This document shows positions 1 through 64,000 of a stretch of DNA of 64,000 nucleotides, piece by piece. How positions within the stretch are numbered: the first letter of the stretch is position 1; every line of letters begins with the position of its first letter. The stretch spans positions 256,001-320,000 of the forward strand of contig CBDIIB010000004.1 of NCBI GenBank assembly GCA_965279525.1. The letters are read 5' to 3'. The stretch is from Tagaea sp. (GTDB taxonomy: Bacteria > Pseudomonadota > Alphaproteobacteria > CACIAM-22H2). Below the pieces are notes generated by a model. It was not told the DNA's origin. It did no database searches and worked only from the letters and a program-made list of their open reading frames with translations. The translations under genes and the position numbers were made by a program.

Positions 1-239
1 CGCCCGGCAAGTGGCGCGGTACGGCGTATGGCGCGAAGTTCGTCCTGGCATTGGGCGTCGCGGCCGTTTGTGTTCCGCTGGTCGGCCAGATCTATGACAG
101 GACCGGCGGCTTTTTCTGGCTCTTCATCCTGCTCGGGGCCTGTGCGGCATTGGTGGCGCTGATCGGCGCCTTCCTACCGAGCGACAAGCCGGATCTATCG
201 GTGCGTCGTGCGGATGCGAGTGCCCAGCCGGCCGAATAG
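1..239 (+). CDS. MFS transporter, C-terminal part (truncated by window start)
   Basis: Hydrophobic helices and a G-x-IYDRTGGF motif typical of the last MFS helices; stop at 239. Confidence 0.7.
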   Translation, partial: PGKWRGTAYGAKFVLALGVAAVCVPLVGQIYDRTGGFFWLFILLGACAALVALIGAFLPSDKPDLSVRRADASAQPAE

Positions 240-246
240 CAGGGAG

Positions 247-1539
247 CTATTTGGACGTGCGTGCGAGTGCTTGCGCGAGATCGCGGATCAGGTCATCGGG
301 ACTTTCCAGACCGACCGACAGGCGGATCGTGTCTGGACCGGCACCGGCGGCGACCTGTTGCTCGACCGTGAGCTGGCGGTGCGTCGTCGATGCGGGATGG
401 ATGACCAGCGAACGCGTGTCGCCGACATTCGCCAAATGGCTGAACAACTCGACGCCCTCGACGAGCGCCACGCCGGCTTCGTAGCCGCCCTTGACCCCGA
501 ACGTGAAGACCGAGCCGGGCCCCATCGGCATGTATTTCTTCGCGAGTGCCCGATAGGGGCTGCCGGCGAGACCGGCATAGGACACCCACGCCACCGCCGG
601 ATGGGTCTCGAGAAACTCGGCGACGGCCTGCGCGTTCGCGACGTGCCGGGCCATGCGCAGGTGGAGCGTCTCGATGCCGGTGATCGTAAGAAATGCGTTG
701 AGCGGCGCCATCGTCGGGCCGAGATCGCGAAGGCCGACCGCGCGGGTCTTCATCGAGTAGCCGAAATCCCCGAATGTCTCGGCGAACTTGAGGCCGTGAT
801 AGGCGGGGTCCGGCTCGGTCATCGACGGGAACTTGCCGCCCGTGCCGAACCAGTCGAAGCGCCCGCTTTCGACGACGGCGCCGCCCATCGCGTTGCCGTG
901 ACCGGAAAGGAACTTGGTCGTCGAATGGAGCACGATGTCCGCACCCCAGTCGAACGGCCGGCACAGGAACGGCGTCGCCAGCGTGTTGTCGACCATCATC
1001 GGGACCTTGGCCGCCTTGGCGATCGCGGCGATCGGTTCGAGATCGACGATCGATCCGCCGGGGTTCGCGAGAACCTCGCAGAAGATCGCCTTTGTCTTGG
1101 GTGAAAGCGCACGCCGGAAATTCTCGGGATCGGCAGGGTCGACGAATTTGCAGATCCAGCCGAACTTCTTGAACGCGTGCATGAACTGCGTGATCGAGCC
1201 GCCATAGAGATTCCGGCTCGCGATGAACTCGTCGCCGGGCTCCATGATCGAGAAGAAAGCCAGAAGCTGGGCCGCGTGACCCGACGCGGCGCAAACGGCG
1301 GCACGACCGCCTTCCAGATTGGCGATCCGCTCTTCGAGGACAGCGACGGTCGGGTTCGTCAGGCGCGAATAGATGTACCCGAAGGTCTGCAGGTTGAAGA
1401 GCGAAGCCGCGTGGTCGACGTCGTCGAAGACATAGGCCGTCGTCTGGTAGATCGGGGTCGACCGCGCGCCCGTCGTGGGATCCGGTGCGGCACCCGCATG
1501 GATGGCCCGCGTCGCGAAATCGAACTTTTCCTCGGCCAT
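247..1539 (-). CDS. metY: O-acetylhomoserine aminocarboxypropyltransferase (Cys/Met metabolism PLP enzyme)
   Basis: PIYQTTAY, YSRLTNPT, HSTTKF (PLP lysine), HLANVGD..SLVIHPASTTH motifs. Confidence 0.92.
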   Translation of the reverse strand: MAEEKFDFATRAIHAGAAPDPTTGARSTPIYQTTAYVFDDVDHAASLFNLQTFGYIYSRLTNPTVAVLEERIANLEGGRAAVCAASGHAAQLLAFFSIMEPGDEFIASRNLYGGSITQFMHAFKKFGWICKFVDPADPENFRRALSPKTKAIFCEVLANPGGSIVDLEPIAAIAKAAKVPMMVDNTLATPFLCRPFDWGADIVLHSTTKFLSGHGNAMGGAVVESGRFDWFGTGGKFPSMTEPDPAYHGLKFAETFGDFGYSMKTRAVGLRDLGPTMAPLNAFLTITGIETLHLRMARHVANAQAVAEFLETHPAVAWVSYAGLAGSPYRALAKKYMPMGPGSVFTFGVKGGYEAGVALVEGVELFSHLANVGDTRSLVIHPASTTHRQLTVEQQVAAGAGPDTIRLSVGLESPDDLIRDLAQALARTSK

Positions 1540-1616
1540 TCTCTTGCCTCGCCGGTTGCAGAGCGGGCATGTTGCATGGCGCGGCCGGCAATTGGAAGGC
1601 TCGCAAGCGGGGACGA

Positions 1617-2816
1617 ATGGCCGAGTGGCGGCTTGTCGGCATACTATCCATCGGGCAGCTCGTCGTGTGGGGCGCCCTCTATTACGGCTTTGCGGTCATC
1701 GTCACGCCGATGGAGTCCGATCTTGGCTGGGCCAAGACACAGACGAACGGCGCCCTGACGATCGGGCTCCTCGTCGCCGGTGTCGCGGCGGTACCGGTCG
1801 GGCAGTGGATCGACCGGCGCGGCGCGTTCTGGCCGATGACGCTCGGCTCGATCGTCGGCGGGATGCTGCTGATCCTCTGGTCGTTCGTCGAAGCACCCTG
1901 GCAGTTCTTCGCCGTCTGGGCACTGCTCGGCGTGACCCTTGCCGCGACACTCTACGAGCCGGCCTTTGCCGTGATCGCCGCGAACGTCACCGAGTGGCGC
2001 CGGGGAATTCTCTACCTCACCTTTGTCGGGGGGCTTGCGAGCACGGCGTTCGTTCCGCTTGCGCAGTGGCTCGTCGAGTCCTGGGATTGGCGGACTGCGC
2101 TGCGGGTACTTGGCGCAATCGTCGTCGTCGTGGGCGGCGGCATCCATCTTGCCGTGCTTCCCGGCACGAAAGCGAAAGGGGAGGCCGCCAGGGTTGCCGA
2201 TGCGGCGGCGGCCGGCGCGCCGTCGGCCTTGCGTGCGGCAATGGCGCGGCCCGTGTTCTGGGGTATCGCCATTGCCTATTTCGGGTTCAATTTTGCGGGT
2301 GCCGCGATCGTCTTCCACCTCATACCGCTTCTGAACGAGCGGTCGGTCGACACGTCCGTCATCGTCGCGGTCTGGGCGACCATCGGGCCGATGCAGGTCG
2401 CCGGACGCGTCGTCCTCATGATGCTCGGCCACCGGGTCGACGCACGCTCGACGGGGCGTGTGGCCATACTGATCCTTCCGGTCTCGGTACTGCTGCTGGT
2501 CCTCGTCGGCGGCAATGCAACGATGCTGTTCCTGTTCGCGATACTCTACGGAGCTTCGAACGGGATGATGACGATCGTGCGCGGGACCATCGTCCCGGAG
2601 GTGATGGGACCGCGCGGCTACGCGACGATCAACGGGGCGTTAGCATTTCCGGCGAACACAGCGCGTGCGGTCGCGCCGGTCGGCGCTGCGGTCATCTGGG
2701 GCTGGGGTGGCTACGACGCGGTGCTGTGGGTGCTGCTGGGCGTATGCAGCTTCGCCGCGATCGCTTTCTGGATGGCGTCGATCCGTAGCGCCAGTGCTGC
2801 AAACAGCGACGCATAG
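1617..2816 (+). CDS. MFS transporter
   Basis: About 12 hydrophobic segments, GQWIDRRG motif A; start placed at ATG 1617. Confidence 0.88.
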   Translation: MAEWRLVGILSIGQLVVWGALYYGFAVIVTPMESDLGWAKTQTNGALTIGLLVAGVAAVPVGQWIDRRGAFWPMTLGSIVGGMLLILWSFVEAPWQFFAVWALLGVTLAATLYEPAFAVIAANVTEWRRGILYLTFVGGLASTAFVPLAQWLVESWDWRTALRVLGAIVVVVGGGIHLAVLPGTKAKGEAARVADAAAAGAPSALRAAMARPVFWGIAIAYFGFNFAGAAIVFHLIPLLNERSVDTSVIVAVWATIGPMQVAGRVVLMMLGHRVDARSTGRVAILILPVSVLLLVLVGGNATMLFLFAILYGASNGMMTIVRGTIVPEVMGPRGYATINGALAFPANTARAVAPVGAAVIWGWGGYDAVLWVLLGVCSFAAIAFWMASIRSASAANSDA

Positions 2817-2884
2817 GCTTCGGCCCGCAGGCGGCGCGCGTTTTCGACGTGATAAGCCATCAGTTCGGCTGAAATATCGCTCAT
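2711..2884 (-). CDS. Small protein, RSP_7527-like
   Basis: GAGGAG RBS; YHVENARRLRAEA..SLF motif; divergent from LysR; overlaps MFS 3' end. Confidence 0.55.
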   Translation of the reverse strand: MSDISAELMAYHVENARRLRAEAYASLFAALALRIDAIQKAIAAKLHTPSSTHSTAS

Positions 2885-2957
2885 GTCCATCTCCTCGATC
2901 GGATGGCCGATCTTGACCGCGATCCGCAATGGCGATAATCCGGCTTGTTGGACCAGT

Positions 2958-2980
2958 ATTTGTGAATAACGTTCATAGAT
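2958..2980. promoter_or_regulatory. Putative LysR recognition site
   Basis: Imperfect dyad ATTTGTGAA-TAACG-TTCATAGAT just upstream of the LysR start. Confidence 0.45.
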
Positions 2981-2993
2981 GGAGCCGGGCAGG

Positions 2994-3887
2994 ATGGATC
3001 GCACAGGCGAGATGGCGGCCTTTGTCGAGACGGTCGAGCGGGAGAGCTTCTCGGCGGCGGCGCGCGCGTTGAAGCTGACGCCGTCGGCGCTGTCGAAGCT
3101 CGTGACGCGTCTGGAGGCTCGCCTCGGCGTCAGCCTGATGAAGCGTACGACACGCCGGCTGTCGCTGACGCCGGAAGGCGAAGCCTATTTCGAGCGCGCG
3201 CGTCGCATCCTTGAAGACATCCGGAGCGCCGAAACCGAAGTGGCCGGCTTCCGCGAGCGCCCGCGCGGATTGCTGCGGGTCAACTCCGGCAACGCGTTCG
3301 CGATCCACCAGCTTGTCCCGGCGCTGCCGGAGTTCGCGCTGCGCTATCCGGACCTGAAGGTGGAACTGTCGCTCGACGACAGGCGCGTCGACCTCATCGA
3401 GTCCGGCGCCGATCTTGCGATCCGGATCGGCAGTGTCGGCGACGAACGTCTCGTATCGCGCAAGATCTGCGAGCTCAAGCGCATGATCTGCGCGTCGCCG
3501 ACCTATCTCGCCAGACGCGGCATCCCGCGAAAGCCGGATGACCTTGCACGCCACGACTGCATCACGATGGCGGGCATGCCGGAGCTCGCCCGCTGGCCGT
3601 TCCGCGGGGGAACGGTCGCCGTGAACGGACCTGCGACGGCCGACAGCGCCAACGCGGTCCTCGAGATGGGTCTGCGGGGCATGGGACTCGTCCGTTTCGC
3701 GGACTTCGTGTTTTCGGAATATGTCCGGGATGGCCGGCTTGTTCCGGTGCTGGTCGACCATCACAAAGGCGATGTGGTGCCGATTGCCGTCGTATATCCG
3801 CAGAGCCGGCACAAGGTTCCGAAGACGGCGGCATTCGTCGATTTCATGATGCGCCGCTTCGCGCATGCGCCGTGGCGCATCGAGTGA
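2994..3887 (+). CDS. LysR-family transcriptional regulator (CrgA/DmlR-like)
   Basis: N-terminal HTH SFSAAARAL..TPSALSK..RLEARLG..L..RTTR; substrate-binding domain. Confidence 0.93.
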   Translation: MDRTGEMAAFVETVERESFSAAARALKLTPSALSKLVTRLEARLGVSLMKRTTRRLSLTPEGEAYFERARRILEDIRSAETEVAGFRERPRGLLRVNSGNAFAIHQLVPALPEFALRYPDLKVELSLDDRRVDLIESGADLAIRIGSVGDERLVSRKICELKRMICASPTYLARRGIPRKPDDLARHDCITMAGMPELARWPFRGGTVAVNGPATADSANAVLEMGLRGMGLVRFADFVFSEYVRDGRLVPVLVDHHKGDVVPIAVVYPQSRHKVPKTAAFVDFMMRRFAHAPWRIE

Positions 3888-4022
3888 GGACAGGTCGGGA
3901 AGGAGGCGGCGATCCGCCATGTCCGCGACGGGCATGCGCGGCCGAAGACACGCGTCGAACGCGATACGGCCGTGCGTTTGCCGGGCATTGCGACAGCGAC
4001 CTGCTGGGGTACTGTCTTGACC

Positions 4023-4922
4023 ATGAATGATGCCGCCCGCCCGACATCCGACAGGAAGCAGGACAACATCCGCGCTGCGGGCTTTATGACGCTGTCGACG
4101 GTCTTTTTCGTGATCAACGACGCGATGATGAAGCTGATCGCGCAGGAGATGCCGATCGTCCAGGCCATGGCGATCCGGGGCCTGATGGTGACGCTCGGAC
4201 TTGCCGTCGTCGCCTACCTGACCGGCGCGTTTTCGCGCTGGCGGAGTCTTGCGGATCCGATGGTCGTCGGCCGTGCCGGATTCGAGACGGTCGGATCGTT
4301 CGCCTACATGCTGGCTCTTCCCCACATTCCGCTCGCGACGGCAGTGGCCCTGAACATGGCCACACCGCTATGCACGCTGCCGTTGGCGGCAGCCTTCCTC
4401 GGCGAACGGTACGGCTGGCGCCGCATCGCCGCGATTCTGGTCGGATTTCTCGGGGTCATGCTGATCCTCCGCCCATCCGTCGACGGCGTCGATCCCTGGC
4501 TCCTGCTGTCGTTCGGCTCCTCGATCTTCTTCGCGTTGCGCGACGTGTCGACCCGAAAGATCTCGACCGAAATTCCTTCATTGTTGATCGCGATCACCAT
4601 GGCGGGTGCAGTCACCTTCGTGGCCATTGTGCGAAGCGCTTTTGAAGGTTGGGTGCCGGTCGATGCCGGGGCATTCATGTTGTTGGCGCTGGCTTCCGTG
4701 CTTGTCGGCATGGGGTACACGCTCGTCGTCAAGGCGATGCGTCAGGGTGAAGTGAGCTTCACCGGCGCGTTCCGGTATGCCGCCCTGATTTGGGCATCGG
4801 CGCTGGGTTGGTTCCTCTGGCGCGATCTTCCCGATCCGGTCGCCTGGGGCGGGATTTCCCTGATCCTTGGTGCCGGACTCTATGCGCTGCACCGCGAACG
4901 CGTGCGCGCACGCAACGCATGA
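4023..4922 (+). CDS. DMT/EamA transporter
   Basis: 10 TM pattern, FLGE..GWRR motif. Confidence 0.88.
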   Translation: MNDAARPTSDRKQDNIRAAGFMTLSTVFFVINDAMMKLIAQEMPIVQAMAIRGLMVTLGLAVVAYLTGAFSRWRSLADPMVVGRAGFETVGSFAYMLALPHIPLATAVALNMATPLCTLPLAAAFLGERYGWRRIAAILVGFLGVMLILRPSVDGVDPWLLLSFGSSIFFALRDVSTRKISTEIPSLLIAITMAGAVTFVAIVRSAFEGWVPVDAGAFMLLALASVLVGMGYTLVVKAMRQGEVSFTGAFRYAALIWASALGWFLWRDLPDPVAWGGISLILGAGLYALHRERVRARNA

Positions 4923-5806
4923 GTACCGGCAATACCAGCGGCATCCTCGCGATGTCCGCGGCGATGGCGCTGTTCGTCGCATCCGACACGTTCATGAAGA
5001 CTGCCAGCGAAGTGACGAACCCTTCACAGCTGCTCTTCGTGCGGGGGTTGCTGCTTGTCTCGGTGATTTTTGTGCTGGCGTGGCGCCTGCGGGCCCTGGA
5101 ACATGTCGGCGGGCTGCTGCAGCCACGCACGCTCCTGCGCACGGTCGCCGAGGGGGCGGGCACAGTCGCATACGTCGTTTCGCTCGCCTATATCCCGATC
5201 GCGACGGCACTGGCGATCCATATGGCGACACCGCTTTTCGTTCTGCCGCTTTCGCGCTGGATCCTGGGCGAGCGGATCGGACCGGGACAGATCCTCGCGG
5301 TCCTCTGCGGCATGACCGGGGTGCTGCTGATCCTGCGGCCGACCGTCGAGGGGTTCGACATCTGGCTCGTCGTCAGTCTGTCGTCGGCGGTCATCTTCGC
5401 GTTGCGCGACACGCTCACGCGCACGATACCGGCGCAGGTACCTTCGATTCTGGTCCTGCTCGGCGGGGTTTCAGCTGTCGCGACGGTGGCCGCGGCCGGC
5501 GTCGTCGGGGCGGGGTGGGGGCCGATGGGCCTGCGCGAACTGGGCTGCGTCGTCGCGGCTGCCCTGTTCGTGGGTACGGGAACGCAGTTGATGATCCGTG
5601 CAATGCGGACAGGCGAGATTTCGGTGATCTCGCCGTTCCGCTATACCGCCATCGTGTGGGCGGTCCTGTCGGGCTTCGCGATCTGGGGCACGCTTCCCGA
5701 CACGCCGACCCTCGCCGGTATCGGCCTGATCGTCGCCGCCGGACTCTATTCGTTGCTGCGCGACAGGTTCAGCGCCAGAGACCGCGATCGGCAAGCCAGC
5801 GGTTGA
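4919..5806 (+). CDS. DMT/EamA transporter (tandem paralog)
   Basis: ATGA overlap with previous gene; ILGERIG, SPFRYT motifs. Confidence 0.88.
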   Translation: MSTGNTSGILAMSAAMALFVASDTFMKTASEVTNPSQLLFVRGLLLVSVIFVLAWRLRALEHVGGLLQPRTLLRTVAEGAGTVAYVVSLAYIPIATALAIHMATPLFVLPLSRWILGERIGPGQILAVLCGMTGVLLILRPTVEGFDIWLVVSLSSAVIFALRDTLTRTIPAQVPSILVLLGGVSAVATVAAAGVVGAGWGPMGLRELGCVVAAALFVGTGTQLMIRAMRTGEISVISPFRYTAIVWAVLSGFAIWGTLPDTPTLAGIGLIVAAGLYSLLRDRFSARDRDRQASG

Positions 5807-6812
5807 TGACGCCGGCGATGTCGGCGTTGTTCTTGTCCATCATCAGCATGTGGCTATTGCCGTTGATTCCGATCTGCGGAAGGTCGATGACCGAAACGTC
5901 GCCACCGATGGCCCGGATGGCGTCGAAATACCGCAGGCCGTTGCCTTTGATGATCGGCCAGCGCACATCCTGGTCGATATAGTCGCCATACACGGCAAGG
6001 ACGGGAACCGACTTCAGCTTCTCCACGTTCGCCGGTTCTCCGAAGCCTGCCGGCTCGACCGCGACGATCGCGCGCACCTTGTCGGGGCGGGATTCGGCGG
6101 CACGGAAGACGAACTGGCCGGCCTGGCTGTGCGCCAGCAGCACGCACGGGCACACGCGGTCGATCATCGCGACATAGGCGGCCACGATCGCGTTGTCTGT
6201 CGTCGTCCAGCGCGGCACGATCTGCTTGACGAAGCTGTCGTAGGCTTCGACGGGAAACTGGCTCCCGGGCAGGACCTCCTGGCGCGCATATGTTCCGGGC
6301 CCGCCGCCGATGCGGAAGCGCTCGTAGGCGTCGTGCTTGGCAAGGAACACCGGCGCGCCTTCGAAGGTCTGGGCCCAACCGGCACGGCCGCGTTCGACGG
6401 CGTCGGCGTTGTACACCGACCAGCCGCGACGCACGAAATAGTTGACCCACCCCTCGCGTCCGTCGGGCGTCGTCTCGTAGGTGACGCCCGTCAGTCCGCC
6501 GCCGTGCATCATCAGCATCGGCACCAGCGACCGGCGATAGCTCGGGATGAAGTACTGCACGTAGGCGTGCTCGACCGAGAACGTTCCGTTGGGATCGACG
6601 CGCGCCGGCACGCCGCCTGGCGTGAAGACGACTTCGCGCACCGGCTGTCCGCTGATCGTCACGTCGCGGCCGCCGACATGGAACGAGCCCATCTGGGCGA
6701 GTTGCAACGATCCGCCGTCCGAACCGCCTCCACCGCAAGCGGCAACGGCAAGTGCGGCAAGCAGTGCAGCCCCACGCGGGATTCGTCCCATCGAGCGTCT
6801 CTCCGGTTTCAC
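5769..6812 (-). CDS. Alpha/beta-hydrolase fold esterase, probable lipoprotein
   Basis: HGGG, TPDGREGW, AHSQAG nucleophile elbow, GNSHM; lipobox LAVAAC. Confidence 0.8.
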   Translation of the reverse strand: MKPERRSMGRIPRGAALLAALAVAACGGGGSDGGSLQLAQMGSFHVGGRDVTISGQPVREVVFTPGGVPARVDPNGTFSVEHAYVQYFIPSYRRSLVPMLMMHGGGLTGVTYETTPDGREGWVNYFVRRGWSVYNADAVERGRAGWAQTFEGAPVFLAKHDAYERFRIGGGPGTYARQEVLPGSQFPVEAYDSFVKQIVPRWTTTDNAIVAAYVAMIDRVCPCVLLAHSQAGQFVFRAAESRPDKVRAIVAVEPAGFGEPANVEKLKSVPVLAVYGDYIDQDVRWPIIKGNGLRYFDAIRAIGGDVSVIDLPQIGINGNSHMLMMDKNNADIAGVINRWLADRGLWR

Positions 6813-7258
6813 GAGGCCTGTTCCTCATGCTTCGGGGCATCGAGCGAATCGCCCCATGCCGCGCGCAACTCCGCCTGCCTCTGTTCGATCAGCTGGAACT
6901 GGTCGCCTTGCGTGCGCCGGTGCATCGCCCGGCCGATCGCCGGTGCTGCGAAAGCGACGACGAAGCCCGCACCGGCCGCACAAAGCGGGATGATCCAGGC
7001 CATCGGATCCGCCGTCGGATTGCGGATCGGGTCGAGCAGGCCGACCAGGATGACCGGTCCGGCGGCTGCCAGCGTCATGGCGCCGCCGCCGAGGGAGATG
7101 AAGCGTTTGCCGCCGCCTTCGAGGAGCCCGACGACGGCGCAAGGCGCGAAGATGCCGAACACGTAGACCATCATCGACGGCTTGAGCACGACGACGGCTG
7201 CGATCAGGATCGTTGCCGCGAGAATCGCGAAGATGATCAGAAGCGTGCGGAAGCTCAT
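6809..7258 (-). CDS. Hypothetical membrane protein
   Basis: Four hydrophobic segments; 4-nt overlaps with both neighbours. Confidence 0.7.
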   Translation of the reverse strand: MSFRTLLIIFAILAATILIAAVVVLKPSMMVYVFGIFAPCAVVGLLEGGGKRFISLGGGAMTLAAAGPVILVGLLDPIRNPTADPMAWIIPLCAAGAGFVVAFAAPAIGRAMHRRTQGDQFQLIEQRQAELRAAWGDSLDAPKHEEQAS

Positions 7259-9273
7259 TGTCCGACCTTGCCGATCTGGGAGAAAAGCTGGAACAGCACG
7301 GTCACGACGGCCATTCCGGAGAGGATCACCAGCGCGATCTCCTGGCCTTTTTCGCTGCCCATCCGCGCGGTGGTTTCGACGATGGAATCGCGCATGTCGA
7401 GGATGCGCTGGTTGGCGTCGAATTCCTGCTTGGCACGCGTGAACTCGGCGTTGTCGGCGCCGAACACGTCCGGATCGGTCGCGATGTCCGCGAGCCCCTG
7501 GATGTCGAATGCAGCGGCTGCGGCATCGGCCTTCGCCATCGTCTCCTCGCGCACTGCCGGATTGCGCAGGCGTTCGATCAGTGCTCGCGCCGCCGCATGG
7601 CAGATCTTGGTAAGGTGCGGAAGCTGCTTGCCCTTCGCCTCGACGACGATGCGCACGCCGAGCTTGAGGATCGCGGCCGCACGCCGCGGATCCTTGCCGT
7701 CAAACGTGCGCACGGCGCCCAGATCGGCTGCCGTGATGCCGCCTCGAGCACCCAGGAACGCGACGATGTGCGCGTCGGGCTCGAAGTTTCCTCGCGCCAG
7801 CCCCGCCTCGAACACGTCGAGGAGATCGCCGAGCGTGTCGACCCAGCGGCCCTGCACCTCGGGCGACAGGCACGGCGCGTCGGCATTGAGCTTGTAGAGC
7901 GCGCTTTCGAGCTTCTCGACGCCGTTCGAGACCCGATCCTCGAGATCGAGCAGGGCCTTTGCCGGTTCGTCGATCAGTCCGAGCGGCGTCGCTGCCTTCG
8001 CCCAGAGATGGACAAGGCGCGCGGAAAACAGCTCCTCGAACTGCTGGCGCTTGCCGCCGTCGAGGAGGGCCGCGTAAATCACGGCACCGGCGCCGTTCGG
8101 GAAAAACGACAGGTCGCGGTACCGGATGGGACCGACCGGGTCGAGGCGCACGGCTTCGCGCGCGAGGAGAACTTCCTTCGTCGCGATAAGCTGCGTCGGG
8201 CCGTCCTCGATATTGAGTGACAGGGCAAGCTGGATGTCGTTCGCCTTGATCCAGTTCGCGATTTCGCCGCGCTCGAGCGCCGTGGATGCCTGCTCGGGGT
8301 AGCGATGGACCGCGAAGGCGAGTTCGCGCGGCTCCAGGCACTGGACCGGGCCGATCTGAAGCGGCGACCCGCGCCGCGCCGACGGGCGCTTCTGCGGGAT
8401 CTGCGGCCGCCGGCCGTTGGTCCAGTCGGTGATGGCGGCAAGCGACCAGCGCGTCTTCACGTCGTCGTCGATCAGGGCCATGACCGGATCGAACAGTTCG
8501 CTGGGGATCTGCGACGTGTCGATCATGGCGCTGGTCGAGCCGTAGGCGAGGCGCCGCGCCATGAGCGCGTCGGGCTCCTGTCCCTCGCCGGGATACTTGC
8601 CCGTCGAGAAGCAATAGAGCGTCATGCCCAGCGCGAACATGTCGTCGATCGAACCGCCGATCCCCTTGCCGTCGGGTGTGGCCAGGGCGCGCTCGATCGG
8701 CTCGAAGGGGGCCGGCTGGTCGTAGCCGACCGGACCGAGCACGCAAGGGCCGAGCGCGAACAGCTGCCCCTTCGTGTCCTGGTTGAAGACGTTGTCGGGC
8801 CGGATGGAGCCGTGGATCTCGCCGCGTTCGACGATTTCGGCAAGTGCCGCGCACATCGGCTTCAGGAAGTTCTGGATCAGCGTGCGCGGTGCCCAGCCGC
8901 CCCACATGCGCCGGGGCGGTGTCGGGCCGACGGGCTTCTCGTAGACGAAGGCGTAGGCATCGCGCGTGCCATTGCGCTTCAGCACGCCCGCGTCGAGCAG
9001 GGAGAGCAGGCCCGAACGCGAGACGCCGCGCTGGCGCTGTGCCGCACGGATCCGGACCGAGCGGTCCGGCTCGCAGACGAAGGCAAGATGCTGGCCGTCT
9101 GGAAATCGCCGGTCGACCGCCGCATAGGCCTTGGCACCCGGGCGATCGAACGTGGACAGCGGCGTACCGAGATCGACGACGATGTGCTCGCCGAGGTCGG
9201 CGCCATTGACGACGCCGGCCGGCGCGTCGGCGGCGCGTGTCAGGGGGCGGCTGTTGATGAAGGGACGCAGCAA
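7255..9273 (-). CDS. Ser/Thr protein-kinase-like protein with degenerate catalytic motifs and C-terminal TM
   Basis: HGSIRPDNVF (catalytic-loop position), FEPIER, DDMFALGMT subdomain IX; C-terminal hydrophobic helix. Confidence 0.75.
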   Translation of the reverse strand: MLRPFINSRPLTRAADAPAGVVNGADLGEHIVVDLGTPLSTFDRPGAKAYAAVDRRFPDGQHLAFVCEPDRSVRIRAAQRQRGVSRSGLLSLLDAGVLKRNGTRDAYAFVYEKPVGPTPPRRMWGGWAPRTLIQNFLKPMCAALAEIVERGEIHGSIRPDNVFNQDTKGQLFALGPCVLGPVGYDQPAPFEPIERALATPDGKGIGGSIDDMFALGMTLYCFSTGKYPGEGQEPDALMARRLAYGSTSAMIDTSQIPSELFDPVMALIDDDVKTRWSLAAITDWTNGRRPQIPQKRPSARRGSPLQIGPVQCLEPRELAFAVHRYPEQASTALERGEIANWIKANDIQLALSLNIEDGPTQLIATKEVLLAREAVRLDPVGPIRYRDLSFFPNGAGAVIYAALLDGGKRQQFEELFSARLVHLWAKAATPLGLIDEPAKALLDLEDRVSNGVEKLESALYKLNADAPCLSPEVQGRWVDTLGDLLDVFEAGLARGNFEPDAHIVAFLGARGGITAADLGAVRTFDGKDPRRAAAILKLGVRIVVEAKGKQLPHLTKICHAAARALIERLRNPAVREETMAKADAAAAAFDIQGLADIATDPDVFGADNAEFTRAKQEFDANQRILDMRDSIVETTARMGSEKGQEIALVILSGMAVVTVLFQLFSQIGKVGQ

Positions 9274-9322
9274 GGGCTGTCGAACTCGACGCGGTGAACG
9301 GCGTCCGTAGCGTGCGCCAAAC

Positions 9323-9350
9323 CCCGGGCCGGCGCAATGGCCGGCCCGGG
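9323..9350 (-). terminator. GC-rich hairpin downstream of icd
   Basis: CCCGGGCCGGC-N6-GCCGGCCCGGG followed by a short T run on the minus strand. Confidence 0.5.
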
Positions 9351-9364
9351 ATGCAGGTGGCGGC

Positions 9365-10579
9365 TCAGTTCATCGCCTTGTGGAGGTTCTGCTCGATCTT
9401 CTCGAGGAACTTCGACGTCGACAGGTAGGGCTGGTCGGGCGAGATCAGCGTGGCGAGATCCTTGGTCATGGACCCGGCTTCGACCGTCTCGACGCACACG
9501 CGCTCGAGCGTCTTGGCGAACAGGCACACTTCGGGGGTCTTGTCGAACTGGCCGCGATACCAGATGCCGCGCGTCCAGGCGAAGATCGACGCGATCGGGT
9601 TCGTCGACGTCTCCTTGCCCTTCTGGTGTTCGCGGTAGTGGCGCGTGACCGTGCCGTGTGCGGCTTCGGACTCGATGCACTGGCCGTCCGGCGTGGTGAG
9701 CACCGACGTCATCAGGCCGAGCGAGCCGTAACCCTGCGCCACCGTGTCGGACTGGACGTCGCCGTCGTAGTTCTTCGTCGCCCACAGGAAGTTGCCCGGC
9801 CACTTGAGCGCCGAGGCGACCATGTCGTCGATCAGGCGGTGCTCGTAGATGAGGCCCTTCTCCTTGAAGCGGTCCTTGAACTCGGCGTCGAAGATCTCCT
9901 GGAAGATGTCCTTGAAGCGCCCGTCGTAGATCTTGAGGATCGTGTTCTTCGTCGAGAGATAGACCGGGTAGCCGCGGTTCAGGCCGTAGTTGAAGCATGC
10001 GCGCGCGAACCCGCGGATGGATTCGTCGACGTTGTACATGGCCAGCGCCACGCCGGGGCCGGGGAAGTCGAACACCTGGTGGCGGATGTTCGTCTCGCCG
10101 TCCTTCGAGGTGAAGGTGATGGACAGCTTGCCGGCCGAGGGCACGATGAAGTCGGTCGCGCGATACTGGTCGCCGAACGAGTGGCGGCCGATCACGATCG
10201 GCGCCGTCCAGCCCGGGATCAGGCGCGGCACGTTCTTGCAGATGATCGGCTCGCGGAAGATGGTGCCATCGAGGATGTTGCGGATCGTCCCGTTGGGGGA
10301 GCGCCACATCTGCTTCAGGTTGAATTCCTTGACCCGGCCTTCATCGGCCGTGATCGTCGCGCACTTCACGCCGACCTTGTGCTGGCGGATCGCATGTGCG
10401 GAATCCACGGTCACCTGGTCGTCGGTCTTGTCGCGGTTCTCGATCCCGAGATCGTAGTATTTGAGGTCGACGTCCAGGAACGGCGTGATCAGCCGCTCGC
10501 GGATCATCTTCCAGATGATACGGGTCATTTCGTCGCCATCGAGCTCGACGATCGGATTGGCGACCTTTATCTTTTTCAT
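9365..10579 (-). CDS. icd: NADP-dependent isocitrate dehydrogenase
   Basis: [45 protein letters not shown]. Confidence 0.97.
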
Positions 10580-10715
10580 AATTGCGGACTCCCCCTAGGA
10601 CAGACGCGATTCCAAGGGGGAGGGATACGATACGCGCGCCCGGAAATCCAGCACCGAGCGCCATCGGCACCGCTACTCCGATGATTCCAGGCGAAAACCC
10701 GACCTTCGGGGCGAC

Positions 10716-11300
10716 CTATAGCTTTTCTGGTTGCGGCACCGTCCGCGAAGCCGGGGCAGCGCGCAATGCGGGGAGGACCGCATCGATCCCGTCGACGACT
10801 TCGTAGAACCTGCGGAACGACGGGCGCGCGTAACGCGCCGAAATGATCCCGTCGATCATCGAGATCAGGCCGTTCCAGTATCCGTCGAGGTTGACGATCA
10901 CCAGCGGCTTGTCGTGCAGGCCGAGCTGGCGCCAGGTCAGGATCTCGAACATCTCGTCGAGCGTGCCGGCACCGCCGGGCAGGACGACGAACGCGTCCGA
11001 GCGCGTGAACATCATTTCCTTGCGGACATGCATGGACCCGACGACATGCAGTTCGGTGACCTGGCCATGGCCGACTTCGGCCTTCATCAGGTGCTCCGGA
11101 ATGATGCCGACGACATGCCCGCCGCCGGCGATTGCCCCATCCGCGATGGCACCCATCAGGCCGACGCGACCGCCGCCATAGACCAGATCGATCCCGGCCG
11201 AAGCCAACTGCCCGCCGAACCGGAATGCGTCCGTCCGGTGCGACGGCTTGCCTTCGTCGGACGAGCCGCAGTAAACGCAGACCGCACGAATTTCCGTCAT
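10716..11300 (-). CDS. LOG family protein (TIGR00730-like)
   Basis: VCVYCGSS, LVYGGG..GLMG, PGGAGTLDE. Confidence 0.92.
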   Translation of the reverse strand: MTEIRAVCVYCGSSDEGKPSHRTDAFRFGGQLASAGIDLVYGGGRVGLMGAIADGAIAGGGHVVGIIPEHLMKAEVGHGQVTELHVVGSMHVRKEMMFTRSDAFVVLPGGAGTLDEMFEILTWRQLGLHDKPLVIVNLDGYWNGLISMIDGIISARYARPSFRRFYEVVDGIDAVLPALRAAPASRTVPQPEKL

Positions 11301-11468
11301 TTATTGTTACCGAAAATAAAACAGTGTATTGCCTGCATCGACATTGTTGTCCGTCTTGCCGCGTTGATCGGGTGAATGCTTAAATCGACACGAGCCGTAT
11401 CTCAAGCTCTACGGCAGCTGTCATACGTGCCTGAAGTCAACCGAGAAACCGGAAAAGGATCATCCCCT

Positions 11469-11939
11469 ATGAAGTCTTTCGTCCGCCAAGCCGCATGCGC
11501 CGTCTGCGTAGGTGCAGCGATTCTCGGCACGGCTTTCACGGCTGTCGCGCAGGCGCCGGCCGAAATTGCCCAGCGACAGGACGCGATGAAGGCGAATGGT
11601 GGTGCCATGCGGGTGCTCGCGCCGATCGTCCGCGGCGAAGCGCCCTGGAACGCGCAGGCAGCCGGTGCGGCCGCCGCAAGCGTCCGGGATGCGGCAACGC
11701 GCGCCAAGGCGCTTTTCCCGGCCGGCACGGGCCCCGACAAGGGGCAGACCGCGGCACTGCCGGCGATCTGGGAGCGCAAGGCCGAATTCGACGGCATCTT
11801 CGACCGCCAAGTCGCGGCCGCCAGCAACCTTGTCACGCTTGCCGCGGCAAACGACGAAGCCGGCTTCAAGGCGGGTTTCCCCGCACTCGGCCAGACCTGC
11901 GGCGCCTGCCACACGCCGTTCCGCCGCCCGGCGAACTGA
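11469..11939 (+). CDS. Class II cytochrome c (c'/c556)
   Basis: Signal peptide, RQDAMK, ALPAIW, C-terminal CGACH. Confidence 0.9.
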   Translation: MKSFVRQAACAVCVGAAILGTAFTAVAQAPAEIAQRQDAMKANGGAMRVLAPIVRGEAPWNAQAAGAAAASVRDAATRAKALFPAGTGPDKGQTAALPAIWERKAEFDGIFDRQVAAASNLVTLAAANDEAGFKAGFPALGQTCGACHTPFRRPAN

Positions 11940-11949
11940 GTAGCGCGAA

Positions 11950-12855
11950 GTGACGTGGTGCGCCCGCAGGGTGGCGAATTTCCGCCTTGCGGGCGCGCTC
12001 GTTCTCGCACTCGCGTTCGGTACGCCGGCAACAGCACAGGTCGGCGACATCAAGAAGGGCGAGTACATCTTCGCCGCCGGCGGTTGTGCCGGATGCCATA
12101 CCGATACGAAGAACAACGGCCAGCTGCTTGCCGGCGGACGCGAATTGAAGACGCCGTTCGGCAGCTTTTACGGCCCCAACATCACGGCGCATCCGGCCGC
12201 TGGCATCGGCAGCTGGTCCGACGCCGACTTCATCCGTGCGGTCCGTCAGGGGCGCCGCCCTGATGGCGCCCACTATTTTCCGGTGTTTCCGTATACGTCC
12301 TTCACGAAGATCGCCGACGCCGACCTCGTCGATCTCAAGGCCTATATTTTCTCGCTGCCGGTCTCCGACCGGCCCAATCGGCCGCATGACATCGGCTTCC
12401 CGTTCAATCTGCGCATGCTCCAGTTCGGCTGGAAGCTGCTGCATTTCACACCGGGCGAATTCCGGCCTGACCCGGCCAAGAGCGCGCAGGTGAACCGCGG
12501 GGCGTATCTCGCCGGGGCGCTTGGCCATTGCGCGGAATGCCACTCGCCCCGCAACCGGCTGGGCGGGCTCGATCAGGCCATGGCCTATGCCGGCGACGGC
12601 AACCCGCCGGGTGGCGGCAAGGTCCCCAACATCACGCCGGACGCCGAGACGGGAATCGGCAAATGGTCGGACGGCGAACTCGAAGACCTGCTCGGCAGCG
12701 GGATGACGCGCGACGGGGATTCCGTCGGCGGCGAGATGGGCGAGGTGGTCGCGAAATCGACATCCAAGCTTACCCCCGAGGATCGCAAGGCCATGATCGC
12801 GTATCTGCGTCAGTTGAAGCCGATTTCCAACCGGGTCCGCAGCGGCACGCCCTGA
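11950..12855 (+). CDS. Diheme cytochrome c
   Basis: CAGCH and CAECH heme motifs, PNIT motifs. Confidence 0.88.
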   Translation: MTWCARRVANFRLAGALVLALAFGTPATAQVGDIKKGEYIFAAGGCAGCHTDTKNNGQLLAGGRELKTPFGSFYGPNITAHPAAGIGSWSDADFIRAVRQGRRPDGAHYFPVFPYTSFTKIADADLVDLKAYIFSLPVSDRPNRPHDIGFPFNLRMLQFGWKLLHFTPGEFRPDPAKSAQVNRGAYLAGALGHCAECHSPRNRLGGLDQAMAYAGDGNPPGGGKVPNITPDAETGIGKWSDGELEDLLGSGMTRDGDSVGGEMGEVVAKSTSKLTPEDRKAMIAYLRQLKPISNRVRSGTP

Positions 12856-12942
12856 CGACGGCAGGGCGGAGATTGCGACCGGAGACGGGCAGGCATAGTC
12901 TGCCTTGATCGAATTCAACTCGTTTCGAGTCGTAACCCGCGC

Positions 12943-13962
12943 ATGAACCGTAATTCGCTTCTCGCCCTGGTCGGCGCGATTTTCCTCATCGTCGCGAGCG
13001 TCATCGCGTTGCGCGGCTGGCAGGCGGAAGAGACACGTCCGCCCGCCCGGACGACCGCTGCGGCGCCACCAATTTCAGCTCCACCGGTTTCCGCGCAGCC
13101 GCAGGCTCCCGTTCCCCTGCCGGTGGCACCGCCGCCTGCCGCATCGACCCCCGTGCGACCCAGTTTCGACGTGGTGCGCGTCAGTCCCTCGGGCGATGCT
13201 GTCATCGCCGGGCGTGCGGCACCCAACGCGCCGGTCACGATCTTCGATGGCGACAAGGAAATCGGTCAGGTCACCGCTGACGGTCGCGGTGAATGGGTTT
13301 TCGTGACGGTCGAACCGCTCGCTCCCGGTCCGCATGATCTGCGGCTGCGGGCACCCGGTCCGGACGGCAGTGTGCTGACCTCCGACCAGAGCGTCGCGAT
13401 GGTCGTCCCGCCACGGGGATCGATCGGTTCCGGCGGTGGTCCGCTTGCGGCCTTGCTGCCGACGGAACCAGGCCGGGCACCGAACGTGATCCAGGTTCCC
13501 GGTACGCCGATCCCCGGCCAGCGCGTCGCGATCGACGCGCTCGATTATGGCGAGAAGGGCGAAGTCGTCGTCGCCGGCCGCGCCGATCCCGGCTCCGCGG
13601 TCCGGCTTTATGTCGACAACAGGCCTGTCGCGAGCGCAACGGTCGGTCCGGATGGCCGTTGGGAAATGCGTGTGGAAGAGCTAGCACCCGGAACCTATAC
13701 GCTGCGCACTGATTTGATCGGTCCGGACGGCCGTGTCGTCGCGCGCGCGGAGACGCGTTTCCAGCGTGACACGCTGACGGCGCCGCTTCCGGGGCAACAG
13801 ATCGTCGTCGTCCAGCCGGGGAACTCGCTCTGGCGGATCGCACGCCGGGTTTATGGCGAGGGATTGCGTTTCACGACGATCTTCGAGGCCAACCGCGCCC
13901 AGATCGGCGATCCGGACCTGATCTATCCGGGCCAGGTCTTTGCCCTACCAAAGACGAACTGA
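12943..13962 (+). CDS. LysM peptidoglycan-binding protein with Ig-like domains
   Basis: PSFDVVRV, C-terminal VQPGNSLWRIA...PDLIYPGQ. Confidence 0.9.
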   Translation: MNRNSLLALVGAIFLIVASVIALRGWQAEETRPPARTTAAAPPISAPPVSAQPQAPVPLPVAPPPAASTPVRPSFDVVRVSPSGDAVIAGRAAPNAPVTIFDGDKEIGQVTADGRGEWVFVTVEPLAPGPHDLRLRAPGPDGSVLTSDQSVAMVVPPRGSIGSGGGPLAALLPTEPGRAPNVIQVPGTPIPGQRVAIDALDYGEKGEVVVAGRADPGSAVRLYVDNRPVASATVGPDGRWEMRVEELAPGTYTLRTDLIGPDGRVVARAETRFQRDTLTAPLPGQQIVVVQPGNSLWRIARRVYGEGLRFTTIFEANRAQIGDPDLIYPGQVFALPKTN

Positions 13963-14049
13963 GCCGGGCATCAGTGGCCAATTTCAGGGCGAGGCGTTAA
14001 ACTCGACCCCTGTTGTTGTATAAAAACATGAAATTTGGCGGCTAAACAT

Positions 14050-14745
14050 ATGAGTGATATGTGGAAATCTGTATCGGCACCGATGCATCGGGCGGGCGTG
14101 CCGTTCGTTGTGGGCGGGGTCGTCGCGACGTTCTTGGCGGCCTTCGCGTGGGCGCCGTTGGCCGCCGTGCTGGCGTTGGTGACGGCGTGGATGATCTATT
14201 TTTTCCGCGATCCGGACCGTGTCGTGCCGACGCGATCGGGGCTGGTGGTCAGCCCGGCCGACGGAATGGTGCAGCTCATCGTACCGGCCGTTCCACCGCC
14301 GGAACTCGAAATGGGCGACCGGCCGCTTACCCGGATTTCGGTGTTCCTCAACGTGTTCAACGTCCACGTCAACCGCGTGCCGGCCGGCGGCCGTGTCGTG
14401 CGTGCTCGTTATCGGCCGGGCCTGTTCCTCAATGCCGCCCTCGACAAGGCTTCGGACGACAACGAGCGCATGTCGGTACGGGTGGCGATGGCGGACGGAC
14501 GTGAAATCGCGTTCGTCCAGATCGCCGGTCTCGTCGCGCGTCGGATCCTCTACGACATCAAGGACGGCGACGACGTGCGCACCGGGCAGCGCTACGGCCT
14601 GATCCGTTTCGGCAGCAGGTGCGACATCTACCTGCCGGAAGGCGTCGAGCCGCTGGTGTGCATCGGCCAGACCACGATCGGCGGCGAGACGGTCATTGCC
14701 GATCTCGCTTCGAGCGAACCGCGCCGGGAAGGGGAGACACGCTGA
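14050..14745 (+). CDS. psd: Phosphatidylserine decarboxylase
   Basis: [24 protein letters not shown] autocleavage motif. Confidence 0.95.
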
Positions 14746-15602
14746 TGTTCGGCCGGGTGCGCAAGCGCCGCCAGCGCGACCGGGACCATCGGATCGGCGG
14801 CGGTCACATGAACCGGCTGATCCCGAACGCGATCACGGTCGGCGCGCTTTGCGCGGGCCTTTCCGGCGTGCGCTTCGCGATCGACGCGCGCTGGGAAATG
14901 GCAGTTGCCGCAATCGTGGTCGCCGCGATCCTCGACGGCCTCGACGGCCGGATGGCGCGACTGCTGAACGGGACGTCGAAATTCGGCGCTGAGCTCGACT
15001 CGCTGGCCGATTTCGTCAGCTTCGGGGCGGCACCGGCGCTCATCGTCTATCTCTGGGTGCTCAACGGTTGGGGCGGCGTGGGCTGGGTCATCGCGCTCGG
15101 CTTCGCGGTGTGTTGCGCGTTGCGCCTTGCGCGCTTCAATACGGCGCTCGCCGATCCCAATCCGCCGCGATGGGCCGGTCATTTCTTCACCGGCGTTCCC
15201 GCACCGGCCGGGGCGGGGCTGGCCTTGCTGCCGATGATGCTGCATTTCGAAGTCGGCCCGGGCTGGGTCGACAAGCCGGTCGTCGGGGCGCTGACGCTTG
15301 CCGTCGTCGCTTTCCTGATGGTCAGCCGACTGCCGACTTTCTCGGGCAAGAAAATCCATATCCCGCGTGGCTGGATGGTTCCGACACTCGTGATGGTCGG
15401 CCTGTTCTTTGCCTTTCTCGCGAGCGCACCCTGGGCCACGTTGTTGGCCCTCGGCGTCGCGTACCTTGCGGCAATCCCGGTCTCGCTCGTGTTGCAGGGC
15501 CGGATGCGGTTGGCCGAAGCTTCCGTCCAGCCGGCGGCCGCAGCGCCAGGCAAGCCGGTCTTGAGCGTGGTCGGCGACCGGGCTGGCGGGGAAGCCCCTT
15601 GA
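14745..15602 (+). CDS. pssA: CDP-diacylglycerol--serine O-phosphatidyltransferase
   Basis: PNAIT, DGLDGRMAR...FGAELDSLAD CDP-alcohol motif, RLARFN; coupled to psd. Confidence 0.93.
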   Translation: MFGRVRKRRQRDRDHRIGGGHMNRLIPNAITVGALCAGLSGVRFAIDARWEMAVAAIVVAAILDGLDGRMARLLNGTSKFGAELDSLADFVSFGAAPALIVYLWVLNGWGGVGWVIALGFAVCCALRLARFNTALADPNPPRWAGHFFTGVPAPAGAGLALLPMMLHFEVGPGWVDKPVVGALTLAVVAFLMVSRLPTFSGKKIHIPRGWMVPTLVMVGLFFAFLASAPWATLLALGVAYLAAIPVSLVLQGRMRLAEASVQPAAAAPGKPVLSVVGDRAGGEAP

Positions 15603-15759
15603 TCGGCATCACGGGCCGGTCCATTGTTGTAGGAAGATTGTGGGTTTAGACCCAAGAGATTGGAAAAGAACCGATTTTCCGGCTACTTACCAACCGTTAA
15701 CCAATCGTCTCTAAGGTATCGATTCGGGTTTCGTCGGTCGGGGTCCCAAGGAGGGCCGG

Positions 15760-16626
15760 ATGTTCGCCATTGTCGGGCTGTTGCTGGTGCTGTTTTGCGT
15801 GTTCGGCGGTTACATCATCGCCGGCGGCAAGATCGGCATCATCCTGAAAGCGCTGCCGTTCGAGTTCCTGATCATCGGCGGATCGGCAGCCGGATCGTTC
15901 CTCGTCGGCAACTCGGGCTCGGTCATCAGCCATGCGCTCAAGGATTTCGGCCGCGTGTTCAGCGGCCCGAAATACAAGCGCGAGGATTATATCGACCTGC
16001 TGTGCCTGATCTTCACGATCCTCAAGCTCGCCCGCTCGAAGGGCACGCTGGCGGTCGAGCCGCACATCGAGAAGCCCGATGAATCCAACATCTTCATGGC
16101 CTATCCGAAGGTGCTCGCGAACAAATACGCGATCGCGCTGATCTGCGACCACATGCGCATGCTGTCGATGGGTGTCGAAGACGCCCACCAGCTCGAAGAG
16201 ATCTTCAACAAGGAACTCGAGAAGCACCATCACGAGGTCATGCGTGGCGGCAACGCGCTGGCCACCACGGCCGATGCGTGCCCGGCACTCGGCATCGTCG
16301 CGGCCGTCATGGGCGTCATCAAGACCATGTCGTCGATCGACCAGCCGCCGATCATCCTCGGCGGCCTGATCGGTTCGGCGCTCGTGGGAACGTTCCTCGG
16401 CGTGCTGCTTTCCTACGGCATCATCGGCCCGATGGCCGCCCGCCTGAAGCAGGTCTACGAGGACGAATTCAAGTTCTACGAGATCATCCGCGACACGTTC
16501 GTGGCGCATCTGCAGGGCAACGCCCCGCAGATCTCGACCGAGATCGGCCGCAAGAGCGTTCCTTCGGAACTGCAGCCGACCTTCTACGAGCTGGAAGAGG
16601 CCATCGCCTCCAAGCCGGCTGCGTGA
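15760..16626 (+). CDS. motA: Flagellar motor stator protein MotA
   Basis: PALGIVAAVMG, ALVGTFLG, EIGRK..P...PTF.ELE. Confidence 0.93.
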   Translation: MFAIVGLLLVLFCVFGGYIIAGGKIGIILKALPFEFLIIGGSAAGSFLVGNSGSVISHALKDFGRVFSGPKYKREDYIDLLCLIFTILKLARSKGTLAVEPHIEKPDESNIFMAYPKVLANKYAIALICDHMRMLSMGVEDAHQLEEIFNKELEKHHHEVMRGGNALATTADACPALGIVAAVMGVIKTMSSIDQPPIILGGLIGSALVGTFLGVLLSYGIIGPMAARLKQVYEDEFKFYEIIRDTFVAHLQGNAPQISTEIGRKSVPSELQPTFYELEEAIASKPAA

Positions 16627-18479
16627 CCGACCAGATTTTCGCGTCCATCGCCACGATCGCCCGGCATGCCAATGCGGGCGCGTGGCGGGAGGCCTTGGCG
16701 CATGCGCGCGCCCTCGACCACAAGCAGGAAGCAGCCTCGCACGCCGATGCCAAGCTCGTCTGCGCGCAGGTCTATCTCGCGACCGGGTTCGTCGACGAGG
16801 CGCGGCGCACGGCCGCCGAGGCCGTGGCGCTCGCCAATGACCTGCCGGGACCCTATCTGGTGCGCGCACGGGCGGCCGCGACGGTGGGCGACGGAGAGTC
16901 GGCGATCGCCGATCTCGAGACCTGCCTGAAGCTGGCGCCGGAATCCGTCGAAGCGCGAATCGTCCACGTCGATCTGCTGCACAGGCTTGGCCGCTACGAT
17001 GCCGTCGCGGCTTCGCTCGACGCGGCCGAGCGTGCCGGCGTGCGGTCGCCGGAGCTGGCGCAGCGCCGGTCGGTCAACGCGATGGCATTCGGGGAATTCG
17101 CCCGCGCCGAACGCGAAGCCCGGGCCGCACTCGAGGGATCGAACGATCCTGCCCGTGCCCAGCAATGGCTCGGGACCGTCCTTCTCCAGGAAGGGCGGAT
17201 CGCCGAAGCGCGGGCCGCCTTCGCCGCCGCGATCGCGCTGTCGCCCGATTTCGAACAGGCCTGGACGGACGACCTGTTCGCGGCAAACTACGATCCCTCG
17301 CTGTCGGCTGAAGCACTGAAAGCCCGCTATCTCGAATGGGCCGCGCGTTTCGCGCCCGAGCAGCCACGGCTGGATTTTCCCGCACCGGCAACGCATTTGC
17401 GCCGGCTACGCGTCGGCTACGTCTCGCAGGATCTGCGAGCGCATTCCGTCCGCCATTTCCTGCGTCCGCTGGTCGAGAATCACGACGCGGCGCGGATCGA
17501 GAGTTTCGCCTATAGCTCGACCACCCAGCCCGATTCCGAGACGGCACGGTTTCGCAAGTGCTTCTCGAACTGGCGAGATGTGGCCGACCAGGACGACGCA
17601 CAGCTGGCCGAAACGATCCGCGCGGATGGCATCGACGTTCTGGTCGATCTCGGCGGCCATACGGCCGGAACGCGCCTGAAGGTTTTCGCGCGACGGCCGG
17701 CGCCCGTGCAGGTGACGTGGCTGGGCTATGGCGGCACGACGGGGCTGGGTGCGATGGACTGGTATCTGGGCGATGCCCGGATGCTGCCGCCGGGGGCCGA
17801 AACCGGGCTCGTCGAAGGCGCCTGGCGCCTGCCGCGCGCGTGCTTTGCCTACGATCCGCCGCACGAGATGCCGACCCCGGGGAAGTTGCCGGCACTGAAG
17901 CGCGGGCACGTGACGTTCGCGAGTTTCTCGCGCCTCGTGCGCATCAACGACGGCGTCATAGAGACCTGGTCGCGGATCCTGTTGCGGGTCGCGAATGCAC
18001 GGATCTTCCTCAACGCGTTGCCCTTCGTCGATGCCGATGTCCGCACCCGCATGGCGGCGCGCTTTGCCGCGCACGGGATCGCGCCGGAGCGTCTGGATCT
18101 CCGATACACGCGTCCGCAGCCGGCAACATGGTCGGCGTACCGAGAAGTCGACATCGCGCTGGACCCGTTCGTCCACAATGGCGGGGTGACGAGTTTCGAG
18201 GCGCTGTGGATGGGCGTACCGGTCGTGTCGAAGCGCGACCGGGCACCGCTTGGCCGTTACGGCGATTGCCTGCTGGGCGCGCTCGGGATGGAAGACTGGT
18301 GCTGCGACACCGTGGATGCCTATGTCGAGCGCGCGGTCGCGGCAGCAGAAGATCTCGACCGTCTTTCGGAAATCCGCGCTGGCCTGCGGACCCGAATGCG
18401 CGCCAGCGAGCTTTGCGACGGTCCCGGTCTTGCGCGGGCGGTCGAGGCTGCCTTCTTCGAGATGCGCGCGCGCGCTTGA
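16623..18479 (+). CDS. TPR-containing O-GlcNAc transferase-like protein (GT41/SPINDLY family)
   Basis: TPRs then RVGYVS.DLRAHSV, DGIDVLVDLGGHT, PAPVQVTWLGY, DIALDPF, EALWMGVPVV. Confidence 0.88.
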   Translation: MTDQIFASIATIARHANAGAWREALAHARALDHKQEAASHADAKLVCAQVYLATGFVDEARRTAAEAVALANDLPGPYLVRARAAATVGDGESAIADLETCLKLAPESVEARIVHVDLLHRLGRYDAVAASLDAAERAGVRSPELAQRRSVNAMAFGEFARAEREARAALEGSNDPARAQQWLGTVLLQEGRIAEARAAFAAAIALSPDFEQAWTDDLFAANYDPSLSAEALKARYLEWAARFAPEQPRLDFPAPATHLRRLRVGYVSQDLRAHSVRHFLRPLVENHDAARIESFAYSSTTQPDSETARFRKCFSNWRDVADQDDAQLAETIRADGIDVLVDLGGHTAGTRLKVFARRPAPVQVTWLGYGGTTGLGAMDWYLGDARMLPPGAETGLVEGAWRLPRACFAYDPPHEMPTPGKLPALKRGHVTFASFSRLVRINDGVIETWSRILLRVANARIFLNALPFVDADVRTRMAARFAAHGIAPERLDLRYTRPQPATWSAYREVDIALDPFVHNGGVTSFEALWMGVPVVSKRDRAPLGRYGDCLLGALGMEDWCCDTVDAYVERAVAAAEDLDRLSEIRAGLRTRMRASELCDGPGLARAVEAAFFEMRARA

Positions 18480-18486
18480 GCGCCGG

Positions 18487-18765
18487 TCAGCGCTTCGCGC
18501 CGGACGAGAACTTCTTGGCCGCCACGGTCTGTCCGGGGATCCATTTCTTGACGTTCTGCGGACGCGCCGGGCGCTTGCCGACGGTCGCTTCCTCGAGCTT
18601 GTCGGCAAGGCTCTTGTAGTTGTCCATCGTCAACGCCAGCAGATCCTTCTCGGCGATCCCCATCGCGATGGCGGAATCGCCTTTCATCTGCGCCTGACGC
18701 AGCAGATAGACCATCAGTTTGGCCTCGTCGGCCGTGACCTTCAGGGTATAGACGGGACCGGCCAT
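18487..18765 (-). CDS. Hypothetical protein
   Basis: Host-like codon usage, RBS-like GAGG upstream of ATG. Confidence 0.6.
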   Translation of the reverse strand: MAGPVYTLKVTADEAKLMVYLLRQAQMKGDSAIAMGIAEKDLLALTMDNYKSLADKLEEATVGKRPARPQNVKKWIPGQTVAAKKFSSGAKR

Positions 18766-18894
18766 CGTGGCCTCGCGGGGCTGGAGAAACGACTCGCTGT
18801 CGGGTCGGAATCCTAACACAGGTGACCAACGCGAGAAGCGCCACACCCGAAAGGGCTGGCGCTCGAAATACCCGATCGGCTGAAACCGTCGGTC

Positions 18895-19098
18895 TTAGGC
18901 CGAGATATCGACGTTGCTGCCGCGGCCGTTGATTGCGGCAAGCGAGTTGCCCGCGATCTGGTTGCCTTGCGACACCTGCGTCAGCACGCGCTGCTTGGTG
19001 CGGTCTGCGAAATCGGTCGTGACGTCGTTGAACGCTTCGGTCTTCGCGTTCCGGAAGTCCAGGATCGGCTGCGCCGCCTGAGAGATCGTCAATGCCAT
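18895..19098 (-). CDS. Small protein, YjfB-like C-terminus
   Basis: GGAG RBS; C-terminal GRGSNVDISA. Confidence 0.6.
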   Translation of the reverse strand: MALTISQAAQPILDFRNAKTEAFNDVTTDFADRTKQRVLTQVSQGNQIAGNSLAAINGRGSNVDISA

Positions 19099-19137
19099 CG
19101 GGATTCTCCGTGGGGTCGTTCGATCCTACAATTATAG

Positions 19138-19152
19138 TAAAAGAAAAGTTAA
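19138..19152. promoter_or_regulatory. Putative CtrA box
   Basis: TAAA-N7-TTAA, one mismatch to TTAA-N7-TTAA, in an AT-rich divergent intergenic region. Confidence 0.35.
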
Positions 19153-19253
19153 TCGTAAAGCATACACATTTTTGATGTTTTCAGCTTCTTCGGATCGGGG
19201 ATTAACGACGTTTGTTCAATGCTATAACACGGAAATTCAGCTAAAAAGAACGC

Positions 19254-20402
19254 ATGGCGATCGGACTCACCACCCAGCGCGCACGCCCGGGCGTCTTCGG
19301 CCGCCTCAAGGACGTGCCCTGGCTGCTTGTCCTGCTGATCGTGCTGCTGACGGCCGTGAGCTGCGCGATGCTCTATTCGGCCGCCGGCGGCGACTGGGAG
19401 CCGTGGGCCCAGCGCCAGGCGATCTTCGTCGGCATCGGGCTCGTCATGATGCTTGCCGCCGCCCTGGTCGACATCCGCGACTGGTTCCGCTTCGCCTATG
19501 TCGTGTACGCGTTCGGCGTGCTGCTGCTCGTCGGCGTCGAGATCGCGGGCGTGGCCGGCATGGGGGCCAAGCGGTGGCTCGATCTCGGCATCGTGCGCGT
19601 GCAGCCCTCGGAGTTCGTCAAGATCGGCGTCGTGCTCGTCGTCGCGCGCTATTTCCACGGCATGTCGCAGGAGCGCATGGCCAATCCGCTGTTCCTCGTG
19701 TGGCCGGCGGCCCTGGTGCTGGTCCCGGCGGCGCTTGTCCTCGTCCAGCCCAAGCTCGGCTCGGCCCTGCTGATCGCGTTCACCGGCATGGTCGTGTTCT
19801 TCGCGGCCGGCGTGCGGCTGTGGAAGTTCGTGCTTCTGGGTGCTTGCGTGGCGGGTGCGGTTCCGGTCGCCTGGAGTTTCCTGCACGACTACCAGAAGCG
19901 CCGCGTGCTCACCTTCGTCAATCCGGAGAGCGATCCGCTCGGGGCCGGGTACCATATCATCCAGTCGCGCATCGCCCTTGGTTCGGGCGGAATCTGGGGC
20001 AAGGGCTTCGCGCAAGGGTCCCAGAGCCAGCTGCAGTTCCTGCCCGAGAAGCAGACCGACTTCATCTTCGCGGTCCTTGCCGAGGAGTTCGGCCTTGTCG
20101 GCTCGATGTCGCTGCTGGGCGTCTATGCGGTGATCCTCGTCTTCCTGCTGGCGATCGCGGTGCGCGCGCGCAGCGTGTTCGCGCGGCTGCTCGCGACCGG
20201 CGTGGCGGCGATGTTTTTCGCCAACGTCTTCGTCAACGTGGCGATGGTCGCGGGCCTGCTGCCGGTCGTGGGCGAGCCGCTGCCGCTGCTGTCGCTTGGC
20301 GGCTCGGCGATGATCGCGAGCCTGATCGCGATGGGCCTTGCGATGAGCTGCTTCGTGGGCCGCGACCGCACGATCTCGCGCTCGGGCGAGGACGCGCCCT
20401 AG
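19254..20402 (+). CDS. rodA: Rod shape-determining SEDS protein RodA
   Basis: GAKRW, QPSEFVK, GAGYHIIQSRIALGSGG, LPEKQTDFIF, PLLSLGGS. Confidence 0.92.
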   Translation: MAIGLTTQRARPGVFGRLKDVPWLLVLLIVLLTAVSCAMLYSAAGGDWEPWAQRQAIFVGIGLVMMLAAALVDIRDWFRFAYVVYAFGVLLLVGVEIAGVAGMGAKRWLDLGIVRVQPSEFVKIGVVLVVARYFHGMSQERMANPLFLVWPAALVLVPAALVLVQPKLGSALLIAFTGMVVFFAAGVRLWKFVLLGACVAGAVPVAWSFLHDYQKRRVLTFVNPESDPLGAGYHIIQSRIALGSGGIWGKGFAQGSQSQLQFLPEKQTDFIFAVLAEEFGLVGSMSLLGVYAVILVFLLAIAVRARSVFARLLATGVAAMFFANVFVNVAMVAGLLPVVGEPLPLLSLGGSAMIASLIAMGLAMSCFVGRDRTISRSGEDAP

Positions 20403-21735
20403 ACGTCGCCGTAGAGCTGCATCTGGCGCCAGAACGCGGCGTTGAGATTGCCGGGACCGGTGTCGACCAGCAGCGGATGCGGTCCCGCCGCCGCCTTGCG
20501 GCCGGTGGCGAGGCGAAAGAGAAAGAGCCGGCGCACGGTCTCGGCCGTGCCCAGCCCCGCGGCGAGCACGAACTCCAGTGCCGCCTCGCGGCCCGCCGGA
20601 TCGGCGAACAGCGAGGAGGGTGCTGCGAGCGCGTGGAAGCTTTCGAGCACGAGGGCGCGCAGCCAGGCCTGCCGGCCCATCGGCGACGACCGGCCTTCAT
20701 AGACCGCGAGCGGGCACAAGAAGGGTTCGTCCGGAACCGCCAGCGTGCCGGCAACAGCGGCCGGCACATGGGGGGCGAGCAGCGCCGACGCGCGTTGCCG
20801 GTGCCCGAGATCGGCTTCGACGCGTGCAAGCGAAAGGTCGCGCGCCAGCGACGGCGCCATCGCATCGAACAGCGCATGCGCGCGCAGCAGGTCGCCATGG
20901 CGCAGGCCGACCGTGCGCGCCCGATCGCAGGCGCGCGCGTGATGCGAGAAGGCGTCGGTGTCGTCGACCGGTGCGGCCGCGCACAGCAGGCCCGCCTTGG
21001 CGAGCATCGCGGCGCGCGCAGGCTTGGCGGCGAAGGCATTGAGCTGGTCGGCGAGTCCGGCCCGTCGCCCATCGGGACAAGCGCATTGAGAGCCGGTACG
21101 AGGCGATAGCGCGCATAGCCGTGCGCTTCGAGCGCCTGCAGCGCGGCGAAATCCCAGGCCGTGCCGTCGCGGATCTCGATCATCACGAGCGGATCGCCGC
21201 TGGCAAGGAACCGCGCCGCACCGGCGATCGCCTGCACCTCGGCGCCCTCGATGTCGATCTTGACGAAATCGACCGCCGGCATGTACGCGGCCGGCAGCAG
21301 GTCGTCGAGGCGCTGGACCTGCACGCGCAGGCCGCCGCCGGCACCGATGCGCGAGCCTTCGTGGAAATGATGGCCGCCGAACTCGACCTCGCCGGGGGCG
21401 GCACCCAGCGCCACCTCGAACACGGTGAGCTGCACGCCCGTCATCGCCTTTGCCGAACGGCGCAGCTTGTCGGCCAGAGCCGGGTGCGGCTCGAAGGCGA
21501 GGGTGGCCACGCGCGCGGCCGCCAACGTGGCCGCGTAGAAACCGAGATTGGCGCCGATGTCGAGCGCCATGCGCATATGCGGGGCGAGTGCCCGCACGAA
21601 GGGCGCTTCGTCCTCGAACCAGTCTTCCTGTTCGAGGAAGACGAAGCTCGAGATCCCGGTGATGTCGGCGGGCACCACGAGGCGCACGTTGCCGGCCAGC
21701 GACAGCAGCCATTCGTCGGGGCGAAGCTCGGTCAC
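20399..21735 (-). pseudogene. FkbM family methyltransferase with a single-base frameshift near 21050-21070
   Basis: DIGANLG, AFEP, VKIDIEGAE in the 5' frame; coding-like continuation (QLNAFAAKP...) in another frame; span 1337 nt = 3n+2. Confidence 0.7.
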
Positions 21736-22967
21736 GGACGCTTCGTCTCGTCGTCGGCGGGCACGAGCCCGTAGGGCTTCACGAGGCGCCAGACATGGTC
21801 GGGAACCATCGCGCGCAGGCGGCGCGCGCGTTCGCGGCGCAGATGCACGACCGTCTCGACCGCCTTCATCTCGACGCGCGCGCGCGCGAACTCCAGCCCC
21901 CGCGGGCCGATGCGCGGCATCAGCCAGCCCACGACCGGGCGCAGCCAGTCGGGCATGCGGCGCAGCGGCAGGCCGCCGGCGGCGCGCAGCGTGTTGGCAA
22001 GGAAGCCCTTGACCGGGCCGGCGCGCTTTCCGGCACTGCCGGGCGCCTTCGTCGCGACCTCGTCGCCGAGCAGGGCAAGCAGTTCCTCGCCGCGTTCGTT
22101 GCGCACGATCAGCCACTGTTCGCCTTCGCCGCCCATGTAGCCGACCGTGATGTCGGCAAGCGCGTTTGTGTAATCGACGCAGGTGCGGCAGGTGAGGGGG
22201 AAGAAGTCGCGCGGCAGCTTCGAGATCGGCAATTCGAGAAACGGTATTTCCTTTTTATGCCCGTCCGCGAAGCGCAGCTCGACATGGTAGTCCGCGCGGA
22301 ACTCGAGATAGGTGATGGTGGCGGGATCGGCGGCGAGCAGTTCGAGGAACTTGTGGAAATTCGCCGTCGTCGTGTTGTCCGAGCACGGCGTGCCGATCAC
22401 ATAGAGCCGCTCGAAGCCCATCTCCTTCTCGATCGCGCGCAGCGCGTAGACCTGGCAGGGGATGCCGACGATGGCGAGCCGCTTGAAGCCGCGCGCGCGC
22501 GCCGGCTCTAGCAGCGCCAGCAGCGGGGCGTAGCCCATCCGCATGCCCCGGCACTGGGCCATGCCGGACGCCTCGGTGACGAGGACCGGCATCGGCTTCC
22601 AGCGGTCGGCCGGATCGGGCGCCATCGCCAGCACGGCATCCACGGCCTTCGTGGCCAGCAGCTTCTCGGCGATGCGCGTGGCGATGCCGGTCCACTGCGC
22701 GCCGTCGAGCGGGGCCTTCAGCGAGGCGCGCACCATGCGGCGGAAGGGGCCGAAATGGGTTTCGTCGGCGCGGGCCGGGTCGCGGGTGCGGCCATGGACC
22801 TGCGCCTCAAGGCGCGGATAGTCGGGCTTGATGAACTGGCAGGCCGTGCCGCAGCGCTTGGGCTCGGCGGTGCGCGAGATGCCGCAATCGGTGCAAAGAT
22901 CGCGCGGCACGCCTGCCGCCAGCGTCGGAACAAGGACCGGAGAAGGAATCGCGTCGACCGTCTGCAC
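21732..22967 (-). CDS. bciB: FrhB-family protein, BciB-like ferredoxin-dependent 8-vinyl reductase
   Basis: LCTDCG...C...CQF cluster motif, GAQWTGI, GIPCQV, GTPCSDN, TCRTCVDYTN; start placed at GTG 22967. Confidence 0.7.
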   Translation of the reverse strand: MQTVDAIPSPVLVPTLAAGVPRDLCTDCGISRTAEPKRCGTACQFIKPDYPRLEAQVHGRTRDPARADETHFGPFRRMVRASLKAPLDGAQWTGIATRIAEKLLATKAVDAVLAMAPDPADRWKPMPVLVTEASGMAQCRGMRMGYAPLLALLEPARARGFKRLAIVGIPCQVYALRAIEKEMGFERLYVIGTPCSDNTTTANFHKFLELLAADPATITYLEFRADYHVELRFADGHKKEIPFLELPISKLPRDFFPLTCRTCVDYTNALADITVGYMGGEGEQWLIVRNERGEELLALLGDEVATKAPGSAGKRAGPVKGFLANTLRAAGGLPLRRMPDWLRPVVGWLMPRIGPRGLEFARARVEMKAVETVVHLRRERARRLRAMVPDHVWRLVKPYGLVPADDETKRP

Positions 22968-23057
22968 GGCGCCAAGCCTAGCAGCCCCCGCCGATCCGCC
23001 GGACGGATTTTTCGCCGGTCTTGAGAGGTGACGCGACCCGGCGCATTGTGTGTGCCG

Positions 23058-23732
23058 ATGCGACGACGGACCTTCATTTCCGGAGCGGCACTGCTGGGTG
23101 CCGGCCTGATCGACATGGCGCATGCACAGGCCCCCCGGCCGGCCGATGCCGGACTTCTTGTCGCCGCCGCGAAAGGCGATGCGGCGGCCGTGGTGCAGGC
23201 CCTTGCCGCGGGTGCCACCGTCGACGCGCGCGATGCAGGCGGCCGGACGGCGCTGCTGCTGGCCACGCACGGCGACCATCTGGAAGCAGCCCGCGTGCTG
23301 GTCGCGGCGGGTGCGGACGTCAACGCGAAGGACGCGATCTCCGACAGCCCCTATCTCTATGCCGGGGCGGAAGGGCGCGACGCGATCCTGCGCCTGACGC
23401 TGGCCAACGGCGCCGATCTCAGATCGGTCAACCGCTATGGCGGCACGGCGCTGATCCCGGCCGCCCATCACGGCCATGTCGCGACGGTGCGCATCCTGCT
23501 CGAGACCGCCATCGACATCGACCATGTCAACCGGCTGGGCTGGACCGCGCTCCTGGAAGCGGTCATCCTCGGCGACGGCGGGGCGGCGCACACCGAGATC
23601 GTGCGCCTGCTCGTCGACAAGGGCGCACGCAACGACATCGCCGACCGCGACGGGATCACGCCGCTCGAACACGCGCGGCGGCGCGGCTACGAAGCGATCG
23701 CGCGCATCATCGGGGGAGCGAAGGCCAGATGA
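23058..23732 (+). CDS. Ankyrin-repeat protein with Tat-like signal
   Basis: RRRTFI; repeated G.TAL..A...G motifs; NRYGGTALIPA, NRLGWTALLEA. Confidence 0.88.
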   Translation: MRRRTFISGAALLGAGLIDMAHAQAPRPADAGLLVAAAKGDAAAVVQALAAGATVDARDAGGRTALLLATHGDHLEAARVLVAAGADVNAKDAISDSPYLYAGAEGRDAILRLTLANGADLRSVNRYGGTALIPAAHHGHVATVRILLETAIDIDHVNRLGWTALLEAVILGDGGAAHTEIVRLLVDKGARNDIADRDGITPLEHARRRGYEAIARIIGGAKAR

Positions 23733-24115
23733 ACGTCACCGGCATGAACCATTTCACGATCCTCGCGCGCGACATCGAGGAGACGCGCCGCTTCTACACC
23801 GGCATCCTCGGCCTCAAGGAAGGCTACCGGCCCGACATGGGCTTCCCCGGCATCTGGTTCTATGTCGGCGAGCAGTGGGTGCTGCACGTCGTGGCCGGGC
23901 GCAAACTGCCGAGCCCGCCGGCCGGCGTGATCGACCACATGGCCTTCAGCGCCACCGGCCTTGCCGCGACCGTCGACCGGCTGAAGGCGAACGGCATCGA
24001 TTACCGGCTGTCGCGACAGGTGGGAACGAACGTCTGGCAAATATTCTTCAACGATCCGAACGGTGCCAAGGTGGAACTCGATTTCGATCCGTCGGAAGAA
24101 CTTGCGGCCGCCTGA
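23729..24115 (+). CDS. VOC/glyoxalase family protein
   Basis: MNHFTI, FYTGILGL, IDHMAF, FFNDPNGAKVEL. Confidence 0.88.
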   Translation: MNVTGMNHFTILARDIEETRRFYTGILGLKEGYRPDMGFPGIWFYVGEQWVLHVVAGRKLPSPPAGVIDHMAFSATGLAATVDRLKANGIDYRLSRQVGTNVWQIFFNDPNGAKVELDFDPSEELAAA

Positions 24116-24294
24116 GCCGGACCGCAAATCATCAGGTTACAACTGGTTACGGTAACGTATTTAAACTGTTGAAGTTAAACGGATGTAACCGGACGAGTGC
24201 TCCGTGCAACATGCAACCTATTCACCTGTCAAAGAGCGCGGCGAACCTGGAAAGCACTCTGCCACAGGGTCGTGAACGCGTCCAGTAAATAAAC

Positions 24295-25122
24295 CTATAA
24301 ACTTTGCGGCCGACACGCCACCGCTTCGATCACCGATAGGCGGCCCTCGTCGAGGCTGCGGAAGACGTTGTCCTGATAGCTCCACATGCGCTCGCCCATC
24401 AGCACATGCGTGAACAATGCCGGCCGGCCGTTGGCGGCCATCTTCGCGCGCATGGCGGCCAGCGTGTCGCGCACATGCTTGGTGGTGTCCTCGATCGACA
24501 CGACGACGAAGCCCGCACCTTCGAGATCGCGGCGCGTCTCTTCCAGCGTGGCAAGGAAGCTCGCAGCCGCGTCGGCCGCCCACGGCGTCGGATAGTGCGG
24601 CGGCCCGCCGGCCCCGGCACCGAGATTGGACAAAGCGAGCGTGCCGCCCGGCTTCAGCACGCGCAGCGCCTCGCGATACATTGCCTTCTTGTCGGCGATG
24701 TTCATCGCGACGTTCTGCGAATAGGCGCGCTCGAACGCGGCGTCGGCGAAGGGCAGGGCGAGCGCGTCGCCGTTGCGGATCGTCACCGTATCGGACTGGC
24801 CGGTCGCCGCGCAGAGTGCTTCGCCGGCGGCACAGAATTCCGGCACCAGGTCGATGCCGGTCACGCGGCAGCCGGCGGTCTTGGCGATCCAGCGCGCCGG
24901 CCCGCCGATGCCGCAGCCGATGTCGAGCACATGGTCACCGGGCAAGGGGGCCAGCATCGCCAGCAGCTCGCGCGTCGCGACGACACCACGATTGTGGAAA
25001 TGGTCGAGCGGGGCGAGCGCTTCGGGCGTGATCGCGACGTCCGCCCCCTTGGCCGCGCGCAGGGCGGCGATCAGGCGCTCAGCGATGTCGGTGCTGGCGT
25101 AGTGGGATTCGATTTGCGGCAT
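24295..25122 (-). CDS. Class I SAM-dependent methyltransferase
   Basis: VLDIGCGIGG, GDALALPF, RVLKPGG. Confidence 0.9.
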   Translation of the reverse strand: MPQIESHYASTDIAERLIAALRAAKGADVAITPEALAPLDHFHNRGVVATRELLAMLAPLPGDHVLDIGCGIGGPARWIAKTAGCRVTGIDLVPEFCAAGEALCAATGQSDTVTIRNGDALALPFADAAFERAYSQNVAMNIADKKAMYREALRVLKPGGTLALSNLGAGAGGPPHYPTPWAADAAASFLATLEETRRDLEGAGFVVVSIEDTTKHVRDTLAAMRAKMAANGRPALFTHVLMGERMWSYQDNVFRSLDEGRLSVIEAVACRPQSL

Positions 25123-25161
25123 GGCGGCACTTTAGCTCCGGATGCATCCGGCCGCACCGGT

Positions 25162-26889
25162 TCACGCCGCCTGCGCCGGCTCCGCTGCGATCCGGGACGG
25201 CAGCAGCACCTCGAACAGGCTGCCCTTGCCCGGTTCGCTTTCAACGCGGATCGTGCCGCCCAGCCGCAGGACGAGCTGGCGCGTCAGCGACAGGCCCAGG
25301 CCCGTCCCGCTGCGCCGGCTCACTTGCGCGCTCTCCTTGCGCCAGAACGGCTCGAAGATATGACCGATGTCGGCGGCGGGGATGCCGTCGCCCTCGTCGG
25401 CGACCCAGATTCGCAGGCGGTCGCCGTCCTCGCACATCCAGCCGACGCGCACGGTGCCGCCGGCCCGGCAGAACTTGACCGCGTTGCCGGCAAGGTTGAC
25501 CAGGATCTGGCGCAAGGCGCCTGCATCGCTGACGACCGTGAGCGGTCCCGCCGGTGCCACGGCCTCGATCTTCACGTCCCGCTCGACCGCGATGGGGCGC
25601 ATCATCTCCAGCACGTCGCGCACGGCCGAACCGGGATCGAGCTCGACGGGCTTGAGGACCAGGCGGCGGGCCTCGATCGCCGCGAGATCGAGGAGCTGGT
25701 CGACCACGCCCAGCAGGTGGCGTCCGGCAGTCAGCACGTCGCCGACATAGCCGCGGTAGCGCTCGGGCAGGGGGCCGAAGACCTGCATCACGACGAACTC
25801 GGAAAAGCCGATGATCGCGTTGAGCGGCGTGCGCAGCTCGTGGCTGACATTGGCGAGGAATTCGCGCTTGGCGGCGTTGGCGGCTTCCGCCGCGACAAGG
25901 GCGGCACGCACGCGGCTGGCCTCGCGGTCGCGCAAGGCCGTGAATCGGACGACCAGTGCCGCCATCATGCAGGCCAGCAGCGTGGCAAGTGCGGCAAAGC
26001 CGACGGTCCACGTCCGGCGGCCGTCGATCGTCGCTTCGATGTCCGACTTGCGGAAGCTCGCATAGACATAGAGCGGCTGCTTCTCGATCCGCTTGAAAGC
26101 CAGGACGATCGGCCGCCCGTCGACACCGTTGCGCGTGTCGATCAGCCCGAGGGCGCGCCGCTCGCCTGACACGCCGGCGTAGTCGTCGACATTGATGCGC
26201 CGTCCCACGATGCCCTCGACGTCGGGGCTGCGGAACAGGATGTGGCCGTCGTCGCGCACGATGCCGACGATTCCGCGGGCGGAGACGAATAGGTCGCGGA
26301 ATATTTCGGCAAGCGGCGCCACCGGAATGGACGTGACGATATACCCGATGCCGAACATGTTCGGCCGTGTCTTCATGGCCAGCGGTATCGACGGCAAGCC
26401 GGTATTGCGCGCGACGATCTGCAGGCCGATATGGATCGCACCGGCGGAGAGCCCGTCGAGCGCGCGGATATATTCGCGGTCCGCGACGTTGATCGCCTCG
26501 CTGCCATAGGGACCGAACGGGATCATCCGGCCGTCCGCGGCGAAGACGCGGACATTCAGCGGAAGGCTGTGCCGGCGTTGCAGGCGGTCGACGACGTCCG
26601 CAAGCTCGGCAAGCTTCGCACCGTCTGTCTGCTCGGCAAGCCAGACTTCGGCCGCCTCGATCAGGCCTTCGGCGGATTCGACCGTCCGCCCGACCTGGGC
26701 CGACAGCAGATTCTGTGCACCGAGCAGTTCGTTCTTCGCGGACTCGTGGAAATCGTGGTGATCGCTGGCGAGGCGCCAGATCGCGACCGACCAAATTCCG
26801 GCCACGACCAGTGCGGCGAAGCACACGGCCGCGACCTTGGGCGACGAGAGCCGGCGGAGCAGGGCGGATGTCCGGGGGGAGTCCAACAT
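25162..26889 (-). CDS. Membrane sensor histidine kinase (Cache-like periplasmic region)
   Basis: Two TMs; FLANVSHELRTPLNAIIGF H-box; NAVKF, DEGDGI, GTGLGL. Confidence 0.92.
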   Translation of the reverse strand: MLDSPRTSALLRRLSSPKVAAVCFAALVVAGIWSVAIWRLASDHHDFHESAKNELLGAQNLLSAQVGRTVESAEGLIEAAEVWLAEQTDGAKLAELADVVDRLQRRHSLPLNVRVFAADGRMIPFGPYGSEAINVADREYIRALDGLSAGAIHIGLQIVARNTGLPSIPLAMKTRPNMFGIGYIVTSIPVAPLAEIFRDLFVSARGIVGIVRDDGHILFRSPDVEGIVGRRINVDDYAGVSGERRALGLIDTRNGVDGRPIVLAFKRIEKQPLYVYASFRKSDIEATIDGRRTWTVGFAALATLLACMMAALVVRFTALRDREASRVRAALVAAEAANAAKREFLANVSHELRTPLNAIIGFSEFVVMQVFGPLPERYRGYVGDVLTAGRHLLGVVDQLLDLAAIEARRLVLKPVELDPGSAVRDVLEMMRPIAVERDVKIEAVAPAGPLTVVSDAGALRQILVNLAGNAVKFCRAGGTVRVGWMCEDGDRLRIWVADEGDGIPAADIGHIFEPFWRKESAQVSRRSGTGLGLSLTRQLVLRLGGTIRVESEPGKGSLFEVLLPSRIAAEPAQAA

Positions 26890-27055
26890 GACCCAAAAAC
26901 TACATATCGATGGTTAAGAACTCGTATGTCTCGGAAGGGCTTAGATCTATTGGATATTGGTGAATTTTGTACCGCTACATACAATATGCTCAAACTTCTG
27001 CGCGGCCGGGTTCCTGGCATTGCATGAGTGGCCCGTCGCAGGAGTTGCCGAACGG

Positions 27056-27601
27056 ATGGTTTCCAGCCTGCCTGCCTTGCCATCCGATTTTCCCGAACCG
27101 GCCCGCATCGTCCTCGACCGCTGGCGCGAGGCGCATGCTGCCGACGGCATCGTTCCGGACATCGCGGCGTTCGCTCCCTTCCGCCTGCCGCCGGCGGTCA
27201 TCCCGTGGACGACGACGCTCCGGCGCACGGGGCCTGCGACGCTCGAATACCGGATCGTCGGCGAGGAGCTGACGTTCCTCTACGGCTCGAACCCGCGCGG
27301 CCGGCAGGTGCTCGACTATGCGCCGGCGAATTTCCGCAGCCTGCGCTACACGATGATCCTGCGGGCAATGGACGAGGGAACGCCGTTCTGGTTCCGCGGC
27401 GACATGCTGTTCGTGAATCTCAGCGTGCGTTTCGGCCGTCTCGGCCTGCCGATGCGCGGCGCGGACGGGCAGGCCTTGATCGTCGTCTATTTCCCCATTG
27501 GCACGTTTCCATATCCGCGGCCGGCCTATATCCGCTCTGCCGAACTTGCGCCCGAAGACGTCGTGTGGCTCGACGCCGGCGCACATCCGCCGGCGGTCTG
27601 A
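27056..27601 (+). CDS. PAS-like (PAS_5-type) domain protein
   Basis: YRIVGE....YG.NPRG, RLGLPM motifs; start uncertain. Confidence 0.6.
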   Translation: MVSSLPALPSDFPEPARIVLDRWREAHAADGIVPDIAAFAPFRLPPAVIPWTTTLRRTGPATLEYRIVGEELTFLYGSNPRGRQVLDYAPANFRSLRYTMILRAMDEGTPFWFRGDMLFVNLSVRFGRLGLPMRGADGQALIVVYFPIGTFPYPRPAYIRSAELAPEDVVWLDAGAHPPAV

Positions 27602-27684
27602 GTATTTTCCGGCGCTATCGCGGGGCCGGCGACCCGATAGGTTCGCCGCTTCCAGCACCAGCCCCGACAACCAAAGGAAAATAC

Positions 27685-28089
27685 ATGTCCCGCATCCCGC
27701 TCATTTCCGCCGCGATCGTCGTCGCCGCGGCACTTGCCGGCCCTGTGTTCGCACCCGCTCCCGTGTTCGCGCAGGGTACGCCCCAGACGATCTCGTTCGT
27801 CCGCATCGACGCGCAGACGCTTGCGACCGGTTACCGGACGTCGAAGGTCGTCGGCGCCACCGTCTTCAACGAAGGCAACGAGATCGTGGGCAAGATCGAC
27901 GACCTGATCGTCACGCCGAACGACCGGGTACCCTTCGCGGTGCTTTCGGTCGGCGGATTCCTCGGCGTCGGCACGTCGTATGTCGTCATCCCGTACAGCA
28001 ATCTCGAGCTGCGCGACGACAAGGTCATCCTGCGCGGCGCCACGAAGGAGTCGCTGCAGAAGCTGCCCGAGTTCAAGTACGCGTACTGA
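27685..28089 (+). CDS. PRC-barrel domain protein
   Basis: Signal peptide; SKVVGATVFN...GKIDDL...AVLSVGGFLGVG. Confidence 0.88.
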   Translation: MSRIPLISAAIVVAAALAGPVFAPAPVFAQGTPQTISFVRIDAQTLATGYRTSKVVGATVFNEGNEIVGKIDDLIVTPNDRVPFAVLSVGGFLGVGTSYVVIPYSNLELRDDKVILRGATKESLQKLPEFKYAY

Positions 28090-28181
28090 CCTGACGCGAG
28101 GGGGCCGGCCTGCCGGCTCCCCTTGTGCCATGCGAGGGGGTCGCGGCTTGACTAGGGTGTCCGGCGGTTCGAAAATCGCGG

Positions 28182-30080
28182 ATGGACGGCAAGACGGATT
28201 CCGCTTCGAAATCTGACATAGAGTTCCGCGCCGCACGCTGGAACGCGCTTGGCGATCAGGTCAGGAGCGGCAACGTCGCGTCCGTCGTGGACCGGATCGA
28301 TGCCGCGTCGGCCGAAGAACCGGATTTCTGGCCGGGCCATTTCCTGCGCGGTGTGGCGCATCTCCATCTCGGGAATTTCGCGACGGCGGCCGATGCGTCG
28401 GCGCGTGCACTTGCGCTCAAGCCCGATCTTGCGGACGCACACCATATCCGGCTCCTGGCGCTGATCCAGGCGGCGCGGCCCGACGAGGCGATCGCGGCCG
28501 GCCGCGAAGCCATGACCGCGGCCCCGCAGGATCCGCGCACGGGACCGATCCTTGCGAACCTGTTGCTGGATCGCGGCGACGTCGCGGGCGCACTTGGCGT
28601 CGCCGCCGAAGCGGTCCGCCGCCATCCCGGCGATTTCGCCTGCCTCTACGAGATCGCGAACATCCAGAAGCGTCTCGATCGCTGGTCGGCGGCCGAGGAA
28701 CTCTACGCGCGTGCCGCTTCCCTGATGCCGGCCCGGCCCGAAGGCCATTTCGGGATCGCCTGCTGCCGGCTGGCCGATGGCCGCTTCGCCGAGGCGCGGG
28801 CGGGATTCGACCGGGCGATCGCGGTGGACCCCGCGTTCGAGCCCGCGTGGATCAACCGGCTCTATCTTTCGACCTACGATCCGGCGACGAGTCCGCTTGC
28901 GTGTCGCGACCTGCATGCCGACTGGGCTGGGCGGTTCGCCGACCATCTGCTGGCGCAGGCGCCCGCCATCCGGCGCGCACGCGATGCCGACAGGCGCTTG
29001 AAGGTCGGTTTCGTTTCGCCCGATTTCCGTCGGCATTCGGTCACGCAGTTCGTGCGGCCGATCCTCGCCGGCCGCGATCCGGCGGCCATCGAGACCTATG
29101 CCTACGCCAATGTCCGGGCACCCGACGGAACGACCGCGATGCTGCGCGGCCTCGCCGACCGGTGGCGGCCGATCGAGAAGCTCGACGACGATGCCGCCGC
29201 CGCACTGGTGCGCGCCGACGGGATCGACATCCTCGTGGATCTTGCCGCCCACACGTCGGGCGGGCGTCTCGGGATTTTCGCGCGCAAGCCCGCACCTGTG
29301 CAGGCGACATGGCTGGGCTACTGCACCACGACCGGGCTAAAGGCGGTCGACTGGTTCGTCTCCGACGGCAGGATCGCGCCGGAAGGTGCCGAAAGCGCCT
29401 TCGTGGAGCGGATCTGGCGCCTGCCGCACGCCTATTGCTACGTGCCGCAGGACGGGATGCCGGACGTCGCACCGCTGCCCGCCTTGCGTGCCGGCCATCC
29501 GACATTCGGCCATTTCGGGCGGATCGAGCGGATCAACGACGCGACGCTTGGTGCCTGGGCTGTCGTTCTCGCGGCAGTCCCCGATGCGCGCCTGGTCCTC
29601 AACAGCCCGCCGCTGGCGGACGACGGCGTCAAGGCAAGGCTCGCCGCGCGCTTTGCCGCCGCAGGCGGGGATTTGCGGCGGCTCGACCTTGTCGCGACCT
29701 CGCCGCAGTCGGTCACGTGGGCCGCCTATGGCGCGATCGACGTGGCGCTCGACTGCTTCCCGTTCAATGCCGGGGCGACCACGTTCGAGGCGTTGTGGCT
29801 GGGCGTGCCGGTCGTGACGCTGCGCGCCGAACCGCCGCTCGGGCGGATGGGGGAGTCGATCCTGTCGGCGGCCGGCCTCGCGGACTGGGTCGCGGCGGAC
29901 GTGGACGCTTACGTCGCGCGTGCGGTCGCCGCCGTCGCCGATCCGGCAGCATTGGCCGCCTTGCGCACGGGTCTGCGCGCCCGCATGCGCGCGTCGCCGC
30001 TGATGGACCAGACCCGCTATGTCCGCGATTTCGAGGCGGCTTTGCGCGGAATGTGGCGCATGGCGGTCGCCGAAGCGTGA
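28182..30080 (+). CDS. TPR-containing O-GlcNAc transferase-like protein (GT41/SPINDLY family)
   Basis: TPRs then KVGFVSPDFRRHSV, DGIDILVDL, PAPVQATWLGY, EALWLGVPVV. Confidence 0.88.
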   Translation: MDGKTDSASKSDIEFRAARWNALGDQVRSGNVASVVDRIDAASAEEPDFWPGHFLRGVAHLHLGNFATAADASARALALKPDLADAHHIRLLALIQAARPDEAIAAGREAMTAAPQDPRTGPILANLLLDRGDVAGALGVAAEAVRRHPGDFACLYEIANIQKRLDRWSAAEELYARAASLMPARPEGHFGIACCRLADGRFAEARAGFDRAIAVDPAFEPAWINRLYLSTYDPATSPLACRDLHADWAGRFADHLLAQAPAIRRARDADRRLKVGFVSPDFRRHSVTQFVRPILAGRDPAAIETYAYANVRAPDGTTAMLRGLADRWRPIEKLDDDAAAALVRADGIDILVDLAAHTSGGRLGIFARKPAPVQATWLGYCTTTGLKAVDWFVSDGRIAPEGAESAFVERIWRLPHAYCYVPQDGMPDVAPLPALRAGHPTFGHFGRIERINDATLGAWAVVLAAVPDARLVLNSPPLADDGVKARLAARFAAAGGDLRRLDLVATSPQSVTWAAYGAIDVALDCFPFNAGATTFEALWLGVPVVTLRAEPPLGRMGESILSAAGLADWVAADVDAYVARAVAAVADPAALAALRTGLRARMRASPLMDQTRYVRDFEAALRGMWRMAVAEA

Positions 30081-30106
30081 TTTTAAGGGGCGGCCGGGAA
30101 CGGAAG

Positions 30107-30154
30107 TGGCTGGGGGACTAGGATTCGAACCTAGACTAGCTGAGTCAGAGTCAG
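30107..30154 (-). repeat. att site: 3' fragment of tRNA-Gln(CTG)
   Basis: Minus strand reads CTGA-CTCTGAC-TCAG..CTAGG-TTCGAAT-CCTAG-TCCCCCA-G-CCA (anticodon arm, T arm, CCA); 5' half missing; integrase adjacent. Confidence 0.88.
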
Positions 30155-30170
30155 AAAACATCTATTTCTA

Positions 30171-30238
30171 TATCAATGGGTTAATTGCCAGAATTCCTGT
30201 AAAAAAACCCGAGATTTCCTGCCCTTTTGTAAAAAACC
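30171..30238. promoter_or_regulatory. IHF-like site and putative integrase arm sites
   Basis: TATCAATGGGTTA matches WATCAANNNNTTR; TGTAAAAAA(A)CC repeated at 30198 and 30228. Confidence 0.55.
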
Positions 30239-31342
30239 TCAGGTCGTACTCTGCCTGTTTTCATGATTGCGCGCGCGTTTCCGGGGAGCCTTCCTCTTGA
30301 ACTTCCGGTTCAGCGAAATGGCGGCATCGCCGAGCCGACGCTTCTCGGCGGTGCGTGTGTATTCCGATGCCATATCATCGCTGAGGTGACCCAGGACAGC
30401 CTTGATCTGGTCGCTCGATCGCCCGGCCTCGGCGAGCGTCGCTCCAACGGTATGGCGCAGGCCGTGGAGTGCAAGGCCAGTCGCTGACGTGCCGAGGCGT
30501 GTGCGCAGCTTCTTCAGGGACGAGTTGATCCCGTCTGGCGTGTACGGCGCATCCTCGTCGTTCACGACGATCGTCGAAGACTTGGCGCTTCGCGGCGTCG
30601 TCTTCAGGATATTGACGAGTTCCCGAGGCATCGCGATATCGACATGCACGCCTGTCTTCTTGGACGTATATGCCAATCGACCGGCCTTCACTGCAGACCA
30701 CTCAACCGAGATCACATCTGCGCGACGCATCCCGGAATAGGCAGCGAGAGCGAGGCCGGCCCGCAGCCCGTAGAGTCCGCGCTGTTCAGCGAGATCAAGT
30801 GCGGCGGCGAGCTCGCTGTCGGTCCACCGGCGGTTCCGTTTCGGCAGATTTGCAGGGCGAGGAATGTCTTCGAGCCCCTCGAAGGGGTTGCCGGCCGTGA
30901 GTTTCCTCGGACCTTTCGAGCCTCGTCGCCACATCGAACGAAAGATATCGAACAGGTAGTTCGTCGTGCGCCATTTGAGACGTGGGGCGAGCGTTGCCTG
31001 CAAACCCTCGATGAAGGCTGAATTGACCTTGACGAGCGGCATCTCGCCAAGCGGCTCGAGGTGCGTGAGCAGCTTTGCGTAGTCCTTGCGTGTCCGCGCC
31101 GCCAGCGACAGGAAGTGCGGTGACAACTTGTACTGGGTGATCAGATGGCGGAGAGAGCCGCCCTTCGGTTCAATCTTCTTTGCCGTGGATGCGTTCTGGT
31201 ACGCAGCCACAAATGCAGGATCCGTCGGCGTAGGCAGGCGGACGCGCTTCAGGCCAGGTGCGCGGAAATAGGCGTATTCGACGAGGGTTCCGTCAGCCGC
31301 TCTCGTTCGAACAATCTGCACATGAGTGACGTTGATCTTCAT
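30239..31342 (-). CDS. Tyrosine recombinase (phage-type integrase)
   Basis: SGMRRAD (R), SKKTG (K), HGLRHT, LGH, EYTR catalytic set. Confidence 0.93.
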   Translation of the reverse strand: MKINVTHVQIVRTRAADGTLVEYAYFRAPGLKRVRLPTPTDPAFVAAYQNASTAKKIEPKGGSLRHLITQYKLSPHFLSLAARTRKDYAKLLTHLEPLGEMPLVKVNSAFIEGLQATLAPRLKWRTTNYLFDIFRSMWRRGSKGPRKLTAGNPFEGLEDIPRPANLPKRNRRWTDSELAAALDLAEQRGLYGLRAGLALAAYSGMRRADVISVEWSAVKAGRLAYTSKKTGVHVDIAMPRELVNILKTTPRSAKSSTIVVNDEDAPYTPDGINSSLKKLRTRLGTSATGLALHGLRHTVGATLAEAGRSSDQIKAVLGHLSDDMASEYTRTAEKRRLGDAAISLNRKFKRKAPRKRARNHENRQSTT

Positions 31343-31578
31343 GCCACTTTGCTCAACCAGTCTTCTGGGTTGCCAGAGTCTATGTCTTTCAGATTCGTGA
31401 TGTAAATGTCGAGTTCCGCTCGATCCCAAAGGACAGCTCCGCCGATCCGGAGAGGGGCAACCGAGAAATTCGAAAGAAAATGGGTCTCGCTGACGCTGCA
31501 ATACGCCGCCGCGACCGGCAGCCGCATCAGGCGGGGCCAGTCGGGAAGGTCGCTCGGCTTCAGCTTCGCATTCGACAT
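31339..31578 (-). CDS. Excisionase/AlpA-like winged-helix protein
   Basis: PRLMR..AAAYCSVS...LWDRAELD; ATGA-coupled to the integrase. Confidence 0.75.
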   Translation of the reverse strand: MSNAKLKPSDLPDWPRLMRLPVAAAYCSVSETHFLSNFSVAPLRIGGAVLWDRAELDIYITNLKDIDSGNPEDWLSKVA

Positions 31579-31669
31579 CCCAACGGTATGTGAGTTTTGT
31601 CGGGAAACGACCACCCTTTCTTGAGGTAAGGCCGAAAATATCGCTTTAAAGATATAGAATGAATGTGAT

Positions 31670-31927
31670 CTAGCGCTTTCGCGGCTTGGGCGAGGTGGGC
31701 GTACCGACGCCAATGGGGCGTTTGCCGCCGCTACCCGCGTCGGCCGGATAGTCCGACGGCTTCAGACGTTCGATCAGCAGCCCGATGTGAACGGGCGGTG
31801 TGCGCGCGTCTTGCTCCCATTTTCGAAAGCCGGACAAGGATACGCCAAGGAGGAGCGCAGCTTGCGCTTGGGTCAGGTTGTGCCTGACCCGCCAATGCTG
31901 AATATCGGCGGCGGTTATCGGCTTCAT
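31670..31927 (-). CDS. XRE-family HTH regulator
   Basis: LTQAQAALLLGVSLSGFRKWEQ. Confidence 0.8.
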   Translation of the reverse strand: MKPITAADIQHWRVRHNLTQAQAALLLGVSLSGFRKWEQDARTPPVHIGLLIERLKPSDYPADAGSGGKRPIGVGTPTSPKPRKR

Positions 31928-31974
31928 TGGTTGACGAGATACACGACCGGGAACCGGTAGCAACAGGATTTTCC

Positions 31975-32004
31975 TTGACAAGTAACCCAATGGGTTACTA
32001 TAGT
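31975..32004 (+). promoter_or_regulatory. Sigma70-type promoter with a perfect palindromic operator in the spacer
   Basis: TTGACA-18 nt-TATAGT; AGTAACCCA-A-TGGGTTACT at 31981-31999. Confidence 0.7.
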
Positions 32005-32036
32005 GATCGCCATCCACCAAGGCAAGGAATTCTCCG

Positions 32037-33428
32037 ATGTCGCTCACCTCCGAACCGGCAATCAATCCGGATTCCGCCATCTGGCGAACGGTACCTCTCG
32101 GTGCACTCGATTCACTTCGGGCGCGGCGGCTCGAGCGGTTTTTGTCGGAAAAGGCAACAGGCCCGCTCGCTATTGAAGCGGATGTCGACCTTTCCAAGTT
32201 GCTTGCAGAGGAACTCTTTGCGCTTGCGGTGCGGGCGCACGACCGCCAGCTCGATGCAGACATCGTCGGAACTTTCCTCGCGCTGTCGGCCCGAAAAGGG
32301 TCGATGTTGGCAAAATTCAAGCTGGCCCAGATTCTTGCCGAGTTGGTCGGCCATAGCGTCGGTGGTTCGCTGACGAATCCTGACGCGGGAAAGGCGCGCA
32401 ATCTCGCCTTCGAAGTCTATCGCGAGCTTCGCACCCGTATTCATCTTGTCGATATCTTCGGGGATCTCGAGAAATATCGGCGCCAGTTCGAAGCGACGGG
32501 TGACGCTGTTTCTGCCGCGATGGCTCTGGAGGAGATGCGCAAGCACGGTGCATCCGCTGGCAAGTGGAAGGTGATCGCACCACGCGCGAAGAGCCTCCGG
32601 CATATCGAGAATGGTGATCAACTTCGTGCGGTTTGCTTGCCGATGCCGCTGTGGACTTCGCCGGTCTCACCGGAGGTGCTAGCCGTTACGTTGGAGCTCG
32701 AGTTTCCGCATCTTCAATCTGCTGCCAGCGCCGTTGCCCAAGTGGTTGCTGGTGGTCGCGCTGCGGCTGATCGGCCATTGCTTCTCGTGGGCCCACCCGG
32801 TGTAGGTAAGGACGCGCTTATCAGGCGCGCTGCCGAGCTCGTTGCGCGTCCGCATGCCGAATTCGACCTTGCCGGGTCAGCGGATAGCCGGCTGTTAAGA
32901 GGCACGGCAAAAGGCTGGAGCACAGCTTCTCCCAGTTTCCCAGTTATGGTTTGCGTCGAGCACAAGTGCGCAAACCCGATCATCCAGTTCAGCGAGCTCG
33001 ATCGGTCTGGTGGAAATCGACGGAATGGACAGGTTGCCGAGACACTTCTGGGCTGGTGCGAGCCGACGACCAAGAAGGCCTGGATGGACGAGGGGTTGGG
33101 ATCGGCCGTCGATCTCAGCGAGGTGGCATTTCTGTTCACGAGCAATGGAACGGGTGACACGCCGGCGGCACTTCTTTCACGCATGCGCGTGCTGACTGTC
33201 GAGATGCCTGGTCCGGATCAGGTGCCTCAACTTCTGGCCCAGGCACTGAGACGTCGTGCTGCGGAGCTTGGTGTCCGTACAGACGATCTCCCTGAGGTCC
33301 AGCCCGAAGCGCTCGCGCGCCTCATGAAGCTGGCAAAAGCCCGGCAACTGAGCCTCCGGCTGTTGGATCGTGTCGCTCGCGCGCTGACCGGTCCGGGAAC
33401 CGGAACGGACGTCAAACTGATCAACTGA
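32037..33428 (+). CDS. Lon-like AAA+ ATPase without protease domain
   Basis: LLLVGPPGVGKD Walker A, LRGTAKGWS, NPIIQFSELDR (Walker B region), VDLSEV.FLFTSN, ALLSRM. Confidence 0.8.
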   Translation: MSLTSEPAINPDSAIWRTVPLGALDSLRARRLERFLSEKATGPLAIEADVDLSKLLAEELFALAVRAHDRQLDADIVGTFLALSARKGSMLAKFKLAQILAELVGHSVGGSLTNPDAGKARNLAFEVYRELRTRIHLVDIFGDLEKYRRQFEATGDAVSAAMALEEMRKHGASAGKWKVIAPRAKSLRHIENGDQLRAVCLPMPLWTSPVSPEVLAVTLELEFPHLQSAASAVAQVVAGGRAAADRPLLLVGPPGVGKDALIRRAAELVARPHAEFDLAGSADSRLLRGTAKGWSTASPSFPVMVCVEHKCANPIIQFSELDRSGGNRRNGQVAETLLGWCEPTTKKAWMDEGLGSAVDLSEVAFLFTSNGTGDTPAALLSRMRVLTVEMPGPDQVPQLLAQALRRRAAELGVRTDDLPEVQPEALARLMKLAKARQLSLRLLDRVARALTGPGTGTDVKLIN

Positions 33429-33440
33429 GGGAATAAGAAG

Positions 33441-33749
33441 ATGCTCGACGACCTTTGGACCAACTTGTTGGCCGCCAGCTTTTGGATGCCCATCCTTGGG
33501 CAGGTTGCTGGCGACGCGTCGGGGCGCCTGGCCGCTGCCGGTCTGCGCGCGGTTGCGGTCGGGATCGTGGCGGCGGCGCCTGCCCGGCGACGGCCAGAGA
33601 AGCGGGGAGTGCGTCGCCTCGTGCATGTCCTCGCCAGTTTTATCTTTCTGGACGAACGCTTACGGCCCAAGCGGTCACGGCGACAGCCGGCAAAGGGGCG
33701 TGTTGCCAAGAAACGCAGCAACACCAAGCGGTTCGCTCAAGGGAAATGA
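33441..33749 (+). CDS. Possible hypothetical protein
   Basis: GAGGG upstream, follows the AAA gene closely; no recognisable domain. Confidence 0.3.
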   Translation: MLDDLWTNLLAASFWMPILGQVAGDASGRLAAAGLRAVAVGIVAAAPARRRPEKRGVRRLVHVLASFIFLDERLRPKRSRRQPAKGRVAKKRSNTKRFAQGK

Positions 33750-33765
33750 AAGGCGCCCATACTCG

Positions 33766-34080
33766 ATAATCTAACAGCTATTTGCCGCCGTTAGGTTATG
33801 CGTTATGAGAAAATCATCATGTAATGCATTGAATGATATATTGAATATCTCATCACATAACATTCTAACATTATAACAGACATGTATGTACGTATAGAGG
33901 ACTTGAATTTGTATTGCACATCTCCCGTCTGATGAGGGATCTGCGAACTCAATTTCGTCCCTCCTACTGTCTCTCTCTTCGCGTTATGTCCGTTAGATTG
34001 TTAGAATCTGGAAAATCAATTTTGTTTCAATTGTTTATGCCTAACGTAGTTCATAACGCTCGTCTTCCGAAGACGTTAGG
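33766..34080. repeat. AT-rich region with clustered inverted TAAC/GTTA repeats (origin-like)
   Basis: About a dozen (C/A)TAAC copies arranged as GTTA triplets facing TAAC clusters across AT-rich spacers. Confidence 0.5.
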
Positions 34081-34292
34081 TCATCGTGGCGCTCGCCTTC
34101 GCTCCAACGCCGCCGTCGGCCGGGAATCTTACTTCGTGCCACGTGGCGATCTTGCAAGGCGTTCGTTAGAGCGTCGCCTCGCGCCGTCCGCCTCCGCGGA
34201 CATTTGGCCTTGTACTGCAGTCGGGTCGTCAAGTGCCTCGCGATCACGCTTACGCTGTTCTGACGACGACCGGCATTGGCAAGCGCCCGCCC

Positions 34293-35234
34293 CTAGGTGT
34301 CGTTTCCAAGAAGGTTGTTCAGCCTGGCGAGCGGCGGGTGTCCGAGGGCTGAGTGGACGCGAGTGGCGTTGTAGGCGTCGATCCAAGGGGCGATGGCGTT
34401 GGCGCGCTGTGCCGAGGATCGGTAGGGCCTGGCATAGGCCCATTCGCGCAAGCTGGTCTGGATGAACCGCTCGGCCTTGCCGTTGGTTCGCGGCGTATAG
34501 GGCCTCGTCCGGACGTGCTTGATCTCGCGCACGGCGCAGGTCTGGGCGAACAGGCCGGAGCGATAGGCGCTGCCGTTGTCGGTCATGACGCGCTCGACGC
34601 GCACGCCCAGGCGGGCGAACCAGCCCAGTGCCCGCTCGAGGAACGCGATGGCGTCTTCCCGCCCGTCGCTGGCGCGCAGCTCCGTGTAGGCCAGCCGCGA
34701 GGCGTCGTCGATCGCGACGTGCAGATGCTCCCAGCCGACGCTGCGCGCCCGATGATGGCCGGCGTACTGGCCCGTCACCCGATGGCCGATCCCGTCGATG
34801 CGCCCGAGCTTCTTGGTATCGATGTGGATCATCTCGCCGGGCCGCTCGCGCTGGTAGCGCACGACCGGTGGCCGCGGCTCCAGCGCCTTGAGCTTGCCCA
34901 GCCCCATCCGGCGCAGGGCCAGGCCGACCGTCGAGCGGGGCAGGTCCAGCATCGCGGCGATCTGCGGACCTGTCCGGCGCTTGCGGCGCAAGGCCTCGAT
35001 CCGGTCGATCAACCGCGCCGGCAGCCCGTGCGGCCGGCGGTGCGGGCGCGAGCTGCGGTCCGACAGGCCCGCTTCGCCCGCCGACCGGTAGCGCCCCAGC
35101 CAGCGATGCGCCGTTCGCGCCGATATCCCGAAGGCCTGGGCCGCCGCGCGCACCGTGGCACCTTCCTTCATGATCCGGCTCACCAAAAGGGATCGACCGC
35201 GCGGCGTAAGCCGCGCATTCTTGTGCACGTTCAT
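34293..35234 (-). CDS. IS481-family transposase
   Basis: MNVHKNARLTP, HIDTKKLG, VAIDDASR, MTDNGSAY, RTNGKAERF; TAG stop lies in the target site. Confidence 0.95.
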   Translation of the reverse strand: MNVHKNARLTPRGRSLLVSRIMKEGATVRAAAQAFGISARTAHRWLGRYRSAGEAGLSDRSSRPHRRPHGLPARLIDRIEALRRKRRTGPQIAAMLDLPRSTVGLALRRMGLGKLKALEPRPPVVRYQRERPGEMIHIDTKKLGRIDGIGHRVTGQYAGHHRARSVGWEHLHVAIDDASRLAYTELRASDGREDAIAFLERALGWFARLGVRVERVMTDNGSAYRSGLFAQTCAVREIKHVRTRPYTPRTNGKAERFIQTSLREWAYARPYRSSAQRANAIAPWIDAYNATRVHSALGHPPLARLNNLLGNDT

Positions 35235-35323
35235 CCGAGGCTTCTCCGGGTTCCGAACTGGTTGGTCTCGCAACCCCAGCTTCTCAACCCTGCCTCGGGT
35301 GAACAACCTTCATAGCTTCGACA
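34298..35323 (-). mobile_element. IS481-family insertion sequence
   Basis: TGT...ACA ends, IRs TGTCG-N7-GAAGGTTGTTCA; flanks CCTAGG/GCTAGG (NCTAGN target). Confidence 0.93.
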
Positions 35324-35374
35324 GCTAGGTCGGTTAGTGAAAAATACTCACCGGATGTCGCTCACGTCGCCACC

Positions 35375-35399
35375 CACATTCTTTCATTGAAAGAATGTG
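35375..35399. repeat. Perfect 12-bp palindrome
   Basis: CACATTCTTTCA-T-TGAAAGAATGTG. Confidence 0.8.
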
Positions 35400-35805
35400 A
35401 ATACGGGTCGAGACCGAGGGCGTAATTTCCAGCGCGAAATTCGTATCGAACGGCCTGGGCACTGCTTCAACGGGGCGGGATTCTAGTTCAATTCATGCAG
35501 CTCTGAGCACATACATTCGAGCATTCATCTGGGTGAAAACTAGGAACACTCTTAGATAGCAATTTCCTTCTTAAATTAGAAAGAATGTGGCCCTTCAACC
35601 CGGAAAAATCGATCGAGGTCGCTCCAAATGGAGAAGGGAGCAGCAGAACGGGCATGAGGAAATGGAAGGTCGTGCCGACGTGAGAGGGGCTCAGGAGGAG
35701 AGATGGCTGTCATAGGCAACCAACCTCACGATTCGCCAAATCGACCCAGGCCCCCCGTATCCCGGCGAATAGCATGTAGGCCCGACAAAGAGTCACCAAT
35801 GGCAA

Positions 35806-36852
35806 TCAATGCGAATGTCGATGGTGGCCGTCCGGCATATGCGGATGCGAATGGCGGAGGGGCGAGTGCTGATGCCAATGGCTGTGCGTGTGCGTCGGAT
35901 CGACCGGCTCGTCATGGGTATGGTGGTGGTGGTCGTCATGGGTGTGACGATGGTCGTGCTGCAGATCCCCGTGCACATGGTCGTGCTCGTGCCGTTCGCT
36001 CAGATGCAGCCAGACACCGATGGCCATAAGCGCTCCCGCTGCGGTCAACTGGACCGATACTATTTCGCCAAGCAAAGGGACCGAAGCGGCGGCGCCGATG
36101 AATGGTGCGACCGAAAAATAGGCACCTGTCCGAGCCGTTCCGAGATGGCGTAGGGCAAGCACGAACAGGACAAGGCTTACGCCATATCCAAGGAACCCGG
36201 TAATAGACCCCAGCAAGACGACCGAGGGCGCCGGCAGGATGCCGCCAGTAAGATGCCCGATAACTAGGTTGGCAGGCCCTGCCACCAGTCCCTTGATCAT
36301 CGCGATCTGCACGGGATCGGATAGTGAGACCTTGCGGGTAAAGTTATTGTCGAGTGCCCAAGCTAGGCAGGCACCAACGATTGCCGCAGGTCCGAGAAGG
36401 TCACCGAACGCAGCTTCCGGCTGCCAGCTAAGGACAATAGCCCCGGCAACGATGCTCAGCATCCCGATTGCGATACGCCGGTCGAAATTCTCTCTGAACA
36501 CGAACCAGGCGAGTAGGGCGGTAAGTACGCCTTCGAGGGTCAAAAGCAGCGAAGCTGTGGCGGCCCCCGTACGGGTCAGGCCGGCCAATAGCAGAACTGG
36601 ACCTGCAACGCCGCCCGAAACCACGGAGGCGGCCAGCCAAGGCAGTTCGCGTCTCGATAGCTTGGCCTCAGCCAACCCACGGAATCCACGACCTGCGAGG
36701 TGAACGAGCAGCAGGCCGAAGCCCGCCCCACTGTATAGAACGCCGGCCAGCGTCCACGCATCAGACGAGCCCAGAAGTATCTTTGCTATAGGCGCCGAGA
36801 TACCGAACAGGACCGCCGAGCCGATTGCCAAGATGGCGCCTGTCGCGATCAT
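35806..36852 (-). CDS. DMT/EamA transporter with His-rich C-terminal tail
   Basis: 10 TM EamA pattern, ALRHLGTARTGAYFS; about 26 His in the last ~66 residues. Confidence 0.88.
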   Translation of the reverse strand: MIATGAILAIGSAVLFGISAPIAKILLGSSDAWTLAGVLYSGAGFGLLLVHLAGRGFRGLAEAKLSRRELPWLAASVVSGGVAGPVLLLAGLTRTGAATASLLLTLEGVLTALLAWFVFRENFDRRIAIGMLSIVAGAIVLSWQPEAAFGDLLGPAAIVGACLAWALDNNFTRKVSLSDPVQIAMIKGLVAGPANLVIGHLTGGILPAPSVVLLGSITGFLGYGVSLVLFVLALRHLGTARTGAYFSVAPFIGAAASVPLLGEIVSVQLTAAGALMAIGVWLHLSERHEHDHVHGDLQHDHRHTHDDHHHHTHDEPVDPTHTHSHWHQHSPLRHSHPHMPDGHHRHSH

Positions 36853-37020
36853 CACATGCTCCGAAAGACATCCGTCGTGCAGGTGGAGAAAGGCTGGTAC
36901 GTGGCGATCGTTATCGTGGCGAGAAGGCGCGGGATTGGCGTCAGGCCACGTTCCGGAACCGTAGTCCATATTCGTTGTCGTGGAGGCCGCATTACGCGTC
37001 CTCCCGCAATGGAGGGTACG

Positions 37021-38175
37021 ATGTCTAACGAAAAACTCAAAAATCCCAATGGCTTGCCGAAGGGCGATGCCGGGAAGGAATCTCAGGCTGCGGCATTCCC
37101 GGCGCCTGTTTTCGCGGGTGCGGACGTCTCTATCCGGAACCTGATCGCCCGGGCGAATGAAGTCGCAAATCGCCTGAAACGGAAAGACGAACCCGCTAAC
37201 GCCTGTAGTGCCGCGACGTTGCAGGCGTACAAAAAGATCGCCATCGCCGTGGCAAAGGGCGGGTTCGGCGCATTCGAAAAGTTCGCGGCAAAGTCGACCT
37301 ATAACAAGGCGTGCGCCGCGATACGCGCCTATGGTCCTGGCCTTCTGAGCAATCTTGCAGATACCGCGCTCAAGCGCCTGAACTCGAAGCAGCCGGTTCC
37401 GAAGGAATTCATCGGGGCGATGGAGAACCTCGTCGATATCCTGAACGCGGTCAACGGGTACGCCTTCGGTGAAGATCGTACGCTGCTCACGGCACGTGAA
37501 CTGAAGCCGCGCAAGTCGAAGCTGAAGGTTCTGCGGGAGCTTCCCGTTGACTGGGCACATCTGGTCCTCGATTACGCGCAAACGATGATGCCGAAGAACG
37601 TGGTGCTTCATCTCACGATCGCCATGGCGATGAACTCCGGTGCGAGGCCGGCAGAATTGGCAAGGGGCATCCTGATCAGCCGATATGGCGTGGAACTCAA
37701 GCTGACGATCGCTGGCGGAGTGAAGGCCCGAGCCGCAGGCGATCGCGGACTTGGCGAGAGGTGGATCAGGTTCAGCGTGGATACTCCATCGCGCAAGCTG
37801 CTCGATGCCGCTCTCGGCGACAAGGACAAGGTGATGCTGCAAGGTATGAAAGCCTTGGACTTCTGCCATGCGATGATCCGCATCGGGCGGCAGTTGTTCC
37901 CGGAACTGAAAGAGACTGTCTCGCCCTATGCGTTCCGCCACCGGTTTGCTTCCGAGATGAAGGCGGCTGGTGCCTCTTGGGCCGATATCGCTACGGCGCT
38001 GGGTCACAGCACCGACAAGTGCAGCAAGACCTATGGCAGGGCTCGCGGCAAGACGGACGGCTCGATGAACCCAACGGCCGTCGGTGCGGCGAAAGAACCC
38101 GCGGCGAAGCGCAAACCTGCAGGACCGACGCAGTCGATGGGTATTTCCATGGACGGCCCAGGCATGGGGGACTGA
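37021..38175 (+). CDS. Atypical tyrosine-recombinase-family protein
   Basis: GGAGGG RBS; SGARPAEL, GVK, SPYAFRH, ALGH, KTYG. Confidence 0.82.
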   Translation: MSNEKLKNPNGLPKGDAGKESQAAAFPAPVFAGADVSIRNLIARANEVANRLKRKDEPANACSAATLQAYKKIAIAVAKGGFGAFEKFAAKSTYNKACAAIRAYGPGLLSNLADTALKRLNSKQPVPKEFIGAMENLVDILNAVNGYAFGEDRTLLTARELKPRKSKLKVLRELPVDWAHLVLDYAQTMMPKNVVLHLTIAMAMNSGARPAELARGILISRYGVELKLTIAGGVKARAAGDRGLGERWIRFSVDTPSRKLLDAALGDKDKVMLQGMKALDFCHAMIRIGRQLFPELKETVSPYAFRHRFASEMKAAGASWADIATALGHSTDKCSKTYGRARGKTDGSMNPTAVGAAKEPAAKRKPAGPTQSMGISMDGPGMGD

Positions 38176-38419
38176 CGCCAGCATCACCATCGATTGTTTC
38201 CTTTCGAACCGGCCAGCCGCTACAGCAACGGCTGGCCGCATTCGTCTAGGACCATCGAGAAGTACGGCTACCGCGTGCGAGTTCAGCGTGCCTTGCGCTC
38301 TGCGACGAGACAATCAGGACAATTCTCCAATTGCGGAGCGACCAGCGCTCCGCATAAATCGTCGGTCATCGTCGATGCTCGCGCTTGGCGAATTTCAATG
38401 ATGACGAATGGAGCCCCGA

Positions 38420-39160
38420 ATGACACTTCGCCTTGGAGTGAACGTCGACCACGTCGCGACGATTCGAAATGCCCGTGGCGGCATCCATCCCGATCCCGTC
38501 GCGGCTGCCCGGATGGCAGTTGCTGCTGGCGCTGATGGAATCACGGCCCATCTGCGTGAAGATCGACGGCATATCCGCGACGACGACATGCGGCGGATCA
38601 AGGCCGAGATACATGCACCACTGAACTTCGAGATGGCTACAACGGACGAGATGCTCACCATCGCGCTTGCCATCAAGCCGCACGCTTGCTGCCTGGTGCC
38701 AGAGAAGCGCACTGAAGTGACCACCGAAGGCGGCCTGAATGTTGCCGACAACGTCGATGAACTTCGACCGTTCATCCGCAAGCTGTCTGATGCCGGCATC
38801 CGGGTATCCCTGTTTATCGATCCGGATCCTCTTCAGGTCGACGCGGCGAAAGCTGTTGGCGCACATATCGTGGAACTGCACACGGGATCCTACGCCCATG
38901 AGACTGGAGCCGGCCGGTCAAGCGAACTCCGGCGCCTGGTCAAATCGGCTGCCTGTGCTGCGGACCTCGGCATCGAATGCCATGCGGGGCACGGCCTCGA
39001 TTTCGACAACGTTGCCGATGTCGCCGCGATACCGCAGCTCGTCGAGCTCAATATCGGCCACTTCCTTGTCGGCGAGGCGGTTTTCGGCGGTCTTCCAGGT
39101 GCCGTCCGCACAATGCGACGCTTGATGGATCTGGCGCGACGTCTCGACAGCCAGCAATGA
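38420..39160 (+). CDS. pdxJ: Pyridoxine 5'-phosphate synthase
   Basis: [48 protein letters not shown]. Confidence 0.96.
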
Positions 39161-39212
39161 GTGCTGAATTCTTCTTATGTGACGATGCCTTTCCGAACCT
39201 GGCCGCCGACAC

Positions 39213-39809
39213 TCAGTTATGCGTGTGGGCGAACTCGCCCTTGGCCATCGCAAGATGATGCGGCTGGTGGTGCGCGCCACTGACCATAAGCCCAATGAAG
39301 CCCAGACCACGGATTCGAATTACTAGAGCAGGATCGACGGCCGTTACGGTCAGGCGGACGCCATCGGGAAGCTTCTCGGCCTTCGCCCGCCAGCCGTTCA
39401 TCTTGTCGAGCTCGGCTGTGTGCGCAGGCACCATTCGCTTGATGGCATCGACAGCGCGGCCGGCGCCGGTGACGGTTACCGAAATCCCGCCTTCGACCGG
39501 TGCCGTCTTCGCGTCTGACTTCAGCGTGACATCGTTCATGTCAATCAGATGCTGGCGCAGCGCTTCCAGATCAACTTTCGACCAGTCCGTCTTCGGGTCC
39601 GATTCGAGAATACGCACGATCTCCTGAATCGTACCGAAGGCGTCTTGTCCAGACATCGTCGGTGTCGCCAAGTCGAATGCGCCGGATGACACCCTGCCAT
39701 GCTGCATATGCTGCGACATGCTGTCGGGCATTTGAGTGTACGCGGCGTGGAGCGTAATCGCCGTGGCTGGAATCGCCAGCAAGGTGGCCGCAGTCAAGTA
39801 TCTCTTCAT
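39213..39809 (-). CDS. Exported Met/His-rich hypothetical protein
   Basis: Signal peptide, MSQHMQH, GQDAFGTIQEIV...HLIDM, GAHHQPHHLAMA. Confidence 0.8.
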   Translation of the reverse strand: MKRYLTAATLLAIPATAITLHAAYTQMPDSMSQHMQHGRVSSGAFDLATPTMSGQDAFGTIQEIVRILESDPKTDWSKVDLEALRQHLIDMNDVTLKSDAKTAPVEGGISVTVTGAGRAVDAIKRMVPAHTAELDKMNGWRAKAEKLPDGVRLTVTAVDPALVIRIRGLGFIGLMVSGAHHQPHHLAMAKGEFAHTHN

Positions 39810-39867
39810 GAATTTCTCCATCTGGAATGTTGTCGCCAGATCCTTGCCAGAATGGCACTGATCACGA

Positions 39868-39883
39868 CATGATAGAGATCATG
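39868..39883. promoter_or_regulatory. Crp/Fnr-type palindrome
   Basis: CATGAT-AGAG-ATCATG between the divergent genes. Confidence 0.5.
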
Positions 39884-40417
39884 TCAAAGGCTCTGCTCGA
39901 ACTTCTTCGCCCGCTGCCTGCACGTTCGGGCGCATTTGCAACCGGAAAGTACCTCTTTCGCCAAGGGGATGCCGTTCGGGCGCTACATCATGTCCTGGAA
40001 GGTGAGGTGCATCTTGTTCGCCTCCAATCGGGCGGCGAGCACCTCATTCTCCAGCGAGCACGTTCCGATGCCATCCTTGCCGAGGCGTCACTGTTTTCCG
40101 ACCGCTATCACTGCGATGCCGTCGCCGTAATGCCGACACGCACACTGGCAATTAGTAAACCCGCAATGCGTGATGCCCTCAATGGGAGTCCCACGCTGGC
40201 GGCCAATTGGGCGGCATATCTCGCGCACGAAGTTCAGAAGGCCCGCCTGCGCGCGGAAATTCTGTCGCTACGCACCGTCGCCGATCGTCTCGACGCGTGG
40301 ATCGCGGCGAACGACGGACGCCTTCCAATCAAGGGCGAATGGAAGACGGTGGCGGCCGAAATTGGAACGAGCCCGGAGGCACTCTATCGGGAGCGCGCAA
40401 GACGTCGACATCAATGA
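39869..40417 (+). CDS. Crp/Fnr-family regulator (short type)
   Basis: LFRQGD, LAEASLF..RYHCDAVA, C-terminal HTH AAEIGTSPEALYRE; start may be 39881. Confidence 0.85.
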   Translation: MIEIMSKALLELLRPLPARSGAFATGKYLFRQGDAVRALHHVLEGEVHLVRLQSGGEHLILQRARSDAILAEASLFSDRYHCDAVAVMPTRTLAISKPAMRDALNGSPTLAANWAAYLAHEVQKARLRAEILSLRTVADRLDAWIAANDGRLPIKGEWKTVAAEIGTSPEALYRERARRRHQ

Positions 40418-40435
40418 ATTTGCAGTGACGCTCGC

Positions 40436-41089
40436 CTATGTGCTGATGACAGTTTGGCCAAATCGCGGCCACCAGCGAGGAGTCCTTGCAGCATACTGCA
40501 TATACTGGTCTCCGAATTCCCTTTCGGCCTGTCGTTCTTCGTTGATCGCAAGCCGGATGTACATCGCGATAAGGAACGGGAACATGACAAGAGTCAGGAT
40601 CGTCGGCCACTGCAGCAGGAACCCGGCCATGATCGCGACAAAGCCGGCATATTGCGGATGCCGCATCCGGGCATAAGGGCCGGTTGAGGCAAGTTGATGA
40701 TTCTTCTGCGCAGAATGCAGGACTGGCCATGCTGCAGCTAGAAGGATGAAGCCACCGGCGATGAATACATTGCTGACAAGGTGCAGCGCCCCGAGATGGG
40801 CATTTCCCTCCGTGCCAAGGATCGTTGTCCACAGATGCCCCGAGTCATGAGACATCAGATCTATGCTCGGGTAACGACTTTGCAGCCATCCGGACAGAAG
40901 GTATATCGTCAGCGGAATGCCATACATCTCGACAAACAGCGCGACAATGAAGCTTGAAAACGCTCCGAACGAACGCCAGTCAACTGTCGTCTGCGGCTTC
41001 GTGAAGCTATAGGCGAAAATGATGAAAACAAGGCTGTTGAATATGACGAGCGACCAGAGGCCGTAGGCCGGGATGGCGTCGGGGCTCAT
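40436..41089 (-). CDS. Isoprenylcysteine carboxyl methyltransferase (ICMT/PEMT) family membrane protein
   Basis: TGPYARMRHPQY, EER....FG..Y..Y. Confidence 0.88.
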   Translation of the reverse strand: MSPDAIPAYGLWSLVIFNSLVFIIFAYSFTKPQTTVDWRSFGAFSSFIVALFVEMYGIPLTIYLLSGWLQSRYPSIDLMSHDSGHLWTTILGTEGNAHLGALHLVSNVFIAGGFILLAAAWPVLHSAQKNHQLASTGPYARMRHPQYAGFVAIMAGFLLQWPTILTLVMFPFLIAMYIRLAINEERQAEREFGDQYMQYAARTPRWWPRFGQTVIST

Positions 41090-41337
41090 ACTTTGTCTCC
41101 CTTCTGGGAATCCACTGCGCTGGCTTCCTTATGATCGCCATGCTTATGGCCGCCGTGCCCGCCATGACCGTGGAACATATGCATCAAAGGGCAAGCGAGA
41201 AGCAGCAGATAGGGAAGGGCACTGATGGCATGTGCCCGATGTTCGGTAATCACAAAGTATCCTGCAATCGCAAGGAATACGAAAAGGATGAAGCAGCTTC
41301 GTGTCCGCCACCATGGCACTTGAGTTTCGTCGATCAT
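41086..41337 (-). CDS. DUF2933-like small membrane protein
   Basis: EHRAH...LPYLLLLACPLMHMFHGHGGH; GGAGG RBS. Confidence 0.85.
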   Translation of the reverse strand: MIDETQVPWWRTRSCFILFVFLAIAGYFVITEHRAHAISALPYLLLLACPLMHMFHGHGGHGGHKHGDHKEASAVDSQKGDKV

Positions 41338-41382
41338 TGCTTCCTCCAAGGGCGCCAACGAAATAATTCAGCCGATTGCTTG

Positions 41383-41958
41383 TTACATCATGCCCATCGG
41401 ACCGGCGAGAAGCTCGTCGGCAAGTTTCTTCTGGTCGCCGGTCAATACTTGATAGAGCGGAGTAAGTGCACCCTTGATTCCGCGCACGGCAGCAAGGCTC
41501 TTCACGAGCGTCTGCTCTTGTCGGTCCAGTATGTCTGGTGCAGACGGCTGGCCCATTGTACCCGACATCATGGGAGGCATAGGAGAAGGCGCACTACCCG
41601 CATTGGCGCGAAGAGCGTCGGCATACTTGGCCCATTGGGCATCCTGAGAATGCGTGATCTTGAGTTCCGCTTTGAGGAACGCGATCCGACCTTCGATATG
41701 ACGCGAACCCATGCCGGCCATCATCGCATTTCCATGCATCATCGACATCATGCGGCCCATGTCAGCGCCGCCCATCATGCCGCCGCCTGCAGGCATGCCG
41801 AGTTGTGCGCCCGGCATCGCAGGCGGCCATGTCAGAGGCGTCGATTGGCCAGCGGGATGATGGGGATCTGCGCCAGCCTGCGGCGAAGTCTGAGCGAGGG
41901 CCGACCCTGCGACGAGAAGAGTAAGGATGGCGGCTGCTGAAATGACATGTGTGCGCAT
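41383..41958 (-). CDS. Spy/CpxP-like (LTXXQ) Met-rich periplasmic protein
   Basis: Signal peptide, HH, Met/Gly tract, IEGRIAFLKAELKIT..Q...W, LY..LT..QKK.AD. Confidence 0.82.
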   Translation of the reverse strand: MRTHVISAAAILTLLVAGSALAQTSPQAGADPHHPAGQSTPLTWPPAMPGAQLGMPAGGGMMGGADMGRMMSMMHGNAMMAGMGSRHIEGRIAFLKAELKITHSQDAQWAKYADALRANAGSAPSPMPPMMSGTMGQPSAPDILDRQEQTLVKSLAAVRGIKGALTPLYQVLTGDQKKLADELLAGPMGMM

Positions 41959-42022
41959 GGGAATCTCCCGAAGTTAAGTCCTAGCTTGATCCCGAGATTG
42001 CGCCTTTTTTCGGCATGCATCC

Positions 42023-42036
42023 TTGATGCAAGTCAA
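42023..42036. promoter_or_regulatory. FNR/FixK-like box
   Basis: TTGAT-GCAA-GTCAA (9/10 to TTGAT-N4-ATCAA). Confidence 0.5.
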
Positions 42037-42160
42037 CGCGTCCACAACTATAGTTTAGGAAACTTTCAGTATTACAGGCCTCTAGCCATACCATCGTTGG
42101 AGTGTTGTGTGACGGCCCGCCGCAATTCGGGCGGCATTTGCAGATACTCGGGATGTCATC

Positions 42161-44509
42161 ATGAAAACCTCAGACCATCATTCAAGCCATACCCATGCAC
42201 CGAACACTTCGGGCCGACATGCCAAGGATCCCGTATGCGGGATGATGGTCGATACGGCCGCAGCGAAGCACTCAAGTACCTTTGCTGAACAGGTCTTCTA
42301 TTTCTGCAGCTCCAAATGTCTGGGGAAGTTCACCGCCGAGCCTGCCAAGTTTGCCGGCAGGCAAGCGGCTTCAGGCAATGTGCCCGCACGAACCGGTGCC
42401 GTCTATACATGCCCGATGCACCCGGAGATCCGGCGAGATGCGCCGGGGACCTGTCCCAAATGCGGAATGGCGCTCGAACCGGTCGACGGAGTTGGCGATG
42501 CCGGCTCGAATCCCGAGCTCGCTGATATGTGGCGTCGCTTCTGGGTCGGCGGAGTCCTAAGTGTGCCCATGCTCGCTCTAGAGATGGGAGCCCATTTCCC
42601 GGGGCTGAATCTGCATCACTATGTGCCTGCGACTATGAGCCTTTGGATCCAGTTCGCTCTCGGCACGCCGGTCGTGATCTGGGCCGGGTGGCCATTCTTT
42701 GTCCGTGGATGGATTTCGGTCCGGACAGGTGCGCTCAACATGTTCACGTTGATCGCGCTGGGCGTCGGAACCGCCTATCTCTACAGCCTGGTGGCCGCAT
42801 TCCTGCCTCATCTGTTTCCGCCCGGGCTTCGGGATGCAGAGGGGCTGGTCGCCGTCTATTTCGAGGCGGCTGCAGTCATTACCGTGCTCGTGCTGTTGGG
42901 GCAGTATCTCGAGATCCGCGCGCGCGAGCAGACCGGCAGCGCCATTCGCGCGCTGCTCGATCTGGCGCCGAAAACGGCGCGACGTATCAAGGCCGACGGC
43001 GATGACGAAGACGTGTCGCTCGATCAGGTCCAGATCGGCGACAAGCTGCGCGTGCGCCCGGGCGGCGCTGTCCCGGTCGACGGCATCGTCGTTGACGGCC
43101 GAGGTCCTGTCGATGAATCAATGGTCACCGGTGAATCCATGCCGGTTGCCAAGGAGCCTGGCGCGCGTCTGATTGGCGGAACCGTCAACGGGACGGGCAG
43201 TCTCATCATGGAAGCGCAGAAGATCGGCGCTGATACGATGCTGTCCCAGATCGTACACATGGTGTCCCAGGCGCAGCGCAGTCGGGCGCCGATCCAGCGG
43301 CTTGCGGACGAGGTCTCCGGATACTTTGTGCCCGCGGTCCTTGTGATAGCCCTCATTTCGTTCGTAGCGTGGGTGATCTGGGGGCCGGAGCCCGCATTCG
43401 CCTATGCGCTGGTCGCGGCCGTCAGTGTCGTCATTATTGCTTGTCCGTGCGCGCTCGGGCTCGCGACGCCGATGTCGATCATGGTTGGTGTCGGCAAGGG
43501 AGCAGGTGCCGGGGTCCTGATCCGCAATGCCGAGTCTCTGGAGCGGATGGAGAAGGTCAATACGCTCGTCGTCGACAAGACCGGAACTCTCACAGAGGGA
43601 AAGCCGAAAGTCGTCGCTGTTGTTGTGGCCAATGGATTCACGGAAGATGAAGTTCTGGCTCTCGCTACCGGTCTTGAACGGTCAAGCGAGCATCCACTTG
43701 CCGCAGCAATTGTTTTAGCAGCACAAGAGAAGAAGTTGGCCATCGGCGATGTCACCGACTTTGTCTCGCTGACCGGGCGGGGTGTGTCCGGGCGCGTCGC
43801 GGGACGAGATGTGTCACTCGGCAATGCAAAGCTGATGGAGGAACAAAAAGTTGATACCACGGCGCTAGATCCGCGGATCGGGGAACTCCAGCGTGGCGGA
43901 ACAGCGATGCTGGTTGCGGTCGATGGCCGGGTGGCAGGCTTGATTGGTGTCGCAGACCCGATCAAGGCATCGGCTGCAGGTGCGATCTCGGATCTTCGTG
44001 CCGCAGGAATGCATATCGTGATGCTGACTGGTGACAACAAGACGACCGCTTCCGCTGTTGCTGAAAAGCTCGGGATTTCCGAGGTTCAGGCGGAGGTGCT
44101 GCCGGAGCAGAAAAATCAGATCGTGCGACGTATGCGCGCCGAAGGCCGTGTTGTGGCGATGGCCGGTGATGGCGTGAACGATGCTCCTGCATTGGCCGAA
44201 GCCGATGTCGGCATCGCGATGGGCACTGGCACCGAGGTCGCGTTGCAGAGTGCGGGAGTAACTCTTCTGAAAGGGGATCTGGTCGGAATCATGCGCGCGC
44301 GGGTTCTCAGTCAGGCGACGATGCGGAACATTCGACAGAATCTTGTTCTCGCGTTTGTCTACAACGTGCTTGGTATCCCTTTGGCAGCCGGCGTGCTCTA
44401 TCCGACGTTCGGATGGCTTCTCAGCCCGATCGTCGCGGCCGCGGCAATGAGCCTCAGTTCAGTCTCGGTCGTCGGCAACTCGCTGCGACTGCGGTTGCTG
44501 AAAATTTAA
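42161..44509 (+). CDS. Cu+/Ag+ P1B-type ATPase with YHS and heavy-metal-binding domains (SilP/CopF-like)
   Basis: KDPVCGM, FCS..C, YTCPMHPE..CPKCGM, TGES, CPCALG, DKTGT, GDGVND, YN and MSLSS. Confidence 0.93.
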   Translation: MKTSDHHSSHTHAPNTSGRHAKDPVCGMMVDTAAAKHSSTFAEQVFYFCSSKCLGKFTAEPAKFAGRQAASGNVPARTGAVYTCPMHPEIRRDAPGTCPKCGMALEPVDGVGDAGSNPELADMWRRFWVGGVLSVPMLALEMGAHFPGLNLHHYVPATMSLWIQFALGTPVVIWAGWPFFVRGWISVRTGALNMFTLIALGVGTAYLYSLVAAFLPHLFPPGLRDAEGLVAVYFEAAAVITVLVLLGQYLEIRAREQTGSAIRALLDLAPKTARRIKADGDDEDVSLDQVQIGDKLRVRPGGAVPVDGIVVDGRGPVDESMVTGESMPVAKEPGARLIGGTVNGTGSLIMEAQKIGADTMLSQIVHMVSQAQRSRAPIQRLADEVSGYFVPAVLVIALISFVAWVIWGPEPAFAYALVAAVSVVIIACPCALGLATPMSIMVGVGKGAGAGVLIRNAESLERMEKVNTLVVDKTGTLTEGKPKVVAVVVANGFTEDEVLALATGLERSSEHPLAAAIVLAAQEKKLAIGDVTDFVSLTGRGVSGRVAGRDVSLGNAKLMEEQKVDTTALDPRIGELQRGGTAMLVAVDGRVAGLIGVADPIKASAAGAISDLRAAGMHIVMLTGDNKTTASAVAEKLGISEVQAEVLPEQKNQIVRRMRAEGRVVAMAGDGVNDAPALAEADVGIAMGTGTEVALQSAGVTLLKGDLVGIMRARVLSQATMRNIRQNLVLAFVYNVLGIPLAAGVLYPTFGWLLSPIVAAAAMSLSSVSVVGNSLRLRLLKI

Positions 44510-44517
44510 TTACTCAT

Positions 44518-47500
44518 CTACGAGACGGACTTTCGCGCTGCGTCGCCAACTTTTGGAGTAGCGGCATTGTTCATTATTGCTTCTGCGGGCAGCCCCCATC
44601 CTTTGACGATTCCATAGACAGCCGGTATCACGACCAGCGTCAGAATTGTCGATGACATCATTCCGCCGATCATCGGCACAGCGATGCGTTGCATGATCTC
44701 CGAACCGGCCCCTGTACTCCAAAGGATGGGGAACAAACCTGCCATGATGGCGATGACCGTCATTATCTTCGGACGAACACGATCGACTGCACCGCGCATG
44801 ATCGCTTGACGCAAGTCTGCTTGAGTAAACTCCCTAAAAGCGGAACTACATTCAGCCTTCACTTCCGACACCGCCTGTTGGAGATAGATCAGCATGATTA
44901 CACCGGTCTCGGCCGCTACTCCCGCCAAGGCAATGAATCCGACGGCGACAGCAACAGATGTATTGAATTCCATCCACCACATCAGCCAGACGCCGCCCAC
45001 GAGTGCGAAGGGTAGCGAAAGCATGACGATGAGCGTCTCGGGAAGTGCCCGGAAGTTCATGTAGAGCAGCATAAAAATGACGAGCAGGGTCGCCGGCACG
45101 ACGATCTTGAGGCGAGCCTCGGCGCGCTGGAGATATTCGAATTGTCCGCTCCAAGTGACATGAGTACTGGGGGGCAGTCTCACCTCATTTGCCACCACGC
45201 GCTGAGCATCCGCTACGTAACCGCCGAGATCGCGCCCGACGATATCGACAAAGATATAGACCGCGAGCTGGCCGTTCTCCGTCCGGATCGAAGTCGCTCC
45301 GCGTGTCAGCTCGACTTTGGCGACCTCGCCGAGCGGCAGGGTGCCGCCGGAGGGGAGCGGGATCTGCACTTCATGGGCGATCGATTGTGGGTCGCTTCTG
45401 AAGTCCCTTGGATAGCGGATTGCAACCCCGTATCGCTCACGACCTTCAACCGTCGTCGTCAGGATTTCGGCGCCCAGCGCCATCGAAATCACGTCCTGCA
45501 CGTCGCGGATCGACAGTCCGTATCGGCCGAGTACCATACGGTCTGGTGTGATTTCGAGATAGTAGCCCCCAATGACCCGCTCGGCATATGCGCTGGAAGT
45601 CCCGGGGACAGATCGAAGTACACGCTCGATCTCGCGGGCCGCCGATTCCATTTGTGCGAGATCGGTCCCAAAAACCTTGACGCCGACGGGTGTGCGAATT
45701 CCGGTCGCGAGCATGTCGATGCGGGCGCGGATCGGCATCGTCCATGCATTCGAAACCCCTGGAAACTGGAGTGCCTGATCCATCTCGGACTTGAGGCTGG
45801 CGATGGTAACGCCCGGACGCCATTCGCTCTTTGGTTTGAGGTTGACGATGGTCTCGAACATCTCGATGGGTGCCGGGTCGGTCGCCGTGAGCGCACGTCC
45901 GGCCTTGCCGTAAACCGACGCGACCTCCGGGAAGGTCTTGATTATCCTGTCCTGCACCTGCAGCAGCTCGGCCGCCTTCGTTACCGACAGACCCGGTAAT
46001 GTCGTCGGCATGTACATCAGGGTGCCTTCGTCAAGATCCGGCATGAACTCGGATCCAAGCTGCCTTGCAGGCCAGATGGTAACTCCAAGGACGGCAATCG
46101 CGACAAGAATGGTGAGCGTTCGGGCTTTCAGAACGCCGCGGATGATCGGTCGATATATCCAGATCAGGAATCGGTTCATCGGATTTCGTTGCTCGGGAAC
46201 GATACGCCCCCGAACAAAGATCACCATGAGGGCCGGTACCAGGGTTACCGACAGGATTGCAGCTCCGGCCATTGCGAACGTCTTGGTAAAGGCAAGCGGG
46301 CCGAAAAGACGACCTTCCTGGGCTTCCAGCGTAAAGATGGGAAGGAAGGAGACGGTAATCACGAGCAGGCTGAAAAACAGCGCAGGACCGACCTCGCTCG
46401 CCGCTGCGATCAGGACCTCGACGCGGGGTTTGTCCGGAGGCGATCGCTCGAGATGCTTGTGCGCATTCTCGATCATCACGATCGCGGCATCAATCATCGC
46501 GCCGACGGCAATTGCGATGCCGCCAAGGCTCATGATGTTCGAGCCAAGCCCGATGGCCTTCATCGCCGCAAAAGCCATCAGGATGCCAACGGGGAGCATG
46601 AGGATGGCAACGAGCGCACTGCGCAAGTGCAGAAGGAATACGACGCAGACAATTGCGACGATAATGCTTTCCTCGATCAACGTGACCTTCAAGTTTTGAA
46701 TCGCACGGTCGATCAGCTCGGATCGGTCGTAAACAGCAACGATCTCGGTTCCGGACGGGAGGCTGGTCGATATCTCGGCGAGCCGCTCTTTGACATTCCG
46801 GATCACGGTCAGGGCATTGGAGCTGAGCCGCTGGAGGACGATGCCGCTCGCGACTTCGCCCTCGCCATTCAGCTCGGCAATGCCGCGGCGTTCGTCCGGG
46901 ACGATCTCAACCCTTGCGATATCGCCGATCCGAAGCGCCACACCGCGGTCAGATCTGAGAGTGATATTTTCTATATCTGCAATACTCTTGAGGTATCCGC
47001 GGCCCCTTACCATGAATTCGAACTCGGACATCTCGATCGTACGTCCGCCCACATCCGAGTTGCTCGCCTTCACGGCATCCCGCAGCCGACTGAGCGGAAT
47101 GCCCTGTGCGCGTAGGCGACTGGGATCTACGACGATCGAATACTGTTTGACGAAGCCGCCGACACTGGCGATCTCGGCGACGCCCTCGGCTTTCGACGCT
47201 GCATAGCGAATTACCCAATCCTGCAAGGATCGGAGTTCGGCAAGCGTCGCTTCCCTGGCGACGACGGCGTACTGATAGACCCAACCGACACCAGTCGCGT
47301 CGGGTCCCAGACTTGGCGTGATGCCCGCCGGAAGGCGCCGGGCGGCTGCGTTCAGATACTCGAGCACGCGGCTGCGCGCCCAATAGGCATCCGTCCCATC
47401 CTCGAAGATGACGTAGACGAACGACACGCCGAAGAAGGAGAAGCCGCGCACCACCTTGGAACGCGGTACGGTCAGCATTGAAGTTGTCAATGGGTAGGTG

Positions 47501-47694
47501 ACTTGGTCTTCGACGACCTGCGGTGCCTGGCCGGGGTACTCGGTGTAGACGATGACCTGAACGTCCGACAGATCAGGGATCGCGTCGAGAGGAAGCGTGC
47601 GAAGCGCATAGATGCCGCTTGCAACGGCGAGGAGCGTTCCGAACAGGATCAGGACAAGATTGCTGGCTGACCAGCGGATGAGGCGCGCAATCAT
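44518..47694 (-). CDS. cusA: Heavy-metal RND efflux pump CusA/SilA
   Basis: LDAIPDLSDVQVI, SRVLEYL, GPDATGVGWVYQY, LMYMP, RIDMLATG. Confidence 0.95.
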   Translation of the reverse strand: MIARLIRWSASNLVLILFGTLLAVASGIYALRTLPLDAIPDLSDVQVIVYTEYPGQAPQVVEDQVTYPLTTSMLTVPRSKVVRGFSFFGVSFVYVIFEDGTDAYWARSRVLEYLNAAARRLPAGITPSLGPDATGVGWVYQYAVVAREATLAELRSLQDWVIRYAASKAEGVAEIASVGGFVKQYSIVVDPSRLRAQGIPLSRLRDAVKASNSDVGGRTIEMSEFEFMVRGRGYLKSIADIENITLRSDRGVALRIGDIARVEIVPDERRGIAELNGEGEVASGIVLQRLSSNALTVIRNVKERLAEISTSLPSGTEIVAVYDRSELIDRAIQNLKVTLIEESIIVAIVCVVFLLHLRSALVAILMLPVGILMAFAAMKAIGLGSNIMSLGGIAIAVGAMIDAAIVMIENAHKHLERSPPDKPRVEVLIAAASEVGPALFFSLLVITVSFLPIFTLEAQEGRLFGPLAFTKTFAMAGAAILSVTLVPALMVIFVRGRIVPEQRNPMNRFLIWIYRPIIRGVLKARTLTILVAIAVLGVTIWPARQLGSEFMPDLDEGTLMYMPTTLPGLSVTKAAELLQVQDRIIKTFPEVASVYGKAGRALTATDPAPIEMFETIVNLKPKSEWRPGVTIASLKSEMDQALQFPGVSNAWTMPIRARIDMLATGIRTPVGVKVFGTDLAQMESAAREIERVLRSVPGTSSAYAERVIGGYYLEITPDRMVLGRYGLSIRDVQDVISMALGAEILTTTVEGRERYGVAIRYPRDFRSDPQSIAHEVQIPLPSGGTLPLGEVAKVELTRGATSIRTENGQLAVYIFVDIVGRDLGGYVADAQRVVANEVRLPPSTHVTWSGQFEYLQRAEARLKIVVPATLLVIFMLLYMNFRALPETLIVMLSLPFALVGGVWLMWWMEFNTSVAVAVGFIALAGVAAETGVIMLIYLQQAVSEVKAECSSAFREFTQADLRQAIMRGAVDRVRPKIMTVIAIMAGLFPILWSTGAGSEIMQRIAVPMIGGMMSSTILTLVVIPAVYGIVKGWGLPAEAIMNNAATPKVGDAARKSVS

Positions 47695-49097
47695 GGCCGT
47701 GGCTCCGGCGACGTGAGGCTGCGCAACGCTGCTTTCAGATTGCTTTCGGCGTCGATCAGGAAGTTCGCCGCGACGACGGCCTTTTCTCCAACGGCAATCC
47801 CGTCCCGGATCTCGGTGTAACCTTCGCCACGCGTGCCGATCTTGACGGCGCGTGGCTCAAACCGCCCGCCGCCTTTGTCGATGATGACGATCTGCCGGTT
47901 ACCCGAATCGATCATGGCGCTGTCGGGCACCGCGACGACCGGATCGGGCGTACCGGTGCCGACCTCTACATCGACATACATGTTCGGGAGCAGGAAGCCC
48001 GATGGGTTTGGAATTTCGATCCGCACCTTTCCCGTCCGGGCTATCTCGCCGATCTGAGGGTAGATCACCGAAATTCGGCCCTCGACCGGATCTACTCCTC
48101 GATGCCGGAATCGAATGCGCGCAGTTGCACCCACGCGAACTGCCGCGAGGTCGTATTCCGGTATATCGGCGACAACCCAGACGGTCGAAATGTCCGCGAT
48201 CCGGAACAGAGGATCGCCCGCCGCGACTTTCATCCCACTGGCGATGTTGCGCTCGAGTACGACACCGTCGCGAGGTGATTTCCACGCTATCGAGAGTGGC
48301 GGCTTTAGGGTACGCTCGATCTCGGCGATCGCGTCTGGCATTACGCCAAGATTCTCCAGGCGTTGCCGAGCGCCGCCGGAACCAGCTCCGGGACCTGAAT
48401 TTCTGAGTTCGGTCAGGAACTGCGCACCGGCGACGGCGATTTCAGGAGAGTAAATCCTGAAAAGACTTTGCCCCTTCGTGACGCGATCACCTGTCGTGAC
48501 GCTGGCGACCTCTTCAACAAAAGAGTCGCTTCGTGTCGCGACGACTGAGATCCGCCGCTCGTCCAACTGCACCGTCCCTGGTGCGCGGACAACCCTGACG
48601 ATCGCCCGGCGTACGACTTCCTCGGAGCGCACACCGGTTCGCTGAAGCCTACCAAGCGAGATCTTTACGGCCGGTCCATCATTCTCGTCGTCGTAGACGG
48701 GGATGTATTCCATCCCCATCGAATCCTTCTTCGGCTTCGGCGAGGTGTCGGCTAGTCCCATCGGGTTCCGGTAGTAGAGGATGCGTCTGGGGGCTGCACT
48801 TTCTTGGATATCTGCAGAGACCGACGACTTGTCTTCGAAGCCGACGTCCTCATCCGCATGGACGGGGCGGAAAGGTCGTCCATCGTCGGTCTGTTTGGGT
48901 GTCGCCGAATAAACGGGCTTGCCGTCCGGATCGACATAGTAGATGACCGGATCGAGGCTGGATGACGCACCTGCGGCGGAGGACGCCCCATTGGTGGTGT
49001 TCTCCGTTGAGCTATCCTGCCGTCCGATCCAGTAGCCTCCAGCGCCGGACATCGATACGACGCCTAGAGCAAGGCATGTCATGGCTAACCGGTTCAT
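47691..49097 (-). CDS. cusB: RND membrane fusion protein CusB/SilB
   Basis: YYRNPMG...KKDSMGMEYIPVY, LLPNMY, ANFLIDAESNL. Confidence 0.92.
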   Translation of the reverse strand: MNRLAMTCLALGVVSMSGAGGYWIGRQDSSTENTTNGASSAAGASSSLDPVIYYVDPDGKPVYSATPKQTDDGRPFRPVHADEDVGFEDKSSVSADIQESAAPRRILYYRNPMGLADTSPKPKKDSMGMEYIPVYDDENDGPAVKISLGRLQRTGVRSEEVVRRAIVRVVRAPGTVQLDERRISVVATRSDSFVEEVASVTTGDRVTKGQSLFRIYSPEIAVAGAQFLTELRNSGPGAGSGGARQRLENLGVMPDAIAEIERTLKPPLSIAWKSPRDGVVLERNIASGMKVAAGDPLFRIADISTVWVVADIPEYDLAAVRVGATARIRFRHRGVDPVEGRISVIYPQIGEIARTGKVRIEIPNPSGFLLPNMYVDVEVGTGTPDPVVAVPDSAMIDSGNRQIVIIDKGGGRFEPRAVKIGTRGEGYTEIRDGIAVGEKAVVAANFLIDAESNLKAALRSLTSPEPRP

Positions 49098-49501
49098 TTT
49101 ACGGCCTTTAGAAGAAGTTTGTTATCGAGCGTGCCCGTCTCGCCTTGAATCTTCGCCGCTAGCGACAGTTGCCAACCGCCGACCATCGTCAGGGCGGTTC
49201 TGAACCGATAGATGCCAGGTTCGTTGGACGGCAACGCTTCGATCGGCGAGTTCATGGTAGGCATGCCGTCTGGCGCCATGTCGATGCGAGTCGCGAAAAT
49301 GACCGCACCTGGCACGGCTTTTCCGGTTCGCTTGTCGATCAGCCGGACCGCTACCTCGGCGTTGCTGCCTTGCTTGATGGTTGTCTGAATCAGGCGAAAC
49401 TCGTAGTCGCCGATTTCGGCACTTGCCGGCACAACTGAAACGACCGACAGGGCGCATGCGAGCGCCGCCGCAGTGGCGCGGTTGGAGAAGAGCGTTGACA
49501 T
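49094..49501 (-). CDS. FixH/YtkA-like periplasmic protein
   Basis: Signal peptide, RIDMAPDGM..M, PGIYRF, M.GGWQLSLAAK. Confidence 0.78.
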   Translation of the reverse strand: MSTLFSNRATAAALACALSVVSVVPASAEIGDYEFRLIQTTIKQGSNAEVAVRLIDKRTGKAVPGAVIFATRIDMAPDGMPTMNSPIEALPSNEPGIYRFRTALTMVGGWQLSLAAKIQGETGTLDNKLLLKAVK

Positions 49502-49638
49502 GATTTTGCGATCCCAGGTTCGAGGCACATCGGTTCGCCGAACAAAAAGTTCGACGGCGCGCGGCATAGGTCCACGCACTCTCGATCACCGGTTGGCTTG
49601 CCGGTAATCCCGGCCGACGCGCAAGCGCCGGCGATGCC

Positions 49639-49986
49639 CTAGGTTCGCGGAGGTCGCGCCGGCGGCTTCATGCCGATTGGTCTGTCCAGAAAATCGCTGC
49701 TTGGCTTGTCGAGACTTCGGGCCATCAGAAATTCGAAGCTCGCCGGAGATTTGAACGGCAATCCGGAAACAAAATTTGGCGTGCAGGCCACCAATAGCTG
49801 GCAAGCCTTTTCGCAATCCGGGGTAACAGGCTGCCCATTTGGGCAACAGGGCATGCCATCCGACATCTCGCCCATGATGGTGGACGGCGCTGTCACAAGG
49901 CTCGTCGCTTCGTTAAATGGGCCGAACACGATAGCGAGGGTTGCAATTGCGACAACCAACCAGCGATGCGCTGCCGAGCATTTCAT
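49639..49986 (-). CDS. Cys-rich DUF2946/CopL-like small protein with Pro-rich C-terminus
   Basis: N-terminal hydrophobic segment, MPCCP...DCEKAC...AC, terminal PPARPPRT. Confidence 0.7.
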   Translation of the reverse strand: MKCSAAHRWLVVAIATLAIVFGPFNEATSLVTAPSTIMGEMSDGMPCCPNGQPVTPDCEKACQLLVACTPNFVSGLPFKSPASFEFLMARSLDKPSSDFLDRPIGMKPPARPPRT

Positions 49987-50042
49987 CTCGGTACTATCTC
50001 ACAGCAGGCAGCATTGGAGAAGTTCTCTATACGTCTGTCGCT

Positions 50043-50058
50043 GGTACAATTCGTTACG
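50043..50058 (+). promoter_or_regulatory. Putative OmpR-family tandem site, copy 1
   Basis: GGTACAATTCGTTACG; near-identical copies at 60878 (reverse) and 63475. Confidence 0.6.
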
Positions 50059-50166
50059 TTACGAAATCAGCCTGATACACGAGGGGTATATCGTCAGATG
50101 ACGTCACCAAGGCAATTCGAAGGCTCAGCGCAGCATCACGCGAAAATCTAGATGGGAAGAAATCCG

Positions 50167-50286
50167 ATGGGCCACAATGAGATGTCTATGCCTGGTGATA
50201 TGGTGCTGATGTGGATTTTCGGGCTGCTAGTCCTCGTGGTTCTTGTGCTTGCAGCACTAGCTCTCATTAAATACCTGCGCACCTGA
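50167..50286 (+). CDS. 39-aa Met-rich single-TM peptide (below ORF-track cutoff)
   Basis: MGHNEMSMPGDMVLMWIFGLLVLVVLVLAALALIKYLRT; purine-rich GGGAAGA upstream; alternative ATG at 50152. Confidence 0.7.
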   Translation: MGHNEMSMPGDMVLMWIFGLLVLVVLVLAALALIKYLRT

Positions 50287-50328
50287 TCGCGTTCTGGCCG
50301 TCGGGTCCACGGGGAATGAATTAGCCCC

Positions 50329-50359
50329 TTGACCTTCCCACGAGGGAAGGGTGCACGAA
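50329..50359 (+). promoter_or_regulatory. CueR-type promoter of copA
   Basis: TTGACC -35 overlapping dyad CCTTCCC-ACGA-GGGAAGG (one base tighter than ACCTTCC-N7-GGAAGGT). Confidence 0.75.
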
Positions 50360-50381
50360 GTCTCCCAGAAGGGAGAATTCC

Positions 50382-52862
50382 ATGACTGCGGCTATCGCTA
50401 CCAAGTTGCCTGAGGCCGAACTCGCTCTGACCGTTCCGATCGAAGGCATGACCTGCGCATCTTGCGTTTCGCACGTCGAGAATGCACTTGCGGCCACGCC
50501 TGGCATCAGATCTGTCTCCGTCAATCTCGCGAGTGAAAAGGCAAGTATGTCACTCGCCGACTCCGGCGCAATCGCGGAAATTCCGGGTGCTGTCGAAAAG
50601 GCCGGCTATGCAATTCCGATGATCGGAGTTGAGTATTCGGTATCCGGAATGACATGCGCATCGTGCGTTAGTCACGTTGAAAAGGCTATCAGGGCAGTAC
50701 CAGGCGTGGCAGATGTCGCAGTCAATCTGGCGACCGAGCGGGCGACGGCGAAACTTTATGCAGGTCTGGTACCGGTCGGCGCCATCGAGCGAGCCGTTGA
50801 AAAGGCTGGCTATGACGCCAAGATCTTGACGGACTCGGTTGGCCAGAAGCAAACGACGGACGCAAAGTCCGAAGAGATCGGTCGCCTGCGGCAGTCGCTT
50901 CTCTTCGCGGCAGCACTGACATTTCCGATCTTTGCAATCGAAATGGGTGGACATGCGATCCCGGAGGTTCACTCGTGGGTCGAGCTTGCTGTCGGGCACA
51001 AGTACCTCAAGTATGTCTTCTTCGTGCTGGCGACACTCGTGATGTTCGGACCCGGCATCCGCTTTCATCGGATAGGTCTGCCGAAACTGCTGCGGGGCGT
51101 GCCGGACATGAACTCGCTGGTCTCTGTTGGGACGCTCAGTGCCTATGGCTACTCTCTAGTCTCGACCTTTGCGGCCAGTATTCTGCCGGCTGGAACAGCT
51201 CATCTCTATTACGAAGCCGCGACTGTCATCGTGACGCTGATCCTGCTGGGTCGCTGGCTGGAGGCGATCAGCCGCGGTCGAACCAGTCAGGCGATCAAGC
51301 GGCTGGTCGGGCTGCAGGCAAAGACCGCACGCGTATTGCGCCAGGGGGCTGTTATCGAGATCCCGCTTGAGCAGGTCAAGCTGGGAGATCGCATTCAGGT
51401 CAAGCCAGGAGACCGAATCCCTGTCGATGGCACGCTCGTTGATGGCGAGTCTTATGTCGACGAGTCGATGATCTCAGGCGAGTCCGTGCCTGTATTTAAG
51501 GCGACGGGTGCCAGCGTGGTTGGCGGAACGATCAACACGACCGGCAGCTTCGTGTTCGAGGCAACGCGGATTGGAGCCGACACACTGCTCGCCCAGATCA
51601 TCAAGATGGTCGAGAGCGCACAGGGTGCAAAGCTTCCGATCCAGGCACTGGTCGACAAGGTGACGGCATGGTTCGTCCCGGCCGTGTTTGCAGCGGCAGG
51701 GCTGACCTTCGCTGTCTGGTGGATATGGGGACCCGATCCCGCGCTGACGTTCGGACTCGTCAACGCGGTTGCCGTCCTGATCATCGCGTGTCCGTGTGCA
51801 ATGGGCCTCGCCACGCCGACCTCAATCATGGTGGGAACGGGCAGGGCAGCGGAGCTCGGCGTGCTGTTCCGCCGCGGCGATGCGCTGCAGGCACTTCGGG
51901 ACGTAAAGACTGTCGCCTTCGACAAGACAGGCACGTTGACCAAAGGGAAGCCAGAGCTGACGGACATGGTCCTGGCGGGAGGCTTCACGCGTTTGGACGT
52001 GCTTGCGCGAATCGCCTCGGTCGAAGTTTTGTCCGAGCATCCAGTTGCCGCAGCGATCGTTGCCGCAGCCAGAGCCGAGGGTCTGGTGCCAAGCGCTGTC
52101 GATGGGTTCAATGCGGTGCCGGGCTTCGGGGTTGGCGGATTCGTTGACGGCAAGCGAATCGATGTCGGTGCAGACCGGCATATGATCAAGCTTGGCGTCG
52201 ATATCGCCGGGTTTGAAAATGCTGTCGTGGTACTTGCCGCGGCAGGCAAGACGCCACTTTATGCTGCAATCGACGGCAAGGCGGCAGCCCTCATTGCAGT
52301 CGCAGACCCTATACGTCCGACAACTGCTGCTGCCATTGCCGCCATGCATCGGCTCGGTCTCAAGATCGCGATGATCACTGGAGACAACAAGGTCACGGCA
52401 CAGGCTGTTGCTCGGCAACTTGGCATCGATACAGTGGTGGCCGAGGTCCTTCCGGCGGGCAAGCTTGAAGAAATTCGGAAACTGCGCGCGTCGGACGGCG
52501 CTATCGCTTTCGTCGGAGATGGCATCAACGATGCTCCGGCGCTCGCCGAGGCCGACATCGGCATCGCGGTCGGGACGGGAACGGATGTGGCGATCGAAAG
52601 TGCGGAAGTCGTTCTCGTCTCGGGCGATCTGACGATTGTCACAACAGCGCTGGCGATCTCGCGCGCAACGATGCGCAACATCGAGCAGAACCTGTTCTGG
52701 GCCTTTGCCTACAACGCAGCACTCGTGCCCGTTGCCGCCGGCGTTCTCTACCCATTCACCGGCACCCTCCTGTCGCCCATGCTGGCAGCGGGTGCGATGG
52801 CGATGTCGAGTGTCTTTGTGCTTTCGAACGCGCTACGCCTGCGCCGATTCACGCCGGCGTAG
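50382..52862 (+). CDS. copA: Copper-exporting P1B-1 ATPase
   Basis: Two GMTCASC domains, CPCAMG, DKTGT, SEHP, GDGIND, YN, MAMSS. Confidence 0.95.
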
Positions 52863-52884
52863 CGAAGATTGAAGGGAGGCGATC

Positions 52885-53424
52885 ATGAATATCGGCGAAA
52901 TCGCGGTGGCCGCTGGCGTATCGGCGAAGATGATTCGCTACTACGAGTCGATCGACCTGATCAAGGCACCTGTCCGAACCGAAGGTGGCTATCGGGTATA
53001 TATGCCGGACGATGTTCATACGCTCCGTTTCATCGGGCGGGCACGTGACCTTGGCTTTTCGATTGAGGAAATATCGAGCTTGCTCGCTCTTTGGCACGAT
53101 CGCAGTAGGGCGAGTTCCGACGTCAAACGGATTGCCGTTGAGAAGTTGGCGACGCTGGAGGCGAAGATCCTGGAGCTTAACGCGATGGCAGCAACGCTCA
53201 GGCATCTTGCAGAAAACTGTCACGGCGACCATCGGCCCGATTGCCCCATCCTGAGTGATCTCGCGGAGCCAAAGGTTGCTTCGACGCCCGGGGGCCGTGC
53301 CGGCAATCTTGCAAACCTCAAAGGGTTCGGGGGACGCCGGACCGCAAAAGCCGATTGCGGTCATGAGGCCTGCCGGGACACCGCGCCCAAAAAGCGGGCA
53401 TCCGTATCCGGAAAATTTCGTTGA
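52885..53424 (+). CDS. cueR: Cu(I)-responsive MerR regulator with C-terminal extension
   Basis: MNIGE..GVSAKMIRYYE, RASSDVK, CHGDHRPDCPIL. Confidence 0.93.
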   Translation: MNIGEIAVAAGVSAKMIRYYESIDLIKAPVRTEGGYRVYMPDDVHTLRFIGRARDLGFSIEEISSLLALWHDRSRASSDVKRIAVEKLATLEAKILELNAMAATLRHLAENCHGDHRPDCPILSDLAEPKVASTPGGRAGNLANLKGFGGRRTAKADCGHEACRDTAPKKRASVSGKFR

Positions 53425-53451
53425 CCTTCCAACGTTGGCAACTTGCATCGT
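53421..53451 (+). promoter_or_regulatory. CueR-type promoter of copZ
   Basis: TTGACC -35, ACCTTCC-AACGTTG-GCAAC dyad variant, 19-nt spacer to CATCGT. Confidence 0.7.
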
Positions 53452-53507
53452 GATTGCCTTGCTCGAACCTGCGTGAGCGAGGTCTGAACCTCCCAAGGAG
53501 AAGTCGT

Positions 53508-53708
53508 ATGGCTACGGTACTGAAAGTCGAAAAGATGCACTGCCAGAGCTGCGCCAAGCGCGTGACCAACGCCATCATGGGCGTGGCGCCCCATTCGAAG
53601 ATCGACATCGACATCGAGGGCCGGCGCGTCACGATCGACGGCGTCGGCAATCTCGCGGAGGTCACCAAGGCTCTCGAGGACGCAGGCTACCCGGCCCAGA
53701 ACGCCTGA
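53508..53708 (+). CDS. copZ: Copper chaperone (HMA domain)
   Basis: AAGGAG RBS; MHCQSC, AGY. Confidence 0.9.
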   Translation: MATVLKVEKMHCQSCAKRVTNAIMGVAPHSKIDIDIEGRRVTIDGVGNLAEVTKALEDAGYPAQNA

Positions 53709-53780
53709 GCGCGAGCGGACGGAACAGGGACCGTCCGCTGGGCCTTACCGTCAAACAAACTCATTCAAGAGAGGGTAAGC

Positions 53781-54815
53781 ATGTCCGGAAGCCTCAAGAT
53801 TCTGACTATCTCCGCCGCCTTCGCATTGGCGTCGCCGGTCGCGGCTCTCGCCGCGCAGGGCGACACCGTGAACGCGATAAAAGCGCGCGGCGAACTTAAC
53901 TGCGGTGTATCAACCGGTGTTTCGACGGGCATGTCGACGCTGGACAACGCCGGAAACTGGCGGGGAATGGAAGTCGAGTTCTGCCGCGGAGTCGCCGCAG
54001 CAATTCTCGGCGATCCGGCAAAGGTGAAATTCGTACCTCTCGAGTTCCGTGCGGCCTTCACCACGCTTCAGTCGGGTGCGGCCGATCTTCTGGCTCGAAC
54101 GGCAACTTGGAGCTACTCGCGGGACTCCTCGCTCAATCTCGACTGGGCGGGCGTCTACATGTACGACGGCCAGGGGTTCATGGTCGCCAAGAAGCTTGGG
54201 GCCAAGAGCGGAAAAGACCTCAACGGCGCGTCGGTTTGCGTGTCCGCCGGCACGACGTCGGAGCTCAACCTTGCGGATTATTACCGGGCGAACCGAATGA
54301 CCTACACGGCCATTACGGGTGCGACACGCGAACAGAACCAGCAGAATCTCGAATCGGGACGCTGCGACGTCTATTCGAACGAGCGTGGCGGGCTTGCCGC
54401 AAGCCGGACAGCGATGAAGAACCCCGACGACTGGGAGATACTCCCTGACGTCTTCTCGAAGGAACCGCTGGGACCGACAGTCCGGCAGGACGATCCCCGC
54501 TTCAAGGACATCGTTTCCTGGGTGCTCAACGTGATCATTACGGCCGAAGAGTTCGGCATCACGCAGGCCAATGTCGTCGAGATGAGCCAGAATTCCACCA
54601 ATCCTGAAGTTCAGCGTTTGCTTGGCAAGACGGGCGAGTTTGGCAAGATGCTTGATCTGCCGCAGGATTGGGCGGTCAAGGTGATCCGGACAACCGGCAA
54701 CTATGGCGAGCTCTACGAGCGTAACCTTGGTAGTGGCAGTCCGATCAAACTGGCACGCGGATTGAACAGCCTTTGGAGCAATGGCGGCCTTCTCTACAGC
54801 CCGCCTTTCCGCTGA
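53781..54815 (+). CDS. aapJ: General L-amino acid ABC transporter substrate-binding protein (AapJ/BztA-like)
   Basis: IKARGELNCGV, YDGQGFMV, GTTSELNLADY, SKEPLGP, GNYGE, RGLNSLW..GGL.Y.PPFR. Confidence 0.88.
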   Translation: MSGSLKILTISAAFALASPVAALAAQGDTVNAIKARGELNCGVSTGVSTGMSTLDNAGNWRGMEVEFCRGVAAAILGDPAKVKFVPLEFRAAFTTLQSGAADLLARTATWSYSRDSSLNLDWAGVYMYDGQGFMVAKKLGAKSGKDLNGASVCVSAGTTSELNLADYYRANRMTYTAITGATREQNQQNLESGRCDVYSNERGGLAASRTAMKNPDDWEILPDVFSKEPLGPTVRQDDPRFKDIVSWVLNVIITAEEFGITQANVVEMSQNSTNPEVQRLLGKTGEFGKMLDLPQDWAVKVIRTTGNYGELYERNLGSGSPIKLARGLNSLWSNGGLLYSPPFR

Positions 54816-54826
54816 TCGCCGGTGCG

Positions 54827-54856
54827 GCCATGCGGGATAGCGATGTCCCGCATGGC
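54827..54856 (+). other. Intercistronic stem-loop after the binding-protein gene
   Basis: GCCATGCGGGATA-GCGA-TGTCCCGCATGGC with no U tract. Confidence 0.55.
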
Positions 54857-54876
54857 GTTCCCGGTAATTGATCACG

Positions 54877-56085
54877 ATGCATGACGCTCGAACCCAGGGA
54901 CTTGTGGATCTGACCGCAGACACGGCATCAATGGCCCGCGCGCCGACGACCCGCCAGTTTCGGCGTTTCGCCTATCAAGCCATGTTCGTTCTCGTCGCCG
55001 GCGTTCTCGGCTGGGTCGCTTGGGAGAATGTCCAGGCCAATATGGCAGTAAGGAACCTCAGCCTCGGCTTTGGATTTCTCAGTCAGGAAGCCGGCTTCGG
55101 CGTCCCATTCAGTATTCTCCCCTACAACGAGACCGACAGCTACGGCTGGGTCTTTGTTGTCGGCGTTGCAAACACGATGCTTGTCGCCCTTCTCGGAATC
55201 GTCGCGGCGACGGTTCTCGGGTTTACGATCGGTATCGCGCGGCTTTCCCCGAACTGGGCGGTCACGAATGCCGCCCTCGTCTATATCGAAGCAGTCCGGA
55301 ACCTCCCGCTGCTGCTGCATGTCCTGATCTGGTACAATGTGGTCATCCGCGGTCTTCCGCCGGCCCGGCAGGCGATTTCGGTCGGCGATGTCGCATTCCT
55401 GAGTAACCGCGGCATTTTCCTGCCCTGGCTGACGACCGGTCTCGGGGCATGGACACTCTGCGGAATCGGGATTGTTGCCATCATCGGCCTTGGCTTCATT
55501 TTGAGCCGTAGTCGACGCCGTCGGGAGGCGACCGGAGAGGCGCTTCCGACTGTCCGCCTCGCCGCACTCTGGATCGTTGCGGTTGTCGCCGGCGTCTTTC
55601 TCACCACGCATGCGACGATCCATTTCGAGGTGCCGGCACTGCGGGGCTTCAACTTCGCCGGAGGTATTGCCCTGTCGCCGGAGCTTGCCGCTCTGGTGAT
55701 CGCGCTTGCGATCTATAACGCATCATTCATAGCGGAGCTGGTACGCGGCGCCATCGAAGCGGTCGATCGGGGTCAACGCGAGGCTGCGCTGTCGCTCGGA
55801 CTCGATCGGATGAAGACACTTCGCCTCGTCGTCATCCCACAGGCTGTCCGGCTGCTCGTCCCGCCATTGACCAACCAGTATCTTCATCTGCTCAAGGCAT
55901 CGTCGCTTGCGACGGTCATCGGATATCCAGATATCGTGAACATCTTCGTCGGTACGACCTTAAACCAGACCGGGCGTGCGATCGAGATCATGGGGCTGAC
56001 GATGGCTGTATTCCTCGTTCTCAGCCTTGGCATCACGGGACTCAGCAACCTCTTTAACCGCCATATGCGGATCGTCGGGCGATGA
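54877..56085 (+). CDS. aapQ: Amino acid ABC transporter permease (AapQ-like)
   Basis: GFGFL...AGF, ARLSPNW, GFNFAGG, GQREAA.SLG, IGYPD; start uncertain. Confidence 0.86.
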   Translation: MHDARTQGLVDLTADTASMARAPTTRQFRRFAYQAMFVLVAGVLGWVAWENVQANMAVRNLSLGFGFLSQEAGFGVPFSILPYNETDSYGWVFVVGVANTMLVALLGIVAATVLGFTIGIARLSPNWAVTNAALVYIEAVRNLPLLLHVLIWYNVVIRGLPPARQAISVGDVAFLSNRGIFLPWLTTGLGAWTLCGIGIVAIIGLGFILSRSRRRREATGEALPTVRLAALWIVAVVAGVFLTTHATIHFEVPALRGFNFAGGIALSPELAALVIALAIYNASFIAELVRGAIEAVDRGQREAALSLGLDRMKTLRLVVIPQAVRLLVPPLTNQYLHLLKASSLATVIGYPDIVNIFVGTTLNQTGRAIEIMGLTMAVFLVLSLGITGLSNLFNRHMRIVGR

Positions 56086-57128
56086 CAAACGCCGTCGCCT
56101 GGGCCCGACGAAACCTCTTCGCGCGACCTGTCGATGTCGTGCTGACGGCCGTCGTTGCGGCAGCGATTCTCGGAATCGCATACGCGATACTCGATTGGGC
56201 CGTCTTATCGGCAACTTGGTCGGGGAACAGCCGCGCCGACTGCAGTCCGGAAGGGGCCTGTTGGGCCTTCGTCGTGGCCCGTGCTGGACAGTTCACCTAC
56301 GGATTCTACCCGCCGGATGAGCGATGGCGGGTCGATGTCGCCTTCTTGCTATTGGCGGTCGGCATCGCCGTGCTTGTCGTACCCCGTCTGCCGGGCAAGC
56401 GGTTGGCCGGCATTCTCCTGCTCACGGCATTTCCAGTACTTGCGGTCCTCTTGCTGAAGGGCGGAGCTTTCGGCCTGTCGAACGTGCCGACGGATCGGTG
56501 GGGCGGACTGTTCCTCACCTTGGTGCTCGGTGTTGCCGGTATCGTGCTTTCCTTTCCTATGGCGATCTTTCTGGCGCTTGGCCGGCATTCGGATCTGCTG
56601 GCGATCCGGATCGCCTGTACCTTCTACATCGAGATTTGCCGCGGCTTGCCTCTGATTGCTGTCCTTTTCATGGCGCGGATCCTGCTGCCCTATGCACTGC
56701 CGGTGGGCTCGGAACTGGATCCGCTTGGTCTGGCAGTAACCGGAATCGTCATGTTCGAAGCGGCGTATCTCGCCGAAGTGTTCCGTGGCGGCTTGCAGTC
56801 GCTGCCGAGGGGTCAGTATGAAGCCGCCGCGGCTATCGGGTTCGGCTACTGGCGGACGACGCTCTACGTCATCTTGCCGCAAGTCATGCGCAACGTAGTT
56901 CCTGGGTTGGTCAACAACTCGATCGCGCTTCTCAAGAATACGACGCTCGTCGTCGCTCTCGGACTGTTCGAAATCCTGAACATTGTCGCGGCCGGGGCGT
57001 CGGATCCCCAATGGCTTGGCTTGGCGGCCGAAGGCTATTTCGTGGCCGGCCTCGTATTCTGGAGCCTTTGTTTCGCGATGTCGCGCTACAGCCGCGGCGT
57101 CGAGCGAAGCCTATTGCGGGGACGGTAG
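56082..57128 (+). CDS. aapM: Amino acid ABC transporter permease (AapM-like)
   Basis: [44 protein letters not shown]. Confidence 0.86.
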
Positions 57129-57129
57129 A

Positions 57130-57879
57130 ATGCAGGAGCCCGCCTCCGAGCCGATGATCGACATCCGCCGCCTCAACAAATGGTATGGGGCGTTACACGT
57201 CTTGCGGGACATCGATCTGAAAATCTCTGCGGGCGAACGGGTCGTCGTTTGCGGACCGTCCGGATCGGGGAAGTCGACACTCGTGCGCTGCATCAACGCG
57301 CTCGAGCGCTATCAGGGTGGACGAATCCTGATCGCCGGTCGCGAAACAAACCCCGATTGCGATAGCGTGCTGTCGCTCCGGCGGGATGTCGGCATGGTGT
57401 TCCAGTCGTTCAATCTGTTCCCGCACCTCACGGTGCTGCGGAATCTCACGCTCGGCCCAGAGAAACTTCTGGGGTTGGGTCGGGTCGAAGCGGAAGCTGC
57501 CGCCATGGCATTGCTCGAGAAAGTCAAGTTGACCGACCAATGCAGGAAGTATCCAGCCGAACTCTCCGGTGGACAGCAGCAGCGTGTGGCAATTGCCCGC
57601 GCGCTTGCGATGCGGCCCGGCGTGATGCTGTTCGACGAGCCGACATCCGCACTCGACCCGGAAATGGTCAAGGAAGTTCTCGACGTCATGATTGATCTTG
57701 CCGGAAGCGGGCTGACGATGGTGTGCGTGACCCATGAGATGGGTTTCGCAAAGGCTGTTGCCGACCGAGTGGTGTTCATGGCGGAAGGAACCATTCAGGA
57801 AGTCACGACGCCGGAGCGGTTCTTCTGCGGCGATTGCTGTGAGCGCGCCCGCCGATTCGTCGAACAGGTGCTCCACTGA
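57130..57879 (+). CDS. aapP: Amino acid ABC transporter ATP-binding protein (AapP-like)
   Basis: [37 protein letters not shown]. Confidence 0.92.
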
Positions 57880-59066
57880 TGGAGAAGAAGCGTTCCGAAC
57901 GCGACGGCATCGACACGATCGCGACCCATGCCGGACGGGATCCGCCCGCTCAGGCCGGGGCCGTCAACCCGCCGATCTTTCATGCATCGACGATACTCTA
58001 CGAGACGATGGATGCGTACGATCGCCGTCGCGACCTGTTTTTCGATGGAGTGGGATATGGCCTCTACAATACTCCGTCGACTATAGCGCTGGCGCGCGCA
58101 GTTGCAGCGCTCGAGAATGCCGAGCACTGCGTCATCGTAAGCTCCGGGACCGCAGCCATCGCGACGGCGCTTTCGGCGTTCGTAGGGCACGGGGCTCATG
58201 TGTTGATCCCGGATAATGTCTACGGCGCGACGCGCACGTTCTGCGACGAAGTTCTCGGGCGCTTCGGCGTCTCCACGACCAGCTATGACCCCGAGATCGG
58301 TGCCGGAATATCAGATCTGATTCGGGAAGAAACAACGATTGTCTTTCTCGAATCGCCCGGATCGCTGACATTCGAGGTACAGGATGTGCCAGCCATCGCC
58401 CGTGCCGCCCGCGCCAAGGGTGCCGTCAGCGTGCTCGACGGAACTTGGGCATCGCCGGTTTTCATGCAAGCTCTGGATCTCGGCGTCGACATCGCGCTGC
58501 AATCGGGGACCAAGTATCTATCGGGACATTCAGATGTGATGTTTGGAACACTTTCGACACGGAACGAGGGAGTGTTCCGGCGTCTCAAGGAGACGGCTGG
58601 GCGCTTCGGAAATCGACTGGGCGGCGAGGACTGTTATCTCGCCCTACGAGGCCTGCGCACCCTGCCTGTCCGGATGAAGGCCCATCAAGCCGCCGGCCTT
58701 GAACTCGCGCGTCGGGTGGCGGGGCACCCGGCGGTTCGCCGTGTCTTGCATCCCGGTCTCGAGGGTGCTGCCGGCCACCAGTTTTGGAAGCGCGACTTCT
58801 CGGGAGCATCAGGGCTGTTCGGCGCTGTTTTGCAAACGAAGGATCGTGCCCGCGTCGCGATCGCCCTCGAGTCGAGCCGACTGTTCAAGATGGGTTCGAG
58901 CTGGGGCGGCTTTGAAAGCCTGATCGTTCCAGCTTATCCTGCCATGCAGCGCAAGACGACGCGCTGGGATACCGAGGGGTTTGTCGTACGGATTCACGCA
59001 GGCCTCGAGACGATCGAGGACCTATGGTCAGATCTGGATGATGTTCTGGGCAGGACCATGGGATAG
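57879..59066 (+). CDS. metC: Cystathionine beta-lyase
   Basis: VNPPIFHAST, FLESPGSLTFEVQD, GTKYLSGHSD, RGLRT, SWGGFESL, RIHAGLE. Confidence 0.88.
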   Translation: MEKKRSERDGIDTIATHAGRDPPAQAGAVNPPIFHASTILYETMDAYDRRRDLFFDGVGYGLYNTPSTIALARAVAALENAEHCVIVSSGTAAIATALSAFVGHGAHVLIPDNVYGATRTFCDEVLGRFGVSTTSYDPEIGAGISDLIREETTIVFLESPGSLTFEVQDVPAIARAARAKGAVSVLDGTWASPVFMQALDLGVDIALQSGTKYLSGHSDVMFGTLSTRNEGVFRRLKETAGRFGNRLGGEDCYLALRGLRTLPVRMKAHQAAGLELARRVAGHPAVRRVLHPGLEGAAGHQFWKRDFSGASGLFGAVLQTKDRARVAIALESSRLFKMGSSWGGFESLIVPAYPAMQRKTTRWDTEGFVVRIHAGLETIEDLWSDLDDVLGRTMG

Positions 59067-59103
59067 ACGGCTCGCTCACGAGCAGGAGTTAGAACAAATT
59101 GCC

Positions 59104-60162
59104 ATGACGTCCGACTCTTCAAGCGAGACAGATTTCGTCTCCGGACTGCCGCTCGCACTGACGATGGGCGAGCCCGGCGGCGTCGGGCCGGAACTGGCGC
59201 TCGATGCTTGGCTACGCTTGAAAGAGTCCGGCCCAACATTCGTCCTTTTCGCAGATCCGGATCTGACGGCGACGGTCGCCCGATATCTCGGGCGTGACGT
59301 CCCGGTTGCCGTAGTCGGAAGCGCGGCGGAAGCCGCAAGTCAATTTCGGAGGGTATTGCCGGTCATCCCGGTCAAGCTGGCCAAGCCCGTTGAACCCGGA
59401 AGGCCGGATCCAGCCAATGCATCTGCGGTCATCCAATCAATCGAACTTGCGGTCGTCGCGGCAAGGCGCGGCGAGGTCGGGGCTGTCGTTACGAATCCGA
59501 TTCAGAAGGCCGCCCTTTACGCGGCTGGCTTCCGGTACCCCGGACATACAGAATTCCTTGGCGAGATCGCCGGTACCGGGATTGTTCCGGTGATGATGCT
59601 TGCGGGTCCGGATCTTCGGGTCGTGCCAGTGACGATCCATGTATCGCTTCGCGATGCGCTTGCCGCTTTGAATACGGATGCCATTGTCGAAACGGCGCAG
59701 ACCGTCGCCAGTGCGCTAAGGCGGGACTTCGGGATCGATGCTCCCCGGATCGCGGTCGCCGGCGTGAACCCGCATGCCGGCGAAGGCGGTGCCATGGGCG
59801 ACGACGACATCCGGATTGTCGCTCCGGCTGTTGAGCGGCTCCGGAAAGCAGGCGTTTCGGTCGCTGGGCCGATGTCGCCGGACACGATGTTCACGGCACG
59901 CGCACGGCAGACATATGACGTTGCGATCTGCATGTACCACGATCAGGCGCTAATCCCGATCAAGACGCTCGATGTCGACGGCGGCGTCAACGTCACGCTC
60001 GGCCTTTCCATCGTGCGAACCTCGCCGGATCATGGAACGGCACTGGATATCGCCGGCAAGGGTCTTGCCGATGTCGGCAGCCTTGTCGCGGCAATCCGGA
60101 TGGCGGATATGATCATGCGCAATAGATCGAAGGAACGGCAAGTTACCCAGGTTCGGCGTTAA
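59104..60162 (+). CDS. pdxA: 4-hydroxythreonine-4-phosphate dehydrogenase
   Basis: TMGEPGGVGPE, TNPIQK, PGHTEFL, NPHAGE, MYHDQAL, RTSPDHGTA. Confidence 0.95.
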   Translation: MTSDSSSETDFVSGLPLALTMGEPGGVGPELALDAWLRLKESGPTFVLFADPDLTATVARYLGRDVPVAVVGSAAEAASQFRRVLPVIPVKLAKPVEPGRPDPANASAVIQSIELAVVAARRGEVGAVVTNPIQKAALYAAGFRYPGHTEFLGEIAGTGIVPVMMLAGPDLRVVPVTIHVSLRDALAALNTDAIVETAQTVASALRRDFGIDAPRIAVAGVNPHAGEGGAMGDDDIRIVAPAVERLRKAGVSVAGPMSPDTMFTARARQTYDVAICMYHDQALIPIKTLDVDGGVNVTLGLSIVRTSPDHGTALDIAGKGLADVGSLVAAIRMADMIMRNRSKERQVTQVRR

Positions 60163-60835
60163 ATTTGAACACGTCACCACGATCCGCAACGCACGTGGCG
60201 GAACCCATCCGGATCCGGTTTCCGCCGCAAGCTCGTTCTGGCAGCCGGGGCCGATGGGATCACGGCGAATCTTCGCGAAGATCGCCGCCATATCCGCGAC
60301 GACGAAACGCGCTGCCTGCATTACAAGATGGCGGCGACAGCCGAGATGGCATAGATCGCGCTGGAACTCCGGCCGCATGCCTGCCGCATTGTGCCTGAGC
60401 GGCGCGGCGAGATCACGACGGAGGGCGGACTCGACGTTGCCGACAATGAGGAGGCTCCGACCGGATACATCGACAGGCTCGCGGATGCTGGCATCCGGGT
60501 TTCCTTGTTTATCGACCCGACCGGCGCCAACTCGATGGCGCGAAGCGGGTCGCCGCACCCTTCGTGGAGCTTCACACCGGCGCCTATGCGCATTCAAGGG
60601 GACAAGTGGCGATGCACGGGCTACAGCGTGTGGCGACTGCGGCTTTGCATGCATCCGATATCGGCCTCGAGTGCCATGCTGGCCACGGACTCGATTTTGA
60701 CAATGTCGGCCGCGTCGCCGCAATCCCGCAGCTTGTCGAACTCGACATCGGCTATTTTGGTGTCGGCGAAGGCATATTCGGCGTACTGACCGGCACGGTC
60801 AGGACGATGCGCCCTCTGATGGACCGATCCCGGTC
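60143..60835 (+). pseudogene. pdxJ: Degraded pdxJ
   Basis: Fragments [53 protein letters not shown] spread over several frames, with an internal TAG and deletions. Confidence 0.88.
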
Positions 60836-60877
60836 TGCCGGAACGCGATCGGCCGGCAACGCCGCTCGGCGACCGCT

Positions 60878-60893
60878 CGTAACGAATTGTATC
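60878..60893 (-). promoter_or_regulatory. Putative OmpR-family tandem site, copy 2
   Basis: Minus strand GATACAATTCGTTACG upstream of the response regulator. Confidence 0.6.
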
Positions 60894-60954
60894 CAGTATA
60901 GGGATTTTGGCGACACCCAGCTAATCTTCAACAAGTCAAACTACGCCGAGAATC

Positions 60955-61665
60955 ATGACCGGCTCCAGCCATATCCTGGTCGTTGACGACGACACCGAGA
61001 TACGCGAACTGCTCAAGCGGTTCCTGTCGAAGAACGGGTTCCGCGTCAGCGTCGTCGCCGACGGCCCCCGTATGCGTGCCGTCTTGGCGGAGACGAAGGT
61101 AGATATCGTGGTCCTCGACGTGATGCTGCCGGGTGAGGACGGTCTGTCGCTCTGTCGGCGGATCCGGTCCGAGTCCGGCATTCCGATCATCATGCTCACG
61201 GCGATGGGCGATGATACCGATCGAATTGTCGGACTTGAGATGGGTGCGGACGATTATCTTGCCAAGCCGTTCAATCCGAGGGAATTGCTTGCCCGCATCA
61301 AGGCGATCCTGCGACGTAGCGGCCAAAGCGCTGTTCCGGGCGGCCTCAGCCGTCTGGAGTTCGAGGGCTGGAAGCTGGATCTTGCCAAACGCGAATTGAC
61401 GGCACCAGACGGACGTCTTGTCGACCTGACGGGCGGCGAGTTCGATCTGCTCGTCGCTTTTGTCGAGCATCCGCAGCGCACGTTGTCGCGCGACCAGCTT
61501 CTCGACCTGACACGTGGCAGGGCAAGCTCGCCGTTCGACCGCAGCATCGACATTCAGGTCAGTCGGCTGCGACAGAAAATCGAGGAGGACGCCAAAGAGC
61601 CGAAGCTGATCAAGACAGTCCGCAGTGTCGGATACATATTCTCGGCTCGGGTGGGTGTGCCTTGA
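60955..61665 (+). CDS. OmpR-family response regulator
   Basis: ILVVDDD, LDVMLPGEDG, GADDYLAKPF, DRSIDIQVSRLR, TVRSVGY. Confidence 0.95.
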   Translation: MTGSSHILVVDDDTEIRELLKRFLSKNGFRVSVVADGPRMRAVLAETKVDIVVLDVMLPGEDGLSLCRRIRSESGIPIIMLTAMGDDTDRIVGLEMGADDYLAKPFNPRELLARIKAILRRSGQSAVPGGLSRLEFEGWKLDLAKRELTAPDGRLVDLTGGEFDLLVAFVEHPQRTLSRDQLLDLTRGRASSPFDRSIDIQVSRLRQKIEEDAKEPKLIKTVRSVGYIFSARVGVP

Positions 61666-63011
61666 AAGTCGCGCGGCCTCGACTGCTTTCCAGTCTCGTC
61701 GCGCGTGCGATTGCGGTGCTGATTCTGGCCGTCTTCGTCTCGCACGGCCTGAGCATGGGACTCTATCACGTCGAGCTCACGGACCGATTGGCAGCGAGCC
61801 AAGAAACCCAGCTCGGCGAGAAACTTGCGGCGATCAAAGACCTTGTCGAATCGGCGCCTGAAAGCGCTCGCGAGACGATCGTCCATGCGATCGGTGGCTC
61901 GTCAATCGAGGCCCATTGGGATCGGCAAAGCGCCATCGCTGCTGTCGATAGTGGGGATTCCCGCTTTCGGGAGGCAGCCGCGCGTCTGGTCGAGCGGATT
62001 CCGGGCGCGCGACTGGATGATCTGCGACTGTCACACGGTTCGGACACCGGCTCAGCGTTCGAGCCGAATTTCCTGTTGGTTTCACTGCGTATCTCGGACG
62101 GCACCTGGGTCAATGCCAGTGTCAGTAAAAGTCATGTACCTGAAGGCGGACTGACAAGTGCCATCGTCTCGACGGTTCTGATGGCTCTCGCTGTCGTTCC
62201 GCTCGCCGTATGGCTGTTGCGGATCGCCATCCGTCCGCTGCGCGTTTTCTCCAAGGCTGCCGAGCGCCTGGGAAACGATATGAATGCGCCACCACTGCCC
62301 GAGCGAGGACCCGCCGAGGTCGTGCAGACGGCGCGCGCATTCAACGAGATGCAGCGGCGGATCCGCAAACTGCTCGGCGACCGGACGGCCATGTTGGCGG
62401 CCGTATCCCACGATCTCAGAACACCGATCACGCGGCTGCGCCTGCGCGCGGAACTTCTCGACGATACCGAGCAGCAACAGAAGATCGTCTCGGATATCGT
62501 CGAGATGGAGGAGATGGTCAACTCGACGCTTTCGTTCTTCCGCGACGATGCGATCGCTGAAGTCCGGCGGCCTTTAGATCTCAGCTCACTTGTTCGGACG
62601 ATTGTCGACGATTCGACGGATCTTGGCCACGACGCCAAACTCGAGCGCTGTGATCCTTGTGTCGTCAACGGCCGCCCGATCGCGCTCAAGCGCGCCCTCG
62701 TCAATCTGGTCGAGAATGCAGTCAAGTACGGCGATCGTGCGAGGATACGGCTTGTCGGTGAAGGGCATGATGCGATTCTGACGATCGAGGACGACGGTCC
62801 AGGTATCCCGGAGGCCCGCAAGGACGACGTGTTCGAGCCTTTTGTCCGCCTCGAAACCTCGCGCAGCAGGCAAACAGGCGGTGTCGGTCTCGGGCTCGCG
62901 CTCGTCCGTTCGGTGATCCGTGCACACGATGGGTCGGTCGGGATCGAGAACGTGCCGGATCAAGGGCTACGTGTCATCGTGACGCTACCAAAACTCCCGA
63001 CAAGCCCATGA
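61662..63011 (+). CDS. HAMP sensor histidine kinase (EnvZ-like)
   Basis: Two TMs, SHDLRTPI, NAVKY, DDGPGI, GVGLGL. Confidence 0.93.
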   Translation: MKVARPRLLSSLVARAIAVLILAVFVSHGLSMGLYHVELTDRLAASQETQLGEKLAAIKDLVESAPESARETIVHAIGGSSIEAHWDRQSAIAAVDSGDSRFREAAARLVERIPGARLDDLRLSHGSDTGSAFEPNFLLVSLRISDGTWVNASVSKSHVPEGGLTSAIVSTVLMALAVVPLAVWLLRIAIRPLRVFSKAAERLGNDMNAPPLPERGPAEVVQTARAFNEMQRRIRKLLGDRTAMLAAVSHDLRTPITRLRLRAELLDDTEQQQKIVSDIVEMEEMVNSTLSFFRDDAIAEVRRPLDLSSLVRTIVDDSTDLGHDAKLERCDPCVVNGRPIALKRALVNLVENAVKYGDRARIRLVGEGHDAILTIEDDGPGIPEARKDDVFEPFVRLETSRSRQTGGVGLGLALVRSVIRAHDGSVGIENVPDQGLRVIVTLPKLPTSP

Positions 63012-63466
63012 TTCAGAAATCGAGTGTCGCTGTAACTTCGGTTGTTGCAGCGATCGTCGGCGCTGGTGCCGTCATCTGGTTCGTGAACCGGTCGGCGGTG
63101 CCTGACGAATATCCTGCCGTGATCGCGACAGGTGCCAGGATCTATGCCGAATCATGTGCGGCCTGCCACGGCGCGCGTCTCGAAGGGCAGCCAGACTGGC
63201 GCAGCCGCAATGCCGCGGGCCGACTGCCTGCGCCTCCGCACGATGCTTCGGGCCATACATGGCATCATCCAATGAAAGTCCTGTTCGAAATAACGAAGTA
63301 CGGAGTCGGACGTTTCGCGGGCCCAGGTTACGTGTCCGACATGCCGGCATTCGAGGGGCGACTGTCGGATGACGAGATCCGCGCTGTCCTTGGATACATC
63401 CGTGCCCAGTGGCCCGAGGAGATCCGCAAGGTTCACGCTGAGATCGATCGAAAAAGTGGGTCGTAG
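63008..63466 (+). CDS. Monoheme cytochrome c
   Basis: CAACHG, PAPPHDASGHTWHH, SDMPAF. Confidence 0.9.
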   Translation: MIQKSSVAVTSVVAAIVGAGAVIWFVNRSAVPDEYPAVIATGARIYAESCAACHGARLEGQPDWRSRNAAGRLPAPPHDASGHTWHHPMKVLFEITKYGVGRFAGPGYVSDMPAFEGRLSDDEIRAVLGYIRAQWPEEIRKVHAEIDRKSGS

Positions 63467-63474
63467 GCGTCGTC

Positions 63475-63490
63475 GATACACTTCGTTACA
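63475..63490 (+). promoter_or_regulatory. Putative OmpR-family tandem site, copy 3
   Basis: GATACACTTCGTTACA upstream of the 63571 operon. Confidence 0.6.
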
Positions 63491-63570
63491 AAATCGGCTG
63501 ATGCACGAAACACCCCCGTTACAGCCAACAGTCAAACAAGGTCCAGTTCCGAGAGTAAGAAGGGATAGCC

Positions 63571-63900
63571 GTGTTTCATACCGGACCTGCATCCAAACCA
63601 ACCGATTTCTGCACCAGAGTGCTTGTAGTCGGGCTTGCCGTCGCTGCTTTTGCCGGCATGTCGGCAGTCGCGACAGCCCAGACACAGGTCCCGGAAGCTC
63701 CGCGGGTGGCTCCGAGCATGCTGGCCCCACTTGTGGAGCGGCCTGCCGCCAGTACAACGCGTAACGGGTCAGTCTTCGTGGCGCCACCGGCGATCGAAAA
63801 CGGAACGGAGACCGACTGGCGGAGTGCCAATGACGAAGCGGCACGTCTCGGTGGGCATATCGGTCAGCTTCGTGGCCGCCCGGCACAACCCCGTCCTTGA
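63571..63900 (+). CDS. Exported hypothetical protein of copper clusters
   Basis: Signal-like segment; DWRSANDEAARLGGH motif; start uncertain. Confidence 0.65.
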   Translation: MFHTGPASKPTDFCTRVLVVGLAVAAFAGMSAVATAQTQVPEAPRVAPSMLAPLVERPAASTTRNGSVFVAPPAIENGTETDWRSANDEAARLGGHIGQLRGRPAQPRP

Positions 63901-63919
63901 GCAGCGTGAAGCCAAATTC

Positions 63920-64000
63920 ATGAACAAGACCAACCCATGGCCTTTTCGGTCACTTGCCCGATTTGCGACTGTCGCTCTCGCCGGTTCACTTGTGGCGGGG
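63920..64000 (+). CDS. Start of a probable lipoprotein (possibly TolC-like), truncated by window end
   Basis: MNKTNPWPFRSLARFATVALAGSLVAG signal peptide ending in a lipobox-like LVAG; product inferred from context only. Confidence 0.4.
   Translation, partial: MNKTNPWPFRSLARFATVALAGSLVAG

Follow-up and report, generated by a model that had tools for sequence, protein, structure and literature searches.

Bacterial copper defence has mainly been described in terms of efflux, oxidation and chaperoning, and in alphaproteobacteria the CueR regulon includes copA-cueR-copZ operons. The promoters of described CueR regulons, such as those of E. coli copA and cueO, have a TTGACC -35 element and a 19-nt spacer holding a dyad like CCTTCC-N7-GGAAGG; cueR lies next door and the chaperone and ATPase are targets. 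The Tagaea locus described here resembles them in these respects, but differs in that the right arm of its copZ box is degenerate and the genes downstream encode an ABC importer, a C-S lyase and enzymes of vitamin B6 synthesis. Our literature search found no description of such genes as CueR targets, nor any published module combining copZ, an importer, MetC and B6 genes, in keeping with the original prediction, which knew of no copper-resistance module of such composition.

The copZ-prxgrx-gorB operon of Bordetella pertussis is transcribed as one unit under CueR control and arose by assembly in an ancestor that lived in the environment, according to an excerpt of PMC7794356. Our candidate operon would resemble it in being copZ-led, under CueR, and in linking the chaperone with metabolic defence genes not concerned with transport; the B. 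pertussis cargo, as that excerpt describes it, consists of peroxide/glutathione redox enzymes, whereas here the predicted cargo is an importer with PLP-dependent and PLP-synthesis genes. The importer shares with the AapJQMP/BztABCD/YhdWXYZ polar amino-acid importers its four-gene layout, family-3 binding protein, long permeases and frequent metC neighbour, but it belongs to a separate clade, has replaced ligand residues and is linked to copZ rather than to nitrogen control. Similarly, the B6 genes resemble the pdxA-pdxJ operon of the DXP-dependent pathway (PdxA scores above the NCBIfam cut-offs, and the order is that of genus relatives); unlike that operon, they sit behind copZ in a copper island and pdxJ is decayed.

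Gene content of the copper island

The window (the whole 64,000-nucleotide stretch of Tagaea sp. DNA that was analysed) holds in its second half a lower-GC copper island of about 49 kb, and we propose that one gene string of this mobile island forms a composite operon headed by copZ, behind a MerR/CueR-type promoter. All features given below with window coordinates are on the + strand. The copA gene (50382-52862) encodes a Cu(I)-exporting P1B ATPase with two HMA domains (TIGR01511, 569.6 bits against a cut-off of 397), and is followed by cueR (52885-53424; TIGR02044, 170.8 bits against 147.4), whose 179-residue product matches the family over residues 1-126 and then has a C-terminal extension of about 50 residues; a second, native cueR lies at C3:583790. 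The copZ gene (53508-53708) encodes a 66-residue HMA metallochaperone with the motif MHCQSC (Pfam HMA, 44.8 bits against 24.8), which scores under the cut-offs of the NCBIfam CopZ models.

Next come the genes of a four-part importer, comprising a family-3 binding protein, two permeases and one ATPase: the aapJ-like gene (53781-54815, SBP_bac_3), aapQ and aapM (54868-56085 and 56082-57128, both BPD_transp_1, encoding long permeases of 405 and 348 residues) and aapP (57130-57879, ABC_tran). They are followed by metC (57879-59066), encoding a cystathionine beta-lyase (TIGR01324, 405.1 bits against 365.9; E 1e-90 to the E. coli MetC structure 1CL1), which is a second copy in this genome and 50% identical to the native one; by pdxA (59104-60162; TIGR00557, 392 bits against 290; NF003699, 472 against 378); and by a pdxJ pseudogene (60165-60835; two frames, which reach 44 and 53 bits where the cut-off is 193). 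An OmpR-type response regulator, an EnvZ-like kinase and a cytochrome c (60955-63466) complete the string. The predicted order, copZ-aapJQMP-metC-pdxA-decayed pdxJ, was thus confirmed by position and by profile matches.

CueR-type promoters

The CueR-type promoter before copZ (53421-53451) comprises TTGACC, a 19-nt spacer (TTCCAACGTTGGCAACTTG) and a weak -10 element, CATCGT (53446-53451); TTGACCTTCCAACGTTGGCAAC is located at 53421-53442, and the TGA stop of cueR falls within the -35 hexamer. Against the inverted repeat CCTTCC-N7-GGAAGG its left arm is perfect and its right arm, GGCAAC, matches at three of six positions; in relatives the right arm reads GGCAAG, GGCAAT, GGTAAC or GGAAAG. A canonical CueR-type promoter precedes copA (50329-50359: TTGACC, the dyad TTCCCACGAGGGAAGG in a 19-nt spacer, CACGAA), and the two boxes are identical through the -35 and left half-site (TTGACCTTCCCACGAGGGAAGG).

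Both elements are conserved in relatives. The copA box is kept in G011, G007, G018, G009 and L134, and the copZ promoter block is kept, with diverged flanks, in G007, G011, G009, G018 and L133-135. Homologous boxes with the same hexamer spacing lie 5′ of copZ in G001/G015, in G081 (near-perfect: TTGACCTTCCGACGGTGGCAAGGTT TAGCCT) and in the type II loci described below, so that a CueR-type box (TTGACC, 19 nt, -10) precedes copZ at all 12 loci with upstream sequence. The 10-mer TTGACCTTCC is not itself enriched (6 genomic copies against a rough expectation of about 5); of eight genome-wide matches to TTGAC[CT]TT[CA]C, four have a dyad-like right arm, look like boxes and lie just 5′ of native cueR and of three copper genes (copZ, copA and one for a Met-rich periplasmic protein). 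The CueR assignment made in the original prediction is supported by spacer, -35, left half-site and conservation, with the correction that the right half-site is degenerate.

Vitamin B6 genes

Compared with its intact relative in L134, the pdxJ remnant has lost its ATG, one nucleotide at 60228, 24 nucleotides (8 codons) at 60317 and one more at 60519, and has gained a TAG near 60342; the decay that had been predicted is thus a matter of a lost start, two frameshifts, one stop and an eight-codon deletion. The sole intact pdxJ of the genome lies elsewhere in the island (38408-39160; TIGR00559, 281 bits against 193), the usual pdxAJ and pdxJ sites of the genome are empty, and no PdxS was found in it. 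Because the island pdxA is the only true pdxA found in the genome, it is no mere stress accessory, and as a single copy, with no PdxS, it must also be expressed without copper. We found no conserved internal promoter for it. Three close island-carrying relatives (G007, G011 and G012) have no pdxA at all, so that the gene is dispensable there.

Two other Tagaea genomes (G001 and G015) have the shorter order box-copZ-pdxA-pdxJ-response regulator-kinase-cytochrome c, and their PdxA forms one clade with that of the window as its sister (support 100/98). The regulator-kinase-cytochrome c block always lies 3′ of pdxJ, or of metC where pdxAJ is missing.

Gene junctions and hairpins

From copZ to pdxA all genes lie on one strand with short or overlapping junctions: a 72-nt gap between copZ and aapJ, a 4-nt overlap of aapQ and aapM, a 1-nt gap between aapM and aapP, one base shared by aapP and metC (TGATG), and 37 nt between metC and pdxA. 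The 87-nt copZ leader contains a 10-bp stem-loop (53456-53483; -18.7 kcal/mol, z -2.5), of which G018 retains the arms with an altered loop. The copZ-aapJ gap folds strongly (-31.1 kcal/mol, z -4.5, equalled by none of 200 shuffles) and has, as predicted, a 9-bp hairpin that lies 3′ of the copZ stop and lacks a U tract (53714-53722/53731-53739). G011, G007 and L134 have counterparts of 9-10 bp whose stems differ in sequence. The hairpin is conserved through compensatory change in the type I loci, and much of the transcription may therefore end at it; it is absent from type II loci, G081 and L140. However, a stronger hairpin, also without a U tract (54828-54855; -39.1 kcal/mol, z -4.8), sits between aapJ and aapQ, an obligatory junction, and such hairpins are therefore no mark of an operon end here. 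In a simple scan for terminator-like sites the copZ-aapJ gap gave none, and 50100-61100 as a whole gave 10 against 9.5 expected; an Rfam search found no element. The post-copZ hairpin is probably an intra-operon attenuator or stabiliser. The single, weak hint from RNA is a 761-nt contig of one RNA-Seq run (metatranscriptome; X18, record 9) that maps to 53419-53806 with 15 differences, but it enters aapJ by 25 nt only and may be DNA carry-over.

Recurrence in other genomes

Loci in which a CueR box precedes copZ span at least three gene arrangements and three alphaproteobacterial families, and a synteny search, the check proposed for copZ-aapJ-metC-pdxA, found the pairing of copZ with the importer in other genomes. 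Type I occurs in three Tagaea genomes and three contigs, which represent one inherited island rather than independent cases; in L134 and L135 the full string includes an intact pdxJ (across the pdxJ region the DNA is 74% identical). Type II (G646 and five contigs) has cueR and copA running in one direction and a copZ homologue followed by aapJQMP in the other, from two divergent boxes; it has neither metC nor any PLP enzyme. Type III (G081), with a copZ-importer gap of only 45 nt, has a ThrC-like PLP enzyme in place of metC, and type IV is L140.

The linkages of copZ to the importer and to pdxAJ recur, but metC is an inconstant partner, which qualifies the original idea that importer, lyase and cofactor supply were together recruited to the copper regulon. 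One alternative is juxtaposition without shared control: an aapJQMP-metC-pdxA metabolic cassette could have come to lie next to copARZ as part of a mosaic island, with nitrogen, sulfur or LysR-type control acting on a promoter of its own in copZ or the copZ-aapJ gap, and with the copper transcript ending at the copZ hairpin. The conservation of that hairpin, and the need of a single-copy pdxA for copper-independent expression, would fit this. A Terrarubrum plasmid carries the importer, MetC and a PLP enzyme as a unit under a LysR-type regulator, with no CueR box, and generic aap genes adjoin 40 of 80 MetC loci (36 divergent, 4 co-directional), a neighbourhood which the original prediction had mentioned for some alphaproteobacterial chromosomes and which is widespread without copper genes and unrelated to copper. 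We nevertheless think such juxtaposition improbable, since copZ is directly 5′ of the importer in 12 of the 14 members of the importer clade in our tree (14 of the 16 clade loci, counting L143 and G646), in arrangements that otherwise share nothing. In addition, the 45-85 nt copZ-importer gaps of types II and III show no significant structure and could barely accommodate a promoter, cueR is the sole regulator gene beside the cassette in types I-III, and the copZ-pdxAJ pairing recurs with monophyletic PdxA.

The importer and its ligand site

The AapJ-like binding protein belongs to a distinct and rare AapJ clade (support 99/100, stem 0.54). There are 13 positions where a residue absent from all of 12 generic members is shared by at least 13 of the 14 in the clade, and residues invariant in those 12 are replaced in the clade (R92A, A89F, T/S/N88E, T160S, D201E, S203G, G237D and F51M). 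Ala is found at position 92 in 95 of the 100 nearest database proteins. In alignment with GluBP, position 89 corresponds to S72 and position 92 to R75; R75 and the Asp at position 201 are presumably ligand contacts, and S72T changes glutamate affinity in iGluSnFR.

If the regulatory link is real, the importer might itself buffer copper by bringing in a thiol or copper binder (glutathione, cystine, histidine or a Cu-amino-acid complex) that acts with CopZ in the cytoplasm, leaving MetC, the ThrC-like enzyme and PdxAJ as passengers. The loss of Arg92 and gain of Glu88, Phe89, Met51 and Arg183 in the clade are compatible with this, as is type II, which lacks a PLP enzyme but has thiol-disulfide genes next door. 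Glutathione is reported to buffer copper in S. pyogenes (excerpt of PMC7733945), and the nearest solved structure, 4Z9N (E 8e-110), was co-crystallised with glutathione (in the part of PMC6191719 that covers it); the ligand of 4Z9N says little on the clade, however, because it is a generic-type protein with Arg where the clade has A92. The importer is found together with PLP enzymes in type I, G081, Terrarubrum, L141, L142 and G1166 (the last three and the Terrarubrum plasmid having metC, not copZ, 5′ of the importer; L141 and L142 are clade members), and we regard such direct buffering as unlikely. An ordinary general amino-acid permease was rejected as a candidate: the ligand site is remodelled (R92A, A89F, D201E and others) and does not retain the residues of generic Aap/Bzt members, so that the importer is probably no such permease.

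Discussion

We propose a copper-switched copZ-importer-metC-pdxA operon, and give this reading, with the mechanism, function and history set out here, a probability of about 0.5. Judging from conserved features, CueR charged with Cu(I) (from the island gene at 52885 and perhaps also the native gene) would untwist the 19-nt-spacer promoter at 53421, and transcripts starting there, together with read-through from the copA promoter, would traverse copZ. Some of these may pass the hairpin that lacks a U tract and continue into aapJQMP, metC and pdxA; thus the chaperone would be made in excess and the remaining products at a lower level.

The functional steps are more speculative. The original prediction suggested that the genes might generate copper-binding sulfide or thiols, supply Met for Met-rich copper proteins, or provide B6 as an antioxidant. 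The importer could be a specialised Aap/Bzt offshoot whose substrate resembles an amino acid; the likeliest candidate would be a sulfur-containing or two-headed one on which MetC- or ThrC-type PLP enzymes can act. MetC might free a thiol from the imported compound, and PdxA and PdxJ might sustain PLP as copper raises the demand of PLP-dependent amino-acid and sulfur metabolism. Considering how the string arose, we suggest that aapJQMP-metC entered an older copZ-pdxA-pdxJ-response regulator-kinase-cytochrome c string between copZ and pdxA, and that pdxAJ was lost later in some relatives; the decay of pdxJ here may be due to the presence of another, intact pdxJ on the island.

It is possible, though we put it somewhat short of an even chance, that this is an unrecognised member of the CueR regulon in Alphaproteobacteria: a copZ-coupled ABC importer of new specificity, repeatedly found with PLP-dependent sulfur/amino-acid enzymes and, in Tagaea, also with the only B6 synthesis genes of the cell. 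If so, copper islands hold a metabolic defence arm (import, thiol release and cofactor supply) beside efflux. To our knowledge, no dedicated genetic module has yet joined copper defence to amino-acid or B6 synthesis; a copZ-importer operon, conserved together with its CueR box, would fill that gap. Recent screens indicate that these syntheses matter under copper: pdxJ, pdxA and pdxH, plus his and pur genes, were needed in Brucella abortus Tn-seq (excerpt of PMC13001215), and his, met (including metC) and arg genes were induced in E. coli RNA-seq (excerpt of PMC13618251). With one promoter, one binding protein and few genes, the module would offer a testable handle on this connection. It would also be an example of housekeeping genes for a cofactor being taken up by a mobile island that is then fixed in its host; because the sole pdxA and pdxJ lie on it, the island may be indispensable in some hosts.

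The gene string and its setting in a copper island

ORF and family scans place copA at 50382-52862, cueR at 52885-53424 (its stop codon inside the TTGACC of the copZ promoter box), copZ at 53508-53708, the importer genes aapJ, aapQ, aapM and aapP from 53781 to 57879, metC at 57879-59066, pdxA at 59104-60162 and a shattered pdxJ at 60165-60835; genes for an OmpR-type regulator, an EnvZ-like kinase and a cytochrome c (60955-63466) come after the pdxJ remnants. The aapQ and aapM genes overlap by 4 nt, aapM and aapP lie 1 nt apart, aapP and metC have one base in common, and a 37-nt gap separates metC from pdxA. Comparison with an intact relative shows that the start of pdxJ is gone and that two 1-nt deletions, one 24-nt deletion and one TAG have accumulated in it, so that it is decayed as the original prediction had described it; the gene list, the 72-nt gap between copZ and aapJ, the 9-bp hairpin in that gap and the promoter sequence at 53421-53442 were likewise confirmed by ORFs, family scans, sequence and fold. 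The CueR encoded here is 179 aa long; the family model matches residues 1-126, and some 50 aa at the C terminus extend past it. A second cueR, of 132 aa and with a canonical box of its own, is found elsewhere in the genome (C3:583705).

GC content is about 0.66 until window position 30,000, where it drops to about 0.60, and it stays low on the contig up to C4:335,000, which delimits a segment of about 49 kb. Within the window this segment holds a tyrosine recombinase, an IS481 transposase, an intact pdxJ (38408-39160), a second copper ATPase, cusAB and the copZ-led string; past the window it holds cusF, a multicopper oxidase, SCO1, PCuAC, a DsbA-like protein and another ATPase with its MerR regulator. 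The low-GC segment is a copper island, with the aap-metC-pdx block in its middle. An 835-aa ORF adjoins the intact pdxJ (35806-38313, minus strand), and is without an NCBIfam match at E 1e-5.

A CueR-type promoter ahead of copZ

The box preceding copA is of canonical CueR type (TTGACC TTCCCACGAGGGAAGG at 50329). That of copZ is identical to it in the -35 element and left arm, and differs in the right arm (GGCAAC versus GGAAGG). From TTGACC to the -10, the copZ box is kept, with divergent sequence upstream of it, in four relatives (G007, G009, G011 and G018) and in the related loci L133-L135. A spacing of 19 nt recurs in the copZ boxes of two further relatives, G001 and G015 (...GGCAATCCG TATCGT), in that of G081, a genome of a third family, where the box is close to the textbook form (...GGCAAGGTT TAGCCT), and in those of the type II loci described below (...GGAAAGCTG CAGCCT). 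The sequence proposed as the CueR-type promoter of copZ was found at 53421-53442, and homologous boxes lie 5′ of copZ in 12/12 loci having upstream sequence, a count outside which stand L139 and L140, whose contigs end before that region. The core motif occurs eight times in the window's own genome; half of these copies have a dyad-like right arm, and these four precede the native cueR, copA, copZ and the gene for a Met-rich periplasmic protein. Related loci have a third CueR-type box (L133:2048, L134:3974, L130:9203, L127:1621), which precedes a small ORF rich in His some 570 nt 5′ of the copA box; the window is without this third box.

Linkage of copZ and aapJ in other genomes

A MetC search returned one close relative, in L030 (77% identity), which carries the same block, the remainder being at most 55% identical. 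Among the 80 loci from this search aapJQMP lies beside metC divergently in 36 and co-directionally in 4, 40/80 in all; generic aap-metC adjacency is therefore old and unrelated to copper.

The AapJ protein gives a different view of the linkage. From a metagenome scan and genome samples we collected 16 AapJ loci at 62% identity or more, and 14 of these form one clade (support 99/100) on a long stem of 0.54; a copZ-type gene lies directly upstream of aapJ in 12 of the 14 members in the tree. Four arrangements were seen. Type I, copA-cueR-box-copZ-aapJQMP-metC(-pdxA-pdxJ)-regulator-kinase, occurs in the window's genome, G007, G011 and L133-L135. Type II, with cueR and copA transcribed away from two divergent boxes and a copZ-type gene followed by aapJQMP, without metC, occurs in G646 (of another family) and five contigs; a culturable Bosea sp., whose protein is 86% identical, is a likely further carrier of it. 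Type III, in G081, runs from the box through copZ and aapJQM to a ThrC-like PLP enzyme; copZ and aapJ are only 45 nt apart there, and neither copA nor cueR is close by. In type IV (L140) aapJ comes after the 3′ end of an HMA gene. L141 and L142 have metC in place of copZ upstream. The synteny search that had been suggested did find copZ-aapJ linkage in other genomes and contigs: G007, G011 and L133-L135 (with metC), G646 and G081.

The clade is rare and patchy. It was present in at least 3 of 21 Tagaea genomes, in none of the candidates scored from 29 genomes of other genera in the same order, in at least 1 of 400 genomes in each of the class and phylum samples, and in at least 2 of 401 from the order of G646; at most 5 candidates were scored per genome, and some members may be missed by these counts. 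A plasmid collection held a single record with a clade member. In type I loci, as in G001 and G015, the regulator-kinase-cytochrome c block always comes after pdxJ, or after metC if pdxAJ has been lost. In G646 (L186:2273-6343) a glutaredoxin-MauE fusion and DsbA-like, DsbB and DsbD-like genes flank the type II operon, a thiol-disulfide set adjoining the copper genes.

The importer and its enzyme partners

Thirteen positions carry a residue common to at least 13 of the 14 clade members and never seen in 12 generic AapJ proteins; the importer is probably not a generic Aap, and the label it had been given needs revision. These positions include R92A, A89F, T/S/N88E, T160S, D201E, S203G, G237D, F51M and a gained R183; among the 100 nearest database proteins, position 92 is Ala in 95, Val in 2 and the generic Arg in 3. 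A HMMER alignment to the glutamate-binding protein GluBP (2VHA) equates positions 89, 92, 109 and 114 with S72, R75, T92 and R97. We take R75 (position 92) to be the contact of the side-chain carboxylate, and the Asp at position 201 presumably holds the alpha-amino group in this family. The backbone-carboxylate arginine, R114, is retained in the clade; with this residue kept, a basic residue lost and acidic and aromatic residues gained, the side-chain pocket seems, from the alignment, to have been rebuilt. In GluBP-based sensors, glutamate affinity is altered by S72T, T92A and R24K. Among solved structures the nearest is 4Z9N, a generic-type protein that was crystallised with glutathione (PMC6191719).

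On a Terrarubrum plasmid the clade member belongs to a cluster without a CueR box, in which a LysR gene is divergent from metC-aapJQMP and a ThrC-like enzyme gene; this enzyme is 52% identical to that of G081, and metC-like fragments lie upstream of the importer in another genome, G1166. The importer and PLP-dependent C-S or beta-replacement enzymes thus form a unit of their own, which in copper islands has come to stand behind copZ; such a placement fits the "recruitment" that had been proposed. The two ThrC-like enzymes (L181:6037-7224; L189:10150-11376) are fold-type II PLP proteins with an N-terminal CxxC...CPxC motif, encoded 3′ of the importer. There are hints that the importer substrate could be a sulfur-containing or two-headed amino acid.

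Origin of the vitamin B6 genes

The window's pdxA is the sole true pdxA in the genome, the second match being 30% identical, and the island copy at 38408-39160 is the sole intact pdxJ; for the PdxS/PdxT route there was no PF01680 match in this 97% complete genome. A native origin of pdxA-pdxJ here was rejected, as the native sites are empty and PdxA groups with other copZ-linked PdxA: both the G003-type pdxAJ site (C2:152335/152356) and the lone-pdxJ site of G011 and G007 (C5:1038061/1038066) are cleanly empty in this genome. G001 and G015 each have their only pdxA and pdxJ matches in an array of box, copZ, pdxA, pdxJ, regulator, kinase and cytochrome c, and the PdxA proteins of the window, L134 and L135 are sister to those of G001 and G015 (support 100/98), apart from native ones. 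By this arrangement and grouping the copZ-pdxAJ link is old, and a probable insertion brought aapJQMP-metC in between copZ and pdxA; pdxAJ would subsequently have been lost in G011 and G007, which explains why metC there abuts the regulator gene.

By TIGR00557, no pdxA was detected in the same-genus genomes G007, G011 and G012 (97-98% complete, one of them a single contig); G007 and G011 have two pdxJ matches each and G012 none. Non-orthologous replacement or B6 auxotrophy may account for these genomes. B6 genes are mobile in the genus: relatives carry pdxA-pdxJ, or pdxJ alone, at three different chromosomal sites, all of them lacking B6 genes in this genome, which relies on its island copies.

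RNA structures and expression

The hairpin in the copZ-aapJ gap (53714-53739) has 9 bp, -31.1 kcal/mol and a z of -4.5, with no T run after it. It is kept in type I with differing stem sequences, a comparison based on single folds, since the alignment sets the G011 and G007 stems out of register. The idea that copZ-aapJ gaps generally contain such a hairpin was rejected, because it is confined to type I: in type II, G081 and L140, shuffled sequences fold as well as the gap does. A stronger hairpin, again U-less, lies between aapJ and aapQ (54828-54855; -39 kcal/mol, z -4.8). Very stable hairpins between binding-protein and permease genes are typical of operons that overproduce the binding protein, and we read both structures as intra-operon attenuators or stabilisers. 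The 87-nt copZ leader has a 10-bp stem-loop (53456-53483) whose arms are conserved and whose loop is altered in G018 and G009. No riboswitch or other known RNA was matched by Rfam at E up to 1 across 49500-63600. A candidate internal pdxA promoter at 58912-58940 (TTGAAA-17-TATCCT) was rejected because neither L134 nor G011 preserves it, and a scan for promoter-like matches gave 2 against 3.1 expected, no more than chance.

Of 23 public sequencing runs listed, 20 hold all or part of the stretch, and these are mostly DNA. The metatranscriptome runs X16, X18, X19 and X20 contain mainly relatives' fragments of less than 90% likeness, with unusable depth figures, and X19 and X20 are probably DNA. 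One RNA-Seq run yielded a 761-nt contig lying on 53419-53806 with 15 differences, its upstream part being unlike sequence; it reaches only 25 nt into aapJ, and could represent a transcript that starts at the box, or runs through it, and enters aapJ, or may be DNA.

A putative copZ-led composite operon

The literature search found nothing relevant on an amino-acid ABC transporter linked to CueR or copZ. For the separate components, three published reports describe, in Brucella abortus Tn-seq, a requirement under copper for pdxJ, pdxA and pdxH, as well as his and pur genes (PMC13001215); in E. coli RNA-seq, a rise under copper of his, arg and met genes, metC among them (PMC13618251); and in B. 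pertussis, a co-transcribed, CueR-controlled copZ-prxgrx-gorB operon (PMC7794356). The chemistry offered in the original prediction (sulfide or thiols, Met supply, or B6 as an antioxidant) needs revision. The predicted membership of importer, lyase and B6 genes in the copper regulon is supported at the level of promoter and gene order, which are conserved across lineages. On this comparative evidence we rate copZ-aapJQMP-metC-pdxA-pdxJ as a putative CueR-type, copZ-led composite operon.
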